Below, piece by piece: positions 1-64,000 of a stretch of DNA of 64,000 nt. The stretch lies in contig OZ242013.1 of NCBI GenBank assembly GCA_965204805.1, forward strand, positions 4,589,232-4,653,231. The letters run 5' to 3'. The DNA comes from Dehalococcoidia bacterium (GTDB lineage Bacteria > Chloroflexota > Dehalococcoidia > Lucifugimonadales > UBA3495). The position numbers were made by a program, and so were the translations under genes. The notes beneath the pieces are model-generated. The model did no database searches. It was not told the origin of the DNA and was given only the letters and a program-made list of their open reading frames with translations. The first letter of the stretch is position 1. Each line of letters begins with the position of its first letter.

Positions 1-1439
1 ACAAGGCTATGCCGACCAGCCTTCACTTCAAAAATTCTTTCGTTGGACTCCAATCCCCACGCGTCGCGCCCTTGCAGTTTTCCTGAGTATCCGGCCCACC
101 TGTCTTTTACGTCCACGTCTACATGGAAGTATTGTCCCGGTGCGGTGACAATCCGAAACAAGTCGATGTCACCCCGGTAGTCGATGGATCCTTGGGTTTG
201 CGATCCTACGGCAACAAGCGTGGCGTTGCCCGGGTGGTTGCCGTGGTCGTCCTCCTCATCCGGGATTTCTGCGAGGGTTATGGTCAGGCTGTAGGAGCCT
301 GTGCTCTCGTTGCCATTGTCCCCGGCCTTCACCAGAATGTGGTGGTCGCCGGATTCCCAGGCAGTCCAGAAAGAGTAAGATGCGAGGGGGTTGCCGTCGT
401 CGTTGGACGCTATCGCTGAAAGAGTTGGGTCAAGTACGGCGAAGGCGGCGCTGTCCAGCGATCCTCTATCCAGGTCAACCCGGTAGTTCTGTCCCGCCTC
501 GGCGCTAAAGCGGAACAAGTCGAGGTCGTTTGGGTGGTTGATGCGCCCTTGAATGCCCTCTCCCACGTCAATGACCGTAGCATATTCTATGAAGTCCCCA
601 TGGTCGTCATGAACAATCCGGTCGACCAGCTCGTCGTACTCCGCTTCTCCTGCCAGAGCGATACCCCCCGCCGGGAAGAGGTCGCACCCCTCGAGAAGTG
701 CCAAGACATCATCGGGCAATGCCGCCGTTGCCTCCTCCAAGGCCAGAGATGCCTCAACAAAACCCGGCCCGAAAATTTCGACGATCGTCCGGCTCATGGC
801 CTCCTCTATTAGCCCTTTTCGTTCTTCCGGTGTCTTGGTGGTGTCGTAGCCGATCTCGAAGGTGTCCTCAATTAACTGGGCAGCCGCGGTTACGTATTCT
901 TCACCAAAAGAGTCCTCGCTGGGACGGACGGCGGCCCGGTCACGGAGGGCTTCGAGAGTAGCGTAACTGGCATGGTGGAGCGCTTGTATCTCTAGTGGCA
1001 CGGCTAATTGTCCCAAAAGATCAAGGGCAACGTTTAGGCTCTTTTCGACCGACCCCCAGGTTATAAGTTCAATGTCGTCGTAATCACCCAAGATGTATTC
1101 ATCCAAGGAGACCCCAATCGTCTCGCACTCTCGCACGTAGTCGGTCACTCCCCTCTGCTCCGCTTCATCGGCGGTCCTCTGGGGAGAGGGCGTACTGGCC
1201 GGTGAAGCCACGGGCGTTGTTGGGGCAGGGTATGTGCTGGCCGGCGGGGACACGACCGTCGCCGTTGGCATACGTGTGGTTACTGGCATGGCCGCCACCG
1301 GGGTAGCCGGAGCCTCGCTTATAGCTGTGACGTCCGGCATAGTTTGAACAGTCGCCGGTGTGGGCGTTAACTCACCCCCGTTTGAGCAGCTCACCATCAA
1401 CGCCACCGTCACCGCTACGGCAATAAACAGCAGTCTCAT
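1..1439 (-). CDS. Lipoprotein with PPC (pre-peptidase C-terminal)-like repeats; partial, 3' end lies left of the window
   Basis: Absent from the ORF track because no stop is reached. Manual translation of the minus strand from ATG (1439-1437) stays open to base 1. N-terminus MRLLFIAVAVTVALMVSCSNGG is a signal peptide plus lipobox (LMVS|C). A Pro/Thr/Ala-rich linker follows, then two repeats of DDHG(D/N)..A..I..G....G.I....D.DLFR(F/I)....G..Y.VD, a PPC-like signature. Confidence 0.7.
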   Translation of the reverse strand, partial: MRLLFIAVAVTVALMVSCSNGGELTPTPATVQTMPDVTAISEAPATPVAAMPVTTRMPTATVVSPPASTYPAPTTPVASPASTPSPQRTADEAEQRGVTDYVRECETIGVSLDEYILGDYDDIELITWGSVEKSLNVALDLLGQLAVPLEIQALHHASYATLEALRDRAAVRPSEDSFGEEYVTAAAQLIEDTFEIGYDTTKTPEERKGLIEEAMSRTIVEIFGPGFVEASLALEEATAALPDDVLALLEGCDLFPAGGIALAGEAEYDELVDRIVHDDHGDFIEYATVIDVGEGIQGRINHPNDLDLFRFSAEAGQNYRVDLDRGSLDSAAFAVLDPTLSAIASNDDGNPLASYSFWTAWESGDHHILVKAGDNGNESTGSYSLTITLAEIPDEEDDHGNHPGNATLVAVGSQTQGSIDYRGDIDLFRIVTAPGQYFHVDVDVKDRWAGYSGKLQGRDAWGLESNERIFEVKAGRHSL

Positions 1440-1814
1440 TACAAGCGTCCCGCTGCCCAGGACCGCCTTCTGGTTAAGCAAGGAGATGTCTCGACCGCGT
1501 TCGGATTGCTCTTGCCGCGCTGGACGCGGCCCGCAGGGTGGGATCTCCCCTTACCGGGCTGCCCGTCGAACCGTCCAGCGCCGCCAGTTCGTTTTGAGAT
1601 ATATCCGGCCGGTCCAGCAGTTCCACACGGCGGCAGCATTCAGGATGACGCGAGTGGGCAGTCGCGTGTTTTTCGTCTGGCCCGTTTCCTTCGCACACCA
1701 TCTATGCTCCCCATGTCCGTTTCCGTCTTCGCCCTGGCCGGGCCACGCAGACGGACTTCCTTGTTGCCCGAACATACCCTCTCCCACCATCCGCCCATGC
1801 CCGGCCAAGGAGCC

Positions 1815-1845
1815 GGTAACGGCCCCACGTCGAGGGGCCGTTGCC
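1815..1845 (-). terminator. Hairpin terminator candidate downstream of giant gene A
   Basis: 12-bp GC-rich stem (ggtaacggcccc / ggggccgttgcc, one G-U pair) with a 7-nt loop, about 30 nt after the TGA stop at 1876-1878. The trailing U-tract on the minus strand is weak. Confidence 0.45.
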
Positions 1846-1875
1846 ATCCATTGCCGCCGAAACCGGCGGCGTTGG

Positions 1876-4800
1876 TCAGTCGCCGCTGAGTTCGGCTACC
1901 TTCTCCTTCAGCCAGCGCAAACCGCCGTTGTTCACCTTCGTCTCGGACACCCAGTCCTCGTCGGTGGGGTCACCCAGGAAGAACCGGGGTATCACCGAGC
2001 CCGTCACCCCGGCCAGCCGGTCCACGTCGTCCTGCACGTCGCCCTTGACCTCGCTGTACTTGATTCCGGCGTCCTTCAGCAGCTTCACCCCTTGGTTGTA
2101 GCGGTCCACCGCGTCGTCTCCCGCGTCGGGGTCGTGGTAGATCACGAAGGAGACGGCGGGTTCACTGGCCGGAGTGTTGGCTGCCGCTACCGCGGCGGTG
2201 GCGGCGCTGGTCAGGGTCTCGGCGTTTCCAGCGTCGTCGGTGAAGGACACCGTTACCTTGATGGCCTTGCCCACATCGGCAGCGACTGGCGTGTAGCTGG
2301 AACCCGTGGCCCCCGATATATTCGCCCCGTCGGCCAGCCACTGGTAGCTGAAGCTGGCGTTGGCCAGCCCGTCGGCGTCGCTGATGCCCGAGGTGGCCAA
2401 CGTCAGTGTCTCTCCCACCTGCGCCGTGCCGCTGATGGTCGGGGCACCAGAGGCAGGGCTGTTGGCCAGCGGTTCCTGGGCCGGGGCCGCATTGGTGGTC
2501 CCGCTGCCCTCGGCCGAGTCGCCTTTGGCTTCTAATCCGGCGATGGTGTGGCGAGCCGTTACCTTGACCGTGTAGGCCGTCTCCGCCACCAGCCCCGTGA
2601 TCCGCTCGCTGGTGGCCGTGGCGTCGGAGCGGGTGACGGCGGTGTAGCTGCTGCTCCCCGTCTTCCACTCCACCACGTAGCCCACGGCTCCAGAGACCGC
2701 CGGCCAGGATACGTCCAAGCTGTCGCTGCTGTCGGCTACCGCCGAGACGGTGACGGCCCCCATGGCGGCCAGGGTGGTCCCGCTGGCCTCGCCCACCGCC
2801 AGTTCCGCGTCCGGGTCCGCCTCGGTGTCGATGGCCGTTACCTGGACGGTGTAGGCGGTATCTGCCGTCAGGCCGGTGACGGTGTGGCTGGTATTGGTCG
2901 CTCCCTCTCCGATGTTGTAGGAACCGGAACCGGTCTTCCACCGGACCAGGTACCGGTCGGCGTCGGTCACCGCCTTCCAGGACACTGCCAGCCTGGTGGT
3001 CTCACCGCTTACCGGATTGACCGTCAGCCCTTCCATCTCCGCCGGTTCCGCCGGCGCATAGGCCGTAGCGCCGCTCATTTCGGAGGTCTTCTCCCTGAGC
3101 CACCGCAGGCCGCCGTTGTTCTCTCCCGGCTGGGACACCCAGCCTTCTTCAGTGGGGTCTCCCAGGAAGAACCGGGGCAGGACCGAGTCGATCACCCCGG
3201 CCAGCCGGTCAACGTCATCTTGCACGGCGCCCCTGACCACCGTGTACTCGATCTCGGCGTCTATCAGCAGCTTGACCGCCTGGTTGTAGCGGTCCACCGC
3301 CGCATCTCCGGCGTTGGGGTCGTGGTAGACCACGAAGGAAACGGCGGGAGTCTCATCCGACTGCTGCTGGTCCGTGGTGCCGCTGGCCGTACCCTCGGCC
3401 AGCAGGCTGTTCTCCGCGTCCAGGGCGGCGACGTTGACGGTGTAGGTGGTGTTCGGGGACAGGCCCGTGATGGTGTAGCTGTTGGTGGTGGCCTGCTGGG
3501 CGTCGCCGTAGTCCCCGGCGCCGGTCTTCCAGCGCACGTCGTACCGCGCCGCGCCCTGCACCTCGTCCCAGTTCACGGCCAGCTGGCTGGGCTGGCCCGA
3601 AACGGAGGTAACGGTCAGGCCGGCCAGCGCCGCCGTTCCCACGCCTTCCGGCGGGCTCTGGCCTTGCCCGGTTTCGTTCGGCGCGTTGGTTGTGCCGCTG
3701 GCCTCGGCGGAGTCGCCGTCTTCGTGGTTGCCTAGCCAGTTGCTCAGCACGGTGACCTTGACCGTGTACGCCGTTTCGGCTTCGAGGCCGGTGACCTGGT
3801 AGGCGGTGGTGCCGCTGGAAACGGTCGCCGAGTTCGTGTCGGTGTAGTCCCCGGCGCCGGTCTTCCACTCCACCCGGTAGCCCCTGACCGTATAGCCGTC
3901 GGAGCGAAGCGTCGGTGCCGTCCACCGCACGTTCAGCTTGGTGGTCTCGCGGTCCGCCGCCGAAACGGACAGCCCGGTGATCTCCCCGAAAGTCGCGCCG
4001 TAGCTGGCGTGGGAGAGGCCGTCGGGCGCAGACGCGGAACCGGCGGCGGTATATGCGATGACCCTGGCCTCGTACTCCGTATTGGGCTGCAGGCCGGTCA
4101 CCCGCAGGACAGGCGACTTCAGCGGCTCGCCCGTGTAGTAGGGGAGGGTGTAGGTCCGGTAGGTCGTCATGTTGTCGGCGGTCACCGTGCGGCGGCTACT
4201 TGTCCCGCAGGTGTCGAAGGTGACCGGCTTCAACTCGATCACGTAGCCGGCCGCGGTGCTCACCGTCTCCCACTCGACGTCCGCGGCCCGGGCGTCGCCC
4301 GCGACGGGATCCAGGTACACCACGCCGGGCCAGCCGTGTAGCGTCACCGTCGCCTCCTGGGCGTGGCCGTCGCTCGCGCCGCCCTGTTGGGTCAGCCTGA
4401 CCGTGTGCACGCCCAGAGCCAGACCACTGACCTCATGGGAGGAAACCTCAGACCCAGCCGTGTGGCTGCGCTCCAAGGTGCTGTACGACTGCGCCCCGGT
4501 CTTCCATTGCACCAGGTAGCCAGTCACTCCCGGCTCCGTCGAGGGCGTCCACAACACCCTCAGCACGTCATCGAACAGCGAATGCTGCCTCGGTGCCAAC
4601 TGGGCGTTGGCGACACCGTTGACGCTGAACAACACGTTGGAGGATGGCTCAGCAGGCCACGAGCCCCCATGCCGTCTGTGGTTAACCGAGTAGCGTTGGA
4701 TGCGGCGGCCGTCGGCGATGGACCAGCCAGCCGCGCCGGTCTCGGCGTGCGAAAGAGTAAGTCTGACGCCGTTTCGGTGGGTGTAGGCACGGCAGACGAC

Positions 4801-7101
4801 GTCGATGATGACGTAGTAGGTGGTGTCCGGTTCCAGGTGGAGGCCGGGGTGGGTGAAGGTGTTGCCGCCGCTGCTCAGCGTGTCCGGGTTGGTCAATATG
4901 GCCAGCGCTTTCCCCGGCCTACCGCCGAGTGTGCTCTCGGCGGCGATGAAGACCTCCAGGCCGTCCGAGCGGGTGCCGGCAGGGATTCCCCGGAGAATGA
5001 GATCGACGCTGGTCAGCGTGTAGCCGGTGGCGTTGCCGCCGGTCGTGAAGCCCTGGGCGGCGTCGGCCCCGCCCAACGTCTCGTAGTTGCGCCGGGCATT
5101 GCCCGTGTTGCTGACCAGCACCCCAGGCGACGCCGACGGCGCGTTGGTCGTGCCGCTGCCCTCGGCGGAGTCGCCGTCGGCGGCCTGGCCGTCGATGCTG
5201 ACCCGGGCTGTTACCCTCACCGTGTAGACGGTGCTGGCGCTCAGGCCGGAGATCCGGGCCGAGGTGACGTTTGCCGCCGTGGTGTGCCTGCGCTCAGTAT
5301 CCGAAAACTCCTCGCCGCCGGTCTTCCACTGCACCAGGTAGCCGGTCTCCCCGTTGATGTCCGCCCAGGAGGGGCTCAGCTCGGTCGAGCTGCCGGCCAC
5401 CGCCGAGACGCTGATGGCGCCCATCTCGTCCGGCGTGGTGGCGACTGCCTGGTCCGACGCCAGGTCCGCGTCGGGGTCGGCGTCGGTGTCGACGGCGGTG
5501 ACCTGGACGGTGTAGGTCGTGTCCGCAGTCAGCCCGGTGATGGTGTGGCTGTTGGTGGTCACCGTCGTGCCGGAGGAGTAGGCGCTGGTGGCGGTCTTGT
5601 GCTGCACCCGGTACTGCTCCGCCCCCCCTTGCGCCGTCCACGACACCGCCAGCTCCGTGGTCTTGCCCGCCACCGGCTTGACGGTCAGCCCGGCCAGGTC
5701 CGCCAACGTGCCGTTGATGCGCATCACCAGGCTGGAGGCGCCCGAGGAGTATGTGCCCGTGGAGTTGTACGTCCGGTAGTGGCCGTCGTTGCCGATGGTC
5801 CAGCCCACCGTGCTGTCCTCGTCATTCGACGAGGTGGTGCGAACGTAGGTCCTGTAGGCAGTGCCGGTGGCGCTGACGTCGATGACCACGAAGTAGCTGG
5901 TGGAGGAGGCCAGCGCCAGGCCCGTGTGGGTGAATCTGTTGAGTCCGGTGGCCAGGGCCGGCGGCGCGGTGAGCGTGGCCAGGCTGTCGCCCGGCTGGCC
6001 GTTGCTGTCAGCGTGGACGGCGACGGTGAACGTCGGTGCGGTGCCGGTGGCTTCTCTCACCATGTCCAGGTCGACGCTGGTCAGGATGTAGCCGCCCCCG
6101 CCCGTCGTGAACCCCTGGGCATTGTCGTTGGAGAGTTGTATGTCCTGGGCGGTCTCGTCGGTGTTGGAGACCAGGGCCACCGAAGGGGTGGTGACGGTGC
6201 CGTTGATGCGCATCACCAGGCTCGCTGGGTCCGAGGAGTATGAGTCCAGGGAGCCGAAGGAGCGGTAGTGGCCATCGTCGCCGATGGTCCAGCCCGCCGT
6301 GCCGTCCTCCTCATCGGACCTGATGAAATTGACGAAGGTCGCAAAGGCGGTACCCCGGGCGCTGACGTCGATGACCACGAAGTAGCTGGTGGCGGGGGCC
6401 AGCCCCACGCCCGTGTGGGTGAACGTGTTGATCCCTTCAGCGATGGTCTCCGGCGCGGTGAGCGTGGCCAGTTTGCTGCCCGGCTGGCCGTTGCTGTCGG
6501 CGTGGATGGCGACGGTGAACGTCGGCGCGGTGCCCGGGTCCTTACCCATCGGCAACTCGACGCTGGTCACGATGTAGCCGCCGGCGCCCGTCGTGAACCC
6601 CTGGGCGCGGTCCTGGTTGTGCTCGAAGCTCTGGGGACTGCCCTTGCCGATGTTGGAGACCAGCACCTGTTCCTGCACAGGGGGTGCTTCGAGCACCACG
6701 ATGGCGATGTCGAACTTGGCCGTGTCGCCGTCGGCGTCGGTCACGGTGTACTTGTACCCGGTCAGGGCCTGCGCCCTCGTGGGGACGCCGGTCAGCTTGC
6801 GCGTCGACGCGTTGAAGGTCACCCCGGCGGGCAGCGTCGCGCCTTGCTCCGGCGTCAGGCTGTAGGTCAGCGTCCCGTCGCCGGTGGCTGCGGGGAGGGT
6901 GACGTCGACCGCAACGCCGACCGTGTACTCCTGGACCAGGTCGAGCACGGTGAACGTGCCGTCATGCACCCACTTCGGCCTGGTGTCCGCCTGGGCGGAG
7001 GCGTGGTCGGGCGAGCCGACAACCAGCAGGGCAACCAGGATGCCCAGGGCAAAGAGGACTCCCCGGTGCAGGATGAAGCGCGGCGGGCGCGACATGCTCA
7101 T
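1876..7101 (-). CDS. Giant secreted surface protein A (1741 aa): signal-anchor, cadherin-like Ig domain, 3x LVSN module, many FN3 repeats, internal plus C-terminal Grx-like domain
   Basis: Uninterrupted 1741-codon ORF with RBS caGGAGGtgagacctcATG. N-terminus MSMSRPPRFILHRGVLFALGILVALLVVGSPDHASAQA. One LPAATGDGTLTYSL..LPAGVTF..TGVPT Ig-like domain. Three ~150-aa modules (LVSN..AQGFTTG..GY.LTSV.L..FTVA.HADSNGQPG..LATLT.P....G.N.FTH.GL.L...T.YFVVIDV..GW.I). Numerous FN3-like units (L.VSW....GA..Y.V.WKTG...Y......T..T..ITGL...T.YTV.V.A). One PTISGTAQVGETLT..YQWLADG..I.GAT Ig-like repeat. The ~92-aa domain VSFV(I/V)YHDP.AGD.AVDRYNQ..KLL.DA.I.Y..V.G.VQDDVDRLAGV..SV.PRFFLGDPT.E.WVS......NNGGLRWL.EK occurs twice: internally at ~3070-3348 and at the C-terminus at 1876-2154. 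Confidence 0.9.
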   Translation of the reverse strand: MSMSRPPRFILHRGVLFALGILVALLVVGSPDHASAQADTRPKWVHDGTFTVLDLVQEYTVGVAVDVTLPAATGDGTLTYSLTPEQGATLPAGVTFNASTRKLTGVPTRAQALTGYKYTVTDADGDTAKFDIAIVVLEAPPVQEQVLVSNIGKGSPQSFEHNQDRAQGFTTGAGGYIVTSVELPMGKDPGTAPTFTVAIHADSNGQPGSKLATLTAPETIAEGINTFTHTGVGLAPATSYFVVIDVSARGTAFATFVNFIRSDEEDGTAGWTIGDDGHYRSFGSLDSYSSDPASLVMRINGTVTTPSVALVSNTDETAQDIQLSNDNAQGFTTGGGGYILTSVDLDMVREATGTAPTFTVAVHADSNGQPGDSLATLTAPPALATGLNRFTHTGLALASSTSYFVVIDVSATGTAYRTYVRTTSSNDEDSTVGWTIGNDGHYRTYNSTGTYSSGASSLVMRINGTLADLAGLTVKPVAGKTTELAVSWTAQGGAEQYRVQHKTATSAYSSGTTVTTNSHTITGLTADTTYTVQVTAVDTDADPDADLASDQAVATTPDEMGAISVSAVAGSSTELSPSWADINGETGYLVQWKTGGEEFSDTERRHTTAANVTSARISGLSASTVYTVRVTARVSIDGQAADGDSAEGSGTTNAPSASPGVLVSNTGNARRNYETLGGADAAQGFTTGGNATGYTLTSVDLILRGIPAGTRSDGLEVFIAAESTLGGRPGKALAILTNPDTLSSGGNTFTHPGLHLEPDTTYYVIIDVVCRAYTHRNGVRLTLSHAETGAAGWSIADGRRIQRYSVNHRRHGGSWPAEPSSNVLFSVNGVANAQLAPRQHSLFDDVLRVLWTPSTEPGVTGYLVQWKTGAQSYSTLERSHTAGSEVSSHEVSGLALGVHTVRLTQQGGASDGHAQEATVTLHGWPGVVYLDPVAGDARAADVEWETVSTAAGYVIELKPVTFDTCGTSSRRTVTADNMTTYRTYTLPYYTGEPLKSPVLRVTGLQPNTEYEARVIAYTAAGSASAPDGLSHASYGATFGEITGLSVSAADRETTKLNVRWTAPTLRSDGYTVRGYRVEWKTGAGDYTDTNSATVSSGTTAYQVTGLEAETAYTVKVTVLSNWLGNHEDGDSAEASGTTNAPNETGQGQSPPEGVGTAALAGLTVTSVSGQPSQLAVNWDEVQGAARYDVRWKTGAGDYGDAQQATTNSYTITGLSPNTTYTVNVAALDAENSLLAEGTASGTTDQQQSDETPAVSFVVYHDPNAGDAAVDRYNQAVKLLIDAEIEYTVVRGAVQDDVDRLAGVIDSVLPRFFLGDPTEEGWVSQPGENNGGLRWLREKTSEMSGATAYAPAEPAEMEGLTVNPVSGETTRLAVSWKAVTDADRYLVRWKTGSGSYNIGEGATNTSHTVTGLTADTAYTVQVTAIDTEADPDAELAVGEASGTTLAAMGAVTVSAVADSSDSLDVSWPAVSGAVGYVVEWKTGSSSYTAVTRSDATATSERITGLVAETAYTVKVTARHTIAGLEAKGDSAEGSGTTNAAPAQEPLANSPASGAPTISGTAQVGETLTLATSGISDADGLANASFSYQWLADGANISGATGSSYTPVAADVGKAIKVTVSFTDDAGNAETLTSAATAAVAAANTPASEPAVSFVIYHDPDAGDDAVDRYNQGVKLLKDAGIKYSEVKGDVQDDVDRLAGVTGSVIPRFFLGDPTDEDWVSETKVNNGGLRWLKEKVAELSGD

Positions 7102-7498
7102 GAGGTCTCACCTCCTGTCAGGGCACTGCTGGCGACAACTGGACGAGGGCGCGGGTAAACGGCAACCGCGCCACCGTCTTTGGACGGAGCGCGCTGAAAA
7201 GAGAACGCCGCGCGGTAAACTGACGGCGCGGCGGGATTATCCGGTGAGGCGGGTTTCCACCGGGCGGGGAACGCCGGCGAATGCTGGTTGATGGGCCGGT
7301 TCCCACCGGAACCGGAGGGTCCGGAGTGAGAGTGAAGTGCTCTGTCATTACACACCCTGTTCTAGCCGGAACGAGGGGGGGCTGACAGGGGTATGCTGAA
7401 ATGCAACCGGCGCGCCCCGAGGCGGTGGCGATTACGGCAAACGGCCCTGTTTCCGGCCTGAAGACAGCCAAGTTAATACAGCCAACTCTCCCGGTGGG
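7102..7498 (-). promoter_or_regulatory. Conserved ~400-nt 5' leader of gene A (copy 1 of 3): riboswitch/attenuator-like, class unrecognised
   Basis: Alignable with 12762-13195 and 27452-27909. The conserved core (~7251-7375) reads, in RNA sense, GGGUG.GUAAUG..A.AGCAC....C.U.ACUC-hairpin-GGUUCCGG.GGGA...CCA.CA.UCGCCGG.C.U.CCCGCCCGG.GGA. It is followed by an internal intrinsic terminator (7205-7243) and then ~100 nt to the RBS. Confidence 0.55.
7205..7243 (-). terminator. Intrinsic terminator inside the leader of gene A (attenuator candidate)
   Basis: RNA sense: CGCCGCGC-cgucaguuuac-GCGCGGCG followed by UUCUCUUUUC. It lies ~105 nt upstream of the ATG at 7101. The same hairpin, with compensatory changes, occurs in the other two leader copies. 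Confidence 0.6.
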
Positions 7499-7610
7499 CA
7501 GAATCTGAGAATATATTAGACACTCCCCATGAAATTGATATAGCAATATCGTGTAATCACTCTTTCATTTTGCGTGTCAATCTTTGTGTCAACCGGCTCT
7601 AGGGTATAAT
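7499..7610. promoter_or_regulatory. Conserved AT-rich divergent promoter block (copy 1 of 3)
   Basis: Near-identical ~60-bp block cagaatctgagaatatattagacactccccatgaaattgatatagcaatatcgtgtaatcac. On the minus strand this reads ..TAATATATT.., a likely -10 region for the leader. It is followed by the direct repeat GTGTCAA-N5-GTGTCAA and a perfect plus-strand TATAAT at 7605-7610. All elements are conserved at 13196-13309 and 27910-28023. Confidence 0.5.
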
Positions 7611-7733
7611 GGGTTCCGGTTTGGGCTCCCGCAGGTAGGATGACGCGCTTGGGCGGTCGCCTCAGTCCCGACCGGTGGGCCGATGTACCGCCATATCCGG
7701 CATCGGGTGACGGCGGCCGGCAACCAAAGCTGA

Positions 7734-7759
7734 GACGGCTCCCGCGTGCGGGAGCCGTC
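7734..7759 (-). terminator. Hairpin terminator after giant gene B (potentially bidirectional)
   Basis: Perfect inverted repeat gacggctcccgc-gt-gcgggagccgtc, 34 nt downstream of the TGA at 7793-7795. On the minus strand it is followed by UCUCAGCUUUGG. Confidence 0.55.
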
Positions 7760-7792
7760 CTCATCCCTTGGTCCTATCTCCGTCAGCGTTGG

Positions 7793-10700
7793 TCAGCCGC
7801 CGCTCAGTTCGGCCACCTTCTCCTTCAGCCAGCGGAGGCCCCCGTTGTTCTCGCGCGGCTTGGATGTCCACCCTTCCTCAGTGGGGTCCCCCAGGAAGAA
7901 CCGGGGCAGCACCGAGCCGGTCACCCCGGCCAGCCCGTCCACGTCCTCCTGCACATCGCCGATGACCTCGCTGTAGGAAATACCGGCGTCCTTCAGCAGC
8001 TTGACCGCCTGGTTGTATCGGTCCACCGCGGCGTCCCCGGCGTCTGGGTCGTAGTAGATGACGAAGGAGACATCCGGAGCCGCAGCCGATTGCTGCTCGT
8101 CCGTACCTTCACCTTCATTCGGGTCGGTGGACTGGCCGGTTTGCGGCTCCGTGGCGCCGTTGGCCGTGGCCTCCGCCAGCAGTGTGTTGTCCCCGTCCAG
8201 GGCGGCGACGTTGACGGTGTAGCTGGTGTTCGCCGACAGGCCCGTGATGGTGTAGCTGTTCGTGGTGGCCTGCTGGGCGTCGCCGTAGTCCCCGGCGCCG
8301 GTCTTCCAGCGCACGTCGTACCGCGCCGCGCCCTGCACCGCCCCCCAGGACACGGCCAGCTGGGTGGGCTGGCCCGAGACGGAGGCAACGGTCAGGCCGG
8401 TCAGCGTCGCCGTTCCCACGGGGTCCTGGTCCTGCGAGGGATCGGGTTGGACGGCCTCGCCGGTCTGCGGCGGCGCCGCCGTGGTTCCGACGACTGCGCC
8501 CGCCGCAAGGATCTCATCCGTTGCCGTGTTATAGGCGAAGACGTGGATGGTGTAGGCCGTGTCCGCCGTCAGGCCCGTGATGGTGTGGGGGCTCCTTGTC
8601 AGGTTCGGCGGCCTGCTCGGCGGCTCCACCCGTCCCTCATCCCCGGGGCCGGAAATGCTGTAGTTGCCGGTGGCGGTCTTCCAGCGGACGTTGTACCGGG
8701 TGGTGATCCCCGCCGGGGGAGTCCAGGTCCAGGACACCACCAACCGTGTGTGAGCGTTCGTGGCGGGCGCTGAAACGCTCAGCCCGGTCAGCGTGCCGCC
8801 GGTGGTGGTGGCGTCGTGGCTGTCATCGGCCTTCAAGTAGCCGTCCGCGCCGGTTGCCGCGACGTAGACGACGTAGTTCGTGCCGGCCTTCAGGCCCGTT
8901 ATGGTGTAGCTGGTCCCGGTGGTCTCCACGGCCTCGCTCCACGGGTTGCCGACGCCGCTTTCCTTCCAGCTGACGCTGTACTTGGTTGCGCCCTCCACCC
9001 CGTTCCAGGACGCCGCCAGCTGGGTGTTCTCCCCGGTGACGGGCTCCACGGCCAGGGTCAGCGTCGTCGGGAGGGGTTTCGTGGGTGTAGATTCGGTCGC
9101 CGTGCCGGGTGTGCCGCTGCCCGAAGCCTGGCCGATGTCATTGTTCTGGTGGCGGGCCGTGACCCGCACGGTGTAGATGGTGTCCTCCTCCAGCCCGGTG
9201 ATCCGCTCGTATGCCGCCTTGGGGTCGGTCCTGGTGACTGCGGTGAAGGCGCCGGTGTTCGGGCCGGTGCCGTCGGGGGTCAACCACGTCCGGTACTCCA
9301 CGACGTAGGAGATGTCGTCCCTGGGGATGGCGGTCCACCACACGTCCAGCTTGTCGGCTTCGCCCTGGATGGGCTGGACGGTGACGGGGCCGAAGGGACC
9401 GCGGGTCTTGCCCGTCGCCCGGCCCGAGCCCATCTCCAGGCCGTCCGTGGCGCCCTCTATCGCCACCACCTGGACGGTGTACAACGTATCGGCCTCCAGT
9501 CCAGTTACTGTAGCGGTGGCCTTGAAGCTTGGTATGCCTATCGTGAGATTGGCGCGGCTGATAGTCTGGGACACCGTGTACGGGATGTGGTACAGGCCTA
9601 TGCTCCCCTTCTTGTACTCAACCCGGTAGTGGTCGGCGCGGGAATCATCCTCCCAGAACACCCGGAGTTGGTTCTGGTTCGTGTGGTCGGTCCTGGCCTC
9701 GACTCCCCCTATGGCCAGCTCCGAAGTGGTGGCGATAACCGTGTCCTCACCAGCGTCCCCGCCGAGAGTGTTACCTCTAATGTACCAGGCTACTGCGACC
9801 CTTACCGCGTAGTTCGCGTTGGGGGTGAGACCGGTTATCCGAAAGGGTGAGGCCGCACCGGCCTTGGCTGTGACCCAGGATGCCGTGCCATCCTTCCGGT
9901 ACCTCACGGTGTAGTGGTAATAGCCTGTGCTCGGCTCAAGGGCCGGCCAGGACACGATAAGGCCGTCGCCATGGTTCACCACAGGACTGGCCTGGACGCC
10001 GTCGAACACCGCGCGGGTCGTGCCCACGGCTTGGCCGGAGCCAAGACTCCCGCCGCTCCCCAGCGCCGTCACCTGGACGGTGTACTCGGTGTCAGCCTCC
10101 AGGCCCATCAACCGGAAGAAATGGCCGACCTGTAGCGGAGGCGTGGAGTCCCTGAACAGGACGAACGGCTCCGACGGGTCCGTGCCCGCCTTGTACTCGA
10201 CCCGGTAGGCGGTGGTGCCGGGCACGGCCTGCCAGTTCAACCGGAGTTCGGTTACGTGGAGGGGATGGTTTTCCGCCGTGACTCCCCCGACCCTCTGGAC
10301 CGTCAACTCAGAGGTGGTCCCGCGCGCCTTGGCGGCGGGGTTATCGGTGCAGCCGGAGCCCGACTTCTGGAAGCCCAGCCGGACCTCGTACTCGGTGCTG
10401 GCAACCAGGCCGCTGATCTGGTACGTCGTGGTCTGGCTGGTCAGGGACTGAGTGGTCCCGTAGCTGCCGATGCCCGGCGGCGTCCGCCAGTCCAGGCAGT
10501 AGCCCGTTGCGCCGGAGAACGGGTCCCAGGACACGTCCAGGGCCCCGGCGTCGCCGGCCACGGGGGTCACGGCGAGCCCGGTGGGACGGCTCAGGGTGGT
10601 GACCTGGGCCGTCGCCTTGTTCACCCCTGCGTTGGGGTCCGCCTCGCGGCGGTGGGCCGAGACCTCGACGGTGTATGTCGTGGCGGGCCGCAGAATGCTG

Positions 10701-12761
10701 GCGGCAGGTTCATAGATCTTCATGGCCGAGCCATGCGACAGCCTCGTCTCGTACTCGCCGCCGCTCCCGTCGGTCAACCTGACCCGGTAGAAGTCGGCGC
10801 TCGGCACCGGATTCCACAGCAACCCGATCGTCATCCTGCCGTCGTCGACGAAGCCGGGGGTCGCCACTAGCCCGGTGGGCGCGGGCAGGGACTCCGAATC
10901 CGCCGGTGGCGGCGGCTCCGGCGGCGTGCCATTCGTCGTGCCCTGGGCCTCGCCGGTGATGCTGGGACGCCAGCTGCTTCGCACAGGGGTGACCTTCACC
11001 GTGTAGGTCGTGCCGGGGGCCAGACCTCCGATCCGGTGGCTGGTCTTCGTCGTGGTCGTCCAACCGGACTCCTGTCCCTCCGCCCGCCACTCTATCCGGT
11101 AGTGACGAGTCCAGCGCACGGAGGGCCAGGACACGTCCAGCTCGGTCGTGCTGCCGTCCACCGGGGCGACACTCACGGTCAGAACCCCCCGGGGGCCGGG
11201 TCCGGCTCCGGCGGAGGAGGTCCCGGTTGCCCGACCTTGGGCGGGTCGGCCAGACGCACCTTCGCGGGCGGCACGGGATGGCTCGTATAGTTCCCGAAGC
11301 GCAGGGTGAAGCTGCCCGTCTTGAGCGGGTAGGCGCTGGTGATCTCCAGGATGTAGTTGCCGGGGTCCAGGGTCCGCACCAGCCGCGAGTTCAGGCTGAA
11401 CGGGTTGCGCTGGTCGTCGTTCTCGTCGATCCTGACGGCGCTGCCCGGGCTGTTGCCCTCGGCCAGGTAGAGCTGGGCGTCGAAGTCGTCCGACTCCAAG
11501 GTGAACACCACGTCCTGGCGATGCTGGCCGGTGACGCTGAAGCTGGCGTGCCGGGCGTAGGCCGAGACGTAGCGAGGCGGGAATATGGCCGGGCACGCGC
11601 TGGTGAGCTCGTCGTCGTACTTGCCGAACTCGATGGGCGCCGGCGCACAGGGCGGGGTGTCCGGTTGCGGCAAGGGGATCGGCTTGACGAGGCCCTTCAC
11701 CTCTATGTGCCTGGTGGTGGAGAGATGCGTAAATGTGCCCGTGGAGTCCCAGGCCCGCCGAGAGATATTGTTGTTGATGCTCCAACCGGGCGCGCCGGAC
11801 TCGCCAGTGTCGGCAGTGCCCAGGAGCCGGTCATCGCTGCGGTTGGAGGCGTCGATGAACACCATGTAACTGGTGGGGCGGCCAGGTCCAGGCCCGAGTG
11901 GGTGAACGTGTTCCTGCCGCTAACGATGGCCTGGGGCGCGGTCAGATCGCCCACCTTGGTGCCCAGCTGGTTGCCGTTGGCGGTGTAGATGGCGACGGCG
12001 ACCGTCGACCTGACGGTTCCGGCGTGGGCTATGTTCAGGTCGACGCTGGTCAGGGTATAGCCGGTCGGGTTGCTCCCCGTGGTGAACCTCTGGGCATAGT
12101 CAAATCTCAGGGTGCCCCAGAAATTCTGCACGCGGTCGAAGTTGGTGACCAGCACCCCTATACCCTTGGCGACGCCGTTGATGCCGATCTTCAGGGCAGT
12201 TGTGGCCGTCGACCACGCGCCCGTGGAGTTCCAGGCCCGGCCATGGGCCACGTTGTTGATGCTCCAACCCGACGCGCCGGACTCGGCGTCGGAGAGGGTA
12301 ACGTCGATACCGCTCCCCGTACCTGTGGAAGTGACGTCGAAGACCACGAAGTAGCTGGTGGAGGGGGCCAGGTCCAGGCCCGTGTGGGTGAACGTGTTTA
12401 CGCCGGTGGCGAGGGTCCCCGGCGCGGTCAGCGTGGCCAGTCTGTTGCCGGGCTGGCCGTTGCTGCTGGCGTGGACGGCCACGGAGAACGTTGCCCTGTT
12501 GCTCTGCGTGAAGGCCATGTCCAGATCGACGCTGGTCAGGGTATAGCCCAAGATGCTGCTGCCCGTCGTGAACTCCTGGGCATACTTCTCAGTCCTGAAG
12601 TCCGCATTGGCCGCGGTCGTCTCGCCGATGTTGGAGACCAGGGCCGCCGACTGGGCGGAGGCCCGGTCCGGCGAGCCCACGGCCAGCAGAACGATCAGGA
12701 GACCCAGGGCGATGAGGACGCCCCGGTGCAGGATGTAGCGCGACGGAAGCAGTCTGGTCAT
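7793..12761 (-). pseudogene. Giant secreted surface protein B (~1656 codons if repaired), split by two 1-nt frameshifts in homopolymer runs
   Basis: Three ORF-track pieces join into one protein: 11703-12761, 11179-11865 and the biologically meaningful part of 7793-11785. Junction 1: ..NTFTHSGLDLAAP | TSYMVFIDASN.. at the G4 run 11875-11878. Junction 2: ..PPPPEPDPAPGG | VLTVSVAPVDGSTTELDVSWP.. at the C6G5 run 11185-11195. The span is 4969 nt, and adding 2 nt gives 1657 codons. Content: family signal-anchor MTRLLPSRYILHRGVLIALGLLIVLLAVGSPDRASAQ, 2 LVSN modules, a PPC-like domain, many FN3 repeats, and the C-terminal Grx-like domain (7793-8071). Confidence 0.8.
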
Positions 12762-13195
12762 TGCATTGCCTCTCTTCTATTGGGTATGGACGCGCCGGAC
12801 GGCGGCGCGGACGGGGTTGGCCTTGGCTGGGGTCGTGGGAGAGTCTTCGTCCTCAAGGGCGCGGCGGCGGAGCGTCCCGCAGCCGGTGTCTTCAAAGAAG
12901 CGGGCTGAGAAAAAGCGCCGTTGCGGTCAGCCAACGGCGCAGTCAGGGTGCCTCGTAAAGCGGGACTCCACCGGGCGGGGAACGCCCGGCGAGTGGTGGC
13001 GGGTAGGTCAGGTCCCGCCGGAACCGGAGGGGCCAGAGTGAAGGGGCAGTGCTGTCTCATTACTCACCCCGTTCTAGCTGCGACTTGCGACTAAGGTCAG
13101 GGGTGGCTGACATGGGTGTGCTGCGACAGTTACGGCAAACGGCCTTATTTCCGGCCTGAAGGCAGCCAAGCCTATATCTCCCCTCTCCCGGCGGG
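12762..13195 (-). promoter_or_regulatory. Conserved 5' leader of gene B (copy 2 of 3): riboswitch/attenuator-like
   Basis: Same architecture as 7102-7498. Core at ~12955-13078, internal terminator at 12907-12940, conserved pre-RBS hairpin GCGCCG-ccguc-CGGCGC, and RBS agaaGAGAGGcaatgcaATG. Confidence 0.55.
12907..12940 (-). terminator. Intrinsic terminator inside the leader of gene B
   Basis: RNA sense: GCGCCGUUG-gcugaccg-CAACGGCGC followed by UUUUUCUC. This is the strongest U-tract of the three copies. Confidence 0.65.
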
Positions 13196-13309
13196 CAGAA
13201 TCTGAAAATATATTAGTCAATCCCCATGAAATTGATATAGCAATAACGTGTAATTACATCTCAAATATGAGTGTCATTCTTTGTGTCAATTAGCCGGTGA
13301 GGGTATAAT
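13196..13309. promoter_or_regulatory. Conserved AT-rich divergent promoter block (copy 2 of 3)
   Basis: cagaatctgaaaatatattagtcaatccccatgaaattgatatagcaataacgtgtaattac, then GTGTCAT-N5-GTGTCAA, then TATAAT at 13304-13309. Confidence 0.5.
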
Positions 13310-13503
13310 AGGTTCCGGTTGGGCGCTCCCGGAGGCAGGATGACGCCCGCGGGCGGTCGCCTCCGTGTCGGCTGGTTAGTCAGCGATGATTGCCCTCACA
13401 CCCTGAGCCTGCCTGAAAGCCTCTTCTATTGGCCCCAGTTCCGGCCGGGGGCCGACGTCCCGCTATGTCCCGCATCGGGTGGCGGCGGGAGGCAAACAAA
13501 GCC

Positions 13504-13533
13504 GAGGACGGCCCCTGCACGTGGGCCGTCCTC
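13504..13533 (-). terminator. Hairpin terminator after giant gene D
   Basis: gaggacggccc-ctgcacgt-gggccgtcctc, 11-bp perfect stem, ~28 nt downstream of the TGA at 13561-13563. Confidence 0.5.
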
Positions 13534-13560
13534 ATCTCTTGGCGCTATTTCCGGCAGGGG

Positions 13561-16500
13561 TCAGCCGCTGCTGAGTTCGGTCACCTTCTCCTTCAGCCAG
13601 CGCAGGCCCCCGTTGTTCTCGCCCGGCTCGGACACCCAATCCTCAGCGGTGGGGTCGCCGTAGAAGAAGCGCGGCAGGACCGAGCCGGTCACCCCGGCCA
13701 ACTGGTCAACCTTGTCCTGGAGGTCGCCAAAGACCTGGTTGTACAGGATGCCGGCCTCGTCGAGCAGCGCGATAGCCTGGTTGTAGCGGTCCACCGCCTC
13801 ATCACCGGCGTCCCGGTCGTGGTAGATGACGAACAGGACGTTGGGGGTTTCATCCCCAGCCTCGCTGGTGCGAGGCGCCGTGGTCCCGTCGGCTTCCCCC
13901 TCCGCCAGCAGGGTGTTGTCCCCGTCCAGGGCGCTGACCTGGACGGTGTAGCTCGTGCCCGCCGTCAGCCCCGTGATGGTGTAGCTGTTGGTGGTGGCCT
14001 GCTGGGCGTCGCCGTAGCCGCCGGAGCCGGTCTTCCAGCGGACGTGGTACTTGGCCGCGGTTTCCACCCAGTCCCAGAACACGTCCAGTTGGGTGGGTTC
14101 GTCCGACGCGGGGGGCATGGCCAGGACGGTCAGCTCCGCAGTTCCCACAGGGGGTTCCTGGCCGCCGGGTTCTCCGCTCGTCGAGCCGGGCGTGCCCGTG
14201 ACCGTGGCCTCACCGGCGCTGACAAGAGTAAGCATGCCCGTATTGGGATTACGCGTTCTGACCCATTCAGCTGCCACCCTTATCGTATATTGCGTGCCGG
14301 GCGTGAGACCGGTTATCACGACGGGCGATACGCCCCTGTTGGTGACGCGGGTCTCCGCGTCGCCGGAGCCGGTCCTCTTGTAATACACGTAGTAGACGTA
14401 GTCGCCATCCAGCGCCGACCAGGACACCTCCAGCTGGTCGCCGTGGCCCGTCACCGGCTGGGCCGAGACGCCGCCGAACACCACGCGGGTCCTGCCCACG
14501 GCCTCGCCGATGGCCAGCTCCGTCTCGCCCTGCAGCGCCGTCACCCGGACGGTGTACCTCGTGTCGGGCTTGATGGACAGCAGCGAACCGGCGTGGCGTC
14601 CCCTGCCTTCATTTATTCTCATTCCCTCTGGGAAGCTGACGAACGGGCTCCACGGCCACGGGTCCGTGCCTTCCTTGCCCTCGATCCGGTAGCCGGTGGC
14701 GCCGGGCACGCTCTGCCAGACCACCCTGACGGTGGTCGGGTCGGCGGGATTGGTAACAACCTCAACCCCCTCGACGAACGGTGCGCCCACGGGGAGGTGG
14801 ACCTGGGCCGAGTCCTCGGCCAGGACGGCGCCCGACGGTCCTTTCGCCTCGATCTTAATGTCGTAGGTCAGGCCCAACCGGGGAGGGCTGGGGTCGGTGC
14901 TCTGGACGATGTTCCAGGTCTTGCCCCTGACCGTCGACCGGTAGGTGCGCCTGTTGCCCTCACCGTCAGGACCATCGGTCCACGTGACCTCATAGCTGTC
15001 CGCGCCTCCTACGGGGTCCCACTCCATGTAGATGCTGTAGGTGTCCCCGCCGGTGTACACGGGCCTTGCCGTGAACCCGAATCCCTGGATCGTAGCTGGC
15101 GGTACTGGTTCCGGCGTGGGCGTCGGCTCCGTGGACGGCGATCCGTTGGTCGTTGCGGAGGCTTCTGCGGTCAGCTGGACGGTCACCCTCACGTCGTAGG
15201 ACGTGCCGGGGATCAGCCCCTCGATCCGGTAGGAGGTGTCCGTGGTGGTGTGGGTGCGCTCCGTGTCGCTGTAGTCCTGCCCCTCCGACTTCCATTGCAC
15301 AACGTAGCGCGCCGCTCCGGTCACCGGCGGCCAGGACACGTCCAGCGCGGGGTCGCTGCTCGTTATCGGGACAACGGTCAACCCGCTCAACCCGGCCGAC
15401 GGCAGCGCGAGGGTCGTGCCCCGGGCTTCGCTTACGGAATCGCCGCCGTAATGCCGGGCGGTGACCCTCACCATGTAAGTCGTGCCGGGATACAACTCTC
15501 GGATCCGGTAGGAGGTGACGCTTCCGCTGTAGTCGCCCGTGCTGTGCCTGCGCTCCGATTCGCTGTACTCCTGTCCGTCCGCCTTCCACTCCACGACGTA
15601 GCCCCAGGCGTCCTCCACCTCATTCCAGGACACGTCCAGCGCGAATACGTTGCCGGGGACCGCTGAGACGGTCACCGTCACCGGCCCGGCGGGTTCCGGC
15701 GGCGGGGGGAAGTCACAGCCCTCCGGCGGCACGCGCACCTTAGCGGGGGGCAGCCCCGGCGGCCCGTAGGCCAGGACGTACCTCCCCGTGTCGCGCGCGT
15801 GGTAGGTGGTTACCTCCAGGATGTAGTCGCCGGGGTCCAGCTCCTTCACCAGCCGGGAGTTCTCGCTGCAGGGGTGGCGCTGGTCGTCGTTCTGGTCGAA
15901 GTCGGCGGCGTTGTCCGGGCTCGTGCCCTCGGCAATGTAGAGGAAGGCGTCGAAGTCGTCCGACTCCAAGGTGAAAGCCACGGTCTGGCGGTGCTCGCCG
16001 GTTATGCTGAAGCTGAAGTGATGGGCGTAGGCCGGCCGGTCCCGGAAGAACGACTCGCAGTTGTCGGTGAGGTCGTTCGTGTGCGAGCCGTACCCGCTGG
16101 GATCGATGGGGGTAACCACGCACGGCAGGACCGCCGGGGGCGGTATCCTGACCGCTTCGGCAGGTTCAAAGTCGTGCAACGTGTAATGGAAGACAAGTAT
16201 GCCCCGGTTGGTGGACAGATACGTTGCGTCTTCGTTTTGCCACATTCCCTTGACCGAAGTCAGTGATGGAATGCCATAATCTGAGCTAAAGGTGATGTCC
16301 TTACTGGCGTTCCTGGTAATTCCGTCGTAAGCGAATGCCTTCGTGTCGGTGATGACGTACGTTACGCCATCGTAATGCCACACCGAATTGGCCGTATTGC
16401 TGCCAAGCGTGCTGTGAATGTCGGTTTTACCCAGGGGCTCCATGTCCGGATCGCCGTATTCGACCAGGTCTGCATCATTACTCGCGCTAAGGAACGCCAC

Positions 16501-18231
16501 GAAGTACGTTTTCGTCCCGTCCGACGCGAAACCTTCGGGGTTGTACACCTGATTGCTATAGAGTAAATCAGGGTAGTCCTTGCTGGAATCAGCCTTTCTT
16601 GTGGTCGGGTTGTAGGCGTATACGCCGGCGAGCGCTTTTCCGTTGACTACCCACAACGTGGTCCCATCCGACCAGACGTCAAGCGGACCAGTCAGCGTGG
16701 TTATCGCCTTGTTGCCATCCCATTTGCCCGCATCTGTGTCGTACACGAGCACGTTGTTGCCGGCGTTATTCGCGACGTATATCAGCGAACCATCAGACCA
16801 GAGGCCCCTGAGATCACTGCCGGACGGCTTGCTTATGTCGGCATGCTTGGCGTAGTAGAATCCTCTGGTGCTGTAACCCTTGATGCTCCCCGCGAGTGAT
16901 TGGGTTGTGAATGCGCCGTTCGCCCCCACCCAGAGGCCTTGGGTGTTTTCGCCGAGAGCCAGCTGGGCCTTGACTGTTGCGTGGTAGGGGCTGAGAAACC
17001 TGTTCTCCAGATCGTATGTGAATATCTCCCGATGGCCTCCGTCCACGACATACAGTATGCCGAGATAGCCGCTTATCCCCGATGCGGACTGGTTCCCCCC
17101 CTGCAACGGTATGTCTCGCTCCGCCGGAGTTCCATCGAGGTTGAAGGACTCAATCACGCCGGCGGCGTGGCCTGAGACCCATATCGTACTTTGATCAAAA
17201 TAGACGCCGCGGGGGGTACGCTGTTTCGATGACGGCTGTAGCGTGATGTTTCGCGTCGGAGCGTACGTGTTGGCGGCAAGGGTATAGGCATACAGAATCC
17301 AGTCGTCCCTATCCAGCACCCACATAATCTCCCCGTCGGACCAGATGGGGCCAGGATTAGAATTCTGCGAACTCACCAGATCAATATCCTTGTCGTCATC
17401 CCGCTGCTTGGTTGCGACCGTGTACGCGAGCACTTTGGTCGGAGCAGTCAGTGTTCTCGGTACCACCCACAGGGTCGTGCCGTCGGACCATATCGATGTG
17501 GCTCCAAACTCCGCCGCGCCGGTCACGTCGATATCCCTGGCGCTGTCGCGATTTATGTTCACCTTCGGGCTGCTCGTGGTAAGAGCGACTCCGTCCAACC
17601 GGTAAGCGACATGTCGGCGGAGTTCCGTAGTCCAGCTCGCAACACCCGTAGCGTCGTGAGCCCTCCAGTAAGATGTAACGCCGTCCCAACCGAATGAACT
17701 GGTGTCATTCGTTGTGCTGGAATACCGGATACGACCACGGTTTCTCAACAGGGTATTGGTGGTGAGGTCATCCACCACCAGGGCGTAGCGGGTATTGGGC
17801 TCCAGATATGCCGGAGTTGTGAAAGTGAATGTATTGAGACCTTCGTCAAACGAGGTAATGCTCGCCGTTTCAGCCAGGACGGTCTCCGTCGGGAAATGGT
17901 CCGCCTGGTCCGCCTGCACGGTCCGAATGCTGATTTTCATTTGCCCAAAATCGGCTTGTCTGTTCAGGTGGAGGGATGCGCTGGATACCAGGTAACCGGT
18001 TTCATTGAGTCCGGTGGTGAACTGGTGAGCCACGTCGTGTGAAGCAAAAGCCCGGGTGAAAGTATCACGGGTTTCATCCAGGTTGCTGAGCAGCGCATTT
18101 GATACCGTTTGAGCCTGGACCGGTGCGGGGCCCGGCCCCAGCACTGAGGATGACAGGGCGACCAGGAGGGCCACGAGGGCGATGAGGACTCCCCGGTGCA
18201 GGATGAATCTCGACGGGCGCAATGCGGTCAT
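13561..18231 (-). CDS. Giant secreted surface protein D (1556 aa): signal-anchor, LVSN-like module, WSDG-repeat (beta-propeller-like) region, PPC-like domain, FN3 repeats, C-terminal Grx-like domain
   Basis: Intact ORF with RBS ataGAGGtaaattcATG. N-terminus MTALRPSRFILHRGVLIALVALLVAL. About 10 repeats contain (I/V/L)WSDG..(L/I/M)(W/Y)V(V/L), e.g. SIWSDGTTLWVV, PIWSDGEIMWVL, GLWSDGSLIYVA, DVWSDGTTLWVV. The PPC-like segment FSFSITGEHRQTVAFTLESDDFDAFLYIAEG..DQNDDQ matches those in gene B and in the 1-1439 lipoprotein. FN3 units follow. C-terminal domain at 13561-13839. Confidence 0.9.
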   Translation of the reverse strand: MTALRPSRFILHRGVLIALVALLVALSSSVLGPGPAPVQAQTVSNALLSNLDETRDTFTRAFASHDVAHQFTTGLNETGYLVSSASLHLNRQADFGQMKISIRTVQADQADHFPTETVLAETASITSFDEGLNTFTFTTPAYLEPNTRYALVVDDLTTNTLLRNRGRIRYSSTTNDTSSFGWDGVTSYWRAHDATGVASWTTELRRHVAYRLDGVALTTSSPKVNINRDSARDIDVTGAAEFGATSIWSDGTTLWVVPRTLTAPTKVLAYTVATKQRDDDKDIDLVSSQNSNPGPIWSDGEIMWVLDRDDWILYAYTLAANTYAPTRNITLQPSSKQRTPRGVYFDQSTIWVSGHAAGVIESFNLDGTPAERDIPLQGGNQSASGISGYLGILYVVDGGHREIFTYDLENRFLSPYHATVKAQLALGENTQGLWVGANGAFTTQSLAGSIKGYSTRGFYYAKHADISKPSGSDLRGLWSDGSLIYVANNAGNNVLVYDTDAGKWDGNKAITTLTGPLDVWSDGTTLWVVNGKALAGVYAYNPTTRKADSSKDYPDLLYSNQVYNPEGFASDGTKTYFVAFLSASNDADLVEYGDPDMEPLGKTDIHSTLGSNTANSVWHYDGVTYVITDTKAFAYDGITRNASKDITFSSDYGIPSLTSVKGMWQNEDATYLSTNRGILVFHYTLHDFEPAEAVRIPPPAVLPCVVTPIDPSGYGSHTNDLTDNCESFFRDRPAYAHHFSFSITGEHRQTVAFTLESDDFDAFLYIAEGTSPDNAADFDQNDDQRHPCSENSRLVKELDPGDYILEVTTYHARDTGRYVLAYGPPGLPPAKVRVPPEGCDFPPPPEPAGPVTVTVSAVPGNVFALDVSWNEVEDAWGYVVEWKADGQEYSESERRHSTGDYSGSVTSYRIRELYPGTTYMVRVTARHYGGDSVSEARGTTLALPSAGLSGLTVVPITSSDPALDVSWPPVTGAARYVVQWKSEGQDYSDTERTHTTTDTSYRIEGLIPGTSYDVRVTVQLTAEASATTNGSPSTEPTPTPEPVPPATIQGFGFTARPVYTGGDTYSIYMEWDPVGGADSYEVTWTDGPDGEGNRRTYRSTVRGKTWNIVQSTDPSPPRLGLTYDIKIEAKGPSGAVLAEDSAQVHLPVGAPFVEGVEVVTNPADPTTVRVVWQSVPGATGYRIEGKEGTDPWPWSPFVSFPEGMRINEGRGRHAGSLLSIKPDTRYTVRVTALQGETELAIGEAVGRTRVVFGGVSAQPVTGHGDQLEVSWSALDGDYVYYVYYKRTGSGDAETRVTNRGVSPVVITGLTPGTQYTIRVAAEWVRTRNPNTGMLTLVSAGEATVTGTPGSTSGEPGGQEPPVGTAELTVLAMPPASDEPTQLDVFWDWVETAAKYHVRWKTGSGGYGDAQQATTNSYTITGLTAGTSYTVQVSALDGDNTLLAEGEADGTTAPRTSEAGDETPNVLFVIYHDRDAGDEAVDRYNQAIALLDEAGILYNQVFGDLQDKVDQLAGVTGSVLPRFFYGDPTAEDWVSEPGENNGGLRWLKEKVTELSSG

Positions 18232-18308
18232 GAATTTACCTCTATTGGGAATGTTGGTCCGGCGGACGTCATAGACGGGACTGGCGACGGTGAAGGGGCG
18301 ACGGCGAA

Positions 18309-18330
18309 AGGCCCCCGAGTCCGGGGGCCT
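18309..18330 (-). terminator. Hairpin between genes E and D
   Basis: aggcccccg-agtc-cgggggcct. On the minus strand it is followed by UUCGCCGUCGCC. It lies 31 nt after the TAG of gene E and ~78 nt before the ATG of gene D. Confidence 0.45.
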
Positions 18331-18360
18331 CCCTTACCTTTGTCGCCCCTCCCTGCCACG

Positions 18361-21300
18361 CTAGTCTCCGCTCAGCTCGGCGACCTTCTGTTTGAGCCAG
18401 CGCAGGCCGCCGTTGTTCACTTTGGGCTTGGAAACCCAGCCTTCCTCCGTGGGGTCGCTGAGGAAGAACCTGGGTATGATCGAGTCGGTCACCCCGGCCA
18501 GGCGGTCAACGTCGTCCCGGACGTCGCCCCTGACCTCGCTGTAGGCGATCCCGGCGTCGTCGAGCAGCGCGACAGCCTCGTTGTAGCGGTCCGCCGCAGC
18601 GTCTCCGGCGTCCGGGTCGTAGTAGATGACGAAGGAGATGGCGGGGGTCGAGTCCGACTGCTGCTCGTCCGAATCACTGCCCTCACCTGACTGCTCGCCT
18701 GGCGGCGCCGAGCTCGCGCCCTGGGATTGCCCGGTGCCGGTGGCCGCACTGGTCGTGCCGCTGGCCTCGGCCGAATCGCCGTCTGCGGTTGCGCCGAACA
18801 ACGTGCCCTTCACGGTGAGCCTGACGGTGTACGCTGTGCCCGCCGTAAGGCCGGTGATGGTGGTGCTGGTGCGGGGGGAGAGCGAGGTGCCGTCGTTATA
18901 GTCGTCGGAGCCGGTCTTCCACTGGAGCAAGTAGCCGCTGGCCTCGAACCCGCGCACCTTGCTGTCCGGCGGCGTGTTCCACGACACCGTCAGCTGGGTG
19001 GGCTGGCCGTCGACGGCGACCGCCGTCAGCCCGGTGATCTCCGCGTGGGTCGTGCCGGAGTTCTCGTGGGAGAGGCCGTCGGGACTGGTCGCGGAGCCGG
19101 CCGCCGTGTAGACGGTGACCCTGGCTTCGTACTCCGTGTTGGGCTGCAGGCCGGTCACCCGATGGGTCGGGTACTGGACCGTCTCGCCGGTGTACCCGTC
19201 GGTGGCGGTCCGGTAGTTCAGGCTCCCGGCGGTCACCGAGGCCCGGTTGGCCTGCGGGTAGGAATCCGCGGACGCGAGCTTCCACTCGATCACGTAGCCC
19301 GCCGCGGTGCTCACCGTCTCCCACTCCACGTCGACGGCGCGGGCGTTGCCGGCCACCGGGTCCACGTACACGACGCCGGGCCAGCCGTGCAGGGTCACGG
19401 TGTATTCGACGGAGTTGCCGTCTCCCGCGCCGCCCTGCTGCGTCACCTTGACGGTGTACACGCCCAGGGGGAGATCGCTGATCTCGGACGAAGAGTCGGT
19501 AGGCCCAGCCGTGTGGCTGCGCTCCGTGGTGCTGTACTGCTGGTCGCCGCTCTTCCACTGGACCAAGTAGCCGGTGACCCCGGTGTCCGTCGAGCGGGTC
19601 CAGCTCACGATCATGATGTCGTCGATGAGCGGGTGCTGCCTGGCGCCGGGACTGACCGCGACGGAGATGGCGAGGTCGAATTTGGCCGTGTCGCCGTCGG
19701 CGTCGGACACCATGTAGGTGTAGCCGGTCAGGGGCTGCGCCGTCGTCGGGACACCGGTCAGCCTGCGCGTCGGCGCGTAGAAGTTCAGCCCGGCGGGCAG
19801 CGTCGCTCCCGCCTCGGGCGTCAGGCTGTAGGTCATTGGCCCGTCGCCCGTGGCGCGGGGGAGGGTCAGGTCTACCGCCGCGCCGACGGCGTACTCCTGT
19901 ACGAGGTCCAGCACCGTGAACGTTCCGTCAAACACCCACTGCGGTTTGGTGTCCATGGCCGACGTCGCCGACACCGTGATGGTGAAGGTCAGCTCGGCCT
20001 TGTCGCCGTCGTTGTCGGTCACGCTCCAGGTGTAGGTCGTGGCCGCCTGCGTCGCCGTCGGCGTGCCGGTGATCTTGCGCGTCGTCGAGTTGAACTCCAG
20101 GCCCGCCGGCAGGGTCCCCACCAGCGCGTAGCTCAGCGTGCCGTCGCCGCCGGTCGCCGTGGGCAGTGTGAGGTCCGAGATCGGAGTGTTCTGCGTGTAC
20201 GACTGGTTCGAAATCGTGTTCGCGCCGAATGACGGCGCGGCGCCCTGGACGATGGTGATGGTGAAGTTCACCGCAGCGAATTCGTAGTCGCTGTCGTCGG
20301 CCCGCCAGGTGTAGCTTGTCGCGTCCTGCCGCGCGGTCGGCGTGCCCTTCAGCCTGTACGTGTCGCCCGACTTCTCGAACGACAGGCCGGCCGGCAGCGT
20401 CGGATGGAAGGAGTAACGCAGCGGCGCGTTGCCGCCCGTCGCGGCGGGCAGCGCCACCGGCGTCATGGCGGCATCCTTGGTCAGGACCTGGTTGGCCACG
20501 GCGCTCATGCCGAAGCTCGGTGTGGAGTTCGCCGTCACGGCGAGGGAGAAGGTCAGCTCAGCCGTGTCGCCGTCGCTGTCGGTGGCCACGAAGGTGTAGG
20601 TCGCGGCCGCCGCCGTTGCGCTCGGCGTGCCCATGATCGTCCCTAAACTGTAGCTCAGCCCGGCCGGCAGGGTCTCCTTGACGGAGTAGGTCAGCGGGGT
20701 GTCGCCGCCGGTCGCCCGCGGAAGGTCCGTCGAAAAGCTGCCCCTGTTGACCGCGAACGCCATGTCCGGTATGGACGCCATGGCCCCGAAGCTCGGCACC
20801 GCGTTGGCGGTCACCGTGATGGTGAAGGTGAGGGTCGCCGAATCCGGGTTCGCCGTGTCGCTGTCGGTGACCGTGTAGGTGTAGGTCGTCGCCGCCTGCG
20901 AGGCGGTCGGCGTGCCGGTCAGCTTGCGCGTCGCCGCGTCGAAGCTCAGACCCGCCGGCAAAGCCGCGCCGTTCGGCCCCGTCAGGGTGTAGGTCAGCGC
21001 GCCGTCGCCACCGGTCGCCGCCGGCAGCGTGAGGTCCGTAATCTTCCGGTGCTGGATGTAGGTCTGGTTGGCGATGGTCTCCGCGCCGAAGCTCGGCGCC
21101 GCGTTGGGCATCACCGTGATGGTGAAGCTCACCGCGGCGAATTCGTTGTCGCTGTCGTCGGCCTGCCAGGTGTAGCTTGTCGCGTCCTGCGGCGTGGTTG
21201 GCGTGCCCTTCAGCCTGTACGTGTCGCCCGACTTCTCGAACGACAGGCCGGCCGGCAGCGTCGGACTGAAGGAGTGACGCAGCGGTGCGTTGCCGCCCGT

Positions 21301-22317
21301 CGCGGCGGGCAGCGCCACCGGCGTCATGGCGGCATCCTTGGTCAGGACCTGGTTGGCCACGGTGCTCATGCCGAAGCTCGGCGTGGAGTTCGCCGTCACG
21401 GCGAGGGAGAAGGTCAGCTCGGCCGTGTCGCCGTTGCTGTCGGTGGCCACGAAGGTGTAGGTCGCGGCCGCCGCCGTCGCGCTCGGCGTGCCCGTGATCG
21501 CCCCTGAGGTGGAACTGTAGCTCAGCCCGGCCGGCAGGGCCTCCTTGACGGAGTAGGTCAGCGGGGCGTCGCCGCCGGTCGCCAACGGAAGGAACCCCGA
21601 AGTGTTGGGCTTGTTGACCGCGAACGCCATGTCCGGTATGGACGCCATGGCCCCGAAGCTCGGCGAGGAGTCGGAGCCGGTCTTGGCGGCGCCCTTCACC
21701 TGTATCTGGAATGCCCGGGTGGCCGAGTCAGTCCCCCAGTTCCCGGAACTGACTTTCAGCAAGTAGTTGGCGTCAATGTTCCAGCCGGCGGCGGCGCCCG
21801 AGTCCAGGCCGTCCCTGAGGAGGACCCTCCGCCACCCCGGACCGCCCGTCCTCGAATTGTACTCAGCGACCACGAAATAGGTCGTGTTCGCGGACAATTC
21901 GGCGTCCGCCGGCGCGGCGAATTCGTTCAGTCCCGTAGAAATCGTCCCCGGGTTGGGAAGCGTGTACAGGGCGGTCCCGCTCGGTGTATCTGCAGTAGTT
22001 GAACTCTCCTCCTGAACCGTCACCCGCAATGTGGCATTGACAGCCGGCGCGGATGCGAAAGCCAGAACTACGCTATCCAGCTCGTATCCGTTCGCATTCG
22101 ATCCCGTGTCGAACGCTTGAGCATATGTAATAACGTCGTTGGGCACGCGGTGGCCAGAGACGGGTTTTCCCGTATTGCTGACCAGCACTTCGGTACTTGA
22201 TTCCGCCTGGGCGGAGGCGCGGTCAGGCGAGCCGGCGGCCAGCAGAGCAATCAGGAGGCCCAGGGCGATGAGGACCGTCCCTGGCAGGGTGATGCGCAAT
22301 AGGCGTGGCTTGCTCAT
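18361..22317 (-). CDS. Giant secreted surface protein E (1318 aa): signal-anchor, LVSN module, ~9 dystroglycan/cadherin-like Ig domains, FN3 repeats, C-terminal Grx-like domain
   Basis: Intact ORF. RBS GGAGGagcatcATG lies 18 nt after the stop of the upstream gene F, suggesting an operon. The Ig-like repeats follow the pattern PSFG......Q......I..L.LP.ATGG...L.Y.L....LPAGL.F......I.GTPT...AA.TYT..(V/A)TD.DGD.AEL.F.I.V. C-terminal domain at 18361-18639. Confidence 0.9.
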   Translation of the reverse strand: MSKPRLLRITLPGTVLIALGLLIALLAAGSPDRASAQAESSTEVLVSNTGKPVSGHRVPNDVITYAQAFDTGSNANGYELDSVVLAFASAPAVNATLRVTVQEESSTTADTPSGTALYTLPNPGTISTGLNEFAAPADAELSANTTYFVVAEYNSRTGGPGWRRVLLRDGLDSGAAAGWNIDANYLLKVSSGNWGTDSATRAFQIQVKGAAKTGSDSSPSFGAMASIPDMAFAVNKPNTSGFLPLATGGDAPLTYSVKEALPAGLSYSSTSGAITGTPSATAAAATYTFVATDSNGDTAELTFSLAVTANSTPSFGMSTVANQVLTKDAAMTPVALPAATGGNAPLRHSFSPTLPAGLSFEKSGDTYRLKGTPTTPQDATSYTWQADDSDNEFAAVSFTITVMPNAAPSFGAETIANQTYIQHRKITDLTLPAATGGDGALTYTLTGPNGAALPAGLSFDAATRKLTGTPTASQAATTYTYTVTDSDTANPDSATLTFTITVTANAVPSFGAMASIPDMAFAVNRGSFSTDLPRATGGDTPLTYSVKETLPAGLSYSLGTIMGTPSATAAAATYTFVATDSDGDTAELTFSLAVTANSTPSFGMSAVANQVLTKDAAMTPVALPAATGGNAPLRYSFHPTLPAGLSFEKSGDTYRLKGTPTARQDATSYTWRADDSDYEFAAVNFTITIVQGAAPSFGANTISNQSYTQNTPISDLTLPTATGGDGTLSYALVGTLPAGLEFNSTTRKITGTPTATQAATTYTWSVTDNDGDKAELTFTITVSATSAMDTKPQWVFDGTFTVLDLVQEYAVGAAVDLTLPRATGDGPMTYSLTPEAGATLPAGLNFYAPTRRLTGVPTTAQPLTGYTYMVSDADGDTAKFDLAISVAVSPGARQHPLIDDIMIVSWTRSTDTGVTGYLVQWKSGDQQYSTTERSHTAGPTDSSSEISDLPLGVYTVKVTQQGGAGDGNSVEYTVTLHGWPGVVYVDPVAGNARAVDVEWETVSTAAGYVIEWKLASADSYPQANRASVTAGSLNYRTATDGYTGETVQYPTHRVTGLQPNTEYEARVTVYTAAGSATSPDGLSHENSGTTHAEITGLTAVAVDGQPTQLTVSWNTPPDSKVRGFEASGYLLQWKTGSDDYNDGTSLSPRTSTTITGLTAGTAYTVRLTVKGTLFGATADGDSAEASGTTSAATGTGQSQGASSAPPGEQSGEGSDSDEQQSDSTPAISFVIYYDPDAGDAAADRYNEAVALLDDAGIAYSEVRGDVRDDVDRLAGVTDSIIPRFFLSDPTEEGWVSKPKVNNGGLRWLKQKVAELSGD
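19930..21663 (-). repeat. Tandem in-frame duplication of an 867-bp (289-codon, three-Ig-domain) unit inside gene E
   Basis: The string gaccgcgaacgccatgtccggtatggacgccatggccccgaagctcgg occurs at 20749-20796 and again at 21616-21663, an offset of 867. The stretches 20281-20640 and 21148-21507 differ only by scattered substitutions. The third domain of each unit is more diverged. Confidence 0.85.
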
Positions 22318-22335
22318 GATGCTCCTCCATTTCCA

Positions 22336-25300
22336 TTACTCCCCACTCAGCTCGGCGACCTTCTGTTTGAGCCATCGCAGGCCGCCGTTGTTCACTTTCA
22401 CCTCTGAGACCCAGCCTTCCTCCGTGGGGTCGCCGAGGAAGAAGCGGGGTATGATCGAATTGGTCACCCTGGCCAGCCGGTCAACGTCGTCCTGGACGTC
22501 GCCGATGACCTCGCTGTACGAGATGCCGGCGTCTTTCAGCAGCTTGACCGCCTGGTTGTAGCGGTCCACCGCAGCGGCCCCGGCATTGGGGTCGTAGTAG
22601 ATGACGAAGGTGACGGCGGGGGTTGAATCCTGCTGGTCCTCCGCCACCACCGCCGCCGTGGCGGCGCTGGTCAGGGACTCGGCGTTGCCGGCGTCGTCGG
22701 TGAAGGACACCGTTACCTTAATGGCCTTGCCCACGTCGGCAGCGACTGGCGTGTAGCTGGAGCCCGTGGCTCCCGATATGTCCGAGCCGTCGGCCAGCCA
22801 CTGGTAGGCGAAGCTGGTGTTGTCCAGCCCCTCGGCGTCGCTGATGCCCGACGTGTCCGCCGTGAGCGTCTCTCCCACCTGGACCGTGCCGCTGATGGTG
22901 GGCGCTCCGCTGGCCGGAGTGTTGGCCGCCGCCGCTACCGCCGTCGTGGCGGCGCTGGTCAGGGACTCGGCGTTGCCGGCGTCGTCGGTGAAGGACACCC
23001 GCACGCTGATGGCCTTGCCCACGTCACCGGCCACCGGGGCATAGCTGGCACTCGTGGCCCCGGATATGTCCGACCCGTCGGCCAGCCACTGGTAGCTGAA
23101 GCTGGCGTTGGTCAGCCCGTCGGCGTCGCTGATGCCCGACGTGTCCGCCGTCAGCGTTTCTCCCACCTGGGCCGTGCCGCTGATGGTGGGCGCGCCGGAG
23201 GCCGGAGTGTTGGCAGGCGGCGCGTTGGTGGTGGCGGTGCCCTCGGCGGAGTCTCCGTCGGCTTCTACTCCGCCGATCGTGTGGCGGGCGGTGACGCGCA
23301 CGGTGTAGGCCGTCCGCGGCTCCAGGGAGGTGATCCGCCCGCTGGTGGCCGCCGTTTCCGACCTCGCGAAGGAGCCGTAGGCGCCGCCCGCCTGCTTCCA
23401 CTCCACCACGTAGCCAGTCGCGCCCGACACGGCCGGCCAGGACACCTCCAGGATGTCGCTGCTGCCCTCGACCGCCGCGACGCGGACCGCGCCCATCGCG
23501 GCCAGGGTGGCGCCGGAGGCTTCACCCACAGCCAGCTCAGCGTCGGGGTCGGCGTCCGTATCGACGGCCGTCACCTGCACCGTGTAGGAGGCGCCTGCTG
23601 CAAGTCCGGTGATGGTGTGGCTGGCGCTCGTCGTCTCCGCACCGCTGTTGTAGCTGTCCGAGCCGGTCTTCCACTTGACTACGTATTTGTCGGCGTCGGG
23701 CACGGCCTGCCAGGAGACGGCGAGCCTGGTTGTCTCTCCCCCGACGGGGTGGACGGTCAGCCCCAACAGCGCTCCGGGCTCGGGCGACTGAGGGGCGCCG
23801 GTGCTGGCCTTCACATCCCGCTCGGCCAGGGTCTCGAACCCGTCCCGCATGGCCGACACCGCTTCCAGCGCAATGGCGTACTCGGTGTCCGCCTCCAGCC
23901 CGGTGAGCTGGAGGCTGGTCCGGGGCGATCTGGCCTCGATGGCCTGCCCGCCGTTCACCCGGATGAAGTAGTGGAAGGCGCCCTCCACGGCCTCCCAGGA
24001 CACGTACAGGGCGTCGGTGCGGCCCGTCACCGGCGCGACCGAGACGGGCCAATAGGGGCCGGTGGCCGTCCCTTCCGCCAGCACGGCGTTGTCCTCGCTG
24101 ACGGCGGCGACGTTGACGGTGTAGTTCGTATCGGGGGTCAGGCCCGTGATCGTGTAGCTGTTCGTGGTCGCCTCTACCGAGTCGGCGGAGCCGTCCTTCC
24201 AGCGCAGGTCGTACCTGGCCGCGCCCTCCACCGGGTCCCAGGACACGGCCAACTGGGTCGGCTCGCCCGGGACCGGGGCCAGGGTCAGGCCGGTAAGCTC
24301 CGCCGGGCCGTCGGACTCCGGCTCATCCGGCGAGAAGGCCGCTTCGCTGTTGGCGAGGGTGAACCGGACAGGGGGAACTTCCCGTGCTCGGGGATGAAGT
24401 AGATGTACTCCTCGCCCTCCTCAACGTTGTCGTCGTAGGGAATGAAGGTCTCGGTCCAGGTGACGCTGGTCTGCCCGGCCGGTATCATGTTGCCGATGTA
24501 GTGACCGAGAACCGCGTAGTCCGTCGGCCCTCGCCAGTTGTCGTCTCCCCGGTAGTCCCTCGGCGACAGCGCCACCGGGAGACAGTCGTAGCTCGGCCGG
24601 CCCGAACACGCGTATGCCTCCCCGAGGGCCGCGCTGTGATTGACTTGGAAGTAGTAGTTGCGGGGGTGGGGGGCGCCGATGTTGGCGGTGAAGGTCAGCG
24701 TGGTCGGCCCGGCGTCTTCATCCACGCGGTCGGGCGAGACCGTCAGGATCATGTCCTCGGGTCCTTCGTTGATGAGGCCCTTGATGAACAGCTTGATGGC
24801 CCGCTGGTTCACCAAGGTGTAGTCGCCGGTCGAGTCCCTGCCCCGCCGCTTGTACTGGTTGTAGAGGATTTGCCCCGCTTCGCCGTCCAGATTGGCGTTG
24901 CCGGACTCAAATTGGCTGGTGATTCTGATCACGCCGTTGCCGCTTCCGCCGGAGTCGATGACCACGAAGTAGTTCGAGTCGATGTCGAGCTTCATTCCGG
25001 GGTGGGTCCACTCGTATATCCCGTTCCAGTAGTACCCCCAATGGGGGTTGTCCAGGGTGCCCAGCTTTTTGCCCGGCTGGCCCGAGGTGTTCTCGTGGAC
25101 GGAGACGGTGAAGGGCGCCCGGGGGCGGTCCGTGAACTCCAGGTCCAGATAGATGCTGGTCAGGGTGTAGCCGTCCTGGTGGAGGCCCGTCTTGAACTCC
25201 TGAATGATGTCGTAGGTGCCCAGGGCGACGGTGGAGGCGATCGTCGCGCTCATGTTGGCGACGAAAATATCCCATCCGCCCACCGGGGGCTTCGGCTTGA

Positions 25301-27451
25301 CGATGCCGTTGACCTGCATCTTGATCACCGAATTGACTAACGAAACCCACGCACCCGTGGAGTTCCAGTCCCGGTCAAAGCCCACGTTGTTGATGCTCGC
25401 ACCCTTTGCGCCGGTCTCTCCGCCGGACAAGGTAGTCCGAACAGCGGTGGTGGTGCTCGAAGTGGTGACGTCGACGACCACGAAATAGCTGGTGGCGGGG
25501 GCCAGGTCCAGGCCCGCGTGGGTAAACGTGTTCGTCCCGGTCGCGATGGTCCCCGGCGCCGTCAGCGTGGCCAGCCTGCTGCCCGGCCGGCCGTTGTTGT
25601 CGGCGTGGACGGCGACGGTGAACACCGGGCTGGTGCCCGCTCGGACCACCATGTCGATATCGACGCTGGTCAGCGTGTAGCCGGTCCAGTTGACGCCCGT
25701 GGTGAACTCCTGGGCGTAGTCCTTATCGAATCTCCCAGGCAAGCCGGACGTCTCGGTGAGGTTGGAGACCAGGGACTGGCGCTTGACCACGCCGTTGACG
25801 CGCATCGACATGGTATCGGTGCTAACCCGAGCGCCCGTGGAGTTCCAGAGCCGCCAACTGCTCCCGTTGGCAATGCTCCATCCCTGGGCGCCAGTCTCTC
25901 CGTTGGATTGGGTGAGTTTGATTTCGCCATCACCACTGGAGGCAGTGGCGTCAACGACCACGAAGTAGCCGGTGGCGGGCTCCAGGGCCAGGCCCGTGTG
26001 GGTGAACCGGTTGGTGCCGGTCGTGAGGGTCCCCGGCGCGGTCAGATCGGCCATCTTGCTGCCCGGCTGGCCGTTGCTGCTGGCGTGGACGGCGACGGTG
26101 AACGGCACCTTGTCGCCCGTCGTGAACGACAGGTTCAGATCGACGCTGGTCAGGGTGTAGCCGGCGCTGTTGCTGCCCGTCGTGAACTCCTGGGCACGGT
26201 CAGCATTGAGAACACCACCGAAGACCGTCTCGGTGAGGTTGGAGACCAGGGACTGGCCCACGACCGCGGTCGCATTCGTGGTGACGGTGGTTTCGGACTG
26301 GGCCAACAGGGTCGGTTCAGCCCCTATGGCGATGATTTCGGCCCGGATTCGGACGTCATACTCGGTGTTGGCCGTCAGGCCGGTGATCTGCGCGCTCGTG
26401 TCGGGCGCGGAAACGACTACACGGTCGCCACCGTACGAGCCGCCACCGGTCTTCCACTGGACAGTGTAGGTGGTAGAGTTAGTCACCGCGTCCCAATCCA
26501 CGTCGAGCTTGTCTTGTCGGTGCTGCCGGAGACCGGGGTGACGGTAAAACCGGGCACCGCCGGCGGATTGGTGGTGGCGGTGGTTTCGGACTGGGCTGCG
26601 ATGGTAGAAGGAGGGTTTATGGCCCTGATTTGGACGCCATATTCGGTGTTGGCCGTCAGGCCGGTGATTTGATAGCTCGTTGCTGGGGCAGCGAAAGTTG
26701 TCGAGCCAGTCGGGGAGTCGTACGTCTGGTCGCTGGTCTTCCACCGGATATTGTATCTGCTGAAAGTGACGCCGGTCGGCGCGTTCCACGACACGTCGAG
26801 CTTGTCAGAGCTGCCGGAGACCGGGCTCGCGGTCAGGCCGGGCACCGCTGCATATTTGATGGCGCCGCTTACGCGTATCTGAAGGGCACCGGTGTCATCA
26901 GTCCAGGTGGTGCCGGTGCTGGTCTTCTTCTTGTGGCCGTTGGTGATGATCCAGCCCGCCGTGCTGTCCTCGTCGTTGGAGTCGGTGCCCCGGATCGAGC
27001 CCGTGCCGGTCGTGCCCCCGTCGACGACGACCACGTAACTGGTCGAGGCGGACAGGTCCAGGCCCGTGTGGGTGAACGTGTTGTTGCCGGTGGCGATGGT
27101 TTGAGGGGCCGTCAGCGTGGCCAGCCGGTTCCCCGGCTCGCCGCTGCTGCTGGCATGGACGGCGACGCTGAACACCGACTTGGTTCCGGGCGGAGAAGGA
27201 AAGGCCAGTTGAATGTCCACGCTGGTCAGGGTGTAGCCGAGGGTGTTGCTGCCCGTCGTGAACTCCTGCGCATAGTCGCTGCGAGGACTGACCGTCCAGG
27301 TGTTCCCTTTGCCGACGTTGGAGACCAGGGCCGCCGACTGGGCGGAGGCCCGGTCGGGCGAGCCCATGGCCAGCAGGACGATCAACAGACCCAGGACGGT
27401 CAGAACCAGCCCGGGTAGTAGGATGTAGCGCGACGGCAGCAGTCTGGTCAT
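22336..27451 (-). pseudogene. Giant secreted surface protein F (~1703 codons if repaired), split by a 5-bp tandem duplication and a 1-nt homopolymer frameshift
   Basis: ORF pieces 26483-27451, 24285-26789 and 22336-24252 form one protein. Junction 1: ..AVPGFTVTPVSGSTDK | LDVDWDAVTNSTTYTVQWK.. at CTTGTCTTGT 26508-26517 (coding strand ACAAG ACAAG). Junction 2: ..IPEHGKF(P) | PVRFTLANSEAAFSPDEPESDGPAELTGLTLAPVPGEPTQLAVSWDP.. at the G5 run 24371-24375. The span is 5116 nt; minus 5 plus 1 gives 1704 codons. Content: family signal-anchor, 4 LVSN modules, FN3 repeats, two PTISGT.QVGETLTADTSGISDA.GL.N.SF.YQWLADGSDISGAT Ig-like repeats, and the C-terminal Grx-like domain (22336-22614). Confidence 0.8.
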
Positions 27452-27592
27452 GGCGTTGCCTCTCTTCTATGGGTGTTGACGCGCCGGACGGCGGCGCAGA
27501 CGGGTTTGGCGGTGGAGCAAAAGGGGAAGTCTCCGCCCGCGAGGGCGCGGGGTCGGAACGTCCCGCAGCCGGTGTCTTCAAAGGGAGCGGTT

Positions 27593-27626
27593 CGAGAAAG
27601 GACGCCGCTGCGGTGAGCCAGCGGCG
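27593..27626 (-). terminator. Intrinsic terminator inside the leader of gene F
   Basis: RNA sense: CGCCGCUG-gcucacc-GCAGCGGCG followed by UCCUUUCUCG. The stem changes are compensatory relative to copy 2 (U-A becomes C-G). Confidence 0.55.
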
Positions 27627-27778
27627 CGCTGAGGTTGCCTGGTAAGGCGAACTTCCGCCGGGCGGGTAATGCCCGGCGAATGGTGGTTGATTGGTCAGTT
27701 CCCACCGGAACCAGTGGGACTGGAGTAAAGGGGCGGTGCTGTGGCATTACCCACCCCGGTTCAGCCAGTAGGAAGGTC

Positions 27779-27792
27779 GGGGGGGGGGGGGG
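27779..27792. repeat. Homopolymeric G14 tract (C14 in the leader RNA)
   Basis: Counted directly: gg at 27779-27780 plus 12 g at 27781-27792. The homologous positions hold G7 (7375-7381) in copy 1 and GGGGTGG in copy 2. Confidence 0.95.
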
Positions 27793-27909
27793 CTGACAGG
27801 CGTATGTTGCCACCAGCCCGGCGCATAAGGAACGCCGGGCCGGTGGCCGCAAGGTTCTCTATATCCGGCCTGAAGACATGCAAATTGGTATCTCCCATCT
27901 CCCGGCGGG

Positions 27910-28023
27910 CAGAATCTGGAAACATATTAGTCACTCCCCATGAAATTGATATAGCAATAAGGTGTAATTCAGTCAAAAACTTGTGTGTCATTCTTTGTGT
28001 CAACTTCGCGGTCAGGGTATAAT
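27910..28023. promoter_or_regulatory. Conserved AT-rich divergent promoter block (copy 3 of 3), shared by gene F and the hybrid kinase gene
   Basis: cagaatctggaaacatattagtcactccccatgaaattgatatagcaataaggtgtaattcag. Then GTGTCAT (27985-27991)-N5-GTGTCAA (27997-28003). TATAAT at 28018-28023 lies ~30 nt upstream of the RBS GGAGG (28044-28048) and the ATG at 28053. Confidence 0.55.
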
Positions 28024-28052
28024 CGGTTCCGGTGGGCGCTCCCGGAGGCAGG

Positions 28053-30422
28053 ATGACCCAGGAATTCAGCGATGGAGACCGTTATGACCTGGATGGCCGG
28101 GACCGTCTGTCCCGGCTCAGTGCGGCCAGCCTGCGCATCAGCGAGAGCCTGGACTTCGACACCGTGCTCCAAGAGGTGGTGGACAGCGCCCGTGTCCTGA
28201 CCGCCTCCCGCTACGGGGTGCTGACCACCCTGGACGGGTCGGGACGGCCCTTGGACTTCGTGACCTCCGGCCTGAGCGATGAGGAGCGACGGAGGCTGGA
28301 GGACTTCCTGCCCGAGGGCCTGCTGGTGTACCAGCACCTGAGCGCCCTGGACCGACCTCTGCGCCTCCAGGATTACCCCGCCGACATCGCTGCCCTGGGG
28401 CTGCCCGACTTTTCCCCGGTGCCCATCGGCCCCTTCCTGACGGTTCCCATCCGCCACGGGAGCCAGGGCGTGGGCAACATCTGCCCGGGGCGGGAGGAGG
28501 GCAGCCCGGAGTTCACCCGGGAGGACGAGGAGACCCTGGTGATGTTCGCCTCCCAGGCGGCCCTGGTCATCGCCAACGCCCGGCGGCACCGGGAGGAGCG
28601 GCGGGCCCGGGCAGACCTAGAGACTCTGGTGGAAACCTCGCCCGTGGGCGTGGTGGTCTTCGACGTGAGGGACCGCCGTCTGGCGTCCATGAACCGCGAG
28701 GCCAGGAGAATCCTGGCCGGCCTGTTGGAAGAGGGCGGGTCCTGGGAGCAGTTGCTGGGCACCCTGAGCTTCCGCCGGGGCGACGGGAGAGAGGTGTCCC
28801 TGGGGGACCTGACGGTCTACGAGGCCCTGGGCGCCGGGGAGACGGTGCGGGCCGAGGAGATCGCCATCGGGCTGCCCGGCGGGCGCAGCGTCACCGCCCT
28901 GGTCAACGCCACGCCTATCCGCTCGGAGGAGGGGGAGATCGAGTCCTTCGTGGTGACCCTGCAGGACCTGGCGCCCCTGGAGGAGATGGAACGTCTGCGG
29001 GCCGAGTTCCTGGGGATGGTGAGCCACGAGCTCCGCACGCCGTTGACCTCCATTCGGGGCTCGGCCAACACGTTGCTGGAGGAGGAGTCATCCCTCGACC
29101 CGGTGGAAATGCGTCAGTTCCATCGCATCATCATGGAGCAGTCCGAGCACATGCGGGGCCTGATCAACAACCTGCTGGACGTGGCCCGCATCGAGACGGG
29201 CGCGTTGTCGGTATCCCCGGAGCCTTCGGAGGTGTCATCCCTGGTGGAGGAGGCCCGCAACACCTTCCACAGGACCGGCGGCAGACACAACCTGGACATC
29301 GATCTGGCGCCGGACCTGCCCCTAGTGCTGGCGGACCGGCGGCGGGTGGCCCAGGTGCTGAACAATCTGCTCTCCAACGCGGCCCGGCACTCGGGAGAGC
29401 CGTCCTCCATCGCCGTGAGCGTCCGCAGGCAGGGTCTGCACGTGGCCCTTTCGGTGTCGGACCGGGGCCGGGGCATCTCGGCCGAGCAGTTGCCCCACCT
29501 GTTCCGCAAGTACGCTCGCCCGTACGGCGAGACGGGCGGCCGGGACCCGGGGGCGACGGGCCTGGGGCTGGCCATCTGCAAGGGTATAGTAGAGGCTCAT
29601 GGGGGCCGCATCTGGGCCGAGAGCGAGGGGCCGGACCTGGGCGCGCGCTTCACCTTCACCCTTCCGGCGTTGGAGGAGGGGTCCGGCGCCACCGCCGGAA
29701 CCCGTTCTCGTTCCCGCCGGTCGGGACGGGGCCGGACCCGGGTCCTGGCGGTGGATGACGACCCCCTGGCACTGCGCTACATCCGGGACGTGCTCTCCCG
29801 GGCAGGCTACCATCCGGTGGTGACCCCCAACCCGGACGACGTGCTCCGGCTGCTTGAGGAGGAGCGGCCCCAGCTGGCGCTGCTGGACCTGGTCTTGCCG
29901 GAGGGCGACGGCATTGAACTGATGCAGCGCATCCTGGCCACCACCGACGTGCCGGTGATCTTCGTCTCCGCCTACGGTCAGGAGGAGAACGTCACCAGGG
30001 CGTTGGACATGGGGGCCGTGGACTATGTGACCAAGCCCTTCTCAGCCTCGGAGTTGACGGCCCGCATCCGGGCCGCCCTCCGGCAGCGGGCCGGGGTCAT
30101 ACCAACGGCACAACCCCCGCCCTACGCGCTGGGGGACCTGGCCATCGACTACGCCCAGCGGCGGGTGACCTTGGCCGGTGTGCCGCTGGAGCTGACTCCC
30201 ACGGAGTACGGGGTGCTCTACGAGCTGTCGGCCCACGCCGGAACGGTGCTGACCCACCAGCAGTTGCTGGTGAGGGTCTGGGGCGCGGGCCGCTCCGGGG
30301 ATTCGGGGCTGGTGCGCACCATCGTCAGGAGGCTGCGGGCCAGGCTGGGCGACGACGCCGACGAGCCGAAGTACATCTTCACAGAGCCCCGGGTCGGCTA
30401 CCAGATGCCCGTGGGGGGATAG
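28053..30422 (+). CDS. Hybrid sensor histidine kinase / OmpR-family response regulator (GAF-PAS-HisKA-HATPase-REC-winged helix in one polypeptide)
   Basis: The ORF track gives 28032-30422; ATG 28053 with the GGAGG RBS is preferred. H-box MVSHELRTPLTSIRG. N/G boxes LLSNAARHS, DRGRGI, GLGLAICKGIVEAHGG. REC: RVLAVDDDPLALRYI...LLDLVLPEGDGIELM...KPF. OmpR/PhoB-type trans_reg_C: LTPTEYGVLYELSAHAGTVLTHQQLLVRVWG....LVRTIVRRLRARLGDD...PKYIFTEPRVGYQM. Confidence 0.9.
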   Translation: MTQEFSDGDRYDLDGRDRLSRLSAASLRISESLDFDTVLQEVVDSARVLTASRYGVLTTLDGSGRPLDFVTSGLSDEERRRLEDFLPEGLLVYQHLSALDRPLRLQDYPADIAALGLPDFSPVPIGPFLTVPIRHGSQGVGNICPGREEGSPEFTREDEETLVMFASQAALVIANARRHREERRARADLETLVETSPVGVVVFDVRDRRLASMNREARRILAGLLEEGGSWEQLLGTLSFRRGDGREVSLGDLTVYEALGAGETVRAEEIAIGLPGGRSVTALVNATPIRSEEGEIESFVVTLQDLAPLEEMERLRAEFLGMVSHELRTPLTSIRGSANTLLEEESSLDPVEMRQFHRIIMEQSEHMRGLINNLLDVARIETGALSVSPEPSEVSSLVEEARNTFHRTGGRHNLDIDLAPDLPLVLADRRRVAQVLNNLLSNAARHSGEPSSIAVSVRRQGLHVALSVSDRGRGISAEQLPHLFRKYARPYGETGGRDPGATGLGLAICKGIVEAHGGRIWAESEGPDLGARFTFTLPALEEGSGATAGTRSRSRRSGRGRTRVLAVDDDPLALRYIRDVLSRAGYHPVVTPNPDDVLRLLEEERPQLALLDLVLPEGDGIELMQRILATTDVPVIFVSAYGQEENVTRALDMGAVDYVTKPFSASELTARIRAALRQRAGVIPTAQPPPYALGDLAIDYAQRRVTLAGVPLELTPTEYGVLYELSAHAGTVLTHQQLLVRVWGAGRSGDSGLVRTIVRRLRARLGDDADEPKYIFTEPRVGYQMPVGG

Positions 30423-30450
30423 TCGCAGATGAAGTGTACGCACTGATTCA

Positions 30451-31389
30451 TCACCACGCGTTCAGCCTTGACAGCTGATCAATGTCGTCCACTATGGTGG
30501 GATCGGTCAAAACGGAGGTCATGACGCCACGCTCCCTTATCCCCTTCGCTACATCCAACGCGCGCTCAATAGTTTCTACGATCGTTCTGGCCTTAAACAC
30601 TATGCCCAAGTCCACCATTTGGTTCACCCAGGCATAGGAAGACGAACTCGCGTCGAGCAGTATTTGGCCGGCCTGTGACACTTCCATTTCCGACGTATAG
30701 ACTGACGCGAGTATTCCCAAGAAGGTGGCGTCGTATCTCGTAGTGTATTCGCGACTCCGATTGGCCCGCATAGTGTTATGCAGGATTACTACAGGACTCC
30801 CGCTGCTGCCGGGGAATACCGAACCATCAATCAGGAAGACGGGGAGCCCTCGGTAGTCTACATTTGGATGCGTCGCAGTGATGCCCTTTCTGATTATGGG
30901 AAGGTTATTGGCGGTGTCGTGAAATTGGTGGGGATACCCGACAAACACAATATCCTCTACAGCGTTCAAACTTTCGGGATCCTCAAGAGGCATTATCGAA
31001 GAGGAAAAGGCTTTGATAAAGGGATGATAACCAGGAACACTAAAGAGATCCTTGAATACTGGGATGACCGCCACATCAACATCGTCTTGGGGATGCCCGT
31101 ACCACCGGCTCTTGAGTTCTACACGAGCAAAATCTCCTACGATGGGTTCATCCGGGCCGACTACTCCGGGGGACTCCACAAAACTTGCCTTGGAACGCGT
31201 GAAGGTTATCTCGCATTGCCTCGAACCCTCTATCACGTGTTTGTTCGTAACCAGAAACAGTGTGGGCCCCTCTTCATGCCCCTCCGCTTCGTGAGTAACA
31301 AAGAATCCCGTCCCAGAACGCGCTGTGTCGGTGGTGATCATCGTGGTCGTAAACAGCAACCTTTCTTCCAGTGTATCTACCTTCATCAT
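30451..31389 (-). CDS. Cytoplasmic trypsin-like (S1/S1C-type) serine protease domain protein
   Basis: 312 aa with no signal peptide. Triad context: TNKHVIEG (His), DDVDVAVIPV (Asp), GSSGSPVV (Ser). G+C is visibly lower than the flanks. Convergent with the kinase gene. Confidence 0.75.
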   Translation of the reverse strand: MMKVDTLEERLLFTTTMITTDTARSGTGFFVTHEAEGHEEGPTLFLVTNKHVIEGSRQCEITFTRSKASFVESPGVVGPDEPIVGDFARVELKSRWYGHPQDDVDVAVIPVFKDLFSVPGYHPFIKAFSSSIMPLEDPESLNAVEDIVFVGYPHQFHDTANNLPIIRKGITATHPNVDYRGLPVFLIDGSVFPGSSGSPVVILHNTMRANRSREYTTRYDATFLGILASVYTSEMEVSQAGQILLDASSSSYAWVNQMVDLGIVFKARTIVETIERALDVAKGIRERGVMTSVLTDPTIVDDIDQLSRLNAW

Positions 31390-31550
31390 CTACTCCTCGG
31401 TTGCGGGTGTAAAAAGCAAGTATCGGCAATTGGGAGACTAAACAGCTAGGGAGGGTCAAGACTCATGCTGGAGGCCAAAAGCTGACCCCAGCAGCATTGC
31501 GAGTCTCGCTTTGAGGTGGAACCCATTATTTGGACCTCTCCCCGTTGGCG

Positions 31551-34466
31551 TTAGATTACTGGCTCGGCAACCTTTGGGCGCGCCTTCTCACCCTGTACCG
31601 AAGGCTCGGCGCACCATTTGGCAGACAACCTCCGAACTCCCTCGTACACATCATCGTCGAAGCCCAAGAGTTCACAGAGCACTCGCCGGTCCAGAAGAGC
31701 CCGGCTTGGGTCAACGTCCGCGACGAAGGCCGGCTTCAACTCCATGTCCCTGAGTTCGTTGAAAATGGCCTCGGAGGTGCGCAATTGCTCCTCCCTTAGT
31801 GCATCGAGGTCCAGGACGGGCAGAAATTCAACGTTTCGGATAGTGGTGGTGCCTCGGCCACTGTGCTGCCGGTTCGACTGCCACCAATACAGCAGCAGGC
31901 CGAGCGTAGAGTTGGACCACAGTGTGAACGCGAAATCGCACCGGTGGTCTGGAAACCTAATGTTGGGCCACGCCCTGCCGCCCATGCTCTCCCGCTCGGT
32001 GAACGCCACGGTCAACGGCTGAGAGTTGAACCTGAAGTCGAGGTTGATGTGAGTTCGGCTGGCCGTAGCCCAAGCAGAGGCGGCTTTCCCCTCCATCCCC
32101 GGCCTAACTCGGAGTTGGGAGTCCGGCTGGCAAGCCATCCGGGTTTCGTTCTTCGCATCGTGGTTCCACAGCGACGGATAGGTGGCTGTCGGGCTTGGAT
32201 CGATCTTGTCGAAAGCGCCGCGAGGCTGAGGGCCCGTAATATCACGATGGACCATGCCGAGTTTGGCCAGCTCGTTCAAAGGAGCCACTTTCAGATCCAA
32301 CGCCGAGGGGCGTCCTGGAAGCCACAGCCTGGATTGGGCCAATGCGAAAGCAGTCTGAGCCAGCGACAGGTCGGACAGGCGGACCGCGCACCATGATTCC
32401 CCGTCTGTCTGCACCGGGGCAGTCATGCTCTCTCCAGCGAGTTCGTCGCCGATCATCAAGGCTGTGCCCCCATAAGGCCCATCCTCGATGCATCTCGCAT
32501 GTTCGGGACCGGAGACATTCATCGCCAGTGCACCGGCGTGGGCAAAGCTACCGGCGCGGCGGCCCAGGGATACGAAGTGCCCCCGCCCTGGGGTTGCCTC
32601 AGCCTGCCTGACCTTGCGGGCTATGACCAGGCACTCGGCCATGCCCGTATCGGCTGAGAACGAAAGCTGGTCGTTGTCCGAACCCGCGATGCTCAGCACG
32701 GTGAGGTCGGTATAGTTCTCCGCCAGCGTCTCCCGGAAACCCTGCCAGGACAGGCCCGCGGCTGCCGACAGGGGCAAGACCAGAGCAAGGACTCCACCAG
32801 GCTTGAGCTTCCTGTGGGCCAGCGCAGCGAATGCCGAGGCGATTCGGGCATTGCCGTGATAGCAGGAGTCCTTCCCCAACTGGTTGATCCGGTCTCCCAT
32901 TTCCGTTTGGTCTGCGGGCGTGGCGTCAAAGGCGGCGAAGGCGGGGTTGGTGATATCCGCATGGGCGCCCTCATGGTTGGTTGCCCTGGTGAAGGGCGGG
33001 TTCATTATTATCAGGTCAAAGTTCGCATCCGGGATGTCCACGTGAATCTGGGCGGCAGTCTCCTCGCCCACGCTGCCGGTGCGCCGGGCCGGATCGCTGG
33101 TGTTGAACAGGGTCAAGGCTGTGGAGGCTTGCAGCAACTCCAGGGAACCTATCTTTACCGTGCCGTCCTTCTGCTTTCCATAGGGCATGGTGTAGAGGCG
33201 GGACTGGTTGAATCCCACGTTGGGTCGCATACCTGACAGTGTGGAGCCGGTAATGTGGATCGCCGATGGCATGACGTCGCAGCCGTACAGGACCTCCTCC
33301 ATCATCACCGGATGCAGGGCTGTGGAATCGCCACCGGCGCGCTCGTGGCGGGAAGCAACCTGCTCGTACACCGCCGACAGCAGGGTGCCTGTGCCGCAGG
33401 CGAAATCCCCTATGCGCAACCTGCCTATGGCCTGGGAATCCGCCCAGTCCAGGCCCTCCATCTTTGCAACGGCGAGCCGGGCCAACAACGCCGCCGAGGA
33501 TGGCAGCGTGTAGAAGGTCGCCAGATACTTGCGGTCGGCGATAAGCCGTTGAAAGATGCGGCCCGTCAGGTCGTGGGCGTTGTCGACTCCGGTGGCCTCC
33601 ACTTCCTGGGCGGTATCCAACAAATCCCGCAACATGCTGGTGGCAGCGTCTCCGGGAAGCTGCTCCAGGATGTCCTTGGCGATGGCAAAGATTGGCCAGT
33701 AGTTGATCTTCAGGATACCTTCCCAGGCTGCCAAGGTCTCGCCCTGGGGATTTGCCACGTTGGGACCGCACACCAAGCGCAGGGGTTTCACCTCCTGGTG
33801 CATCCCCGCGATACGCTGGTGGAAGATCATGGCGTTGGCGATGATGGCGCAGGCCATGCGGCGTGTCTGGGGAACATCGCTCATTCCCAGCAACCGGGCG
33901 ATGACAGGGGTGACGCTGGGGCGCAGCCTGGCCATCTCATCCAGTTGGTTGGCAGCCTGACCGATGCCCTGCTCAAGCGTGTCAGCCGCCTGCTCCACTG
34001 CCCTTTGTGGGACGGACACCAGGCGCGCCAAATCGGCCAGATCGCTCACCGAACCGTCCAGCCACCCCAATTCGGGAAACCGGCTGCCGTCTTGATGAAG
34101 GACGCAGTAGGTCAGGCGTGTATCGGCCAGAGTCAAGCGCAGTTCATAGGCATCCTCCACACTCCTGGGATAACGCAGGGCAATGGCAGCCTCGACGGTG
34201 CGCGGGGCATCTCTTACGCGCAGCCCTAGACGCTCAGAGGCATCCTCCTCCACTTTGACGGCCGGCTCATACTCAGCCTCGACAACCACCGGGGAGCGGC
34301 CCGGCGCGGCGATCAGCACGTCGGCATGGCGGCCCGGATGGTCGATGAAGGTCTGGGTGTTCTCGGAGCGGACCTCACAGCCCGGCATCATGCCCCGCAG
34401 GATGTCGCCCAGGACGTTGTTGGTGTTCGGTTCTGTCTGTCGCGGCATTCTACCTACCCAGTCCAC
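31551..34466 (-). CDS. Large (971 aa) N6-adenine DNA methyltransferase, type IIG / BREX-PglX-like size class
   Basis: SAM motif I DFACGTGTLL. Motif IV IIMNPPFTRA (NPPF, gamma-class N6-MTase). A long C-terminal region is compatible with a target-recognition domain. The N-terminal ~110 aa contain HADVLIAAPGRSPVVVEAEYEP, a possible degenerate PD-(D/E)xK-like element (uncertain). Confidence 0.75.
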   Translation of the reverse strand: MDWVGRMPRQTEPNTNNVLGDILRGMMPGCEVRSENTQTFIDHPGRHADVLIAAPGRSPVVVEAEYEPAVKVEEDASERLGLRVRDAPRTVEAAIALRYPRSVEDAYELRLTLADTRLTYCVLHQDGSRFPELGWLDGSVSDLADLARLVSVPQRAVEQAADTLEQGIGQAANQLDEMARLRPSVTPVIARLLGMSDVPQTRRMACAIIANAMIFHQRIAGMHQEVKPLRLVCGPNVANPQGETLAAWEGILKINYWPIFAIAKDILEQLPGDAATSMLRDLLDTAQEVEATGVDNAHDLTGRIFQRLIADRKYLATFYTLPSSAALLARLAVAKMEGLDWADSQAIGRLRIGDFACGTGTLLSAVYEQVASRHERAGGDSTALHPVMMEEVLYGCDVMPSAIHITGSTLSGMRPNVGFNQSRLYTMPYGKQKDGTVKIGSLELLQASTALTLFNTSDPARRTGSVGEETAAQIHVDIPDANFDLIIMNPPFTRATNHEGAHADITNPAFAAFDATPADQTEMGDRINQLGKDSCYHGNARIASAFAALAHRKLKPGGVLALVLPLSAAAGLSWQGFRETLAENYTDLTVLSIAGSDNDQLSFSADTGMAECLVIARKVRQAEATPGRGHFVSLGRRAGSFAHAGALAMNVSGPEHARCIEDGPYGGTALMIGDELAGESMTAPVQTDGESWCAVRLSDLSLAQTAFALAQSRLWLPGRPSALDLKVAPLNELAKLGMVHRDITGPQPRGAFDKIDPSPTATYPSLWNHDAKNETRMACQPDSQLRVRPGMEGKAASAWATASRTHINLDFRFNSQPLTVAFTERESMGGRAWPNIRFPDHRCDFAFTLWSNSTLGLLLYWWQSNRQHSGRGTTTIRNVEFLPVLDLDALREEQLRTSEAIFNELRDMELKPAFVADVDPSRALLDRRVLCELLGFDDDVYEGVRRLSAKWCAEPSVQGEKARPKVAEPVI

Positions 34467-34548
34467 CCGCTCCTACCGGATGGATGGCTCACAACCCCAC
34501 TCGACCGGCAAGGTCTTCGATACGACTGCGGAGGGTGTTGCCCCGCTC

Positions 34549-36285
34549 CTAAATGAACTCCTCGAAGTCGCTTGGTGTAAACGGGTTCTTCATCAGGATG
34601 TCAAAGGCGCGGGTGGAGATGAAGTGCGAGTCCAGTATCCTCATCACCTCATCCTTTCCACTGGTGGCGATGAGTTCCGGCAGGTACTCGTTGGGAAGAC
34701 GGTCCCTGATGACCTCGCGGTTGGTTTCACTGGTCAGGGGTGTCCGGTTTAGTATGGTGTCGATAGAGGTGTTCAGCGCATATTCGCTTCCGAGGCTCTT
34801 CGGGACGATGTGATGGTCATCAAGGTCGTCGTGCTGGGGAGCGTTTCCAGATATCCAGTCGCGAGCGCCATTGAGGACCAACAGGTTGAATATCCCGTTG
34901 TAAACGGACGTGCCTCGCCTCGCCTCACGCCTGAGATCGAGATTCCCAATGTCTCTATTAAACTCCGCAATCAACCCGGGTTGGGCGTTGTCATCGGTGT
35001 ACCAAGTCTTGATTTCCCTGTAGTCCTGCGCCGCTGTGGATTCAACTGCTCCCGAATAGCGGTTGGTGAAGATGCTGGCCCAATACCAGAGACGCACCTT
35101 CTTCTGAGCATCGAGCCTCTGTTCGGGGGGAAGCCGACCCGCTTCGACCTGAAGGGCAGCGAAGGCTGGCAGAATCGCCGCGTAGGGCAGGTATTGAGAA
35201 GATATTGCGCCAAATTCCTGTGGGTGGCGCAGTAAATTCAGCGCCTTTTCCAGAGCATCCACCGCTTCAAACCAGAGATTCTTGAATTCGTCAGAGTCGT
35301 CAACAACCACGTCCGGCTGAAGCGTGCCGTCCGGCCCGCGTACCTGCCTTCGGCTACCGGGAATCAGGTTGTATAAATACTTCGGGGAACAGTACGCCTG
35401 GCGAAGTATGGACATCACCTGAAGCACATACACGTTCATCCGCCCTGCCTCGGCAAACTCCAGGCGAGGAGACGCTTCTCTCCACAGATCCTGCCTGAGT
35501 CGAATTTCCTTTGGCCTCAAGAGGGCGTTGAGGAGGTCGAAGATATCGAGCCTGACGCCCCGGCTGTTGATCTGCGTGAAGATATCGCAGACCTTGTCGA
35601 GTTCGAGGTCTCGGTCCAATTCGACATAGGAAATCTGGTACTGCTCAGTGATATCCTTCAGGTACTCGCCAAACCTCTTGGCGTTCTCCGCATGGAATGC
35701 GGCAGATTCAGCCTCTGTTCCTTCGAGTGTCTCCGCCGCTTCATGCCAGTGCTTCTCATAACCCTGTACCCAGTTTGGCAGTTCCCAGCCCCCTGCTCCG
35801 ACTACAGAAAGCGGGAAGATGTGCTCCTTGAACTGGCAGGTCCGATCACTCAGCAGATTCAGCCCCCGGCGAGTCCAGTCATATATGAAGGCGTCATCGT
35901 ATGCCTCGTCCATGAAGCGGTCGACCTTGATGAAGTAAAGGAATCGATTGCGGCGGCTGGGCGCGGGCTTGTCGGGTGCCATGAAAGCGTAATACATGGC
36001 CGTGAGACGCTGCTGGCCGTCCAATACGATGTCGGTTCGGCCATCGGCACCCTCAAAGCCGTAGATGGCCTCACAGGAGAGTGACTCAAAGTTCTCGTCC
36101 TTGCCCTTCCAAAGAAGAAGGCTACCGATGTAGTAGTCGCGGAATATGGAACTCATCAACTCTTTGATGTCCCACGGCTGCCACTCAAAGTCACGCTGGA
36201 AATCGGGTATCACGTAGCGGCCCTCACGCAAGCGGCTAACCATGTTGGCGAGGCTCACGTGGTCCGGCTTCTGGGAGTCCTTCAT
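34549..36285 (-). CDS. GmrSD-family type IV restriction enzyme-like protein (DUF262 + DUF1524/His-Me finger)
   Basis: N-terminal IPDFQRDFEWQ and LDGQQRLT are DUF262/ParB-like NTPase signatures. C-terminal LDDHHIVPKS....N.....LNRTPLT..TN is a DUF1524 HNH-like nuclease signature. The start overlaps the vapC stop by 4 nt. Confidence 0.8.
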   Translation of the reverse strand: MKDSQKPDHVSLANMVSRLREGRYVIPDFQRDFEWQPWDIKELMSSIFRDYYIGSLLLWKGKDENFESLSCEAIYGFEGADGRTDIVLDGQQRLTAMYYAFMAPDKPAPSRRNRFLYFIKVDRFMDEAYDDAFIYDWTRRGLNLLSDRTCQFKEHIFPLSVVGAGGWELPNWVQGYEKHWHEAAETLEGTEAESAAFHAENAKRFGEYLKDITEQYQISYVELDRDLELDKVCDIFTQINSRGVRLDIFDLLNALLRPKEIRLRQDLWREASPRLEFAEAGRMNVYVLQVMSILRQAYCSPKYLYNLIPGSRRQVRGPDGTLQPDVVVDDSDEFKNLWFEAVDALEKALNLLRHPQEFGAISSQYLPYAAILPAFAALQVEAGRLPPEQRLDAQKKVRLWYWASIFTNRYSGAVESTAAQDYREIKTWYTDDNAQPGLIAEFNRDIGNLDLRREARRGTSVYNGIFNLLVLNGARDWISGNAPQHDDLDDHHIVPKSLGSEYALNTSIDTILNRTPLTSETNREVIRDRLPNEYLPELIATSGKDEVMRILDSHFISTRAFDILMKNPFTPSDFEEFI

Positions 36286-36698
36286 TGGGTCGCACCTCCT
36301 GGGTTTCCCACCAAGATTGCTCCTTCCATGCGGGCTAACCTGCGGTCAAAAGTATGAAGAGGCGTAGCTCCCGCCCGTTCGGTCGCCTTGAGGATCATCA
36401 GGTCTGAGAATCCAACGCCCCCCTGGCGAAAGCGATGTGCGGCGGCAGCAACGTCATCGGAATTCTCCACGACCAGACTGTCCGTAGCGGTCAGGTCCAT
36501 CAATGCCTCAGCAATCTGGCTGCGGGTGAAGCGGTAGCTCCGCTCCAGTACCCAGGCAACCTCAATCACAACCTCACGGCAGATGAATCCGGGGGCGCTT
36601 GGCGTCAACTCCTCCAGCAGCGCACGAGCGGCCTCCGCCTGTTCGGGGTCGTCTCCCACGAGGTAGCGCACGATCACGTTGGTATCGAGCGCAGTCAT
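36282..36698 (-). CDS. vapC: PIN-domain toxin VapC
   Basis: 138 aa. MTALDTNVIVRYLVGDD (first acidic PIN residue), later acidic residues and the ...DLMIL... motif. 4-nt overlap with the upstream antitoxin ORF. Confidence 0.8.
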   Translation of the reverse strand: MTALDTNVIVRYLVGDDPEQAEAARALLEELTPSAPGFICREVVIEVAWVLERSYRFTRSQIAEALMDLTATDSLVVENSDDVAAAAHRFRQGGVGFSDLMILKATERAGATPLHTFDRRLARMEGAILVGNPGGATQ

Positions 36699-36928
36699 TC
36701 CTCGACGGCCCCCTCTGCGATGGCACGGTCCATGTCTTCCAGGCTCACGGCTGGGCCGTCATACTTCAGGCTGCCGAATAGGCGCCTGGTGGGTCGCACA
36801 GGCATCATAAGCACTCCCTCGTCAAGTATGACGTAGCGCACCTTGTCCCCGGCCTTGACTGCCAGCGAATCCCTCACGGCTTTGGGCAACGTGGTCTGGC
36901 CCTTAACAGTTATACTTGACTCAAACAT
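36695..36928 (-). CDS. vapB: AbrB/SpoVT/MazE-fold antitoxin VapB
   Basis: MFESSITVKGQTTLPKAVRDSLAVKAGDKVRYVILDEGVL is a swapped-hairpin AbrB-type motif. I prefer the internal ATG at 36928 over the ORF-track start at 36952. Confidence 0.75.
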   Translation of the reverse strand: MFESSITVKGQTTLPKAVRDSLAVKAGDKVRYVILDEGVLMMPVRPTRRLFGSLKYDGPAVSLEDMDRAIAEGAVEE

Positions 36929-37201
36929 GGAAAATGCTCCTGTGCACCTCAAGTGAACTATTTGCCTTACATTATCGGATAAAGCAATGCCATTCGCAAT
37001 GCTGCAAGTCGATATGGACTTCCGCAGTTGGCGTTGAGCGTAGTTATCCCATACATAAAACGCTTCTCAATAATTGTCGCCACTGCCTGATAACGGTTTC
37101 CCGGGCAACCCGGACACGATTGCACAAGTTTTCAGTTTGGAATCGAGCAAGCGCGGAGTACGGGGTCGAGAGGTGGAGCAATCATCAAGGACGAAGCATA
37201 A

Positions 37202-38668
37202 ATGCCAACTGACCTGGACAAGCTGAATATCCAAACCATACGAGAGGACATCGGCAGGTATCGGAATCTGTTCCACCACAGGTCGGTCATTCTTGAGGGG
37301 ATCAGAAAAGTCGTTCATCGCAACATGGCCCACATCACAGATACCATCACACTTCTGGAAGAGTCCGGCATAAGCAGAGATAACCCCGATTGGGCGAAGC
37401 GGATCCAAAGCAAGATGCTGGCTGACCAGGGGGAGGAGGATGACGAAGCCAACAGGCACCTATTATGGTTTGCCACGTATTACTCGATGCAGGTGTACTT
37501 GGCCCTTCTCTATGCCGAGGTTGAGTTCTACCAAAAACAGTGCCGCCTATCGGCGGTCGCCTCTGACTCGGGCCTGGACTCCTTCTTGGACACCGTACCG
37601 GATTTTACGGAAGCGCTTCATAGGGTCCGCGATGTATTCCTCCACCCTCTGAAGGGCCACATGATAACCATACAAGGATTTGGAGATGCCTCAAAGTCAT
37701 TCAGTCTTGCATACCAATTGCAGGACGAACTGGACAAGTACCTAATCCGACTCCAGGAACAACTAGCTAACCGGGCGAAATGGCTGCTGCAACAGTTGCC
37801 AATTGACCAGAGATCCCTCGTCCTGTTGGGGTACGCTCGGAGGAACAGCACCAGAATGGCCAGCTACGGGGACAAAGAGGGGCTGGCGGGTCTGGAGGAG
37901 ATGACCGGGGCGATGTTGGAATTGATGGAACGACCCGGCGTTGAATCTGACGCACCGTGGGCTTTTTCGTCCACGCAGAGAAAAACTGCCGGAATTCTAT
38001 CAAGCTGCTTGAATGACCTTTACCCGGCAACCAGCGAAGGCCGGTCTACCCCGCTCCCACCGGTACAGACGCGAATGGCTTGGGGATTCTTGTCTGAATC
38101 CGTAGGAGGGAGACGCCGGTCCCACTTCGGAGAGAGCAGGATTGGCAAGCGCGTGAACCAGCTGCTCCCGTCTATCTCCAACGTTATATTGGCCTCCAGT
38201 GTGCTGATGAATGAGTTTTACACGATATTTGGCGAATTCAGCCACGAATACCTGGCCGAATTCTTCGGGGATGGACACGACGAAGCGACTTGGCACGCCT
38301 TCGTCCAGAAGCATGGCGTCTACGACAGGTGGCTGCAGTTTCATATGGAATTGATCTCGTTATCCCTCGTGGGTTTGGCCCTGGCGCACGAGCCGCTGAG
38401 GATATATTGTAGTATAAGGAAAGAGCGTCCCGACATTTTTGAACCGAGACTGGACGGGCTGGTGGAGAGGGGGTGGTTGCAGAGGATCGGGGCCTTTCGG
38501 AATTCGGTGTTCCATATTGCGGATCCGCTCCGGAATCCGCCGGATCTTGGTTCTGAGGGAATACACGCGATGATCGCGGACCCCTATGGGAGGGCAAACC
38601 TCCATTGGGGACTTGCATCATTCTTTTCTCCAACGCCTCCTCTTGAGGACCTCGATTCCTTCGCCTAG
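37202..38668 (+). CDS. Hypothetical protein (488 aa), no motif recognised
   Basis: Long ORF in a lower-GC segment with plausible codon usage and mostly helical-looking composition. No catalytic or binding motif that I can name. Confidence 0.6.
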   Translation: MPTDLDKLNIQTIREDIGRYRNLFHHRSVILEGIRKVVHRNMAHITDTITLLEESGISRDNPDWAKRIQSKMLADQGEEDDEANRHLLWFATYYSMQVYLALLYAEVEFYQKQCRLSAVASDSGLDSFLDTVPDFTEALHRVRDVFLHPLKGHMITIQGFGDASKSFSLAYQLQDELDKYLIRLQEQLANRAKWLLQQLPIDQRSLVLLGYARRNSTRMASYGDKEGLAGLEEMTGAMLELMERPGVESDAPWAFSSTQRKTAGILSSCLNDLYPATSEGRSTPLPPVQTRMAWGFLSESVGGRRRSHFGESRIGKRVNQLLPSISNVILASSVLMNEFYTIFGEFSHEYLAEFFGDGHDEATWHAFVQKHGVYDRWLQFHMELISLSLVGLALAHEPLRIYCSIRKERPDIFEPRLDGLVERGWLQRIGAFRNSVFHIADPLRNPPDLGSEGIHAMIADPYGRANLHWGLASFFSPTPPLEDLDSFA

Positions 38669-39380
38669 CTCTTGGGGAGATTATGCCCAGCAGCGGCTTG
38701 GTTCCACGAAGCGGGGCATAGAACGGAGCGGGATGCCGACGCTGATATGTGTCTGGTGTTGTGCTTGGCCATCATCCCACCTTGTCTTCACAAGCCCGGT
38801 GTGAAAGTCAATCGTTAGCTCACGTTTGGCCAAGGCATCCTTCCCACAACTATCAAGAAAGGCCATCTGCCCGTGAAAAAGTTCGCTCCTGTCGCCCGTG
38901 CGGTAGTAACTCCTCCACGGTGAGCTTAATTTCAGGCTGCTCACCAATACCGCTGGCCGTGCCCGGTTCCGTCGACCCGCTTTTTGGCAATTTCTTCTCC
39001 CTGGCGTAGTCCACGTCGATGGGGTTGACCTATCTTGGCACGGGAGAGCGCTGGATGCCGATTACAGACCACGTACTGGATTCCCTGATCGAACGGGGTC
39101 AAGAGACGGGGAAGGCCATAAATGACTGTAAGGCGCCGGGAGGCGTCTAGTTAGTGTTGTGTCACAGTTACAATTGGAAGCACCTTTCAGGGTGTAAGAG
39201 GCGGCGCCAAGGCGTCCCAGGAGGGAGGACTGACTGGACGCGGCGGCCCAATGTCATGGCGAAGCCAGGTGTTCTGATCCGGCGCATCCTGCGCAAGCGC
39301 GCTTATCCGCCCGATAAGCAAGAGAAGGCAACACAGACAGTGTTGGAACAGGCGGGGGTGCTGTCGGAAGGGTGGAGCTG

Positions 39381-40571
39381 ATGGGGAAAGGATGGGCTAC
39401 GTTGCTGCACCGCTTTCGCAATTGCCGCCGCGGGATTTTACCCGGCGTTTTTTGTGGCGGCATCGCGGTGGTGATTGTGCTCTCGGTGGTGTTCTGGGAG
39501 TGGTTGAACGACGGGGAATCAGGCAGCACGACAATTCGAAACGTTGCCCTGGTCGTGGCGGGCGCGATGGCGCTGGCAATTGCGTTATGGCGGAGCCGTG
39601 TGGCGGACCGCCAGGCGAACACAGCTCAGCAGAGCCTGCTGAACGAACGTTACCAGAAAGGAGCCGAGATGCTCGGCAGCGAAGTCCTTTCCGTGCGGTT
39701 GGGTGGGGTATACGCGCTGCAAAGTCTGGCTCAAGAGCATCCCGAGCAGTACCATGTCCAAATTATGCGCCTGTTCTGCGCTTTCGTTCGTTATCCCACC
39801 AGGGACCCCAGCCTCAAACCGGAACGGGAGGGAAATCAGAAAGGCGATTTACTGGGAATTCGTCAGGACGTGGAAGCCGTCATTCAAGCTATTGGTTCTC
39901 GTCCCAAGTCGCGGATTGCTCTTGAGAGGAATGCCAGCTTCAGGTTGGACTTGCGTGGCGCCGATCTTCATGGAGCTCAGTTGCTGGACGCCGACTTTTC
40001 CAACGCCATGCTCCATCACTCGAACCTGTCCGGTGTTAATTTTGCGAACACAGATCTTACGGACTCTTTCCTATCCTACTCTGACCTGTCTCAGGCCCAA
40101 TTCCATGACGTAAACTTCACCAGAGCCCGCCTGTGGTTCGCCGACCTGTCCGGGGCAATGCTCCAGGACGCGGACTTGCCGGGGGTGGATTTCTCAAACG
40201 CCAGACTGCACGGTACAAATCTCGGCAGAGCAAACCTATCCGGGGCGAATTTTCAGTACGCCACCGCCACCAAAGCGTGGTTTGAATCGGCAAACCTGTC
40301 TCGCGCAACCTTCTTGAGGGCAGACTTGTCCGGCGCAAGGCTGATGAAGGCGGGCTTGACTGACGCGGATTTCCTGGACGCCAACTTGAATGAAGCGAAT
40401 ATTTCCGGCGCCAACCTCTCGGGTGTAAGGTTTTCCAATGGCGGCATTCAACCAGCCAAGGGGTTGACCCAGGCCCAACTTGATGAGGCCCAGCAGGATT
40501 CGAACGATCCGCCCAAGCTGACCAAAGTTCTTGACGCTGGAAGCGGCCGGCAACTGGTCTGGTCCGGATGA
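39381..40571 (+). CDS. Membrane-anchored pentapeptide-repeat protein
   Basis: Two N-terminal hydrophobic segments (GILPGVFCGGIAVVIVLSVVFW; NVALVVAGAMALAIALW). The C-terminal half is continuous A(D/N)LxG-type pentapeptide repeats (LRGADLHGAQLLDADFSNAMLHHSNLSGVNFANTDLTDSFLSYSDLSQAQF...). The ORF track starts at GTG 39372; ATG 39381 is preferred. Confidence 0.8.
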   Translation: MGKGWATLLHRFRNCRRGILPGVFCGGIAVVIVLSVVFWEWLNDGESGSTTIRNVALVVAGAMALAIALWRSRVADRQANTAQQSLLNERYQKGAEMLGSEVLSVRLGGVYALQSLAQEHPEQYHVQIMRLFCAFVRYPTRDPSLKPEREGNQKGDLLGIRQDVEAVIQAIGSRPKSRIALERNASFRLDLRGADLHGAQLLDADFSNAMLHHSNLSGVNFANTDLTDSFLSYSDLSQAQFHDVNFTRARLWFADLSGAMLQDADLPGVDFSNARLHGTNLGRANLSGANFQYATATKAWFESANLSRATFLRADLSGARLMKAGLTDADFLDANLNEANISGANLSGVRFSNGGIQPAKGLTQAQLDEAQQDSNDPPKLTKVLDAGSGRQLVWSG

Positions 40572-40631
40572 GGGAAAGAAGACGTGGCGTAACTTTACTA
40601 CTTTGGCGGAGCGACCAAGCGTGAGGGCCAG

Positions 40632-41291
40632 ATGATTGATGAGTGCAGGGCATTAACCGATGAAACCGTCGACAGTTTCTCCGGGCTGGAATTCCACGAA
40701 CTAGAGGGTGATTGGGCACCTCTGTCAATCTCATGTCTGAGTGAAGGCCACCGCAGGCTGGTCTCAATTCGACGGTTGGCCGATGAAGATCTGGATAGTT
40801 CCCTTATCCTCATGAGGTCGCTGTTCGAGTTGGCGGTAACGGTCAATTACATCGCCAGGGATCCTGATGTCAGAATATCCACTTTCAAGCAGAATCTGCC
40901 TTCACCAGATGAGGCAATGGATGCCGAACCCGTGGACAACGGTTACATCAGCCGGTCACTGCCTAGATTGAAAGCCATATGCAGTGACCTCGGCAGTTGG
41001 GCGGAGAACTACTACAACTCGGGTTTCTACAGTTACACCAGCGACGCAACCCATTCGGGTGCGTGGACTATTTACAGGAATCTTGGCCGATTGAGATATC
41101 AAGTACCTCCCGATGATGTGGATCAATGCCGTGTGCTTGCAACCTCAGCCGACTTGTTTTTATACATCGCGAGGCCCGCATTAGTATTCTACTCGGACCA
41201 TTCCCTGCTGGGAGAGTGGGAGAGGCTCAACAGCAAATGGGGAAGATTGTGGAGCCAACTGAGTGAGAGGTTGGTCGAAGACGCTTCATGA
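40632..41291 (+). CDS. Hypothetical protein (219 aa)
   Basis: ORF in the same lower-GC segment, directly after the pentapeptide gene. No motif recognised. Confidence 0.5.
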   Translation: MIDECRALTDETVDSFSGLEFHELEGDWAPLSISCLSEGHRRLVSIRRLADEDLDSSLILMRSLFELAVTVNYIARDPDVRISTFKQNLPSPDEAMDAEPVDNGYISRSLPRLKAICSDLGSWAENYYNSGFYSYTSDATHSGAWTIYRNLGRLRYQVPPDDVDQCRVLATSADLFLYIARPALVFYSDHSLLGEWERLNSKWGRLWSQLSERLVEDAS

Positions 41292-41874
41292 AGGCCGCAC
41301 TGGTAGGCTCAGAACCTTAATTCCGGGGTTAAGTGGTATTGGACACCCGCACTTGTTTTGGCTAAACTCGGCGGTGTAGTCGGCTGGTGGCTTACAAAGA
41401 AACCTCCCACCGAAAAGTTCGCAATTCGGTACGCCCAGGCCCACTTAGAGAGTTTCGAACGCGGCCTCGTTAAGTATTGCCCCCTCCCGCCGGATCAAGA
41501 TCCACAGCCCAGGAATAGCGAAGCTTTTCGTGTTGATTGGAAAACTGATGAGTTGTCCGCTGGATAAAGGGCGTTCCGTGACCGGCGCCAGCGGGAGTGT
41601 GTTGGCCTCCAGAAAATGCTATGTCTCCAATTCATGAGGACTTGCGGTCGCTGATTCGTCTTGCGCCGAAACAATCGGCGAATCCAGCGAGGCCGAAGGG
41701 CGAGGTGATCAGCCTCCTCTTCCGGATATGCGGTTTCGAGGGGCGCCAGGGCAGACATGTCCAGCTTGGGCCTGTTCATGCTGGAGTCGTCCTTGCGCCG
41801 CGCGATTACGCAGGGGAATTCCTTGTACTCTTGGATTGCTGCATATGCCTTTGAAGAGACATCACGGCTACGAG

Positions 41875-43287
41875 TCAGCTTTTCCCGTTCCCCGTTCCAC
41901 CGGTTGGTGAGAACGGATACGGTGAACCAGGCTCTGAACCTCCGGTGCCCGCGTTGCTGGGTAGAAAGACGCTCATTACGGTTCCGCCTCCAGGCTCCGA
42001 CTCGGCTTCAATGGTGCCGCCGTGTTCCCGGACGATGTCCCAGACCAGGCTGAGCCCAAGCCCCGTATTCCGGCCCGTGTTCCATGTGGTGAAGAAGGGG
42101 TTGAACATCCTGGACTTGGTATCCTCGGTCATCCCTACGCCGTTGTCCCGGACCTGTATGCTTACGCCATTCTCCTTTCTCTCCGAAACCACCGTAAGTT
42201 GTGGTTGATAGCCGTCGCCGGTCCCGCGCCGCCTTTCGGCCATGGCCTGACAGGCGTTCATCACCAGGTTGACGGTCATCCGGGCCAGATCCTCAGGCAC
42301 GGCGACCACTTCCCCAACTTCGGGGTCGAGCTGCGTGGTGATCTCCACGCCGAACCCCGGCTCGTATGCCTCCGTCGCCTGCCTGCCGAGGTTCGTCTGC
42401 TCCTCCAGCAGGCGGTTCAAATCCACGGCGCGGAACCCGCCGCCGGTGCCCCGGTCGTAGACCATCATGGCCGACGCAATGCTTCTCAGCCTCCCGCTGT
42501 GGTGTTCCACCCGGTCCAAATTGCCGGTGATGTCCTGTACCAGGTCTCGGGCTCCCTCCCGGTCAACCTCTCCAGGTTGTTCCAGCAATTCGAGAAGCTC
42601 CGAGGCAAGTTCTTTTGAGATTCTTGTGAAATTGGTGATAAATTGCAATGGGTTTCGCATCTCATGGGCCACGCCCGAGGACAGTTCGCCAAGCTCGGCT
42701 AGCTTCTGCTGGCTGATGATCCGGTCCTGGCTTTCGTGCAGATCCCCCAGAGCCCGCTCCAGTTCCCCGTTCCTCTCTTGGAGTTGATCCGAGAGCTGCG
42801 TTACGAGGTCAAGTTGCATGGCCTTGATGCAGTTCTGGCGCAAGGTCTCGAGGGCCAAGCAGGCCTTGGAGACCTCATCGTTGCCCCAGGGCTCTATCCG
42901 GTACTCGAAATCTCCCATGCCCAGACGCCGTATCCACACCTCCACCGCTATGGTCCGCAGACCAATCCTGACCACGAGCGCCGTTTTCAGAAGCACTACC
43001 AACAGGACGGCCGCTGACAGTGCAAGAAGCAGGGTGTCGCCCCGGAATGCTGCAAGCGCGGTCGTGGCGATCAGCAGGGTATTGGTCAGGGCGATCAGCA
43101 GGAAGTGTTGCACCGAATAGCGGCGGATGTTGAACCGGGACATCCCGAAGGGGTCGTTGGACCTCAGGCTGGTATCCGGCGCGGCGATCTGGTCGTTCAT
43201 AACTTCAACCTCCCACCCGGCGAATATGTCCTCTTCGCCATTGTATGCGCGGGGCGTGGTGTGTGCCACGCGCCGGACGCGCTCCAA
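41875..43287 (-). CDS. Membrane sensor histidine kinase (orphan, no adjacent response regulator)
   Basis: Two TM segments. H-box SSGVAHEMRNPLQFI. N box LVMNACQAM. G1 VRDNGVGM. G2 GLGLSLVWDIVREHGG. The start is uncertain: ATG 43287 or the internal MNDQ... Confidence 0.85.
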   Translation of the reverse strand: MERVRRVAHTTPRAYNGEEDIFAGWEVEVMNDQIAAPDTSLRSNDPFGMSRFNIRRYSVQHFLLIALTNTLLIATTALAAFRGDTLLLALSAAVLLVVLLKTALVVRIGLRTIAVEVWIRRLGMGDFEYRIEPWGNDEVSKACLALETLRQNCIKAMQLDLVTQLSDQLQERNGELERALGDLHESQDRIISQQKLAELGELSSGVAHEMRNPLQFITNFTRISKELASELLELLEQPGEVDREGARDLVQDITGNLDRVEHHSGRLRSIASAMMVYDRGTGGGFRAVDLNRLLEEQTNLGRQATEAYEPGFGVEITTQLDPEVGEVVAVPEDLARMTVNLVMNACQAMAERRRGTGDGYQPQLTVVSERKENGVSIQVRDNGVGMTEDTKSRMFNPFFTTWNTGRNTGLGLSLVWDIVREHGGTIEAESEPGGGTVMSVFLPSNAGTGGSEPGSPYPFSPTGGTGNGKS

Positions 43288-43788
43288 GGTGGCCTTCGCC
43301 AGAACAACGACCGCAGGCGACTATGAGGATAAGACCCAGAAGCAAAACAATTGCGCGCTACACATTCATCGGCAGTCTCGTTGGAAGAGCAGCCTGACGC
43401 CCACCCGTGCCAGCGCAACAGCCACCTAATCCGGGTCGCACACGTGGGAGCCCTACGCAGGTTCAGCAGGTTAGCAGTAGCTTCTCCGCCCCTATTGCTG
43501 CGCCTATCGCAGCCGACAGCAGCAGCCAACCGATAAGGCTCCAATCGTCGGGGCGGGCTTCCAGCTTAAGACGCGCCTCGCAAAGACTGTCATGCCCATT
43601 TTGCTTGGAATAAGTTCATCCGGCGTATTGATAGGGTCTAGTCCAGTTGCTAGTGGTCCACCACCAGTGAGTCAAGCCAACGGATGTGCTAGAAATTCCC
43701 AACGCCATGTATTCAAAAGCGTAGGTGCTACGGGCACATCAGTGGCAAATGGTTGATTTCTCAGGAAAGGACAAGTCTTTCTTGGACC

Positions 43789-44787
43789 CTAACGAATGCT
43801 GTAGGTGATTTGCAGCCCAACGGTTACCTCGACCTCGGGCTCGGCGTCGAAAGGAACAAGATTGGGGTAGGGAGACGATTCCTGAGCACCGCACCCATAA
43901 AGGCTCACCCCGGCTAGCCCGTACGCTGAGGCGGTGAGCGGGTACTCCAGGGCGCCGATGACCGTCCCTCGACTCACCTTCAGGGCTTTAGCTAAATCAT
44001 CGGCGGCCCTTTCCGCCCTTGGAATTGCCTCGCGGCGGGCCAAGGATAGAGCGCCTTCACAGTTTTCCTCAGACAGGCTGTATATGACTCCGTGAGATTC
44101 GTAGCGCCTAATCACCTGCTCCACGGCACCAAGAATTGGCTCCCTCTTTTCGTCCAATTCGTCGAACTCGACTTCCACGGAGACGCTTGATGGGCCGTAT
44201 ATTGCCAGGTTCTGGAATTCAACGGCTTCCTCCGGGACGCCAATATCGGCTAAATTCTCCCTGATCTCTTGGCGGTCCTCATCAGTCATTTGCTCGGGGC
44301 CCGATGGACCGTAGCGCTGCTCGGGTATCACAACCACGTAAGCCTCGTCAGCTGCCACAGTAACTGAGCCGATGGCTGAAACCGTCAGTCCACCTTCGGT
44401 GGGAACGGTTTGAGGCAGGGACGAACGGTGGGAACCGCCAGAAAGCCCTATAAGAACACTGGACGGCGCAGTGGACGACCTAGAGCTGATCAGTCTCAGG
44501 GAAGCGCCCCCAGATTCCAGGGTTACCGGAGGGACAGTTGGGGATGTAGCGGCTGTTGTGGTGGGGGCAGAAAGAGCAGTAGCTACGGGTGTGCTGGTCG
44601 GATTTTCGGTACGAGCAACAGGACTGACGGACGATGGGGTCGTCGCAGCCACGGTTTCAGTGGGCGCGACAACGGTTGGCGCCGAGGTTATGGGAGGCGC
44701 AGGGGTCTCCTGACCGCAGGCTACCAATACCGCAACCGCCATGGTCGCAGCAAGAACTGCCAACATCACCCGGGGTAGGCCATTCAT
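43789..44787 (-). CDS. SIMPL-domain (DUF541) lipoprotein
   Basis: Signal peptide plus lipobox (AVLVA|CGQE) and a Thr/Pro/Ala-rich linker. Then GLTVSAIGSVTVAADEAYVVV... through ...EVEVTVGLQITYSIR, the typical SIMPL start and end pattern. Confidence 0.7.
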   Translation of the reverse strand: MNGLPRVMLAVLAATMAVAVLVACGQETPAPPITSAPTVVAPTETVAATTPSSVSPVARTENPTSTPVATALSAPTTTAATSPTVPPVTLESGGASLRLISSRSSTAPSSVLIGLSGGSHRSSLPQTVPTEGGLTVSAIGSVTVAADEAYVVVIPEQRYGPSGPEQMTDEDRQEIRENLADIGVPEEAVEFQNLAIYGPSSVSVEVEFDELDEKREPILGAVEQVIRRYESHGVIYSLSEENCEGALSLARREAIPRAERAADDLAKALKVSRGTVIGALEYPLTASAYGLAGVSLYGCGAQESSPYPNLVPFDAEPEVEVTVGLQITYSIR

Positions 44788-44966
44788 CGCTCTCTCCTAA
44801 TCTGGGAAGTCTTCGCATATCTTGAGAATCCGCCTGGTATTCAGGCGCTATTGAAGTGCTGGGTATAGGGACTTCAGCATAATTCGTGCGTCTTGGGTGG
44901 TAAAACGCCAAGTGGCACGTACCGAGTCGCGGTTTCCCCGTCCTAGCCAGGTCTGGGTTTCGCGTT

Positions 44967-45218
44967 TCAGGACGTCCTCACTGGGAATCCGGCTCGGACG
45001 GGCCCAGCATAGGGCCGGGCGTGAAGCCTCCGGTGGTGTGCCGAGGTGGCGTACTGAAGCCTCTCGTTCAAGGCGCGGGAGATGCTGGGATGGTCGCGCT
45101 CCACAGCGTAGAGCAGCCTCACCAGAACTGACAAGGAGAGGGCGAGATTCTCAACGACAGGCAAGGCCCTTTCTGCGTATTCAGAGCCTACCAGTGGGAC
45201 GAGGATTCTCGTGTACAT
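44967..45218 (-). pseudogene. Universal stress protein (UspA-family) N-terminal fragment
   Basis: MYTRILVPLVGSEYAERALPVVENLALSL matches the canonical Usp N-terminus (ILVP.DGSE.AERAL). The remainder of the ORF loses similarity and no C-terminal ATP-binding G-2x-G-9x-G(S/T) motif is found. It is truncated or frameshifted. Confidence 0.45.
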
Positions 45219-45308
45219 GGAGCATCCCCTGGATTCCGGTTACTCCTATTCCAGTATCGCATATCGCAACCGGAAACGAAGGGAGTCAACGGGGATAGAA
45301 AGCTGGAT

Positions 45309-45635
45309 TCATGGTGAATGTTTGTTCCGTTTCGAAGCTCGGTCCGCCTCCCTGCGTTCCTTGACGTTCTCGACGATGTCGCTGAACACCCAAAACTCAT
45401 CTTCTGTCATGAAAGCCGCGAGTTGGTGAACAACGTCCTCGATCACCGTCGTAACTACGCCGCAGGCGCGGCATTCTCCGCACTTCTCGGAGTGGTCCTC
45501 GTTCCCCGAGGCCTTGTAAATGTCCGCAAAGGCCTTGTCATATCCTTCCTGGAAGGTGTACTTACAGCAATGCTTGGTCATGATCCTTACCCTCCCGAGG
45601 TCGGGTTGGCAATCTGGCCGACACCTCCTCCACAC
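45309..45635 (-). CDS. Small Cys-rich hypothetical protein
   Basis: 108-aa ORF; the likely start is the internal MTKHCCKY at ~45581. Contains CC..(x32)..CGECRACG, a possible metal-binding cluster. Low-GC segment. Confidence 0.4.
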   Translation of the reverse strand: MWRRCRPDCQPDLGRVRIMTKHCCKYTFQEGYDKAFADIYKASGNEDHSEKCGECRACGVVTTVIEDVVHQLAAFMTEDEFWVFSDIVENVKERREADRASKRNKHSP

Positions 45636-45720
45636 AATTTGCGCGTTGGAAAATACCCCTTGATGAGCCTGTTTGGCCTCATTGAATCACGGGCCGATTC
45701 TACTCGCAATGAGGGCGGGC

Positions 45721-46217
45721 TTATGCTGGCTGGGCCGCGGGTTGCGCGTCGCCGGGCCCCTCGTCGTTGAGCAAGTCTACGTCGGCGTAAAGGTCGTTCT
45801 TGCCGGTGAGCCGGTCCCAGGTGAGCCGCTTGCCGGTGAGGTTATGAACCGTTTGCCCGATGGTTCGCGGGCCGTTACCCCGCCCAGAGTTCAACCTGTA
45901 CGGAAATTCGTTAACGCAGCGGAAGACGATCACCGTCCCCGCTTGCTCGCGGAACTGCGCGATGGCTGCGGCGGCGTCCTCCAAGCCGTGGTGCAGCGAG
46001 CGTGGAACAGGGCCGATGGCGATGTCCAGCCCACCGGCCAGCACACCAGCCGCGAAGGCTTGTCGTGGTCGCTGTCAGCCTCGCCGCCCGCCGATGACGG
46101 CTTGACGTAGGCAGAGGACCGCCCGGCGTCGCGCACGCACGCCAGCAGCTCGGCGGCAACGCTGGGCTTGCCGGAGCGAGCAGGGCCGGTAATGAGGATG
46201 GTGGGTATGCTACCCAA
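45721..46217 (-). pseudogene. P-loop NTPase/kinase-like gene disrupted by a frameshift
   Basis: ORF 45930-46217 begins MGSIPTILITGPARSGKPSVAAELL (Walker A). A sensible sequence continues in another frame (ORF 45721-46044: ..AFAAGVLAGGLDIAIGPVPRSLHHGLEDAAAAIAQFREQAGTVIVF..). The frame switch lies around 46040-46055. Confidence 0.55.
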
Positions 46218-46221
46218 GTTC

Positions 46222-46893
46222 TCAAAATTCCCAAAGATTGCGAAATAATTCTAACCGAGCCCGAAGTAGTGCTTTGTGCCTCGGAGCAGGTGATATAAGA
46301 AAGGAGCGTGACCCCCATTGACATGTCCATATGGGCCGATTGAGTAATTCCCCAAGATCCAAAACGCGTCGAAGTTCTCCTAGCGTACTATTAGAAGGGT
46401 GCTGACAAACCACTAAGCTCCTATCTCCCACGTTGCCGTTTGCAAAAGCTTGAAGATCTTCCTCATAAGCGTGGTCTCGACTCCCCGCGCCTATCCCAGT
46501 GTTGGGATCCAAAAACACTAGTTCGGCGTCTGTTATCCGATTCAAAGCATTGATACGCCAATCATCGCGATTTCCGATTCGAGGAATTAAATCCCAAAAG
46601 AATTCACATTGATCGGGGAAAATATCAGCATCTTGGATTTCTCGAACCGTACGCCTGTTGAGGTGAATAATTCTCGTTAACTCGTTGAATAAAGGAGGAT
46701 CATAATAGAACAAAGGAGCCGGGATATTCAGATAACCGATTTCTCCACCGCCTCCCCTTCTGTCCTCAGTGAAATACCACACGACTCCCAAATGTAAAGG
46801 GGGGTCCATCTGAGGACCAGTTTTGCCACATAGAAATCGCAACAGCCCGTACTTGCAGAAATCCCCGATGTCTCCAACATATTGATCCTGCAT
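46222..46893 (-). CDS. Hypothetical protein (223 aa)
   Basis: ORF in a low-GC segment. N-terminal MQDQYVGDIGDFCKYGLLRFL and a central LVFLDPNTGI. I cannot place the family with confidence. Confidence 0.55.
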   Translation of the reverse strand: MQDQYVGDIGDFCKYGLLRFLCGKTGPQMDPPLHLGVVWYFTEDRRGGGGEIGYLNIPAPLFYYDPPLFNELTRIIHLNRRTVREIQDADIFPDQCEFFWDLIPRIGNRDDWRINALNRITDAELVFLDPNTGIGAGSRDHAYEEDLQAFANGNVGDRSLVVCQHPSNSTLGELRRVLDLGELLNRPIWTCQWGSRSFLISPAPRHKALLRARLELFRNLWEF

Positions 46894-47305
46894 AGCTCAT
46901 CCTGTTGAAGCCTACCCTACACACCCACATCCAAAACTCGATGCTGTGGGGGTCGAAGCCCTTGGGTGAGGTGGTGGCATTGTCCCACCCGGCAAGGTCG
47001 AACTCAACTCGGTGGAGGCTGGCTTGGTCGAAGATTGCGCCGGTCATGTTGGCGGCAATTTAAATGGGGTCGCGGGAGAAGGAGCGTGTTGGATTCGGGA
47101 CCCCGGCCGGTGCCGGTCTTGCTGCTGGGGAATTTCTCCCAATCGGCGGCCCGAAAACTCACGTTCTGGGCACCTTCGCAATCCAGTTTCCAGAATGATT
47201 GCTTGGCGACTGCCTCCTTTACCAGGAGATTGGTTTCTCTAGCCCATATCCACCGAGGGGCGGCATTTGGGCTAAGATGGACGGGCCGACCGAACTCAAC
47301 TCCCG

Positions 47306-49030
47306 GTGTTTCCTGATCGAGGATATGTGGTTGCGACAACTCTGAGCTCCCTGCCCATCCAGCAGAGGAAAGTGATTCGCGCCTGGTGCGTCTACGACTG
47401 GGCCAATTCCGCCTACGCCACCAGCGGCATCGCCGCCATATTTCCGGTCTACTTCGTCTTTCTCTTCCAGGAGTCCCTGGGCGACTCCGCTTCATTCCTG
47501 GGGCTGTCGTTCACCGGGAGTTCCATGTGGAGTCTCGGCATCGTGGTCTCCACCGCATTGGTGGCCCTCTCAAGTCCTCTGCTGGGCATCATCGCCGACC
47601 GGGTTCCTATCAAAAAGGCCCTGCTGTGGGTCTACACCGTGGTCGGGGCCCTGTTCACTGTGTTGATGTTCTTCTCGGCCTACACCGCCCAGCCGTGGGC
47701 CTGGATGCTGGGCATGCTGGTGCTGGCCAACATTGGATTTGCCGGTTGCCTGGTGTTCTACAACTCCTTCCTGCCCCACATCGCGCCCCGGGAACTGCTT
47801 GACGACGTCAGCAGCAGGGGTTTCGCCTACGGCTATGTCGGCGGGGGATTGCTGCTGCTGGCGCACCTCGTCCTGATCCTGGCCACCCGGGACACCGCCG
47901 CCGCCGACCTGGCAACCCGGGTGTCCATTGCCTCCGTGGGCCTGTGGTGGTTCGGCTGGGCGCTGTGGACCCTGAGGGTGGTGCCGGAGCCGCGGTTGCC
48001 GCGCGTGGTTGGCGGGCTGACTCCCTTGCGGGCCCTTTCCCTGGGGTTCGTCGAGCTGGGCCGCACCCTCCGCGAAATACGCCGGTTCAAGGTCTTGGTC
48101 ACCTACATTCTGGCCTACCTGCTGTTCAACGACGGGATTCAGACCGTTCTGGTGATCGCCGGGGCATTCGCCGCCGACACCATTGGGATTCCCTTAGTAT
48201 TCAACATGGCCACCATCCTGGTTATCCAGTTCGTGGCCGCCGGTGGCGCCATGGCCTTTGCCCGGTTGGCGGAGCGCATTTCCACCAAGGCCGCCCTCAC
48301 CGTCGCTCTGCTGGTGTGGATTCTCATCATCCTGCTGGGCGTGGCGGTCGTGCCGCTGGCGCCCGCCGATAGTGGCGACTTCGATTACCGGTTGAGCTAT
48401 CAGCCCGACTCGGCGGTCTACGTGCTGACTCATGCCCCGGACCTGGGAGACTCCCCCTCCGAGGAACTCTGGATGGAGGAGGTGGGCGACATTACGGCCG
48501 GGGACACCCTGGATTCCGGTCAGGCGGGCCGGCTGCTCGACAGCGTCAATAGATCGAAATACAGCCTGTCTATAACCGGAGGCAGCCTGGGCGGGCAGAC
48601 CGCCTTGGGAAGGGATCACCCCGCCAACCTGGGCGAAGGCCCCATGGACTGGTGGCCCGAGGCCGTCCGCCGCTGGGTCTGGCGGCCCCTGGGACTGGAC
48701 GCCCCGTATCAATGGCTGGTCCTTGGCGTAGCCCTGGGAGCGGTGCTGGGTGGCAGCCAGGCGCTGGCCCGCAGCCTGTTCGCCCAGATCTCCCCCGTAA
48801 CGAGGAGCGGTGAATTCTTCTCCTTCTTCGGGTTCGTGAGCCGGGCGTCATCCGTAATCGGCCCCCTGCTGTACGTCCTGGTCACCGGCATCCTGGACAC
48901 CAGGGTTGCCGTGGTGGCGATAATGCTCCTCATCGTCGCGGGCGTGATAGTCCTGCGCTGGGTTGACGTGGCCGCCGGGGCGCGGATGGCCGACGCTGAG
49001 GCCGCTCGATTCTCAGCCCCCGGCGACTGA
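47306..49030 (+). CDS. MFS transporter, UMF1 (Atg22-like) family
   Basis: The N-terminal VIRAWCVYDWANSAYATS signature is typical of UMF1 transporters. There are ~12 hydrophobic segments with a large soluble insertion between the two halves. The start is uncertain (GTG 47306 or GTG 47327). Confidence 0.8.
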   Translation: MFPDRGYVVATTLSSLPIQQRKVIRAWCVYDWANSAYATSGIAAIFPVYFVFLFQESLGDSASFLGLSFTGSSMWSLGIVVSTALVALSSPLLGIIADRVPIKKALLWVYTVVGALFTVLMFFSAYTAQPWAWMLGMLVLANIGFAGCLVFYNSFLPHIAPRELLDDVSSRGFAYGYVGGGLLLLAHLVLILATRDTAAADLATRVSIASVGLWWFGWALWTLRVVPEPRLPRVVGGLTPLRALSLGFVELGRTLREIRRFKVLVTYILAYLLFNDGIQTVLVIAGAFAADTIGIPLVFNMATILVIQFVAAGGAMAFARLAERISTKAALTVALLVWILIILLGVAVVPLAPADSGDFDYRLSYQPDSAVYVLTHAPDLGDSPSEELWMEEVGDITAGDTLDSGQAGRLLDSVNRSKYSLSITGGSLGGQTALGRDHPANLGEGPMDWWPEAVRRWVWRPLGLDAPYQWLVLGVALGAVLGGSQALARSLFAQISPVTRSGEFFSFFGFVSRASSVIGPLLYVLVTGILDTRVAVVAIMLLIVAGVIVLRWVDVAAGARMADAEAARFSAPGD

Positions 49031-49438
49031 AGGGAGACTGCATCGACAATTGTTCGACCGGCCTGTCGAAATAGACACTTTCCTTGGAACTTATAATCGG
49101 ACTGGTTCGGTGTCGATGGTTTCCGGCGGGCAGTCCCGCTTCCGGCGGGCTTGTTGCGCTGCGTCCTCCTCCTGCGGCGGGGCGTCAGTATGAATCCAAG
49201 CTCGATGATTCTGCCGGTTGGATGACCGCCTCCGGGCGCATACGGCGCCTGTGCGACTGCCTGGACAACCTCACCAGCCGGACCGGCACTGAAACGGACC
49301 CCGACCGGCACCGCCGGTACTCCCTATTGGCGCGTTGGCCGCCACGGAATTCCTCACCATCTTGAATATAGCAGGGTTCGGGAGCTGCACCGGCTCCACG
49401 GCAAAGACCGCCTGAACGTCAACACAGGGAGCGGACCG

Positions 49439-50779
49439 ATGGCGACGCGATACGAGACCGGCCGGATTGACGCCCAATGGCAGGTGAAATCTCCGGGCTG
49501 GCGGCCGAAAGAGCATAGCAGCGAGCGCGAGATGCTCTACGACATTCTGGAGGGCCAGGAGGATATTGAGTGCCTGCTGGCCTGCCGCTGGGGCGACACC
49601 CGCTCATGGCAATGGGTGGGGAATATGGTCGTTGGAGGGCTCCAAAATGCAGGAAACTATTACCCGGGGCCTCACCATGATGGCATCGCCGTGGCAACCA
49701 GCCTACGAGTCATCTTCTTGATGAAACGAAGAGGCTTCCTGGGCCTTTGGGGCGAAGCCGATGCCGCAAGCGCCGAGGTGGCATACGAGGACATAGCGTT
49801 GGTGCCCTATCCTGACATGGACCCTTACGAGAGGCGCTGTAAAGACAGGAACATGAAGGATCTGGTGAGGATAGGAGACTACAAATACTCCGCGAACAAG
49901 CGGGTCGACGACCAGCCGTTCATTGATTGTGTGCGGAGTCATTTGACCTCTCCCGAGGCGTTGAAGGCCAATCGGCTTGATGCCCAGTGGCGAGCGTGCG
50001 CGCCGGACCTGTTTGACCCGGCTGACTCCACCCGTGTGCGCCGGAACCTATACTCGGTACTGTACGGCAACGAGAACATCGAAAGACTGGTACGGGGTGC
50101 TCTGTGGGAATGGTCGACGCCCAGCGAGGGCGTTGCGGCGGCCACTGCGAGCCGGATAATTCTAATGCGCTCCTCGGAACAACAATACTCGATACCCTGG
50201 TCCGAAATACCATACCGCAGTATCGAGGAAGTGACGTGCAGTGGGGCGGAGGTGTCCATCGCCAGGCGCAGCGCCGGTGTCAGCAAAATCACTGACCGCC
50301 GGCGAGTCTATGCTGAGCCGTTCGCGGACTGGGTGCAGGCCCGTCTGGCCGGGTCGGCGGCGTCTGGCGATGCGGTGAGGCTGAACCGGATTGACGCCCA
50401 GTGGCATGCGCTGGTTTCAGATAACCGGGTCTGGTGCCCCGAGGCGCACACCGGGGAACTCCTGGCGTTGTACTTCATCCTTGACGATGGCGAAGATATT
50501 GAGAACGTAATCGAGGCGTTTCTGGAGGACGTGATCTATTGCGTCGCCGTGGCGACCGACCGCCGGGTCATTGTGCTTAAAGGACATAACAAGGTGTTGG
50601 AGTCGCCCTATGAAAGCATCGGAGAGGTCGAATACGACGCCGGGTTGTTTGGGGGCCGCCCGGGCATGACCATCACCGGGGTCTTCACCACCGATTCCAA
50701 GACAATCTTCGGGTACGACAGCCGAGACCTCAGGGCGTTTGCCGATCGCGTCCATTGTCATCTGTTCTGGACAGCCTGA
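49439..50779 (+). CDS. Hypothetical protein built from three ~150-aa internal repeats
   Basis: Each repeat starts with R(I/L)DAQW(Q/R/H) followed by ....(L/M)Y..L.G.E(D/N)IE.(L/V), at about aa 7, 175 and 315. Possibly a PH-like fold (speculative). Confidence 0.6.
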   Translation: MATRYETGRIDAQWQVKSPGWRPKEHSSEREMLYDILEGQEDIECLLACRWGDTRSWQWVGNMVVGGLQNAGNYYPGPHHDGIAVATSLRVIFLMKRRGFLGLWGEADAASAEVAYEDIALVPYPDMDPYERRCKDRNMKDLVRIGDYKYSANKRVDDQPFIDCVRSHLTSPEALKANRLDAQWRACAPDLFDPADSTRVRRNLYSVLYGNENIERLVRGALWEWSTPSEGVAAATASRIILMRSSEQQYSIPWSEIPYRSIEEVTCSGAEVSIARRSAGVSKITDRRRVYAEPFADWVQARLAGSAASGDAVRLNRIDAQWHALVSDNRVWCPEAHTGELLALYFILDDGEDIENVIEAFLEDVIYCVAVATDRRVIVLKGHNKVLESPYESIGEVEYDAGLFGGRPGMTITGVFTTDSKTIFGYDSRDLRAFADRVHCHLFWTA

Positions 50780-50867
50780 GGCAACGCGGAACTGGTGAAG
50801 AGGGTCCTGTGAATGGTGCCGTCGTCACCCTACTCCTTTAGCACGCGGCTCTTGGGAGTAGGCGGCC

Positions 50868-51833
50868 GTGGTTTTTCCACCGCATTTTTGGCGACTCATC
50901 ATGGGCACACTTCCCTCGTTCATAGAGGCTCTCTGGGCCCTGAAATATGTGGTGTCCGGCAAGGTGAAGCCGCTGCGGGAGGATAAGGGAACTGCGATGG
51001 AAGAGGCCAGAGCTGTACGAGACGGGCAGAGAGCCTGGGCCACGGAGAACGGAGTCCCCTTCGATTCTCGCGGCTACGTTGATGACGTTGAAATGAATCT
51101 CAGGCGACCCCTGTCCGCAGCGGCTCGGGAGGCTTTTGAGAAAGGGGCGGGGTCAGAGCTTGCCGGGCACATGAGGGCGCTGCACTCGTCTTCTGCCCTG
51201 GTGGTCAACTTCTTCGACTACTGGAGCTGTAGGGACAAGGATCCACTCCTATTCGCCTTCGGCATCAGCGGCAAAGTGGCAGACCGTCTGGAATTCGAGG
51301 CCCGTTTCCCCACAGGGCTGGGAGGGACTCCGCCACATCTTGACGTTGTGATATGGCTCCTGTCAGGCGAGGCCATCGCAGTGGAGAGCAAATTCACCGA
51401 ACACCTGGGGCGGTCCACTAAGGGAAAATCCCGCTTTGAACCCTCGTACTTCCCCGAACAAAGGGGACTCTGGGAGGAGAAAGGCCTGCCCGCAAGCCAG
51501 TTATTCGCCGAAGAACTGAACGCCGGACTCCATCGCTTTGAATCCCTGGACCCGTGGCAACTCCTAAAACACGCCCTGAGCCTGGCCAATGTCCTCGGTC
51601 AGGCTTTTCGCTTAGTTTACCTTTACTACGACTCACCCGGGGGAAGGGCCCAGCAGCACCGGCGGGAAGTCCGGAGATTCGGCGACGCCGAGCGAGACGA
51701 TTTCATATTTGAACCGCGGGCGTACCAGACGGTTTACCAGCACCTCACGACTTTTGAGGACACGGACCTTGGCTACCTCGAATACATCGACTACTTCGGG
51801 ACCAGGTACTTCCCCGACGTCCTCAGACGATGA
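50868..51833 (+). CDS. PD-(D/E)xK nuclease-fold protein (putative)
   Basis: ALHSSSALVVNFF followed by PPHLDVVIWLLSGEAIAVESKFTEHL gives a D...(E)xK arrangement typical of restriction-endonuclease-like folds. The start is uncertain (possibly MGTLPSF at ~50901). Confidence 0.55.
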   Translation: MVFPPHFWRLIMGTLPSFIEALWALKYVVSGKVKPLREDKGTAMEEARAVRDGQRAWATENGVPFDSRGYVDDVEMNLRRPLSAAAREAFEKGAGSELAGHMRALHSSSALVVNFFDYWSCRDKDPLLFAFGISGKVADRLEFEARFPTGLGGTPPHLDVVIWLLSGEAIAVESKFTEHLGRSTKGKSRFEPSYFPEQRGLWEEKGLPASQLFAEELNAGLHRFESLDPWQLLKHALSLANVLGQAFRLVYLYYDSPGGRAQQHRREVRRFGDAERDDFIFEPRAYQTVYQHLTTFEDTDLGYLEYIDYFGTRYFPDVLRR

Positions 51834-52031
51834 TGTTTCCGTGCCCGCCCTTTGGGGATCCTCCAGGGGTCGCGCGGGGTGTTCGGATGGAGCCGGAAAG
51901 CGCCGTAAATGGATGCAAATGCACCCCTTACCGGTTGTCACCGGCTCTTGATGATTTCCATTCCGAGCGGCTACGACTTTGACAGGCCCCAGTAAACTAC
52001 TGTCTGGCAGTCTCGGAAAAGGAGACCCAGT

Positions 52032-53255
52032 ATGCCTCCGGCCGTTATAGCATGGCTCGACTATTCTCAGGCTGATCAGCGCCGGGCGCGGGAAATCGTT
52101 GCGATGTTCTCCCAGGCCGAAAGCCGGGACGAGCTCGGGATTGGTCAGATCCGGGATGCCCTGAGCGACACGCTGTTCCCTGGAACCTCGGTACTGTTAA
52201 CCCGTGCGCGGTACCTGCTGTTCGTTCCATGGCTTTACCGGGAGGGAGCCCGCCTGGGACGCCACGGCCCGCAGCTCGCATCATGGGTCGACTGGCACGA
52301 GCGGCGCCTGATCGACGCTCTTAGCAACGGCGGCGACCGGGAGGGATTGATTGGCCGAGTTGCGGGAGCGGCGATTCAGAACCTGCCCTCTACAATTTAT
52401 TGGAACAGCCTGCGCCGTTTCGCCATTCTGAGGGACGATGCAAGCCCAACGCAGATAGTGAGTCATCGACCGCTGGCACGCCGGTCCAATGACGCAACCG
52501 AGTTTGTAGAACACTCGGATTCAGTCTGGGATCCCTCGATGCCAAACCCTCCGGAGGACTTCTTCGCGCTCAGCAGTTGCGATTTCACCCTCACCGGAGA
52601 CGAGGCCACCTGGCTTGCCGAACGCATCTGCCAGGCCGCCCCCGACACCCTGCTCCAATTCCTGGTGGCCAAGGGCACCCGGCGCCACGAGGTCGCCCGG
52701 TTCGCTTGGGATGATCCCGAGGTCAAAGCGGCCCCCGAACAAATACGCGACGGCGTCGCCCAGGCGGAGCGCTTCGCAGTGGTGATGCACGGGGCAGCGC
52801 TGCTCTACAACATTCTCCTTGCCGAGCGTGAGGAAGAACTCGGTCTATCCCAGTATGACGGACAACGAGAACATTTCGCTGGCCGGCTTGAACAGTGGCA
52901 GAATGAAATTGGGAGAGGCGACCTGAATGGATGGGACCTTGACCGGCTGTGGGCCCTGGTCTCGATGCAGGGAAGGCCCGTCTCGCCAATCACACGCGCA
53001 TTCGTCACTCAGTGGGCCAGGCTGATACGGGAGAGACACAGCCGTGCATTCACTGACGACTCGGATGCGCGGACGCTGATTCGGGAACGGGAACTCCGCC
53101 AGAAAGGAGGGCAGGCGCGACTCCGCAACGACAGGCTCATGCGACAGTGGGGAGGGGCATCGGGGTCCGGTCGCCTCAACTTCCGGTGGCCAGTGGTTGC
53201 CCGTCTCCTGAATGACATCGCCGAGGGCAGGGAGGATGGAAATGCTGCCTCCTGA
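52032..53255 (+). CDS. Hypothetical protein (407 aa), first gene of a PLD-helicase cluster
   Basis: RBS GGAGAcccagtATG. N-terminal DELGIGQIRDALSDTLFPGTSVLLTRARYLLFVPWLY block. The 3' end overlaps the next gene. Confidence 0.6.
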   Translation: MPPAVIAWLDYSQADQRRAREIVAMFSQAESRDELGIGQIRDALSDTLFPGTSVLLTRARYLLFVPWLYREGARLGRHGPQLASWVDWHERRLIDALSNGGDREGLIGRVAGAAIQNLPSTIYWNSLRRFAILRDDASPTQIVSHRPLARRSNDATEFVEHSDSVWDPSMPNPPEDFFALSSCDFTLTGDEATWLAERICQAAPDTLLQFLVAKGTRRHEVARFAWDDPEVKAAPEQIRDGVAQAERFAVVMHGAALLYNILLAEREEELGLSQYDGQREHFAGRLEQWQNEIGRGDLNGWDLDRLWALVSMQGRPVSPITRAFVTQWARLIRERHSRAFTDDSDARTLIRERELRQKGGQARLRNDRLMRQWGGASGSGRLNFRWPVVARLLNDIAEGREDGNAAS

Positions 53256-55056
53256 CAACCGCGCGCTGCTGCTTGACGCACTTCAGCCGCCCCTGGGCCA
53301 CTCCCTGGACCGCGCAGTCGCAACGACGTTCACATTGGATCTCGAGACGGCCCTGATGGTGCCCCTGGCATTCGCGGGATTTCGAATCGACGAGAATCCG
53401 GACCCGATCGAGATCATGGAGGCACTCCGAAGAATGAGCGAGAAGTTGGACATTTTCTGCCAGGCCGGCGCCATCAGCGCGGCCAGGTGGCCGTCCGACC
53501 TGGTGGCTCTTCTCGAGAACGTCATACACGAGGTCAGGCGACCCCGGCCGGGCCGCATCTTTCATCCGAAGGTCTGGGCGCTCCGGTTTCTGGATCCATC
53601 AGGGAAACCCGCATACCGGCTTGTCGTGCTCACCCGGAACCTCACCGCCGACCGCAGTTGGGATACGATCCTCTGGCTTGACGGTCATCCGGAGGGGCGG
53701 CGTCCAATTGCCAGCAATCGCCCGCTGGCCAGCTTCTTCGAGGCACTGCCAGGACTTGTGTCCGCCGGCCTCGCCGGGGAGAGGAGTGCCGCCGTATCAG
53801 AACTGGCCCAGGAACTAAGGCAGGTAAGCTGGGAACTGCCGGACGGGGTGCGCGAGGCCCGCTTCCACCCGATCGGGATTCGCGGATTTCGTTCCTTTCC
53901 GGTGGAGGACCATTTCACCGGCTACCGAAGGCTCGTCATCTCTCCCTTTGTCCGGGATGGGTTTATACAGCGGATACTCGACGCCGCACCTAGCCGGGCA
54001 GCGACGCTGGTTTCACGGGGCGAGGAGTTGACGGCACTTCGAACGGACACCCTTGACCGTCTGAGCGCCTACGAACTGGATTCCGCGGCCCAACTCTCGG
54101 TGGCTGACCTTGACCGTGACACAGACCGTACCTTCCTCAACAATAACAATCTGCACGCAAAGGTTTACGTGGCTGAGCGGGCCCGACTGGCGCATCTATA
54201 CATTGGCTCACCGAACGCGACCGAGGGAGGGTTCAACGGCAACGTGGAGTTTCTGTGCCAGCTCGTCGGCCCCGTGGCAAAGTACGGGGTTGATGCGCTC
54301 GTGGGTGAGAATGCACCGATGCGTGCTCTGCTGACTCCGCACGTTCCTTCCGAGACGCCGGAGACCGATGAGAGCGATAAGGTTGGGAGGGCGCTTCAGG
54401 ATTTGCTCATGGACATCGCCGCCGATGTTGGGTTCCGTACCATTGTCACTAAAGCGCCTGATGGCTGGGCACCCTGCATAACGGCGGATTCGGAGTTGCC
54501 GCACATGCCCGACGGCACGACCGTAACCATCGCCGCCCATAACCGTCCGGCCGAGACTTACACGCTGCGTCCCGGCGAACCTGTCGCGGTGGAACTGCCC
54601 ACACGCGAAATTGCGGATATCACCCCGTTTCTTCAACTCACCGCCGGACGGGCGGATGGGGGCATGGTCATCGAACGATCGACGGTGATCTGCTCCCGGC
54701 TGGAAGGGGAGCAGGCAGATCGCTATAGCGAGATCTTTGCCAGGCAGATCGATACCCCGGAGAAGTTCCTCCGGCTCCTGACCCTTCTCATGGGATTCGG
54801 CTCCGGAGGCGTCATTGGCGTCCGTTCCGGAACAGGCGGTTGGGCGGAAGGCTGGTCGGCGGGCGCCGGCGCCGGTGTCCTGGAGTTGCTGGCGCGGGCC
54901 CTCTCCGAGAACCCTGACTCGATCGACCACCTGGCCACCATCATTGACCATGTGCGAGCGTCGGCAAGAGGGACGGCGATACTCCCTCCCGGCTGGGATG
55001 ATGTGTGGATACCCGCACTTGAGGCCAGGCGCGCCATGCAGGGAGCTGATACATGA
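53236..55056 (+). CDS. Phospholipase-D-family (two HxK motifs) nuclease-like protein
   Basis: Two HKD-type motifs: IFHPKVWALRF...LVVLTRNLT and LHAKVYVAE....LYIGSPNATEGGF. The ORF track starts at 53212; ATG 53236 or 53242 behind GGGAGG is preferred. The stop overlaps the helicase start (ATGA at 55053-55056). Confidence 0.75.
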   Translation: MEMLPPDNRALLLDALQPPLGHSLDRAVATTFTLDLETALMVPLAFAGFRIDENPDPIEIMEALRRMSEKLDIFCQAGAISAARWPSDLVALLENVIHEVRRPRPGRIFHPKVWALRFLDPSGKPAYRLVVLTRNLTADRSWDTILWLDGHPEGRRPIASNRPLASFFEALPGLVSAGLAGERSAAVSELAQELRQVSWELPDGVREARFHPIGIRGFRSFPVEDHFTGYRRLVISPFVRDGFIQRILDAAPSRAATLVSRGEELTALRTDTLDRLSAYELDSAAQLSVADLDRDTDRTFLNNNNLHAKVYVAERARLAHLYIGSPNATEGGFNGNVEFLCQLVGPVAKYGVDALVGENAPMRALLTPHVPSETPETDESDKVGRALQDLLMDIAADVGFRTIVTKAPDGWAPCITADSELPHMPDGTTVTIAAHNRPAETYTLRPGEPVAVELPTREIADITPFLQLTAGRADGGMVIERSTVICSRLEGEQADRYSEIFARQIDTPEKFLRLLTLLMGFGSGGVIGVRSGTGGWAEGWSAGAGAGVLELLARALSENPDSIDHLATIIDHVRASARGTAILPPGWDDVWIPALEARRAMQGADT

Positions 55057-57212
55057 ACCGGAGCAGCGAGCACAGACGCCCAACGTCGCTTAGTGATTTT
55101 CAACGGGCAACGGCGCACCACGCCTTCAGGCGCCTGTATCGCGACTCCGATTCAACGAAACGGTTTCTCGTTGCTGATGAGACCGGCCTGGGCAAAACGC
55201 ACGTCGCCAGGGAGGTCATTTCCCTGGCCGTCAAGCACCTTCAACAGGTCGACCACGTGGGCCGCATCGACATCGTATACGTTTGCTCCAACGCGGACAT
55301 CGCCGCTCAGAACATACGCAAGCTGGATATCGCCGGATCCGACAGGCCGAGCTTCGCAACCCGGCTGAGCCTGCTCATCACCAAGCCCGAGATGTTGAGG
55401 CCCACGGCGCCCGAAGGAGGCAAGCCGACGACCTTTGTGGCATTCACGCCGGCCACCTCTTTCCAGCTGGGACAGCAGATGGGAAGGAAGGAGGAGCGCG
55501 CCGTCCTCTATGTGCTGCTTCGCGACCACCTGGGGCTCTATGGAGCGCGGACCACGGCGGCGCTGCGAATCTTTCAGGGAGGGGTGGGCAACTGGCAGAA
55601 ATTCCGGGACCGTGACGTCGCGAATCTTGATGTAGGGTCCTTTGATCAAGGCATCCGTCAGGCATTCTACGAGGAGTTCGACCAGAGCTCCGAGAGCAAC
55701 TCCCTCGTCTCCCTGGTCGATGAGGTCACCGGGCGCAGGTCATTGACCGATCACCAGCGGGACACCGCGCGCACCATCATGGGTGAACTTCGCAGAATGC
55801 TGTCGCGAGCAGCGTTGAAGGCGCTCGAACCGGACCTCGTGATTCTTGACGAATTTCAGCGCTTCCGGAACCTGCTGGACGTCAAGACAGGAGGCGACGC
55901 GGCCGAACTGGCAGACGACCTCTTCAGCCATGCGGACTCCCACGTGCTGTTGCTCTCGGCCACTCCTTACAAGCCGTTTACCTACGCGGAGGAGGCGGAC
56001 GCCAGCGGTGGACACTATGGGGACTTCCTGAAGACCCTGGAATTCCTCGCCGCCTCCGAGACCGCCGTGGACGCTGTGCGGGCCGATCTTAATGAACTGC
56101 GGCAGGCGGCCCTGTCGGGCGTGCCGACGGCTGATGTCCGGGACCGGGTGCAGTCCCAATTGAGGAGATGGATGGCCCGGACCGAGCGCCCGTCCGGCAC
56201 CAACCGCACAGCGACTACCCGCGGGGACACGAACCAACTCCGGGTCAGGGCCGAGGACTTCAGCGGCTTCGTCGCCCTGCGGAATGTCGCCCATGCCGTG
56301 GATGCTCCGTTCACCGTTGAGTATTGGAAGTCGTCCCCCTACTTCCTCAATTTCCTCAGGGGGTACCGGGTCGGTGAAAATTTGCGGGACGGCATGAAGG
56401 ACCTCGATCGCAGGACCCGGTTGGTACCGCTGTTCGAGGGAGCCCAGCGGATCTCCAGGACCGATGTGGAGCAGTTCAATAAACTCGAATGGGGAAACGC
56501 CCGCATGCGCGCCTTGGCTGCCGAGACCCTCGATCAGGAGTGGTGGAAACTACTGTGGATGCCCCCGTCCCTCCCTTACCATGCCCTCGCCGGTCCGTAT
56601 GAAACGGTCGATCCAACCTCAATCACCAAGAGCCTCATCTTCTCCAGTTGGGTGGCCGCCCCTTCGGCCATCGCCTCACTACTCAGCTACGAGGTGGAGA
56701 GACGGATCTTCACGCAGGGAGGACACTCCGTTAATACGCCCGCAGACCGGGCGTCCATTGCCAGCCGCCTCGACTATCGAATGACCAACGGCCGCCCGTC
56801 CTCCATGACGGCACTAGCGCTTTTCTGGCCACAGCCGACGCTGGCCTCGCAAACCGATCCATTGGATGCCGCCCGTGAACACTGGAACGATCCGGAGCCT
56901 CCCGGCATCGGTCGCGTCGTCGAGTGGGCGCAGGGCCGGGTGGAGAACCTCGTCGGCCCGAACGGAAACACCCGGGCGACAACCAGCGCACAATGGTACT
57001 GGTTTGCGCCGGTGCGCTGCGAGAACGACAGCACCCTCGGATCGGAACTGATAAACGCACGGCGCAGCAGTCTCGTTGATGCGTTGGTCGGCACTTCGGA
57101 GGGCCGCGGTACTGAGGACACCTCGGGCGCCCTCCGGGAACACGTAAACATGATGGTGGGTGCCCTGGGCAACCGGGAGCCGGATACGGAGCGTCCGGCG
57201 GACCTGCAGTAG
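55053..57212 (+). CDS. SF2 helicase, N-terminal part (motifs I-III); ends at an in-frame TAG
   Basis: Motif I LVADETGLGKTHVA, motif II LVILDEFQRFRN, motif III LLLSATPYK. TAG at 57210-57212. The same frame stays open immediately afterwards and carries the C-terminal helicase lobe. Confidence 0.8.
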   Translation: MNRSSEHRRPTSLSDFQRATAHHAFRRLYRDSDSTKRFLVADETGLGKTHVAREVISLAVKHLQQVDHVGRIDIVYVCSNADIAAQNIRKLDIAGSDRPSFATRLSLLITKPEMLRPTAPEGGKPTTFVAFTPATSFQLGQQMGRKEERAVLYVLLRDHLGLYGARTTAALRIFQGGVGNWQKFRDRDVANLDVGSFDQGIRQAFYEEFDQSSESNSLVSLVDEVTGRRSLTDHQRDTARTIMGELRRMLSRAALKALEPDLVILDEFQRFRNLLDVKTGGDAAELADDLFSHADSHVLLLSATPYKPFTYAEEADASGGHYGDFLKTLEFLAASETAVDAVRADLNELRQAALSGVPTADVRDRVQSQLRRWMARTERPSGTNRTATTRGDTNQLRVRAEDFSGFVALRNVAHAVDAPFTVEYWKSSPYFLNFLRGYRVGENLRDGMKDLDRRTRLVPLFEGAQRISRTDVEQFNKLEWGNARMRALAAETLDQEWWKLLWMPPSLPYHALAGPYETVDPTSITKSLIFSSWVAAPSAIASLLSYEVERRIFTQGGHSVNTPADRASIASRLDYRMTNGRPSSMTALALFWPQPTLASQTDPLDAAREHWNDPEPPGIGRVVEWAQGRVENLVGPNGNTRATTSAQWYWFAPVRCENDSTLGSELINARRSSLVDALVGTSEGRGTEDTSGALREHVNMMVGALGNREPDTERPADLQ

Positions 57213-57263
57213 ACAGCCGCGCTGCTGGGCCTAGGAGCTCCCGGCAACATCGCGTGGAGAGCG

Positions 57264-58280
57264 TTGAGCCGCCTCAGGAAGCCGGAAGGCCAGGTGACGG
57301 AATTTGGCCTGTGGCGGGCCGCATCCATGCTGGCATCCGGTCTCCGCAGCCTGTTTGTCCGGCCCGATGCGGAACTGCTGCTGGACACAATCTACGGTGG
57401 GTCGCGCGTTGCCCGAGAGGGCGCCGGTGCGTACTGGCGTAAGGTGGCCCGGTATTGCATCGACGGGGACCTGCAGGCGGTTCTTGACGAGTATGTCCAC
57501 CATCTGGCCGGAGAGTCCGGGGCCAACATCGAGACTGATGAGGGTCTTTTCTCTTTTGCAGAGTCCGCACGGGGGGCAATAGCCCTAAGGCCGTCGGTGT
57601 ATCGTGCCACCGACATTGATCACTTCGACGCCCAGGGAATATCTTTCCCCAGCCGGTACGCCCTGCGGTTTGGCAGCGCGCAGCGCAGCCACGAGGAGGC
57701 CAGGCTTCCCGAGGTGAGGGCAGCCTTCAACTCGCCCTTCTGGCCGTTCGTCCTTGCAACAACATCAATTGGGCAGGAGGGAATTGATTTCCATTGGTGG
57801 TGCCACTCCGTCGTGCATTGGAACCTTCCCGGCAATCCAGTCGACTTCGAGCAGCGTGAGGGCAGGGTGGACCGCTACAAGGGACACGCAATCAGGAAGA
57901 ACGTCGCGGCCGCTCACCGGTCGGCGGCATTGGCTCCTGGAGTGGTGGATCCCTGGACTGCTGCATTTGAGGCCGCGGCGAAAGAGACTGACAGGGACAC
58001 CGGCGGTCTCTCGCCCTACTGGATTTATTCGGGGGATGCCCGGATCCATCGGAGACTGTTGTCTCTCCCATTGAGCCGCGATGAGGACCGGTGGGCCCAG
58101 TTGCAGGATTCGCTGGCGCTCTACCGGCTGGCGTTCGGCCAGCCGAGGCAGGAGGACATGCTGGCCGCGCTGCAACGTCGCGGCATCATTAGCCGCCCCG
58201 AGGAAATTGATGACCTGCGAATCGATTTGCGGCCGCCGGTGTCTGTCATCGGCCAAGCAAATCCGGAACCGGCGAGGTAG
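57264..58280 (+). CDS. SF2 helicase, C-terminal part (motifs V-VI), same frame as 55053-57212
   Basis: VLATTSIGQEGIDFH (motif V) and FEQREGRVDRYKG (motif VI, QxxGRxxR). No stop occurs between 57213 and 57263, so 55053-58280 is one 1075-codon helicase gene interrupted by a single amber codon. The alternative is a split helicase starting at TTG 57264. Confidence 0.75.
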   Translation: MSRLRKPEGQVTEFGLWRAASMLASGLRSLFVRPDAELLLDTIYGGSRVAREGAGAYWRKVARYCIDGDLQAVLDEYVHHLAGESGANIETDEGLFSFAESARGAIALRPSVYRATDIDHFDAQGISFPSRYALRFGSAQRSHEEARLPEVRAAFNSPFWPFVLATTSIGQEGIDFHWWCHSVVHWNLPGNPVDFEQREGRVDRYKGHAIRKNVAAAHRSAALAPGVVDPWTAAFEAAAKETDRDTGGLSPYWIYSGDARIHRRLLSLPLSRDEDRWAQLQDSLALYRLAFGQPRQEDMLAALQRRGIISRPEEIDDLRIDLRPPVSVIGQANPEPAR

Positions 58281-58806
58281 CCCCAGGAAATATCGCAAAC
58301 AAGCTCACCCCAGAGTCAGCATAAGCGCGCTGAGCTGTTGAGCATTGCCAGCGTTGAATTGCATTTGGTTAAGGTGTTCGGCGTTTTGAACCAGCCCCGC
58401 AGGGATTAACTACCTCAGTCCCGTTGCGGGCGCTGGCCACAGACAGCAGGAGCCACCAGTGTAGTGCGAGCATTGGTATTCTGAAACATCAGGACCAGGT
58501 TTCAGCAGCTCATTGCCCTGTACTTAAGGTCACAGAACGCGCTGTCTCCGAACTGGCAGTACCGGTTGCCAAGACCAGGGATTAGGCCAAGGCAAACTTG
58601 CCAATTGCAGCTGGATACATTCCTTTTGCGCCTCGAATAGCCATCTCTGACCGACCATGTGTGGGACGTGTCGGCATACACGTCCGGTTGTCAAGGGCGC
58701 CGCGAATGTGGGCCACTGGGGTGTCGAAGGCCAGCATGAATGTCCGCACCAATTGTTCAGGAGGAATGTCTCCCTGACGTCTGCACAAGGGCGGGCAGAG
58801 GTCGTC

Positions 58807-59265
58807 CTACAGACGGTCCAGCAACTTGGCAATCTGATCGGTGTGGTTCATGTCGGGCTCCCATTCGCAGATCACACCGTGTTCGTCGATGACAACTGCG
58901 GGCCTTTTCCCATCTGACGGGTCTTTGACGTACCTCTCTCCATCGAAAGCGGACATGCCTAACTCAATTCCTACTCGTCGATCAGGATCGTTCAGGACCG
59001 CGAATGGAAGCTGCTCTTTCTCGACCCACTGGCGGGCAGCATCCAAGCTTCCGTCATGGATTCCGAACAGCACGACGTTCTTCTCGGTGAACTTGGCAGC
59101 ATGCTCTCGGTACCCAAGAGCCATGCGGGTTCAATTACCGCCGCCCGGATTGGTGAAGAAGTACAGCAGGACCTTTTGTCCGCGCAGGCTGCCAAGGGAT
59201 ATCGTCTGTCCATCGCTGGATTGAAGTGTGAAACCGGAAATCGTCTTCCCGATGTAAGTTTCCAT
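58807..59265 (-). CDS. bcp: Bcp-type peroxiredoxin with in-frame TGA at the peroxidatic Cys position (probable selenoprotein)
   Basis: RBS AAAGGAcggcaataATG (59265). METYIGKTISGFTLQSSDGQTISLGSLRGQKVLLYFFTNPGGGN-TGA-TRMALGYREHAAKFTEKNVVLFGIHDGSLDAARQWVEKEQLPFAVLNDP... This aligns with E. coli Bcp ..[26 protein letters not shown]..., and the TGA (59131-59133) falls exactly on the Cys of PGCT. The ORF-track pieces 59131-59682 (3' part) and 58807-59124 are in the same frame. Confidence 0.7.
59099..59126 (-). promoter_or_regulatory. SECIS-like hairpin immediately downstream of the in-frame UGA
   Basis: RNA: UGA-ACCC-GCAUG(G)CUCUUGG-GUA-CCGAGAGCAUGC. It has 12 bp including one G-U pair, one bulged G, and a G-rich apical region 16-20 nt after the UGA. 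Confidence 0.55.
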
Positions 59266-59871
59266 TATTGCCGTCCTTTCCGGTGAGACTTGATGGAACC
59301 GGCGCGCATGGGAGAACCGTTCCCCATGCAGTTGCTGGGCTGCGGAAGTCTGGTGCTGAGTCAAGGCCGAAGTGTCAGGATATAAGAGGCGGAGTTTGGC
59401 TCTGGCGTATTCGGCGATGAAACGCCCGTTGCCGGCGGATGCCGCCGCGTTGCGCTCTGTCACGTAGATGCTGATGCTCCTCGATAGCGGCTCCCCGCTG
59501 GGATTTCTGCCTTTGAGAGAAGCATAAGCCAGCACGATGAACTGGGTCTCTGCCAGGTTCAGCTGGCGGACCCGATGCGGTATTTGCTTGTGCCGCACAC
59601 AGTGCAGACAGCACGCAGGGCAGGACGCCCGTTTTTCAGGGTCACCTGTTCCACATCCCGTGAGCCGGTCTTGGCCCGGCACCTCAAGCAGTAGATTTCA
59701 ACAGATTCGGAAGGCGTAGCCATGATTGAAGGCTCCTGGTCCGAAGTTTGCCAGGATTATAGCCAAAGGAAAGCCTCCGCCGTATGCGACTGCGAGACCG
59801 GCCGGCCCTTCGGATTATGCACACTGAAATTGCCCGGATTCTCTCGGGAGCTACGGGACGGCGCGGATGGA

Positions 59872-60189
59872 CTAGATAACCCTGTCTCCCCACCCTGGAG
59901 TGGATTGGCTCTCCGGCTCGCCCGCCACTCCGGGCAGCGGTGTAAGCATAACACGCCAACGGGGAGTCTCCTTGGATGCCTCGACCAGGAATTCCCCCAG
60001 GGGGACATCAACGTCGATATCATCGAATTCGAAGTTGAACGCCGCCTTCACATGAACTGGGCACACAAGTCCCGCCGTGGCGTTGTTCTCCTGTCCCACC
60101 CGCCTCAGCTCCTCTCGCTCGGCAAGGGTCATCTTCAGGCGGCGGTAACAGCCGGCAATAGCGCATTTGACCTGGACCTTTCTGGCCAT
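59872..60189 (-). CDS. Small hypothetical protein (105 aa)
   Basis: ORF with plausible composition (MARKVQVKCAIAGCYRRLKMTLAEREELRRVGQ...). No motif recognised; weak call. Confidence 0.3.
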   Translation of the reverse strand: MARKVQVKCAIAGCYRRLKMTLAEREELRRVGQENNATAGLVCPVHVKAAFNFEFDDIDVDVPLGEFLVEASKETPRWRVMLTPLPGVAGEPESQSTPGWGDRVI

Positions 60190-61192
60190 TTCTCCAATAT
60201 TACAACCTCAGCGCAACGTGGGGCCTGTGCGGGGCCAGGCGGCCACCCTCATCCGCTTCTGTCCGCAAGTGTCAAGGGCGGGGCAAGGCGGTCCAGCACC
60301 GGGTCCGTTCGCTGAAGGCTTTCCATGTGGCCAGACAGCGCTCCCATTTCGAGACTCGTCAGGTGTTCGCATTCGAGGAATCCGACGTGGTCTGTCGCCG
60401 AGTATGTGAGGGAGTTTCCCATTACCTGCACGAGCTATCGTACCCACGAACGATTCGATTTCGCTTGCGGGTAAGCTTACACCCGTATACCCCAATGGGC
60501 GTGAAGTCCGAAAACCTTGCTGATCAGACTCAGTTGACCCCTGGGCCTCAGCGACCGGAATGTACCTCTGGGGATGATTTCCCGGCTGCTGAGCGCTGAG
60601 ATAGCGGCAACGAACGGAGGCACTTTAGTGGACGGGGAGGATATGGTTGAAATGGAGGTATCAGGCTCGCCGGCGAAACCGACCTTAACCCTTGGGGGGC
60701 CTCCGTAACGATTCGGTGGGCGACACCCGGTCCGGAGAGGAAGGATCAGTAGTCCCATCCCCTCTGACCTTCCATGACGGGCCTTATGCGAGGTTGACCT
60801 GATTATTCTCGTAACCTGCGGCTACGCCATAGTACCCCGAAACTTTTAGAGCAGTTGTTTGACGTCAACTTTTATCTTGACGCAACGGGACAGGCAAAAC
60901 TAATTGTCGTTGATCAGCAGTGGCCATCCGGGCGGGTCTCCCCCAGCGCAACATCTGAATCGTCATCTTCAAGGAGAACGTCGACACCAGGAACAGTAGC
61001 ACCGGTGCAAAGTTCTACCGCCATATGATGCTGGCCCAAGGGCCTGGGTTCCGTGGACCTCCATTCTCCGTGAGGTGATACATTCAAAAGATCCTGCTGG
61101 GCCACAACGCGCCCCACGACGGCTGGTTCGGCCGCCATGTTGCCGGAGGCCCGAGGGCGGCAAACGGCGTTGCCCGGCCTGCCGTGGGCCTT

Positions 61193-63004
61193 CTACCCCT
61201 CCTCTCCCTTCCAGAGGCGTGCCTCGTCGCGCACAAATTGGGCCGGGTCTTCCAAAGCCTTGATCAGGTAGGGTTCAGGCAGTTCGCAGCCAAGTTTGCG
61301 CAGCGCCCGGAGAGCCGCCCATCTGACCAATGCCTCTTCGTCCGACAGCGCCTCCAGAAGACCAACCCTAGCTTCCTTGTCTCCCAGGGCCCCCAGACCC
61401 TCGGCGGCGGGCAAGCGCACCATCAACCCATCGTCCCTCAACGCCAGGAGCAGTGCCGGCACGGCCTCCCGGCAGGCACCCTCGCCTTCATTGGCGGCGA
61501 GTTCCCCCAGCCCTTTGGCAGCGGCAACTCGCACATTCTGTTCCCCATCCCCAAGTGCCTCCAGGAGTGCCGGCATGGCCTCCCGGCGGGCATCCTCGCC
61601 TCCATTGGCGGCGAGTTCCCCCAGTCCCTTGGCAACGGCAGCTCTCACAATCTGGTCCTCGTCCCCAAGTGCCTCCAGCAATGCCGGCAGTTCCTCCGGG
61701 CCACCCAGGATCCCCAACACCTCGGCGGCCTTGGCCCTTCTCCAGATCTCCGGAGCGCGCAGATCCTGCAGTTCCTCCGGAACACCGTGCCTACTGCCCA
61801 GCTGCCTCAGGGCCTGGGCCACGCTGCTGGCACTTGAGCCCGAACCTCTCAGCTTGGCGAGCAGGTGCGGTATGGCCTGGGTAGCCCCCATCTTTCCCAG
61901 TGCCCCGGCGGCACGGGACTGCACGGACATGTCGGGGTCGTTCAGTGCGCGGATCAGCCCGGGCACAGCCTCTGGTCTTCCCAGGTCCCCAAGGAGTCCG
62001 GCCGCCGCGTAGCGTGCTCTCTCGCCACCCGAACCCAGGACGTCGAGCAGTCCGGGAACAGCCCCGGGGTCCTTGAGTTTCATCAGGGACTGCCCAGCCA
62101 CCGAGGCAAGCATCCCGTCATAGTGGGGCAGGGCTGACACCAGCCCATGCACGGCCTCCTCGCCTCCCAGTTCGCCCAGGGATCTGGCTGCCTCGCAGAG
62201 CACCGTCTGATCGTAATGCTTGAGAGTCCTGAGCAGGGCAGGCACGGCGCGCCGGTCCTTCAGCTGGCCCACCGAACGGGCTGCCTTTACATTCACCGCC
62301 GGATTCCACCGATCCAACGCCCTGATCAGTGCCGGCACGGAGTCTTCGTCGCCCAGCGTCCCCAGGGCCTCGGCCGCCACCTCCAGCAGGGGAGTGTCCC
62401 CGGCCAGAAGGGCTTCGTTGAAGGCCGGTACCGCCTCCCTGACCCTCATATCCAAGAGTGCCTGTCCAGATCGCGCCCGGACAGTTTCGTCAGGGTCGGA
62501 CATGGCTCTCAGCAGTTGAGATACCGCGCCGCTCTCCCTGAGTTTCCCCAGGGCCCAGACAGCCTCCTGCCGCACAAGGGCGCTTTCGTCGTCAACCAGC
62601 GGAACAAGCGCGGGACCGGCGTTGGAGTCCCCGTTCTGACCGAGGTCCCAGGCGGCACCGGCCCCCGCGCCCTCATGACCGTCAGCCAGAAGCAAAGTCA
62701 GCTCCGGAGTTGCTGTCGTTACGCTCATCTTCCCGAGGGAACGGGCGGCGCCGGCCCGGGTGTCCCCATCGGAGTCCGCCAGAGTGGCGACCAGTCCCGG
62801 CACAGCGGCGGCATCCCCCAGGTTACCCAGGGTCTCCGCGGCCGCTCGCCGGGCTGGCGGGAAGCCTGAGTTCAGCGCATTCATCAGGAACGCAGGCACT
62901 TCTTGTTCACTGGCGATGCCCAGTATCTGCGCGGCGTACCGGCGCACCGCCTCATTTTCGTCAGAAATGGCTGGGATGAATTGTTCTTCGCCTGATTCAG
63001 ACAT
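61193..63004 (-). CDS. HEAT-repeat (PBS-lyase-type) protein, 603 aa
   Basis: About 17 consecutive repeats of the form D....VR..AA.ALG.LGD..AVP.L...L. Two adjacent 38-aa units are nearly identical. Confidence 0.85.
   Translation of the reverse strand: MSESGEEQFIPAISDENEAVRRYAAQILGIASEQEVPAFLMNALNSGFPPARRAAAETLGNLGDAAAVPGLVATLADSDGDTRAGAARSLGKMSVTTATPELTLLLADGHEGAGAGAAWDLGQNGDSNAGPALVPLVDDESALVRQEAVWALGKLRESGAVSQLLRAMSDPDETVRARSGQALLDMRVREAVPAFNEALLAGDTPLLEVAAEALGTLGDEDSVPALIRALDRWNPAVNVKAARSVGQLKDRRAVPALLRTLKHYDQTVLCEAARSLGELGGEEAVHGLVSALPHYDGMLASVAGQSLMKLKDPGAVPGLLDVLGSGGERARYAAAGLLGDLGRPEAVPGLIRALNDPDMSVQSRAAGALGKMGATQAIPHLLAKLRGSGSSASSVAQALRQLGSRHGVPEELQDLRAPEIWRRAKAAEVLGILGGPEELPALLEALGDEDQIVRAAVAKGLGELAANGGEDARREAMPALLEALGDGEQNVRVAAAKGLGELAANEGEGACREAVPALLLALRDDGLMVRLPAAEGLGALGDKEARVGLLEALSDEEALVRWAALRALRKLGCELPEPYLIKALEDPAQFVRDEARLWKGEEG
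61450..61680 (-). repeat. 114-bp near-identical tandem repeat (two HEAT units) inside the HEAT-repeat gene
   Basis: gtgccggc..cctcccggc.gg..cctcgcc..cattggcggcgagttcccccag occurs at 61453 and again at 61567. Protein units: PALLEALGDEDQIVRAAVAKGLGELAANGGEDARREAM / PALLEALGDGEQNVRVAAAKGLGELAANEGEGACREAV. Confidence 0.8.
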
Positions 63005-63338
63005 GGCTGAGTCGAGCCTCCTAGGAATCTATTATCCTCTTATATCCGTTACCGTGCCAGCGCCGCTGTGTTACCTCACATAATCGGGGACGGAGAGGCC
63101 TGCAATGACTTGCGGCGCGACGTCGTTGCAACCCACCGTTTGCCAGGGCAGGCATCTCGGGACGCAGGCAAACGGTCCAGCACGGGCGGTCCTGCGGCTG
63201 CCCCCCGGCTCACCAGGTAGCCTTTCTCATTACGGTCTATTCGGGCACCCTTGGCGGAAAACGCCCGTTTTCCGCCAGTGCTGAAATGCTGACAGTCGCC
63301 TCTTGTGACCCCCTGGCGAAAAAGGGTAGGATGGGGAT

Positions 63339-63959
63339 ATGCCCGCCTACGGCTACATCAGGACCAGCCGGGAGCAGGATCCCGGCCACCCCGGCAGCGA
63401 TCCTGAGGTGCAGCGCCGCCAGCTCATAGACGTCGGCGTTGACCCCGGGCGCATCTATGCCGACGTCGCCGTCTCCGGCGCCACGCCGGGCAGTTCCCGC
63501 AACCAGTGGCACCTCCTCGACCAACTGCTCGCCTCGGGCGACGTCTTGGTGGTGGCCGCCGTCGACCGGCTGGGCTGACGCTACCTCGAGACCATGTGGG
63601 CGATATACGACCTGCAGCGCAGTGGAATCCGGCTCCGGTCCCTGGCCGGCAACGTAGGCGAATGGGCCAGGTTCCTGGACGCCGCCCCGGACTCCCCGGA
63701 GGCCTTCATGGGCAATATCTTGGCCAGCATGGCAGGCTGCGTGGCCAGCCAGGAACGCCAGAGCATCAGCCGCAGGACCAGGGCGGGGTTGGACGCTGCC
63801 AGGATGAAGGGCAAGGAGCTGGGGCGGCCACGGCGTCTCACCGGGGAGCAGCTCACCGCCATCAGCTAGGACCTGGCCGACGAGGTGCCCGTGGCCGCGG
63901 TGGCCAGGAAATAGGGCGTGCCGCGGTCCACGCTCCGGGGCGCGCTGTGCCGAAGTTGA
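63339..63959 (+). pseudogene. Small serine recombinase (resolvase/invertase family) inactivated by three in-frame stop codons
   Basis: MPAYGYIRTSREQD carries the catalytic Ser context. ..VLVVAAVDRLG-TGA(63576)-RYLETMWAIYDLQRSGIRLRSL..ERQSISRRTRAGLDAARMKGKELGRPRRLT..TAIS-TAG(63867)-DLADEVPVAAVARK-TAG(63912)-GVPRSTLRGAL. All parts are in one frame and there is an HTH at the C-terminus. The stops sit where family members usually have R, a polar residue and Y. Confidence 0.8.
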
Positions 63960-64000
63960 TCACCCAGCAGTGTTTTTCTCGTTTGAAGCACGGACGTGCC

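Follow-up and report, generated by a model that had tools for sequence, protein, structure and literature searches.

An Azaca (zacABC) locus with a premature stop codon in zacC beside a REase-ARP nuclease gene in a Dehalococcoidia defence island

A gene for a PLD-family nuclease adjoining one for a large SF2 helicase raises the question of whether the two, together with their co-oriented neighbors, form a new anti-phage system or a copy of one that has already been named. Such a locus lies in a 64,000-nucleotide stretch of a Dehalococcoidia chromosome (the whole of it hereinafter the window), where four co-oriented open reading frames occupy 50868–51833 (321 aa), 52032–53255 (407 aa), 53212–55056 (614 aa), and 55053–58280. 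A first-pass annotation, made from the sequence alone, had delimited these same frames and deduced an anti-phage role from the nuclease and the helicase; this role is borne out by PADLOC, which assigns the last three genes to Azaca. Its further view that the locus matches no named system does not hold: the Azaca copy is a known, already described system. Judged by sequence comparisons, 52032–58280 is almost certainly a copy of the three-gene Azaca system (zacA-zacB-zacC), and this high confidence applies jointly to the Azaca identity, to a probably inactive zacC, and to the first gene being a mere neighbor (Table 1).

Table 1. Features of the Azaca locus and its upstream neighbor (window coordinates).
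Feature	Position	Strand	Description
REase-ARP gene	50997..51833	+	stand-alone PD-(D/E)xK nuclease, 278 aa (start most likely ATG 50997); Pfam PF22558; probably not an Azaca component
Spacer between REase-ARP gene and zacA	51834..52031	+	198 nt, non-coding; zacABC promoter presumed inside
zacA	52032..53255	+	407-aa DUF6361 protein, predicted non-enzymatic third Azaca subunit; PADLOC ZacA and Pfam DUF6361
zacB	53242..55056	+	604-aa PLD-family double-HKD nuclease (most likely start); PADLOC ZacB; 14-nt overlap with zacA
zacC	55053..58280	+	SF2 helicase/ATPase, 1075 codons with one in-frame TAG; probable pseudogene; PADLOC ZacC
Premature amber codon in zacC	57210..57212	+	GAG (Glu) to TAG, single G>T; reads ctg cag TAG aca

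The assignment is carried by the three PADLOC models for Azaca, each of which was matched at 1e-126 to 1e-186 over nearly its full length. The 407-aa protein matches ZacA (2.1e-127, model positions 4–394 of 396) and Pfam DUF6361 (5e-65; 220 bits against a cut-off of 25), and 1254 homologs of it were recovered at E<=1e-10. It does contain the motif DELGIGQIRDA..LFPGTS..RARYLLFVPW, on the strength of which it had been singled out as an ‘N-terminal-block protein’ setting the locus apart; it is in fact a standard subunit of Azaca. Its ATG is preceded by a GGAG 7 nt upstream. An AlphaFold2 model of ZacA built from a 17-sequence alignment was poor (mean pLDDT 53, pTM 0.40), a PDB sequence search with the ZacA profile, with ZacB, and with ZacC restored to Glu at the stop returned no meaningful match (uL15 surfaced by chance only, E ~0.02), and neither ZacA, ZacB, nor the REase-ARP protein is represented by an NCBIfam model.

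The next protein matches ZacB (3.6e-157, model positions 1–582 of 586) and, as previously recognized, has the two HxK...(S/T)xN motifs of a double-HKD PLD nuclease (FHPKVW...TRN and LHAKV...GSPN), the H, K, N, and G-S residues of which are 100% conserved among 67 sequences. Since a GGAGG lies 6 nt upstream of ATG 53242, the ZacB model begins there (model position 1 corresponds to residue 11 of the 614-aa frame), and the public call is 604 aa long, this ATG rather than 53212 is most likely the start. The overlap with zacA, whose TGA (53253–53255) falls inside the start region of zacB, would therefore be 14 nt and not 44; thus, the reported overlap is real, with a different start and extent. At the zacB/zacC junction the reported ATGA shared by the two genes (55053–55056) is likewise present, preceded by AGGGAG at 55040–55045, such that the three adjacent genes overlap by 14 and 4 nt. 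The helicase frame has, as described earlier, one internal TAG and the motifs of an SF2 helicase, which are 100% conserved among 62 sequences: the stop has motifs I (GLGKT), II (DEFQ), and III (SAT) on its 5′ side and V and VI (QREGR) on its 3′ side. The part before the TAG (55053–57209) matches ZacC at 1.5e-186 (model positions 6–685 of 1019) and the part after it (57213–58277) at 1.5e-126 (690–1016), the two halves jointly covering 6–1016. Function requires three intact frames, which zacC as sequenced does not provide; however, the TAG concerns activity and not membership of the Azaca family.

Among 80 genome loci recovered from relatives (designated by L numbers below), about 70 keep zacA, zacB, and zacC in this order and with equally short overlaps, down to 40% identity; they span Chloroflexota to Actinomycetota and include a Betaproteobacteria MAG and a Planococcus. 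Of 72 assessable loci, 58 are intact and 14 disrupted; decay is also seen in the relative L082, where a ZacA remnant of 100 aa is left. The copy in the window thus agrees with other Azaca loci in its three families, full-length PADLOC matches, gene order, stop/start overlaps, and all catalytic motifs, and differs in the nonsense codon that takes the place of ZacC residue 720.

The locus sits in a low-GC defence island of the Chloroflexota (Dehalococcoidia) chromosome. Further defence genes were seen in the same 30–60 kb low-GC stretch, coding for PDC-S45, an Eco57I-like methylase/REase, a GmrSD-like protein, and a PIN protein. A search for tRNA genes in the window came back empty, and a promoter/terminator scan of the window gave matches no more numerous than in shuffled sequence.

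The gene upstream of zacA poses a separate question. Its maximal frame opens at GTG 50868, a start formerly proposed for it and one that is overlain by a hairpin with a T-run (50868–50883); because homologs are 270–280 aa long and tblastn matches begin at ATG 50997, the latter is most likely the true start, so that the frame stands and its length is reduced. The restriction-endonuclease fold proposed for its product is upheld by a match to Pfam PF22558, REase-ARP (4e-15; 56.5 bits against a cut-off of 27), and by the residues H114-x-D116 and E130-x-K132, which are invariant in 18 homologs. While the window protein thus shares with PF22558 an above-threshold score and the D...ExK triad, the macro-domain (ARP) neighbor implied by the family name is not listed beside the gene in the window, L001, or L082–L087, and the gene is found singly, in defence or mobile-element surroundings. 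Around homologs about 60% identical to it there is an integrative element, CBASS, or type I RM but no Azaca, and the mobile-element backbone seen near such homologs (TrwB-like, Replic_Relax, serine recombinase) had no tblastn match in the window. A literature search for ‘REase-ARP’ found no papers.

Could this nuclease nonetheless serve ZacABC as an additional effector or sensor, making the whole a new four-gene system as had been supposed? It is co-oriented and directly 5′ of zacA in the window, L001, L002, and L082, and the pairing holds where the REase-ARP protein is 83–89% identical to that of the window (L082, L083) and probably extends to 76–80% identity (P0128 and P0130, whose contigs are equal in length to those of the ZacA matches P0004 and P0012). 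However, of the four-gene order only the zacABC part is conserved: by tblastn the REase-ARP gene adjoins zacA in just 2 of the 80 loci, both close relatives, and Pfam PF22558 matches only 3 of 135 upstream ORFs, one of the 3 being that of the window. It is lacking beside the Azaca genes of L039, whose ZacA is 83% identical; L083 has an IS element between it and zacA (a transposase gene plus an HTH gene) but an intact zacABC downstream; and in the window the gap to zacA shows no coupling. A sigma-70 scan found no promoter-like match in this spacer. Moreover, in the tested systems ZacABC suffices for defence and DNA cleavage with no further genes (bioRxiv 10.1101/2025.07.10.664194). A four-gene system is accordingly very improbable, having already been largely refuted by synteny, and we hold it similarly improbable that the gene was recruited as a working accessory of Azaca (a second effector or back-up nuclease) in one Dehalococcoidia sub-clade. 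As it adjoins Azaca only in the closest relatives, can be separated from it by an IS element, and has homologs elsewhere without Azaca, comparative sequence evidence points to a neighbor and not a subunit, which would be independently transcribed and co-inherited with Azaca in one narrow clade. The composition of the locus also bears on DISARM, which comprises DrmA, DrmB/DUF1998, the PLD protein DrmC, DrmD or DrmE, and a methyltransferase. Like Azaca, DISARM sets a nuclease of the PLD family beside a large SF2 helicase within a defence island, and there is local similarity at the level of motifs: DrmC matches 39 residues round one HKD motif (6e-4), and DrmD, DrmA, and DpdE match ~45–60 residues (DpdE up to ~80) at helicase motifs V/VI, down to 1e-11. 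A reading in which the PLD protein would be DrmC, the helicase would be DrmA, DrmD, or DpdE, and the partner genes would be missing is nevertheless refuted by the model scores: NCBIfam DrmD gives 46.8 bits against a cut-off of 610 and the DpdE equivalog model 22.8 and 32.1 bits against 500, whereas the Azaca models fit the same proteins at least 100 orders of magnitude better and at full length. The locus has a DUF6361 protein instead of a DUF1998 protein and a methyltransferase; among the ORFs scanned over 24–63 kb of the window there was no DUF1998 and no methyltransferase other than the Eco57I-like gene ~17 kb away. The first-pass annotation was therefore correct in setting the locus apart from DISARM and in finding neither gene adjacent, and the chance that it is DISARM- or Dpd-like is next to nil.

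The remaining alternatives concern the amber codon, which falls at ZacC residue 720 and leaves a predicted product of 719 aa. At the aligned position the 13 closest loci, namely those whose match to the N-terminal part of ZacC reaches the stop position and in which ZacC is uninterrupted there, have GAG (8) or GAA (5). Downstream of the stop, 104 of the 149 differences from L002 fall at third codon positions (91% identity in amino acids, 86% in nucleotides); because this strong bias persists 3′ of the stop, the TAG would be either recent or artefactual. That it is a base-calling or assembly error for a true GAG in a functional operon is possible but rather unlikely. On both sides the stop is flanked by perfectly conserved residues (ERPADLQ-x-TAALLGLGAP), and many of the related loci come from long-read MAG assemblies, so that some of the 14 disruptions may themselves be artefacts. 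Errors in long-read assemblies are mostly indels, though, and the change in zacC is a substitution; the same 719-aa product is called in the public record of the deposited 4.68-Mb contig, and Azaca loci do genuinely decay in relatives, as with the ZacA remnant of L082. It is extremely improbable that ZacC is instead made as two reassembling polypeptides, by re-initiation at the in-frame TTG 57264, or that the TAG is read through. A GGAG (57256–57259) does lie 4 nt 5′ of that TTG, yet the spacing is short and the same bases are codons of a conserved W-R-A-L peptide. In 62 alignable loci this position is never a stop, and the whole of ZacC is free of in-frame stops in all but L019; TAG serves as a regular stop in the window (8 of 32 genes, zacC counted, terminate with it), and the residue aligned to it is an ordinary Glu with no sign of recoding. 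Programmed readthrough and a split helicase were rejected on these grounds. Since the TAG removes the second RecA lobe with motifs V and VI, the Azaca copy as sequenced has probably lost its activity, barring an assembly error at the TAG.

What an intact copy would do can be gauged from published work on Azaca, a system attributed to Millman et al. 2022 (PMC10952713). The homologs BmAzaca and KpAzaca are the source of what is known of protection and DNA cleavage: the protection that Azaca gives against T4 is >10^6-fold, BmAzaca cleaves T4 DNA solely as the complete ZacABC complex, and neither the active site of the ZacB nuclease nor the Walker A motif of ZacC is dispensable, while mutating conserved ZacA residues had no effect (bioRxiv 10.1101/2025.07.10.664194). 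By analogy with these homologs, ZacA, ZacB, and ZacC of the window would join in one complex in which ZacC acts as an SF2 ATPase/helicase, ZacB as a double-HKD PLD-family nuclease cutting DNA, and the DUF6361 protein ZacA as a required third subunit. This complex may, like the tested one, degrade phage DNA and favor hypermodified T4 DNA; however, the preference for glucosyl-hmC T4 DNA comes from a distant homolog and may not transfer to this copy, whose host is a member of Chloroflexota/Dehalococcoidia, whereas the tested systems would, going by their Bm and Kp prefixes, come from Bacillota and Gammaproteobacteria. With the single G>T in zacC, ZacC would end after 719 aa, short of the second RecA lobe, and the operon as sequenced is most likely non-functional. 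Azaca shares with Mokosh (PLD domain), Hachiman HamAB, and AbpAB the logic of a helicase/NTPase and a nuclease effector in one complex, although the protein families differ. Among the systems for which mutants were tested, Azaca alone needed a third subunit, and it was also the only one in which Walker A was needed for DNA cleavage, unlike PaAbpB, BtHamB, and EcMkoC (bioRxiv 10.1101/2025.07.10.664194).

The value of the locus is mostly one of annotation: it should be labeled Azaca (zacABC) with a nonsense mutation in zacC, beside an unrelated REase-ARP gene, and it contributes nothing special on the role of ZacA. Were the REase-ARP gene a working part after all, this would be a four-gene variant of Azaca, in which the persistence of that gene by zacA would reflect function and not just shared island ancestry. 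Of modest value are the observations that such loci commonly decay (as in the disrupted fifth or so of assessable loci counted above), that Azaca is abundant and well conserved in MAGs of Chloroflexota/Dehalococcoidia, with dozens of intact loci, and that REase-ARP genes occur as lone cargo in both defence islands and integrative elements, a pattern perhaps worth a study of its own.

Scanning the predicted proteins against PADLOC-DB and assigning domains with Pfam, we found that this genuine defense locus is already known as a system, namely Azaca, attributed to Millman et al. 2022 with a PLD-like domain listed (PMC10952713). The 407-aa protein is ZacA (PADLOC 2.1e-127, model positions 4-394 of 396; Pfam DUF6361, 5e-65), the PLD protein is ZacB (3.6e-157, 1-582 of 586), and the helicase frame matches ZacC on both sides of an internal TAG codon (1.5e-186, 6-685 of 1019 before it; 1.5e-126, 690-1016 of 1019 after it, where Pfam finds Helicase_C). 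The first-pass annotation had rightly flagged the locus as defensive; its view that it matches no named system gives way to these matches over nearly full models, and assignment to a described system, which it had named as grounds for abandoning that view, is what the PADLOC models yield. The 407-aa "N-terminal-block protein" offered as a distinguishing feature is, by its ZacA and DUF6361 matches, the standard third Azaca subunit, and is therefore not distinguishing. Every sequence-level feature of Azaca is present apart from an intact ZacC, which bears on activity and not on membership. DISARM and Dpd were excluded by their marker scores and missing partner genes: DrmC matches ZacB over only 39 residues around one HKD motif, and scores for the NCBIfam models DrmD (46.8 bits; cut-off 610) and DpdE (no more than 32 bits; cut-off 500) fall far short of threshold; and unlike DISARM, which has DUF1998 and methylase genes, the locus has neither a DUF1998 gene nor an adjacent methylase gene among the neighboring ORFs scanned in the window, just as had been claimed.

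Coordinates (window positions) of the Azaca locus, the gene upstream of it and a second defense cluster
Feature	Position	Strand	Evidence
First ORF (REase-ARP gene)	50868-51833	+	ORF list and translation
zacA ORF, 407 aa	52032-53255	+	ORF list and translation
zacB ORF (maximal)	53212-55056	+	ORF list and translation
zacC frame, 1075 codons, single internal TAG at 57210-57212	55053-58280	+	ORF list and translation
PDC-S45 candidate defense protease, trypsin-like	30451-31389	-	PADLOC 1.9e-69
Eco57I-like methylase/REase-type protein, 971 aa	31551-34466	-	mad2-like, 1e-10
GmrSD_N protein, 578 aa	34549-36285	-	PDC-M55C / HEC-05-like
PIN-domain gene, end overlapping the GmrSD-like gene by 4 nt	36282-36698	-	

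The four co-oriented ORFs reported earlier are present, as are both translational junctions: the zacA stop (TGA, 53253-53255) falls within zacB, and ATGA at 55053-55056, with AGGGAG 7 nt upstream, links zacB to zacC. Two of the proposed starts need revision. zacB most likely begins at ATG 53242 rather than 53212, since this ATG is preceded at 6 nt by GGAGG and marks the residue at which the ZacB model begins, and since the resulting 604-aa product is the one publicly recorded for the source contig. The first gene most likely begins at ATG 50997, giving 278 aa, because its homologs are 270-280 aa long and align from that residue; the GTG at 50868 proposed for it sits within a hairpin and T-run downstream of the preceding gene. 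This hairpin (GTGGTTTTTCCACCGC then ATTTTTGG, 50868-50883, plus strand) lies 89 nt past the stop of a bPH-domain gene (49439-50779) and could be its terminator.

The three-gene core is widely conserved. A search of the protein collection yields 1254 ZacA relatives at E<=1e-10, and a scan of species-representative genomes gave 80 loci, the closest from Dehalococcoidia, SAR202 and Chloroflexota MAGs (58-86% identity) and the farther ones (40-49%) mainly from Actinomycetota, along with a Betaproteobacteria MAG and Planococcus; Azaca is reported as enriched in Actinobacteria (PMC10482375). In tblastn searches with the window proteins, the order zacA-zacB-zacC with equal small overlaps recurs at about 70 of those 80 loci. 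Catalytic residues show 100% conservation across 67 aligned ZacB sequences (both H-x-K motifs, with (S/T)-x-N or G-S-x-N partners) and 62 ZacC sequences (helicase motifs I, GLGK; II, DEFQ; III, SAT; V; and VI, QREGR), and all are found in the window. All three frames are intact in 58 of the 72 loci with sufficient sequence; the disruptions in the other 14 reflect either a system that often decays or errors in long-read MAG assembly. They comprise frameshifts, stops or deletions in zacA, zacB or zacC (among genome loci L002-L081), and three loci (L044, L077, L080) are down to a ZacA fragment.

The first gene, by contrast with the four-gene order claimed for the locus, lies outside this conserved system and is a bystander. 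It had correctly been called PD-(D/E)xK nuclease-like: Pfam identifies REase-ARP (PF22558; 56.5 bits, cut-off 27), and an H-x-D ... E-x-K signature is invariant across 18 homologs. By tblastn across the 80 loci, it occurs upstream of zacA only in two close relatives, L001 (ZacA 90% identical) and L002 (86%), and was not found there in L039 (83%) or any other locus. When the one or two ORFs preceding zacA at more than 70 loci were compared with Pfam, only 3 of 135, including that of the window, matched REase-ARP; the others form a mix typical of defense islands, with UvrD-like helicases, Mrr, NERD and AAA ATPases. In the window, 198 non-coding bases separate it from zacA. REase-ARP homologs of 83-89% identity adjoin Azaca at two further loci: in L082 the system has shrunk to a 100-aa ZacA remnant, and in L083 zacABC is intact (ZacC 1075 aa) but set apart from the REase-ARP gene by a transposase and an HTH gene. 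On these sequence comparisons, the adjacency is best explained by common ancestry of one island variant.

Homologs at about 60-65% identity occur without Azaca. In L084 and L087, REase-ARP is flanked by a TrwB-like/Replic_Relax module on one side and a large serine recombinase on the other, which suggests that it is integrative-element cargo in Chloroflexota; the window lacks this TrwB-like/Replic_Relax/serine recombinase backbone. The gene order in both (L084, 2218-12518; L087, 1-9150; REase-ARP about 60%) runs Replic_Relax-like, small ORFs, REase-ARP, a small RHH or HI1420-type gene and the recombinase, with a TrwB-like 875-aa protein also upstream in L084. In L085 a REase-ARP homolog lies next to CBASS and type I RM genes; two paralogs (8001-8834 and 10871-11698), 2 kb apart on opposite strands with a sigma-70-family gene between them, adjoin a type I RM system with an embedded CD-NTase/Cap15 (CBASS) pair.

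GC falls from about 66-69% to 55-63% between roughly 30 and 60 kb, and as this stretch carries further defense genes, Azaca lies in a defense island. The second cluster (30451-36698, minus strand) is about 15 kb upstream. No tRNA genes were found in the window, and no integrase/recombinase domains among its ORFs scanned by Pfam. On the minus strand at 1876-26789, six very large ORFs in a row (638 to 1741 aa, GC3 0.79-0.90), composed of fibronectin type III and He_PIG Ig-like repeats, presumably encode proteins that are secreted or displayed on the cell surface; the neighboring GAF-PAS histidine-kinase/response-regulator gene and a related fn3 gene recur beside the degraded Azaca of L082. Downstream of the island, where GC climbs back, a 603-aa protein (61193-63004, minus strand) consists nearly entirely of HEAT/PBS-lyase-type repeats (HEAT_2 1.9e-100).

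The window copy of Azaca is probably dead. The TAG in zacC (ctg cag TAG aca) lies within a conserved ERPADLQ-E-T.ALLGLGAP stretch. The 13 closest loci whose N-terminal-part match reaches this position have an uninterrupted ZacC there, with GAG (8) or GAA (5) as the aligned codon, so that a single G>T substitution sets the window apart. As a stop codon TAG is nothing unusual in the window, where it ends 8 of 32 genes, zacC among them. The one within zacC removes residue 720 onward, including the second RecA lobe and its motifs V and VI. By analogy with published homologs, the 719-aa fragment, which is the product publicly recorded for the 4.68-Mb source contig, is very unlikely to be functional, because DNA cleavage was lost when the ZacC Walker A motif alone was mutated, and it depended on the full set of three subunits (bioRxiv 10.1101/2025.07.10.664194). 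Compared with L002 and L039, the region 3' of the TAG retains a signature of purifying selection (against L002, 91% amino-acid and 86% nucleotide identity; 104 of 149 differences at third codon positions), by which the mutation is recent, or else an assembly error.

In the work on the tested homologs BmAzaca and KpAzaca, Azaca protected against T4 more than 10^6-fold, and purified ZacABC preferentially degraded T4 (glucosyl-hmC) DNA, its preference for cut sites being highly degenerate; cleavage required the PLD active site, the ZacC Walker A motif and the three proteins together, and mutations at conserved ZacA positions made no difference (bioRxiv 10.1101/2025.07.10.664194). An AlphaFold2 model of ZacA is of low confidence (pLDDT 53), and no solved-structure relatives of ZacA, ZacB or ZacC are detectable by sequence. 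If, as we infer, the published mechanism carries over to this locus, ZacA would likely be a structural or regulatory subunit, and ZacC an ATP-driven helicase or translocase that likely licenses the ZacB PLD nuclease on, or delivers it to, foreign DNA that may be modified.

What the first reader, a model, noticed from the sequence alone, without database searches (positions are those of the whole stretch)
58807..59265. Probable selenocysteine-containing Bcp-type peroxiredoxin (UGA at the peroxidatic Cys, followed by a SECIS-like hairpin)
Two ORF-track pieces are in one frame, separated only by TGA at 59131-59133. Joined, they give a 152-residue protein that aligns along its whole length with Bcp/PrxQ peroxiredoxins. 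The TGA falls exactly where the family has the peroxidatic Cys: PGCT in E. coli Bcp, GN-U-T here.

Four nt after the UGA a 28-nt hairpin begins (59099-59126). It has 12 bp and one bulged G, and its G-containing apex lies 16-20 nt from the UGA. That is the geometry expected for a bacterial SECIS.

Sec-containing Prx-like proteins are known from metagenomic selenoproteome surveys. The family precedent therefore exists, but standard annotation would call this a pseudogene or two fragments.
Basis: partly seen in the sequence, partly recalled or inferred. Interest (0 to 1): 0.7.

Follow-up and report, generated by a model that had tools for sequence, protein, structure and literature searches.

The report
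Selenocysteine peroxiredoxin-like gene, misannotated as fragment
A small antioxidant-type enzyme gene in a Dehalococcoidia (SAR202-type) bacterium almost certainly uses an in-frame UGA "stop" codon to insert selenocysteine at its active site; this is a known kind of recoding, but public gene calls cut this family down to a 105-residue fragment.

Summary
Window 58807-59265 (minus strand) is one 152-codon AhpC/TSA (peroxiredoxin-fold) reading frame. Its single in-frame TGA (59131-59133) aligns with the peroxidatic Cys of Bcp/PrxQ enzymes, and a hairpin follows it.

Comparative data support selenocysteine (Sec):
- 86 homologous loci, all assigned ones in Dehalococcoidia/SAR202 genomes and down to about 51% protein identity, keep TGA at this codon. 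Five distinct relatives have TGC (Cys).
- Both halves of the gene are under purifying selection.
- Synonymous variation collapses only in codons +4 to +9 after the UGA. These form a conserved 7-8 bp stem with a GUA loop that meets all four published bacterial SECIS criteria.
- Cys forms encode the same peptide with other codons and have no conserved hairpin.
- One relative has tRNA-Sec 0.8 kb away. Two SAR202 bins carrying 91-93% identical copies were reported to have SelA and SelB.

- Only the upper stem is conserved, not the 12-bp hairpin.
- The protein lacks the Pro and Thr of the canonical PxxxTxxC motif, so it is Prx-like, not a canonical Bcp.
- No sel genes or tRNA-Sec lie in the window, so the source genome remains untested.

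Novelty is modest: a new member of a known kind. As a side observation, the gene sits in a multi-copy, IS-flanked module.

The parts
58807..59265 (-). Complete selenoprotein gene: 152 codons plus TAG stop. AhpC/TSA-fold, Prx-like protein with Sec at codon 45.
   Evidence: Translation. Pfam PF00578 E 3e-20. PDB Bcp/PrxQ alignments. The AlphaFold model of a Cys-form homologue (pLDDT 87.8) matches BCP/PrxQ structures best, TM 0.84. dN/dS is about 0.16 for the part before the UGA and about 0.11 for the part after it.
59131..59133 (-). UGA codon 45, read as selenocysteine. It occupies the position of the peroxidatic Cys.
   Evidence: TGA at this codon in 86 homologous loci. TGC in 5 distinct Cys forms and CGA in one contig. 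Aligned with the catalytic Cys of solved Prx structures.
59104..59120 (-). Conserved SECIS core: 7-bp stem CUCUUGG/CCGAGAG (8 bp if G59121-C59103 also pair) closing a GUA triloop at 59113-59111. The stem starts 10 nt after the UGA.
   Evidence: RNAalifold consensus over 38 distinct sequences. Pairs are kept through U-A to A-U, U.G to C-G and U.G to U-A changes. Relative synonymous entropy is 0.20 here against 0.80 gene-wide, and 0 of 100,000 random codon sets are as low. The bSECIS criteria are met.
59099..59126 (-). The lower 5-bp stem GCAUG/CAUGC and bulged G are present only in the window's clade.
   Evidence: Fold of the region. The lower-stem pairs are broken in 2 to 13 of 38 sequences, and codons +1 and +2 vary freely.
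59274..59281 (-). Probable ribosome-binding site GGAAAGGA, 8 nt upstream of the ATG at 59265. It lies within a roughly 80-nt leader conserved among the close copies.
   Evidence: Sequence. Leader conserved across loci. Its role as an RBS is inferred.

Best explanation
The gene encodes a single 152-residue selenoprotein of the AhpC/TSA (peroxiredoxin) fold.

Recoding (inferred from the standard bacterial pathway). During translation, UGA-45 is not read as stop. The hairpin that begins 10 nt downstream (a 7-8 bp stem with a G-U-A loop) recruits SelB carrying Sec-tRNA(Sec), which inserts selenocysteine.

Active site. Sec sits in the first turn of helix alpha-2, where peroxiredoxins carry the peroxidatic Cys, alongside the conserved Arg (R121).

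Most likely chemistry (inferred). This would be a 1-Sec peroxidase-type cycle. The selenolate attacks a peroxide or other oxidised substrate, giving a selenenic acid. An external thiol then reduces it, because the family has no conserved resolving Cys. The reductant could be thioredoxin, glutaredoxin or a low-molecular-weight thiol.

Departure from canonical peroxiredoxins. The Pro and Thr of the PxxxTxxC motif are replaced throughout the family (FFT-[NS]-[PS]-GGGN-U-TRM). The substrate may therefore not be a simple peroxide.

What is shown and what is inferred. Shown: the intact frame, the fold, the Sec/Cys pairing, the conservation and the RNA-level constraint. Inferred: actual Se insertion, and peroxidase activity.
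For: Frame and fold:
- There is one frame, one TGA and a PF00578 match. The TGA aligns with the catalytic Cys in PDB alignments.
- A Cys-form homologue modelled at pLDDT 87.8 places its Cys46 at the start of helix 44-55. The best structural matches are BCP/PrxQ, TM 0.84.

Conservation of the TGA:
- TGA is kept in 86 loci down to about 51% identity, and 5 distinct relatives have TGC.
- 'W' in JGI proteins is TGA translated with code 4.
- Window versus close copies gives dN/dS of 0.039/0.241 upstream of the TGA and 0.023/0.204 downstream.

RNA-level constraint:
- Among 24 representatives below 90% nt identity, synonymous sites are close to random everywhere except codons +4 to +9. These are GCU 23/24, CUY 22/22, GGG 22/24, UAC 24/24 and GAG 22/22.
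- That 6-codon window is the global minimum of 68 sliding windows. Mean relative entropy is 0.20 against 0.80, and 0 of 100,000 random sets are as low.
- Changes inside the stem keep pairing: U-A to A-U in two sequences, U.G to C-G in 20 and U.G to U-A in two.
- Cys forms encode the same peptide with other codons and fold differently. Mean energy is -7.0 against -10.7 kcal/mol.
- The bSECIS consensus asks for a 3-9 nt loop, a 4-16 bp stem, G in the first two loop positions, 16-37 nt spacing and MFE <= -7.5 (PMC13188914). Here these are a 3-nt GUA loop, a 7-8 bp stem, 17 nt spacing and -12.0 kcal/mol.

Sec machinery in relatives:
- tRNA-Sec lies 0.8 kb from the homologue in L075 (ARAGORN; Rfam RF01852, 73.1 bits against a gathering score of 47).
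- SAR202 bin16 and bin87 hold the TGA copies L058 and L049. They have SelA (1 and 3 copies) and SelB (1 and 1) in Table S4 of PMC5649159.

Genetic code: TGA is a normal stop elsewhere in the window.
Against: - The window has no tRNA gene and no recognisable selA, selB or selD motif. The Sec trait of the source genome itself is untested.
- The hairpin alone is not significant against shuffles, and no Rfam SECIS family matches it.
- Covariation is thin: 2 pairs with double changes. It is also confounded by the conserved peptide ALGYRE.
- The canonical Prx Pro and Thr are absent, so peroxidase chemistry is not assured.
- The window copy lies in an IS-rich repeated module next to decayed genes. 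It carries two unusual substitutions (G11 for D, N39 for S) and a 23-nt deletion just after its stop. This particular copy could therefore be less fit than its relatives.
- There is no protein-level evidence of any kind.
Confidence: 0.85

Rival explanations
1. The gene is a pseudogene, or two unrelated fragments. A nonsense mutation (TGC/TGT or CGA/TGG to TGA) killed a Cys-type Bcp-like gene. The hairpin is incidental G+C-rich structure.
For: The hairpin alone is not significant. The window does contain a genuine TGA-interrupted pseudogene, a resolvase at 63339-63866. The gene lies among IS remnants. Public gene callers report only a 105-aa fragment.
Against: The same TGA is present in 86 loci across lineages down to about 51% identity. 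dN/dS is 0.11-0.16 on both sides of the TGA. There are no other stops or frameshifts. A nucleotide-level constraint sits exactly on the hairpin and is absent from Cys forms.
Confidence: 0.02
2. UGA-45 is read through, but not as Sec. It would be decoded by a near-cognate or suppressor tRNA (Trp, Cys, Arg or Gly), or under a reassigned genetic code.
For: Sec machinery was not found in the window. JGI's pipeline translated the codon as W. One contig has CGA (Arg) at the site.
Against: TGA terminates 15 of 26 long ORFs in the window and is never internal in the others, so there is no reassignment. The replacement seen in relatives is Cys, the hallmark of Sec/Cys pairs. A conserved structure matching the bSECIS model follows the codon. 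tRNA-Sec, SelA and SelB are present in relatives. Trp or Arg at a catalytic Cys position would be inactive.
Confidence: 0.04
3. It is a genuine selenoprotein but not a peroxidase. It would be a Prx-fold selenol/thiol oxidoreductase acting on another substrate, for example mixed disulfides or sulfenylated, LMW-thiol-conjugated or electrophile-modified molecules. The peroxide-activating Thr and the capping Pro of peroxiredoxins are missing.
For: T38 and G42 replace the Pro and Thr of PxxxTxxC in all 24 representatives and in the Cys forms. All NCBIfam peroxiredoxin models score far below their cut-offs: 61 bits against 140, and 43.8 against 260. A DinB_2/mycothiol-S-transferase-like gene follows the gene in about 18 loci. 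MsrB follows it in L075. ResA-type thiol-disulfide oxidoreductases are also close structural matches.
Against: The best sequence and structure matches are BCP/PrxQ and AhpE peroxidases. The catalytic Arg is invariant. There is a single redox residue and no CxxC/UxxC, as in 1-Cys peroxiredoxins. The low pKa of Sec could compensate for the missing Thr (inference).
Confidence: 0.3
4. The family is a real selenoprotein family, but the copy in this window is a silent or decaying duplicate carried along in a mobile, IS-ridden module.
For: Related genomes hold 2-3 copies each. The window copy has an IS630 transposase remnant upstream (59377-59562). It also has a 23-nt deletion after the stop, and the shared downstream tail is lost. 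G11 and N39 differ from residues that are otherwise well conserved.
Against: The ORF, Sec codon, SECIS core, RBS and leader are all intact. The window lineage shows dN/dS of about 0.1-0.16 against its relatives.
Confidence: 0.12

Closest known systems
Sec-containing peroxiredoxin (PrxU of Eubacterium acidaminophilum; the 'Prx, pfam00578, TxxU' selenoprotein family of marine metagenome surveys; PMC2398784, PMC13188914)
   Same: It has the AhpC/TSA domain. Sec sits at the peroxidatic-Cys position. Cys-containing homologues exist, and a bacterial SECIS lies directly downstream of the UGA within the coding sequence.
   Different: The motif is GGGN-U-TRM rather than PxxxTxxU, so the Thr at -3 and the Pro at -7 are absent. 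It is only distantly related, about 20-25% identical to characterised Prx. It occurs in Dehalococcoidia/SAR202.
BCP/PrxQ and AhpE 1-Cys peroxiredoxins (e.g. PDB 5enu, 3drn, 1xxu)
   Same: These are the best sequence and structural matches (E 1e-10; TM 0.82-0.84). Size is the same, about 150 aa. The catalytic Arg is conserved. As in AhpE and the 1-Cys BCPs, there is no resolving Cys.
   Different: Sec replaces Cys. The active-site loop is rebuilt without Pro and Thr. Scores fall below the NCBIfam cut-offs for thiol peroxidase (Bcp) and PrxQ.
Prx-like thiol:disulfide oxidoreductase selenoproteins (pfam00578, UxxC/UxxU) and UGC-containing Prx-like proteins
   Same: They share the Pfam domain, and Sec sits at the N-terminus of the same helix.
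   Different: There is no second Cys or Sec at +3 (the sequence is U-T-R-M) and no UGC, so a dithiol/selenol-thiol exchange mechanism within the motif is impossible.
E. coli fdhF-type bacterial SECIS
   Same: It is a stem-loop inside the ORF. The conserved upper stem starts 10 nt after the UGA; for the minimal fdhF element the figure is 11 nt, from my own knowledge of the literature. The loop begins with G-U.
   Different: The triloop is GUA, not GGUC. The conserved core has no bulged U. The element is much shorter, and there is no sequence similarity or Rfam match.

Membership tests
Bacterial selenoprotein gene (Sec-UGA plus bSECIS) | In-frame UGA aligned with Cys in homologues (a Sec/Cys pair), with conserved sequence on both sides | tested here: met
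   86 loci have TGA and 5 distinct forms have TGC. The N- and C-terminal parts both have dN/dS of 0.11-0.16.
Bacterial selenoprotein gene (Sec-UGA plus bSECIS) | A stem-loop meeting the bSECIS consensus: 3-9 nt loop, 4-16 bp upper stem, G in the first two loop positions, 16-37 nt from UGA to loop, MFE <= -7.5 kcal/mol | tested here: met
   The criteria come from PMC13188914. Here the loop is GUA, the stem 7-8 bp, the spacing 17 nt and the MFE -12.0 kcal/mol. The element is conserved, and synonymous variation over it is suppressed.
Bacterial selenoprotein gene (Sec-UGA plus bSECIS) | selA, selB, selC (tRNA-Sec) and selD in the same genome | not testable with these tools
In relatives, tRNA-Sec lies next to the homologue in L075. 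SelA and SelB COGs are reported for SAR202 bin16 and bin87, which carry TGA copies.
Bacterial selenoprotein gene (Sec-UGA plus bSECIS) | Selenium demonstrably incorporated (75Se labelling or mass spectrometry) | not testable with these tools
   This needs an experiment.
Peroxiredoxin (Prx), BCP/PrxQ subfamily | Thioredoxin fold with an AhpC/TSA domain; catalytic Cys/Sec in the first turn of helix alpha-2 | tested here: met
   PF00578 E 3e-20. In the model, helix 44-55 starts at the Cys. The top Foldseek hits are BCP/PrxQ, TM 0.84.
Peroxiredoxin (Prx), BCP/PrxQ subfamily | Universal PxxxT/SxxC active-site motif (Pro at -7, Thr/Ser at -3) | tested here: not met
   Aligned residues are T38 and G42. 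All 24 representatives have T at -7 and G at -3, and the Cys forms read GGNNC.
Peroxiredoxin (Prx), BCP/PrxQ subfamily | Conserved catalytic Arg | tested here: met
   R121 ('KRPAVVID') aligns with the Arg of 5enu 'ERSTFLID'. It is invariant in the family.
Peroxiredoxin (Prx), BCP/PrxQ subfamily | NCBIfam equivalog score for thiol peroxidase (Bcp) or PrxQ | tested here: not met
   NF006960 scores 61 bits against a cut-off of 140. NF053650 scores 43.8 against 260.
Peroxiredoxin (Prx), BCP/PrxQ subfamily | Peroxidase activity | not testable with these tools
   This needs a biochemical assay.
'Prx (TxxU)' selenoprotein family | TxxU motif in a pfam00578 domain | tested here: not met
   The domain is present, but the motif is G-G-N-U. 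Family definitions are from PMC2398784 and PMC13188914.
Prx-like thiol:disulfide oxidoreductase selenoproteins (UxxC/UxxU; UGC) | A second Cys/Sec at +3, or a UGC motif | tested here: not met
   The sequence is U-T-R-M, invariant in the family.

The most novel reading that the evidence does not exclude
This would be a previously undescribed selenoprotein subfamily: a Thr-less, Pro-less 1-Sec Prx-like enzyme with the motif FFTS[PS]GGGN-U-TRM and a minimal GUA-triloop SECIS, confined to Dehalococcoidia/SAR202. In the sponge-symbiont-type clade it has been amplified to 2-3 or more copies per genome. It sits in a roughly 670-bp module kept at about 94% nucleotide identity across species and surrounded by IS630 elements and serine recombinases. 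That would make it a selenoprotein gene behaving as a mobile or amplified cassette, perhaps selected by oxidative stress in the host.
Probability: 0.4. Interest if true: 0.55.

Novelty: new member of a known kind. Interest (0 to 1): 0.4.

Why it matters
- Annotation. Every public gene call found for the Sec forms is a 105-aa fragment starting at Met48, or a wrong code-4 translation. The cluster that holds the window's fragment alone has 512 member sequences. The catalytic half, including the active residue, is therefore missing from databases for an abundant marine and sponge-associated lineage.
- Selenium use. Correcting this adds a selenoprotein to the Dehalococcoidia/SAR202 inventory. It also fits the reported enrichment of SelA and SelB in sponge symbionts (PMC5649159).
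- Enzymology. The family is a natural test of how far a peroxiredoxin active site can be rebuilt, since it has no Thr and no Pro, and of whether Sec compensates.
- Amplification. The multi-copy, IS-flanked arrangement hints that antioxidant selenoprotein genes can be amplified or moved. That would be unusual if confirmed.

Tried and rejected
- Rfam. Gathering thresholds on the whole window and E <= 10 on 59040-59180 gave no hit. There is no curated model for this SECIS, so the result is uninformative rather than negative.
- Sec machinery. ARAGORN found no tRNA in the window. Motif scans for SelA (GDKLLGGPQ-type), SelB (GHVDHGKT) and SelD (GxGCGCK) over the window and all loci gave nothing credible.
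- Other in-frame TGA genes in the window. The high-GC3 candidates were antisense shadows of real genes (28817-29776, and the 61-62 kb HEAT-repeat gene) or a decayed resolvase (63339-63866). No second selenoprotein candidate emerged from the GC3-ranked scan; only the top-ranked candidates were inspected.
- Metagenome scan with the Cys-form alignment. One pattern (GKKV[LV]LYF) was too generic. Only 6 of the 80 loci belong to the family, and the rest are ordinary Bcp.
The Cys-form homologue P0012 was modelled instead.
- Look-up of the window's exact 105-aa fragment returned 'not on record'. The source MAG could not be named, although the sequence is listed on a 4,677,930-bp contig.
- Conserved synteny among the distant marine copies: none was found. 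MsrB and tRNA-Sec adjacency is unique to L075.
- Two Cys-form contigs (P0017, P0021) returned no DNA.
- Internal restart at Met48, giving a functional 105-aa protein, was rejected. Met48 is equally invariant in the contiguous Cys forms, and the fragment would lack the catalytic residue.
Full report
**1. The observation**

On the minus strand, 59265->58807 is a single frame of 152 codons. It reads METYIGK...LLYFFTNPGGGN*TRMALGYRE...LLDRL, with one internal stop, TGA at 59133-59131.

With Cys at that codon, the protein matches Pfam AhpC-TSA over residues 5-132 (E 3e-20) and Redoxin. It also aligns with solved Bcp/PrxQ/AhpE structures. There the stop falls on the catalytic Cys, for example 5enu 'DNTPGCT' against 'PGGGNxT'.

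Taken alone this hairpin is not remarkable in 62.6% G+C DNA. Its z-score is -1.42, and 18 of 200 shuffles fold as well.

**2. Relatives**

A protein search returned 115 relatives. Most are exactly 105 aa long and start at Met48, three codons after the TGA. This holds across 55-95% identity. A few are full-length 152-153 aa proteins.

The full-length proteins carry C, W or R at the critical position. The DNA shows that the 'W' proteins are TGA translated with genetic code 4 by the JGI pipeline. The 'R' is a true CGA in a single Tara contig. The 'C' forms are TGC.

A scan of one genome per species found 87 matching loci, of which 80 were kept. All are in Dehalococcoidia, SAR202 or other Chloroflexota MAGs. 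They include SAR202 bins 16 and 87 from the sponge Aplysina aerophoba.

Counting everything fetched, 86 loci have TGA at this codon, 5 distinct sequences have TGC, and one has CGA. TGA persists down to about 51% protein identity.

**3. Is the TGA translated?**

Both halves of the gene evolve under purifying selection. Comparing the window with its close relatives, dN/dS is 0.039/0.241 upstream of the TGA and 0.023/0.204 downstream.

In 24 representatives below 90% nucleotide identity, the upstream residues are conserved while their codons vary freely. These residues include F-33, G-16, Y-10, F-9, T-7, GGG at -4 to -2, and N-1.

TGA is not reassigned in this organism. It terminates 15 of 26 long ORFs in the window and is internal in none of the other 25.

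The window also holds a genuine TGA-interrupted pseudogene, a resolvase at 63339-63866 with two in-frame stops. This shows what an ordinary nonsense mutation looks like here and contrasts with the Prx-like gene.

**4. The RNA element**

An alignment of 38 distinct Sec-type sequences (UGA plus 45 nt) gives an RNAalifold consensus containing only the upper stem, columns 14-20 paired with 24-30, plus the loop GUA. In the window this is 59120-59104.

Within that stem:
- Pair 17-27 is U-A in 26 sequences, U.G in 8 and A-U in 2 (a double change that includes an amino-acid change, Leu to His). It is broken in 2.
- Pair 18-26 is C-G in 20 sequences, U.G in 16 and U-A in 2.

The encoded peptide ALGYRE is itself conserved, so I tested synonymous sites. 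Relative synonymous entropy is about 0.8 across the gene but 0.20 for codons +4 to +9:
- GCU in 23/24
- CUC or CUU only
- GGG in 22/24
- UAC in 24/24
- GAG in 22/22
- the third base of the Arg codon varies mostly among bases that still pair.

This stretch is the lowest of the 68 sliding windows. None of 100,000 random codon sets is as low.

The five Cys forms encode the same or nearly the same peptide with other codons, for example GGC CUC GGC UAU CGA GAG. They have no common hairpin; mean energy is -7.0 against -10.7 kcal/mol.

The published consensus for bacterial SECIS asks for a 3-9 nt apical loop, a 4-16 bp upper stem, a G in the first two loop positions (mostly G followed by G or U), 16-37 nt between UGA and loop, and MFE <= -7.5 kcal/mol (PMC13188914). 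The element here has a GUA loop, a 7-8 bp stem, 17 nt spacing and -12.0 kcal/mol. All four criteria are met.

No Rfam family matches. That is expected for such short, diverse elements.

**5. Sec machinery**

The window contains no tRNA gene and no selA, selB or selD signature. I could not scan the source genome. Relatives give indirect support:
- In L075, a marine Dehalococcoidia MAG, a tRNA-Sec (anticodon UCA) lies 0.8 kb from the homologue, just beyond an msrB gene. It was found by ARAGORN and by Rfam RF01852 at 73.1 bits against a gathering score of 47.
- Slaby et al. (PMC5649159) report SelA and SelB COGs co-occurring in most sponge-symbiont bins. Their Table S4 lists SelA 1 and 3, and SelB 1 and 1, for SAR202 bin16 and bin87. 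These two MAGs hold L058 and L049, the TGA copies that are 91% and 93% identical to the window protein.

**6. What the protein is**

An AlphaFold model of the Cys-form homologue P0012 (62% identical; pLDDT 87.8, pTM 0.83) has the thioredoxin/Prx fold. The Cys sits at the start of helix 44-55.

Foldseek ranks BCP/PrxQ structures first, at TM 0.84. AhpE, 2-Cys Prx and ResA follow. The catalytic Arg (R121 in the window protein) is invariant.

The universal Prx motif PxxxT/SxxC is not present. The aligned residues are T38 and G42, and all representatives read T-[SN]-[PS]-G-G-G-N-U (Cys forms G-G-N-N-C).

NCBIfam thiol-peroxidase and PrxQ models score far below their cut-offs. No selenoprotein-specific NCBIfam model reaches its cut-off either.

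No Cys is conserved elsewhere. C134 is clade-specific, and the Cys at -28 is found in only part of the other lineages. A 1-Sec mechanism with an external reductant is therefore implied.

I file it as a Prx-like AhpC/TSA-fold selenoprotein that is closest to BCP/PrxQ. It is not a canonical Bcp. It also does not belong to the catalogued pfam00578 selenoprotein subfamilies: TxxU, UxxC/UxxU, UGC, UxxS and CxxU.

**7. Mechanism**

- Shown: the intact frame, the Sec/Cys pairing, the RNA constraint and the fold.
- Inferred from the standard bacterial pathway: SelB carrying Sec-tRNA(Sec) binds the hairpin 10 nt downstream and decodes UGA-45.
- Inferred from the family: the selenolate, activated by Arg121, reduces a peroxide or related oxidant, and an external thiol regenerates it.

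Two neighbouring genes fit a thiol-linked oxidative-stress role but do not prove one. A DinB_2/mycothiol-S-transferase-like gene follows the gene in about 18 loci, and msrB follows it in L075.

**8. Context and side observations**

The gene lies in a repeated module of about 670 bp: roughly 100 nt of leader, the gene, and roughly 110 nt of tail. About 59 of the fetched genome loci share this module at megablast level. Nucleotide identity to the window is about 94% across MAGs that represent different species.

Several MAGs hold 2-3 copies. The flanks differ between copies:
- an IS630 transposase 95 nt upstream in L017
- serine recombinases downstream in L001 and L017
- IS21 and other IS elements elsewhere.

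The window's copy has an IS630 C-terminal remnant at 59377-59562. This remnant creates the spurious 183-aa ORF extension. The copy also has a DUF5679 gene at 59559-59723 and a 23-nt deletion right after the stop. It loses homology to the other copies about 40 nt after the stop.

**9. Novelty and verdict**

Sec-containing peroxiredoxins and Prx-like proteins are long known. PrxU has been characterised, and 'Prx' is among the most abundant marine selenoprotein families (PMC2398784). The recoding mechanism here is standard.

What is new is modest:
- a lineage-specific subfamily with a rebuilt active-site loop
- a minimal triloop SECIS
- systematic misannotation in public data
- an apparently amplified or mobile genomic setting.

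I rate it a new member of a known kind, with interest 0.4. My confidence that the UGA encodes Sec is about 0.85. My confidence that the enzyme is a peroxidase in the strict sense is lower, at about 0.55.

Noticed in passing
window 58760-59343 and loci L010-L068 (gene at 6001-6459 in each): The Sec gene sits in a module of about 670 bp. About 59 genome loci share it at megablast level, and nucleotide identity to the window is about 94% across MAGs of different species. Several MAGs hold 2-3 copies, e.g. OZ244112.1, CBDCPE010000004.1 and CAXXKY010000003.1; CBDCPM has two copies 8.6 kb apart. The flanks differ between copies and are rich in IS630, IS21 and serine-recombinase genes. Short duplications of 'TAAGTCTCACC' occur at the upstream border in L011 and L030. 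This suggests amplification or mobility of a selenoprotein cassette.
   Followed up: partly
window 59377-59562 (-) and 44857-44991 (-): Remnants of the C-terminus of an IS630-family (DDE_3) transposase ('...ERNAA...RF...AR.KL..LYP'). The first is in frame with the Prx-like gene and explains the spurious 183-aa ORF 59131-59682.
   Followed up: yes
window 63339-63866 (+): A serine recombinase (resolvase) pseudogene with an in-frame TGA at 63576-63578 and a second stop further on. This is an ordinary nonsense-interrupted gene and serves as an internal contrast to the conserved Sec-TGA.
   Followed up: yes
window 50868-58280 (+): A run of genes resembling a defence island: REase-ARP nuclease, DUF6361, an unassigned 614-aa protein, and a DEAD-like helicase apparently split from its Helicase_C part (55053-57212 and 57264-58280).
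   Followed up: no
window 59559-59723 (-) and 59872-60189 (-): A small DUF5679 zinc-ribbon gene and a 105-aa ORF with no Pfam match lie upstream of the Prx-like gene. About 15 other loci share this extended segment of about 1.4 kb.
   Followed up: partly
window 59306-59329 (-): A perfect 6-bp inverted repeat, GCATGG-N12-CCATGC, lies in the conserved leader 41-64 nt upstream of the start codon. It is kept in most close copies and could be an operator or RNA structure.
   Followed up: no
L075 6001-7341: In one marine Dehalococcoidia MAG the homologue is followed by msrB (methionine-R-sulfoxide reductase) and then a tRNA-Sec gene on the opposite strand. No other locus shares this arrangement.
   Followed up: yes
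L014 6769-7296 and about 17 other loci: A co-oriented DinB_2/mycothiol-S-transferase-like gene (175 aa) lies about 310 nt downstream of the Sec gene in a subset of copies. It is absent from the window.
   Followed up: partly
L006 318-320 (Tara Oceans contig): One homologue has CGA (Arg) instead of TGA at the Sec codon while keeping the SECIS-type hairpin sequence. It could be a recent inactivating or sequencing-derived T-to-C change.
   Followed up: no
proteins P0002, P0022 (JGI) and P0003-P0110: Public gene calls either translate the Sec-UGA as Trp (code 4 applied to short contigs) or start the protein at Met48, giving 105 aa. The exact window fragment is catalogued as P0134 on a 4,677,930-bp contig. 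Its 90% cluster has 512 members.
   Followed up: yes
window 1876-22317 (-): Four very long ORFs on the minus strand (1741, 1330, 1556 and 1318 aa) with GC3 of 0.79-0.89 in the two measured (1741 and 1556 aa). They were not characterised.
   Followed up: no
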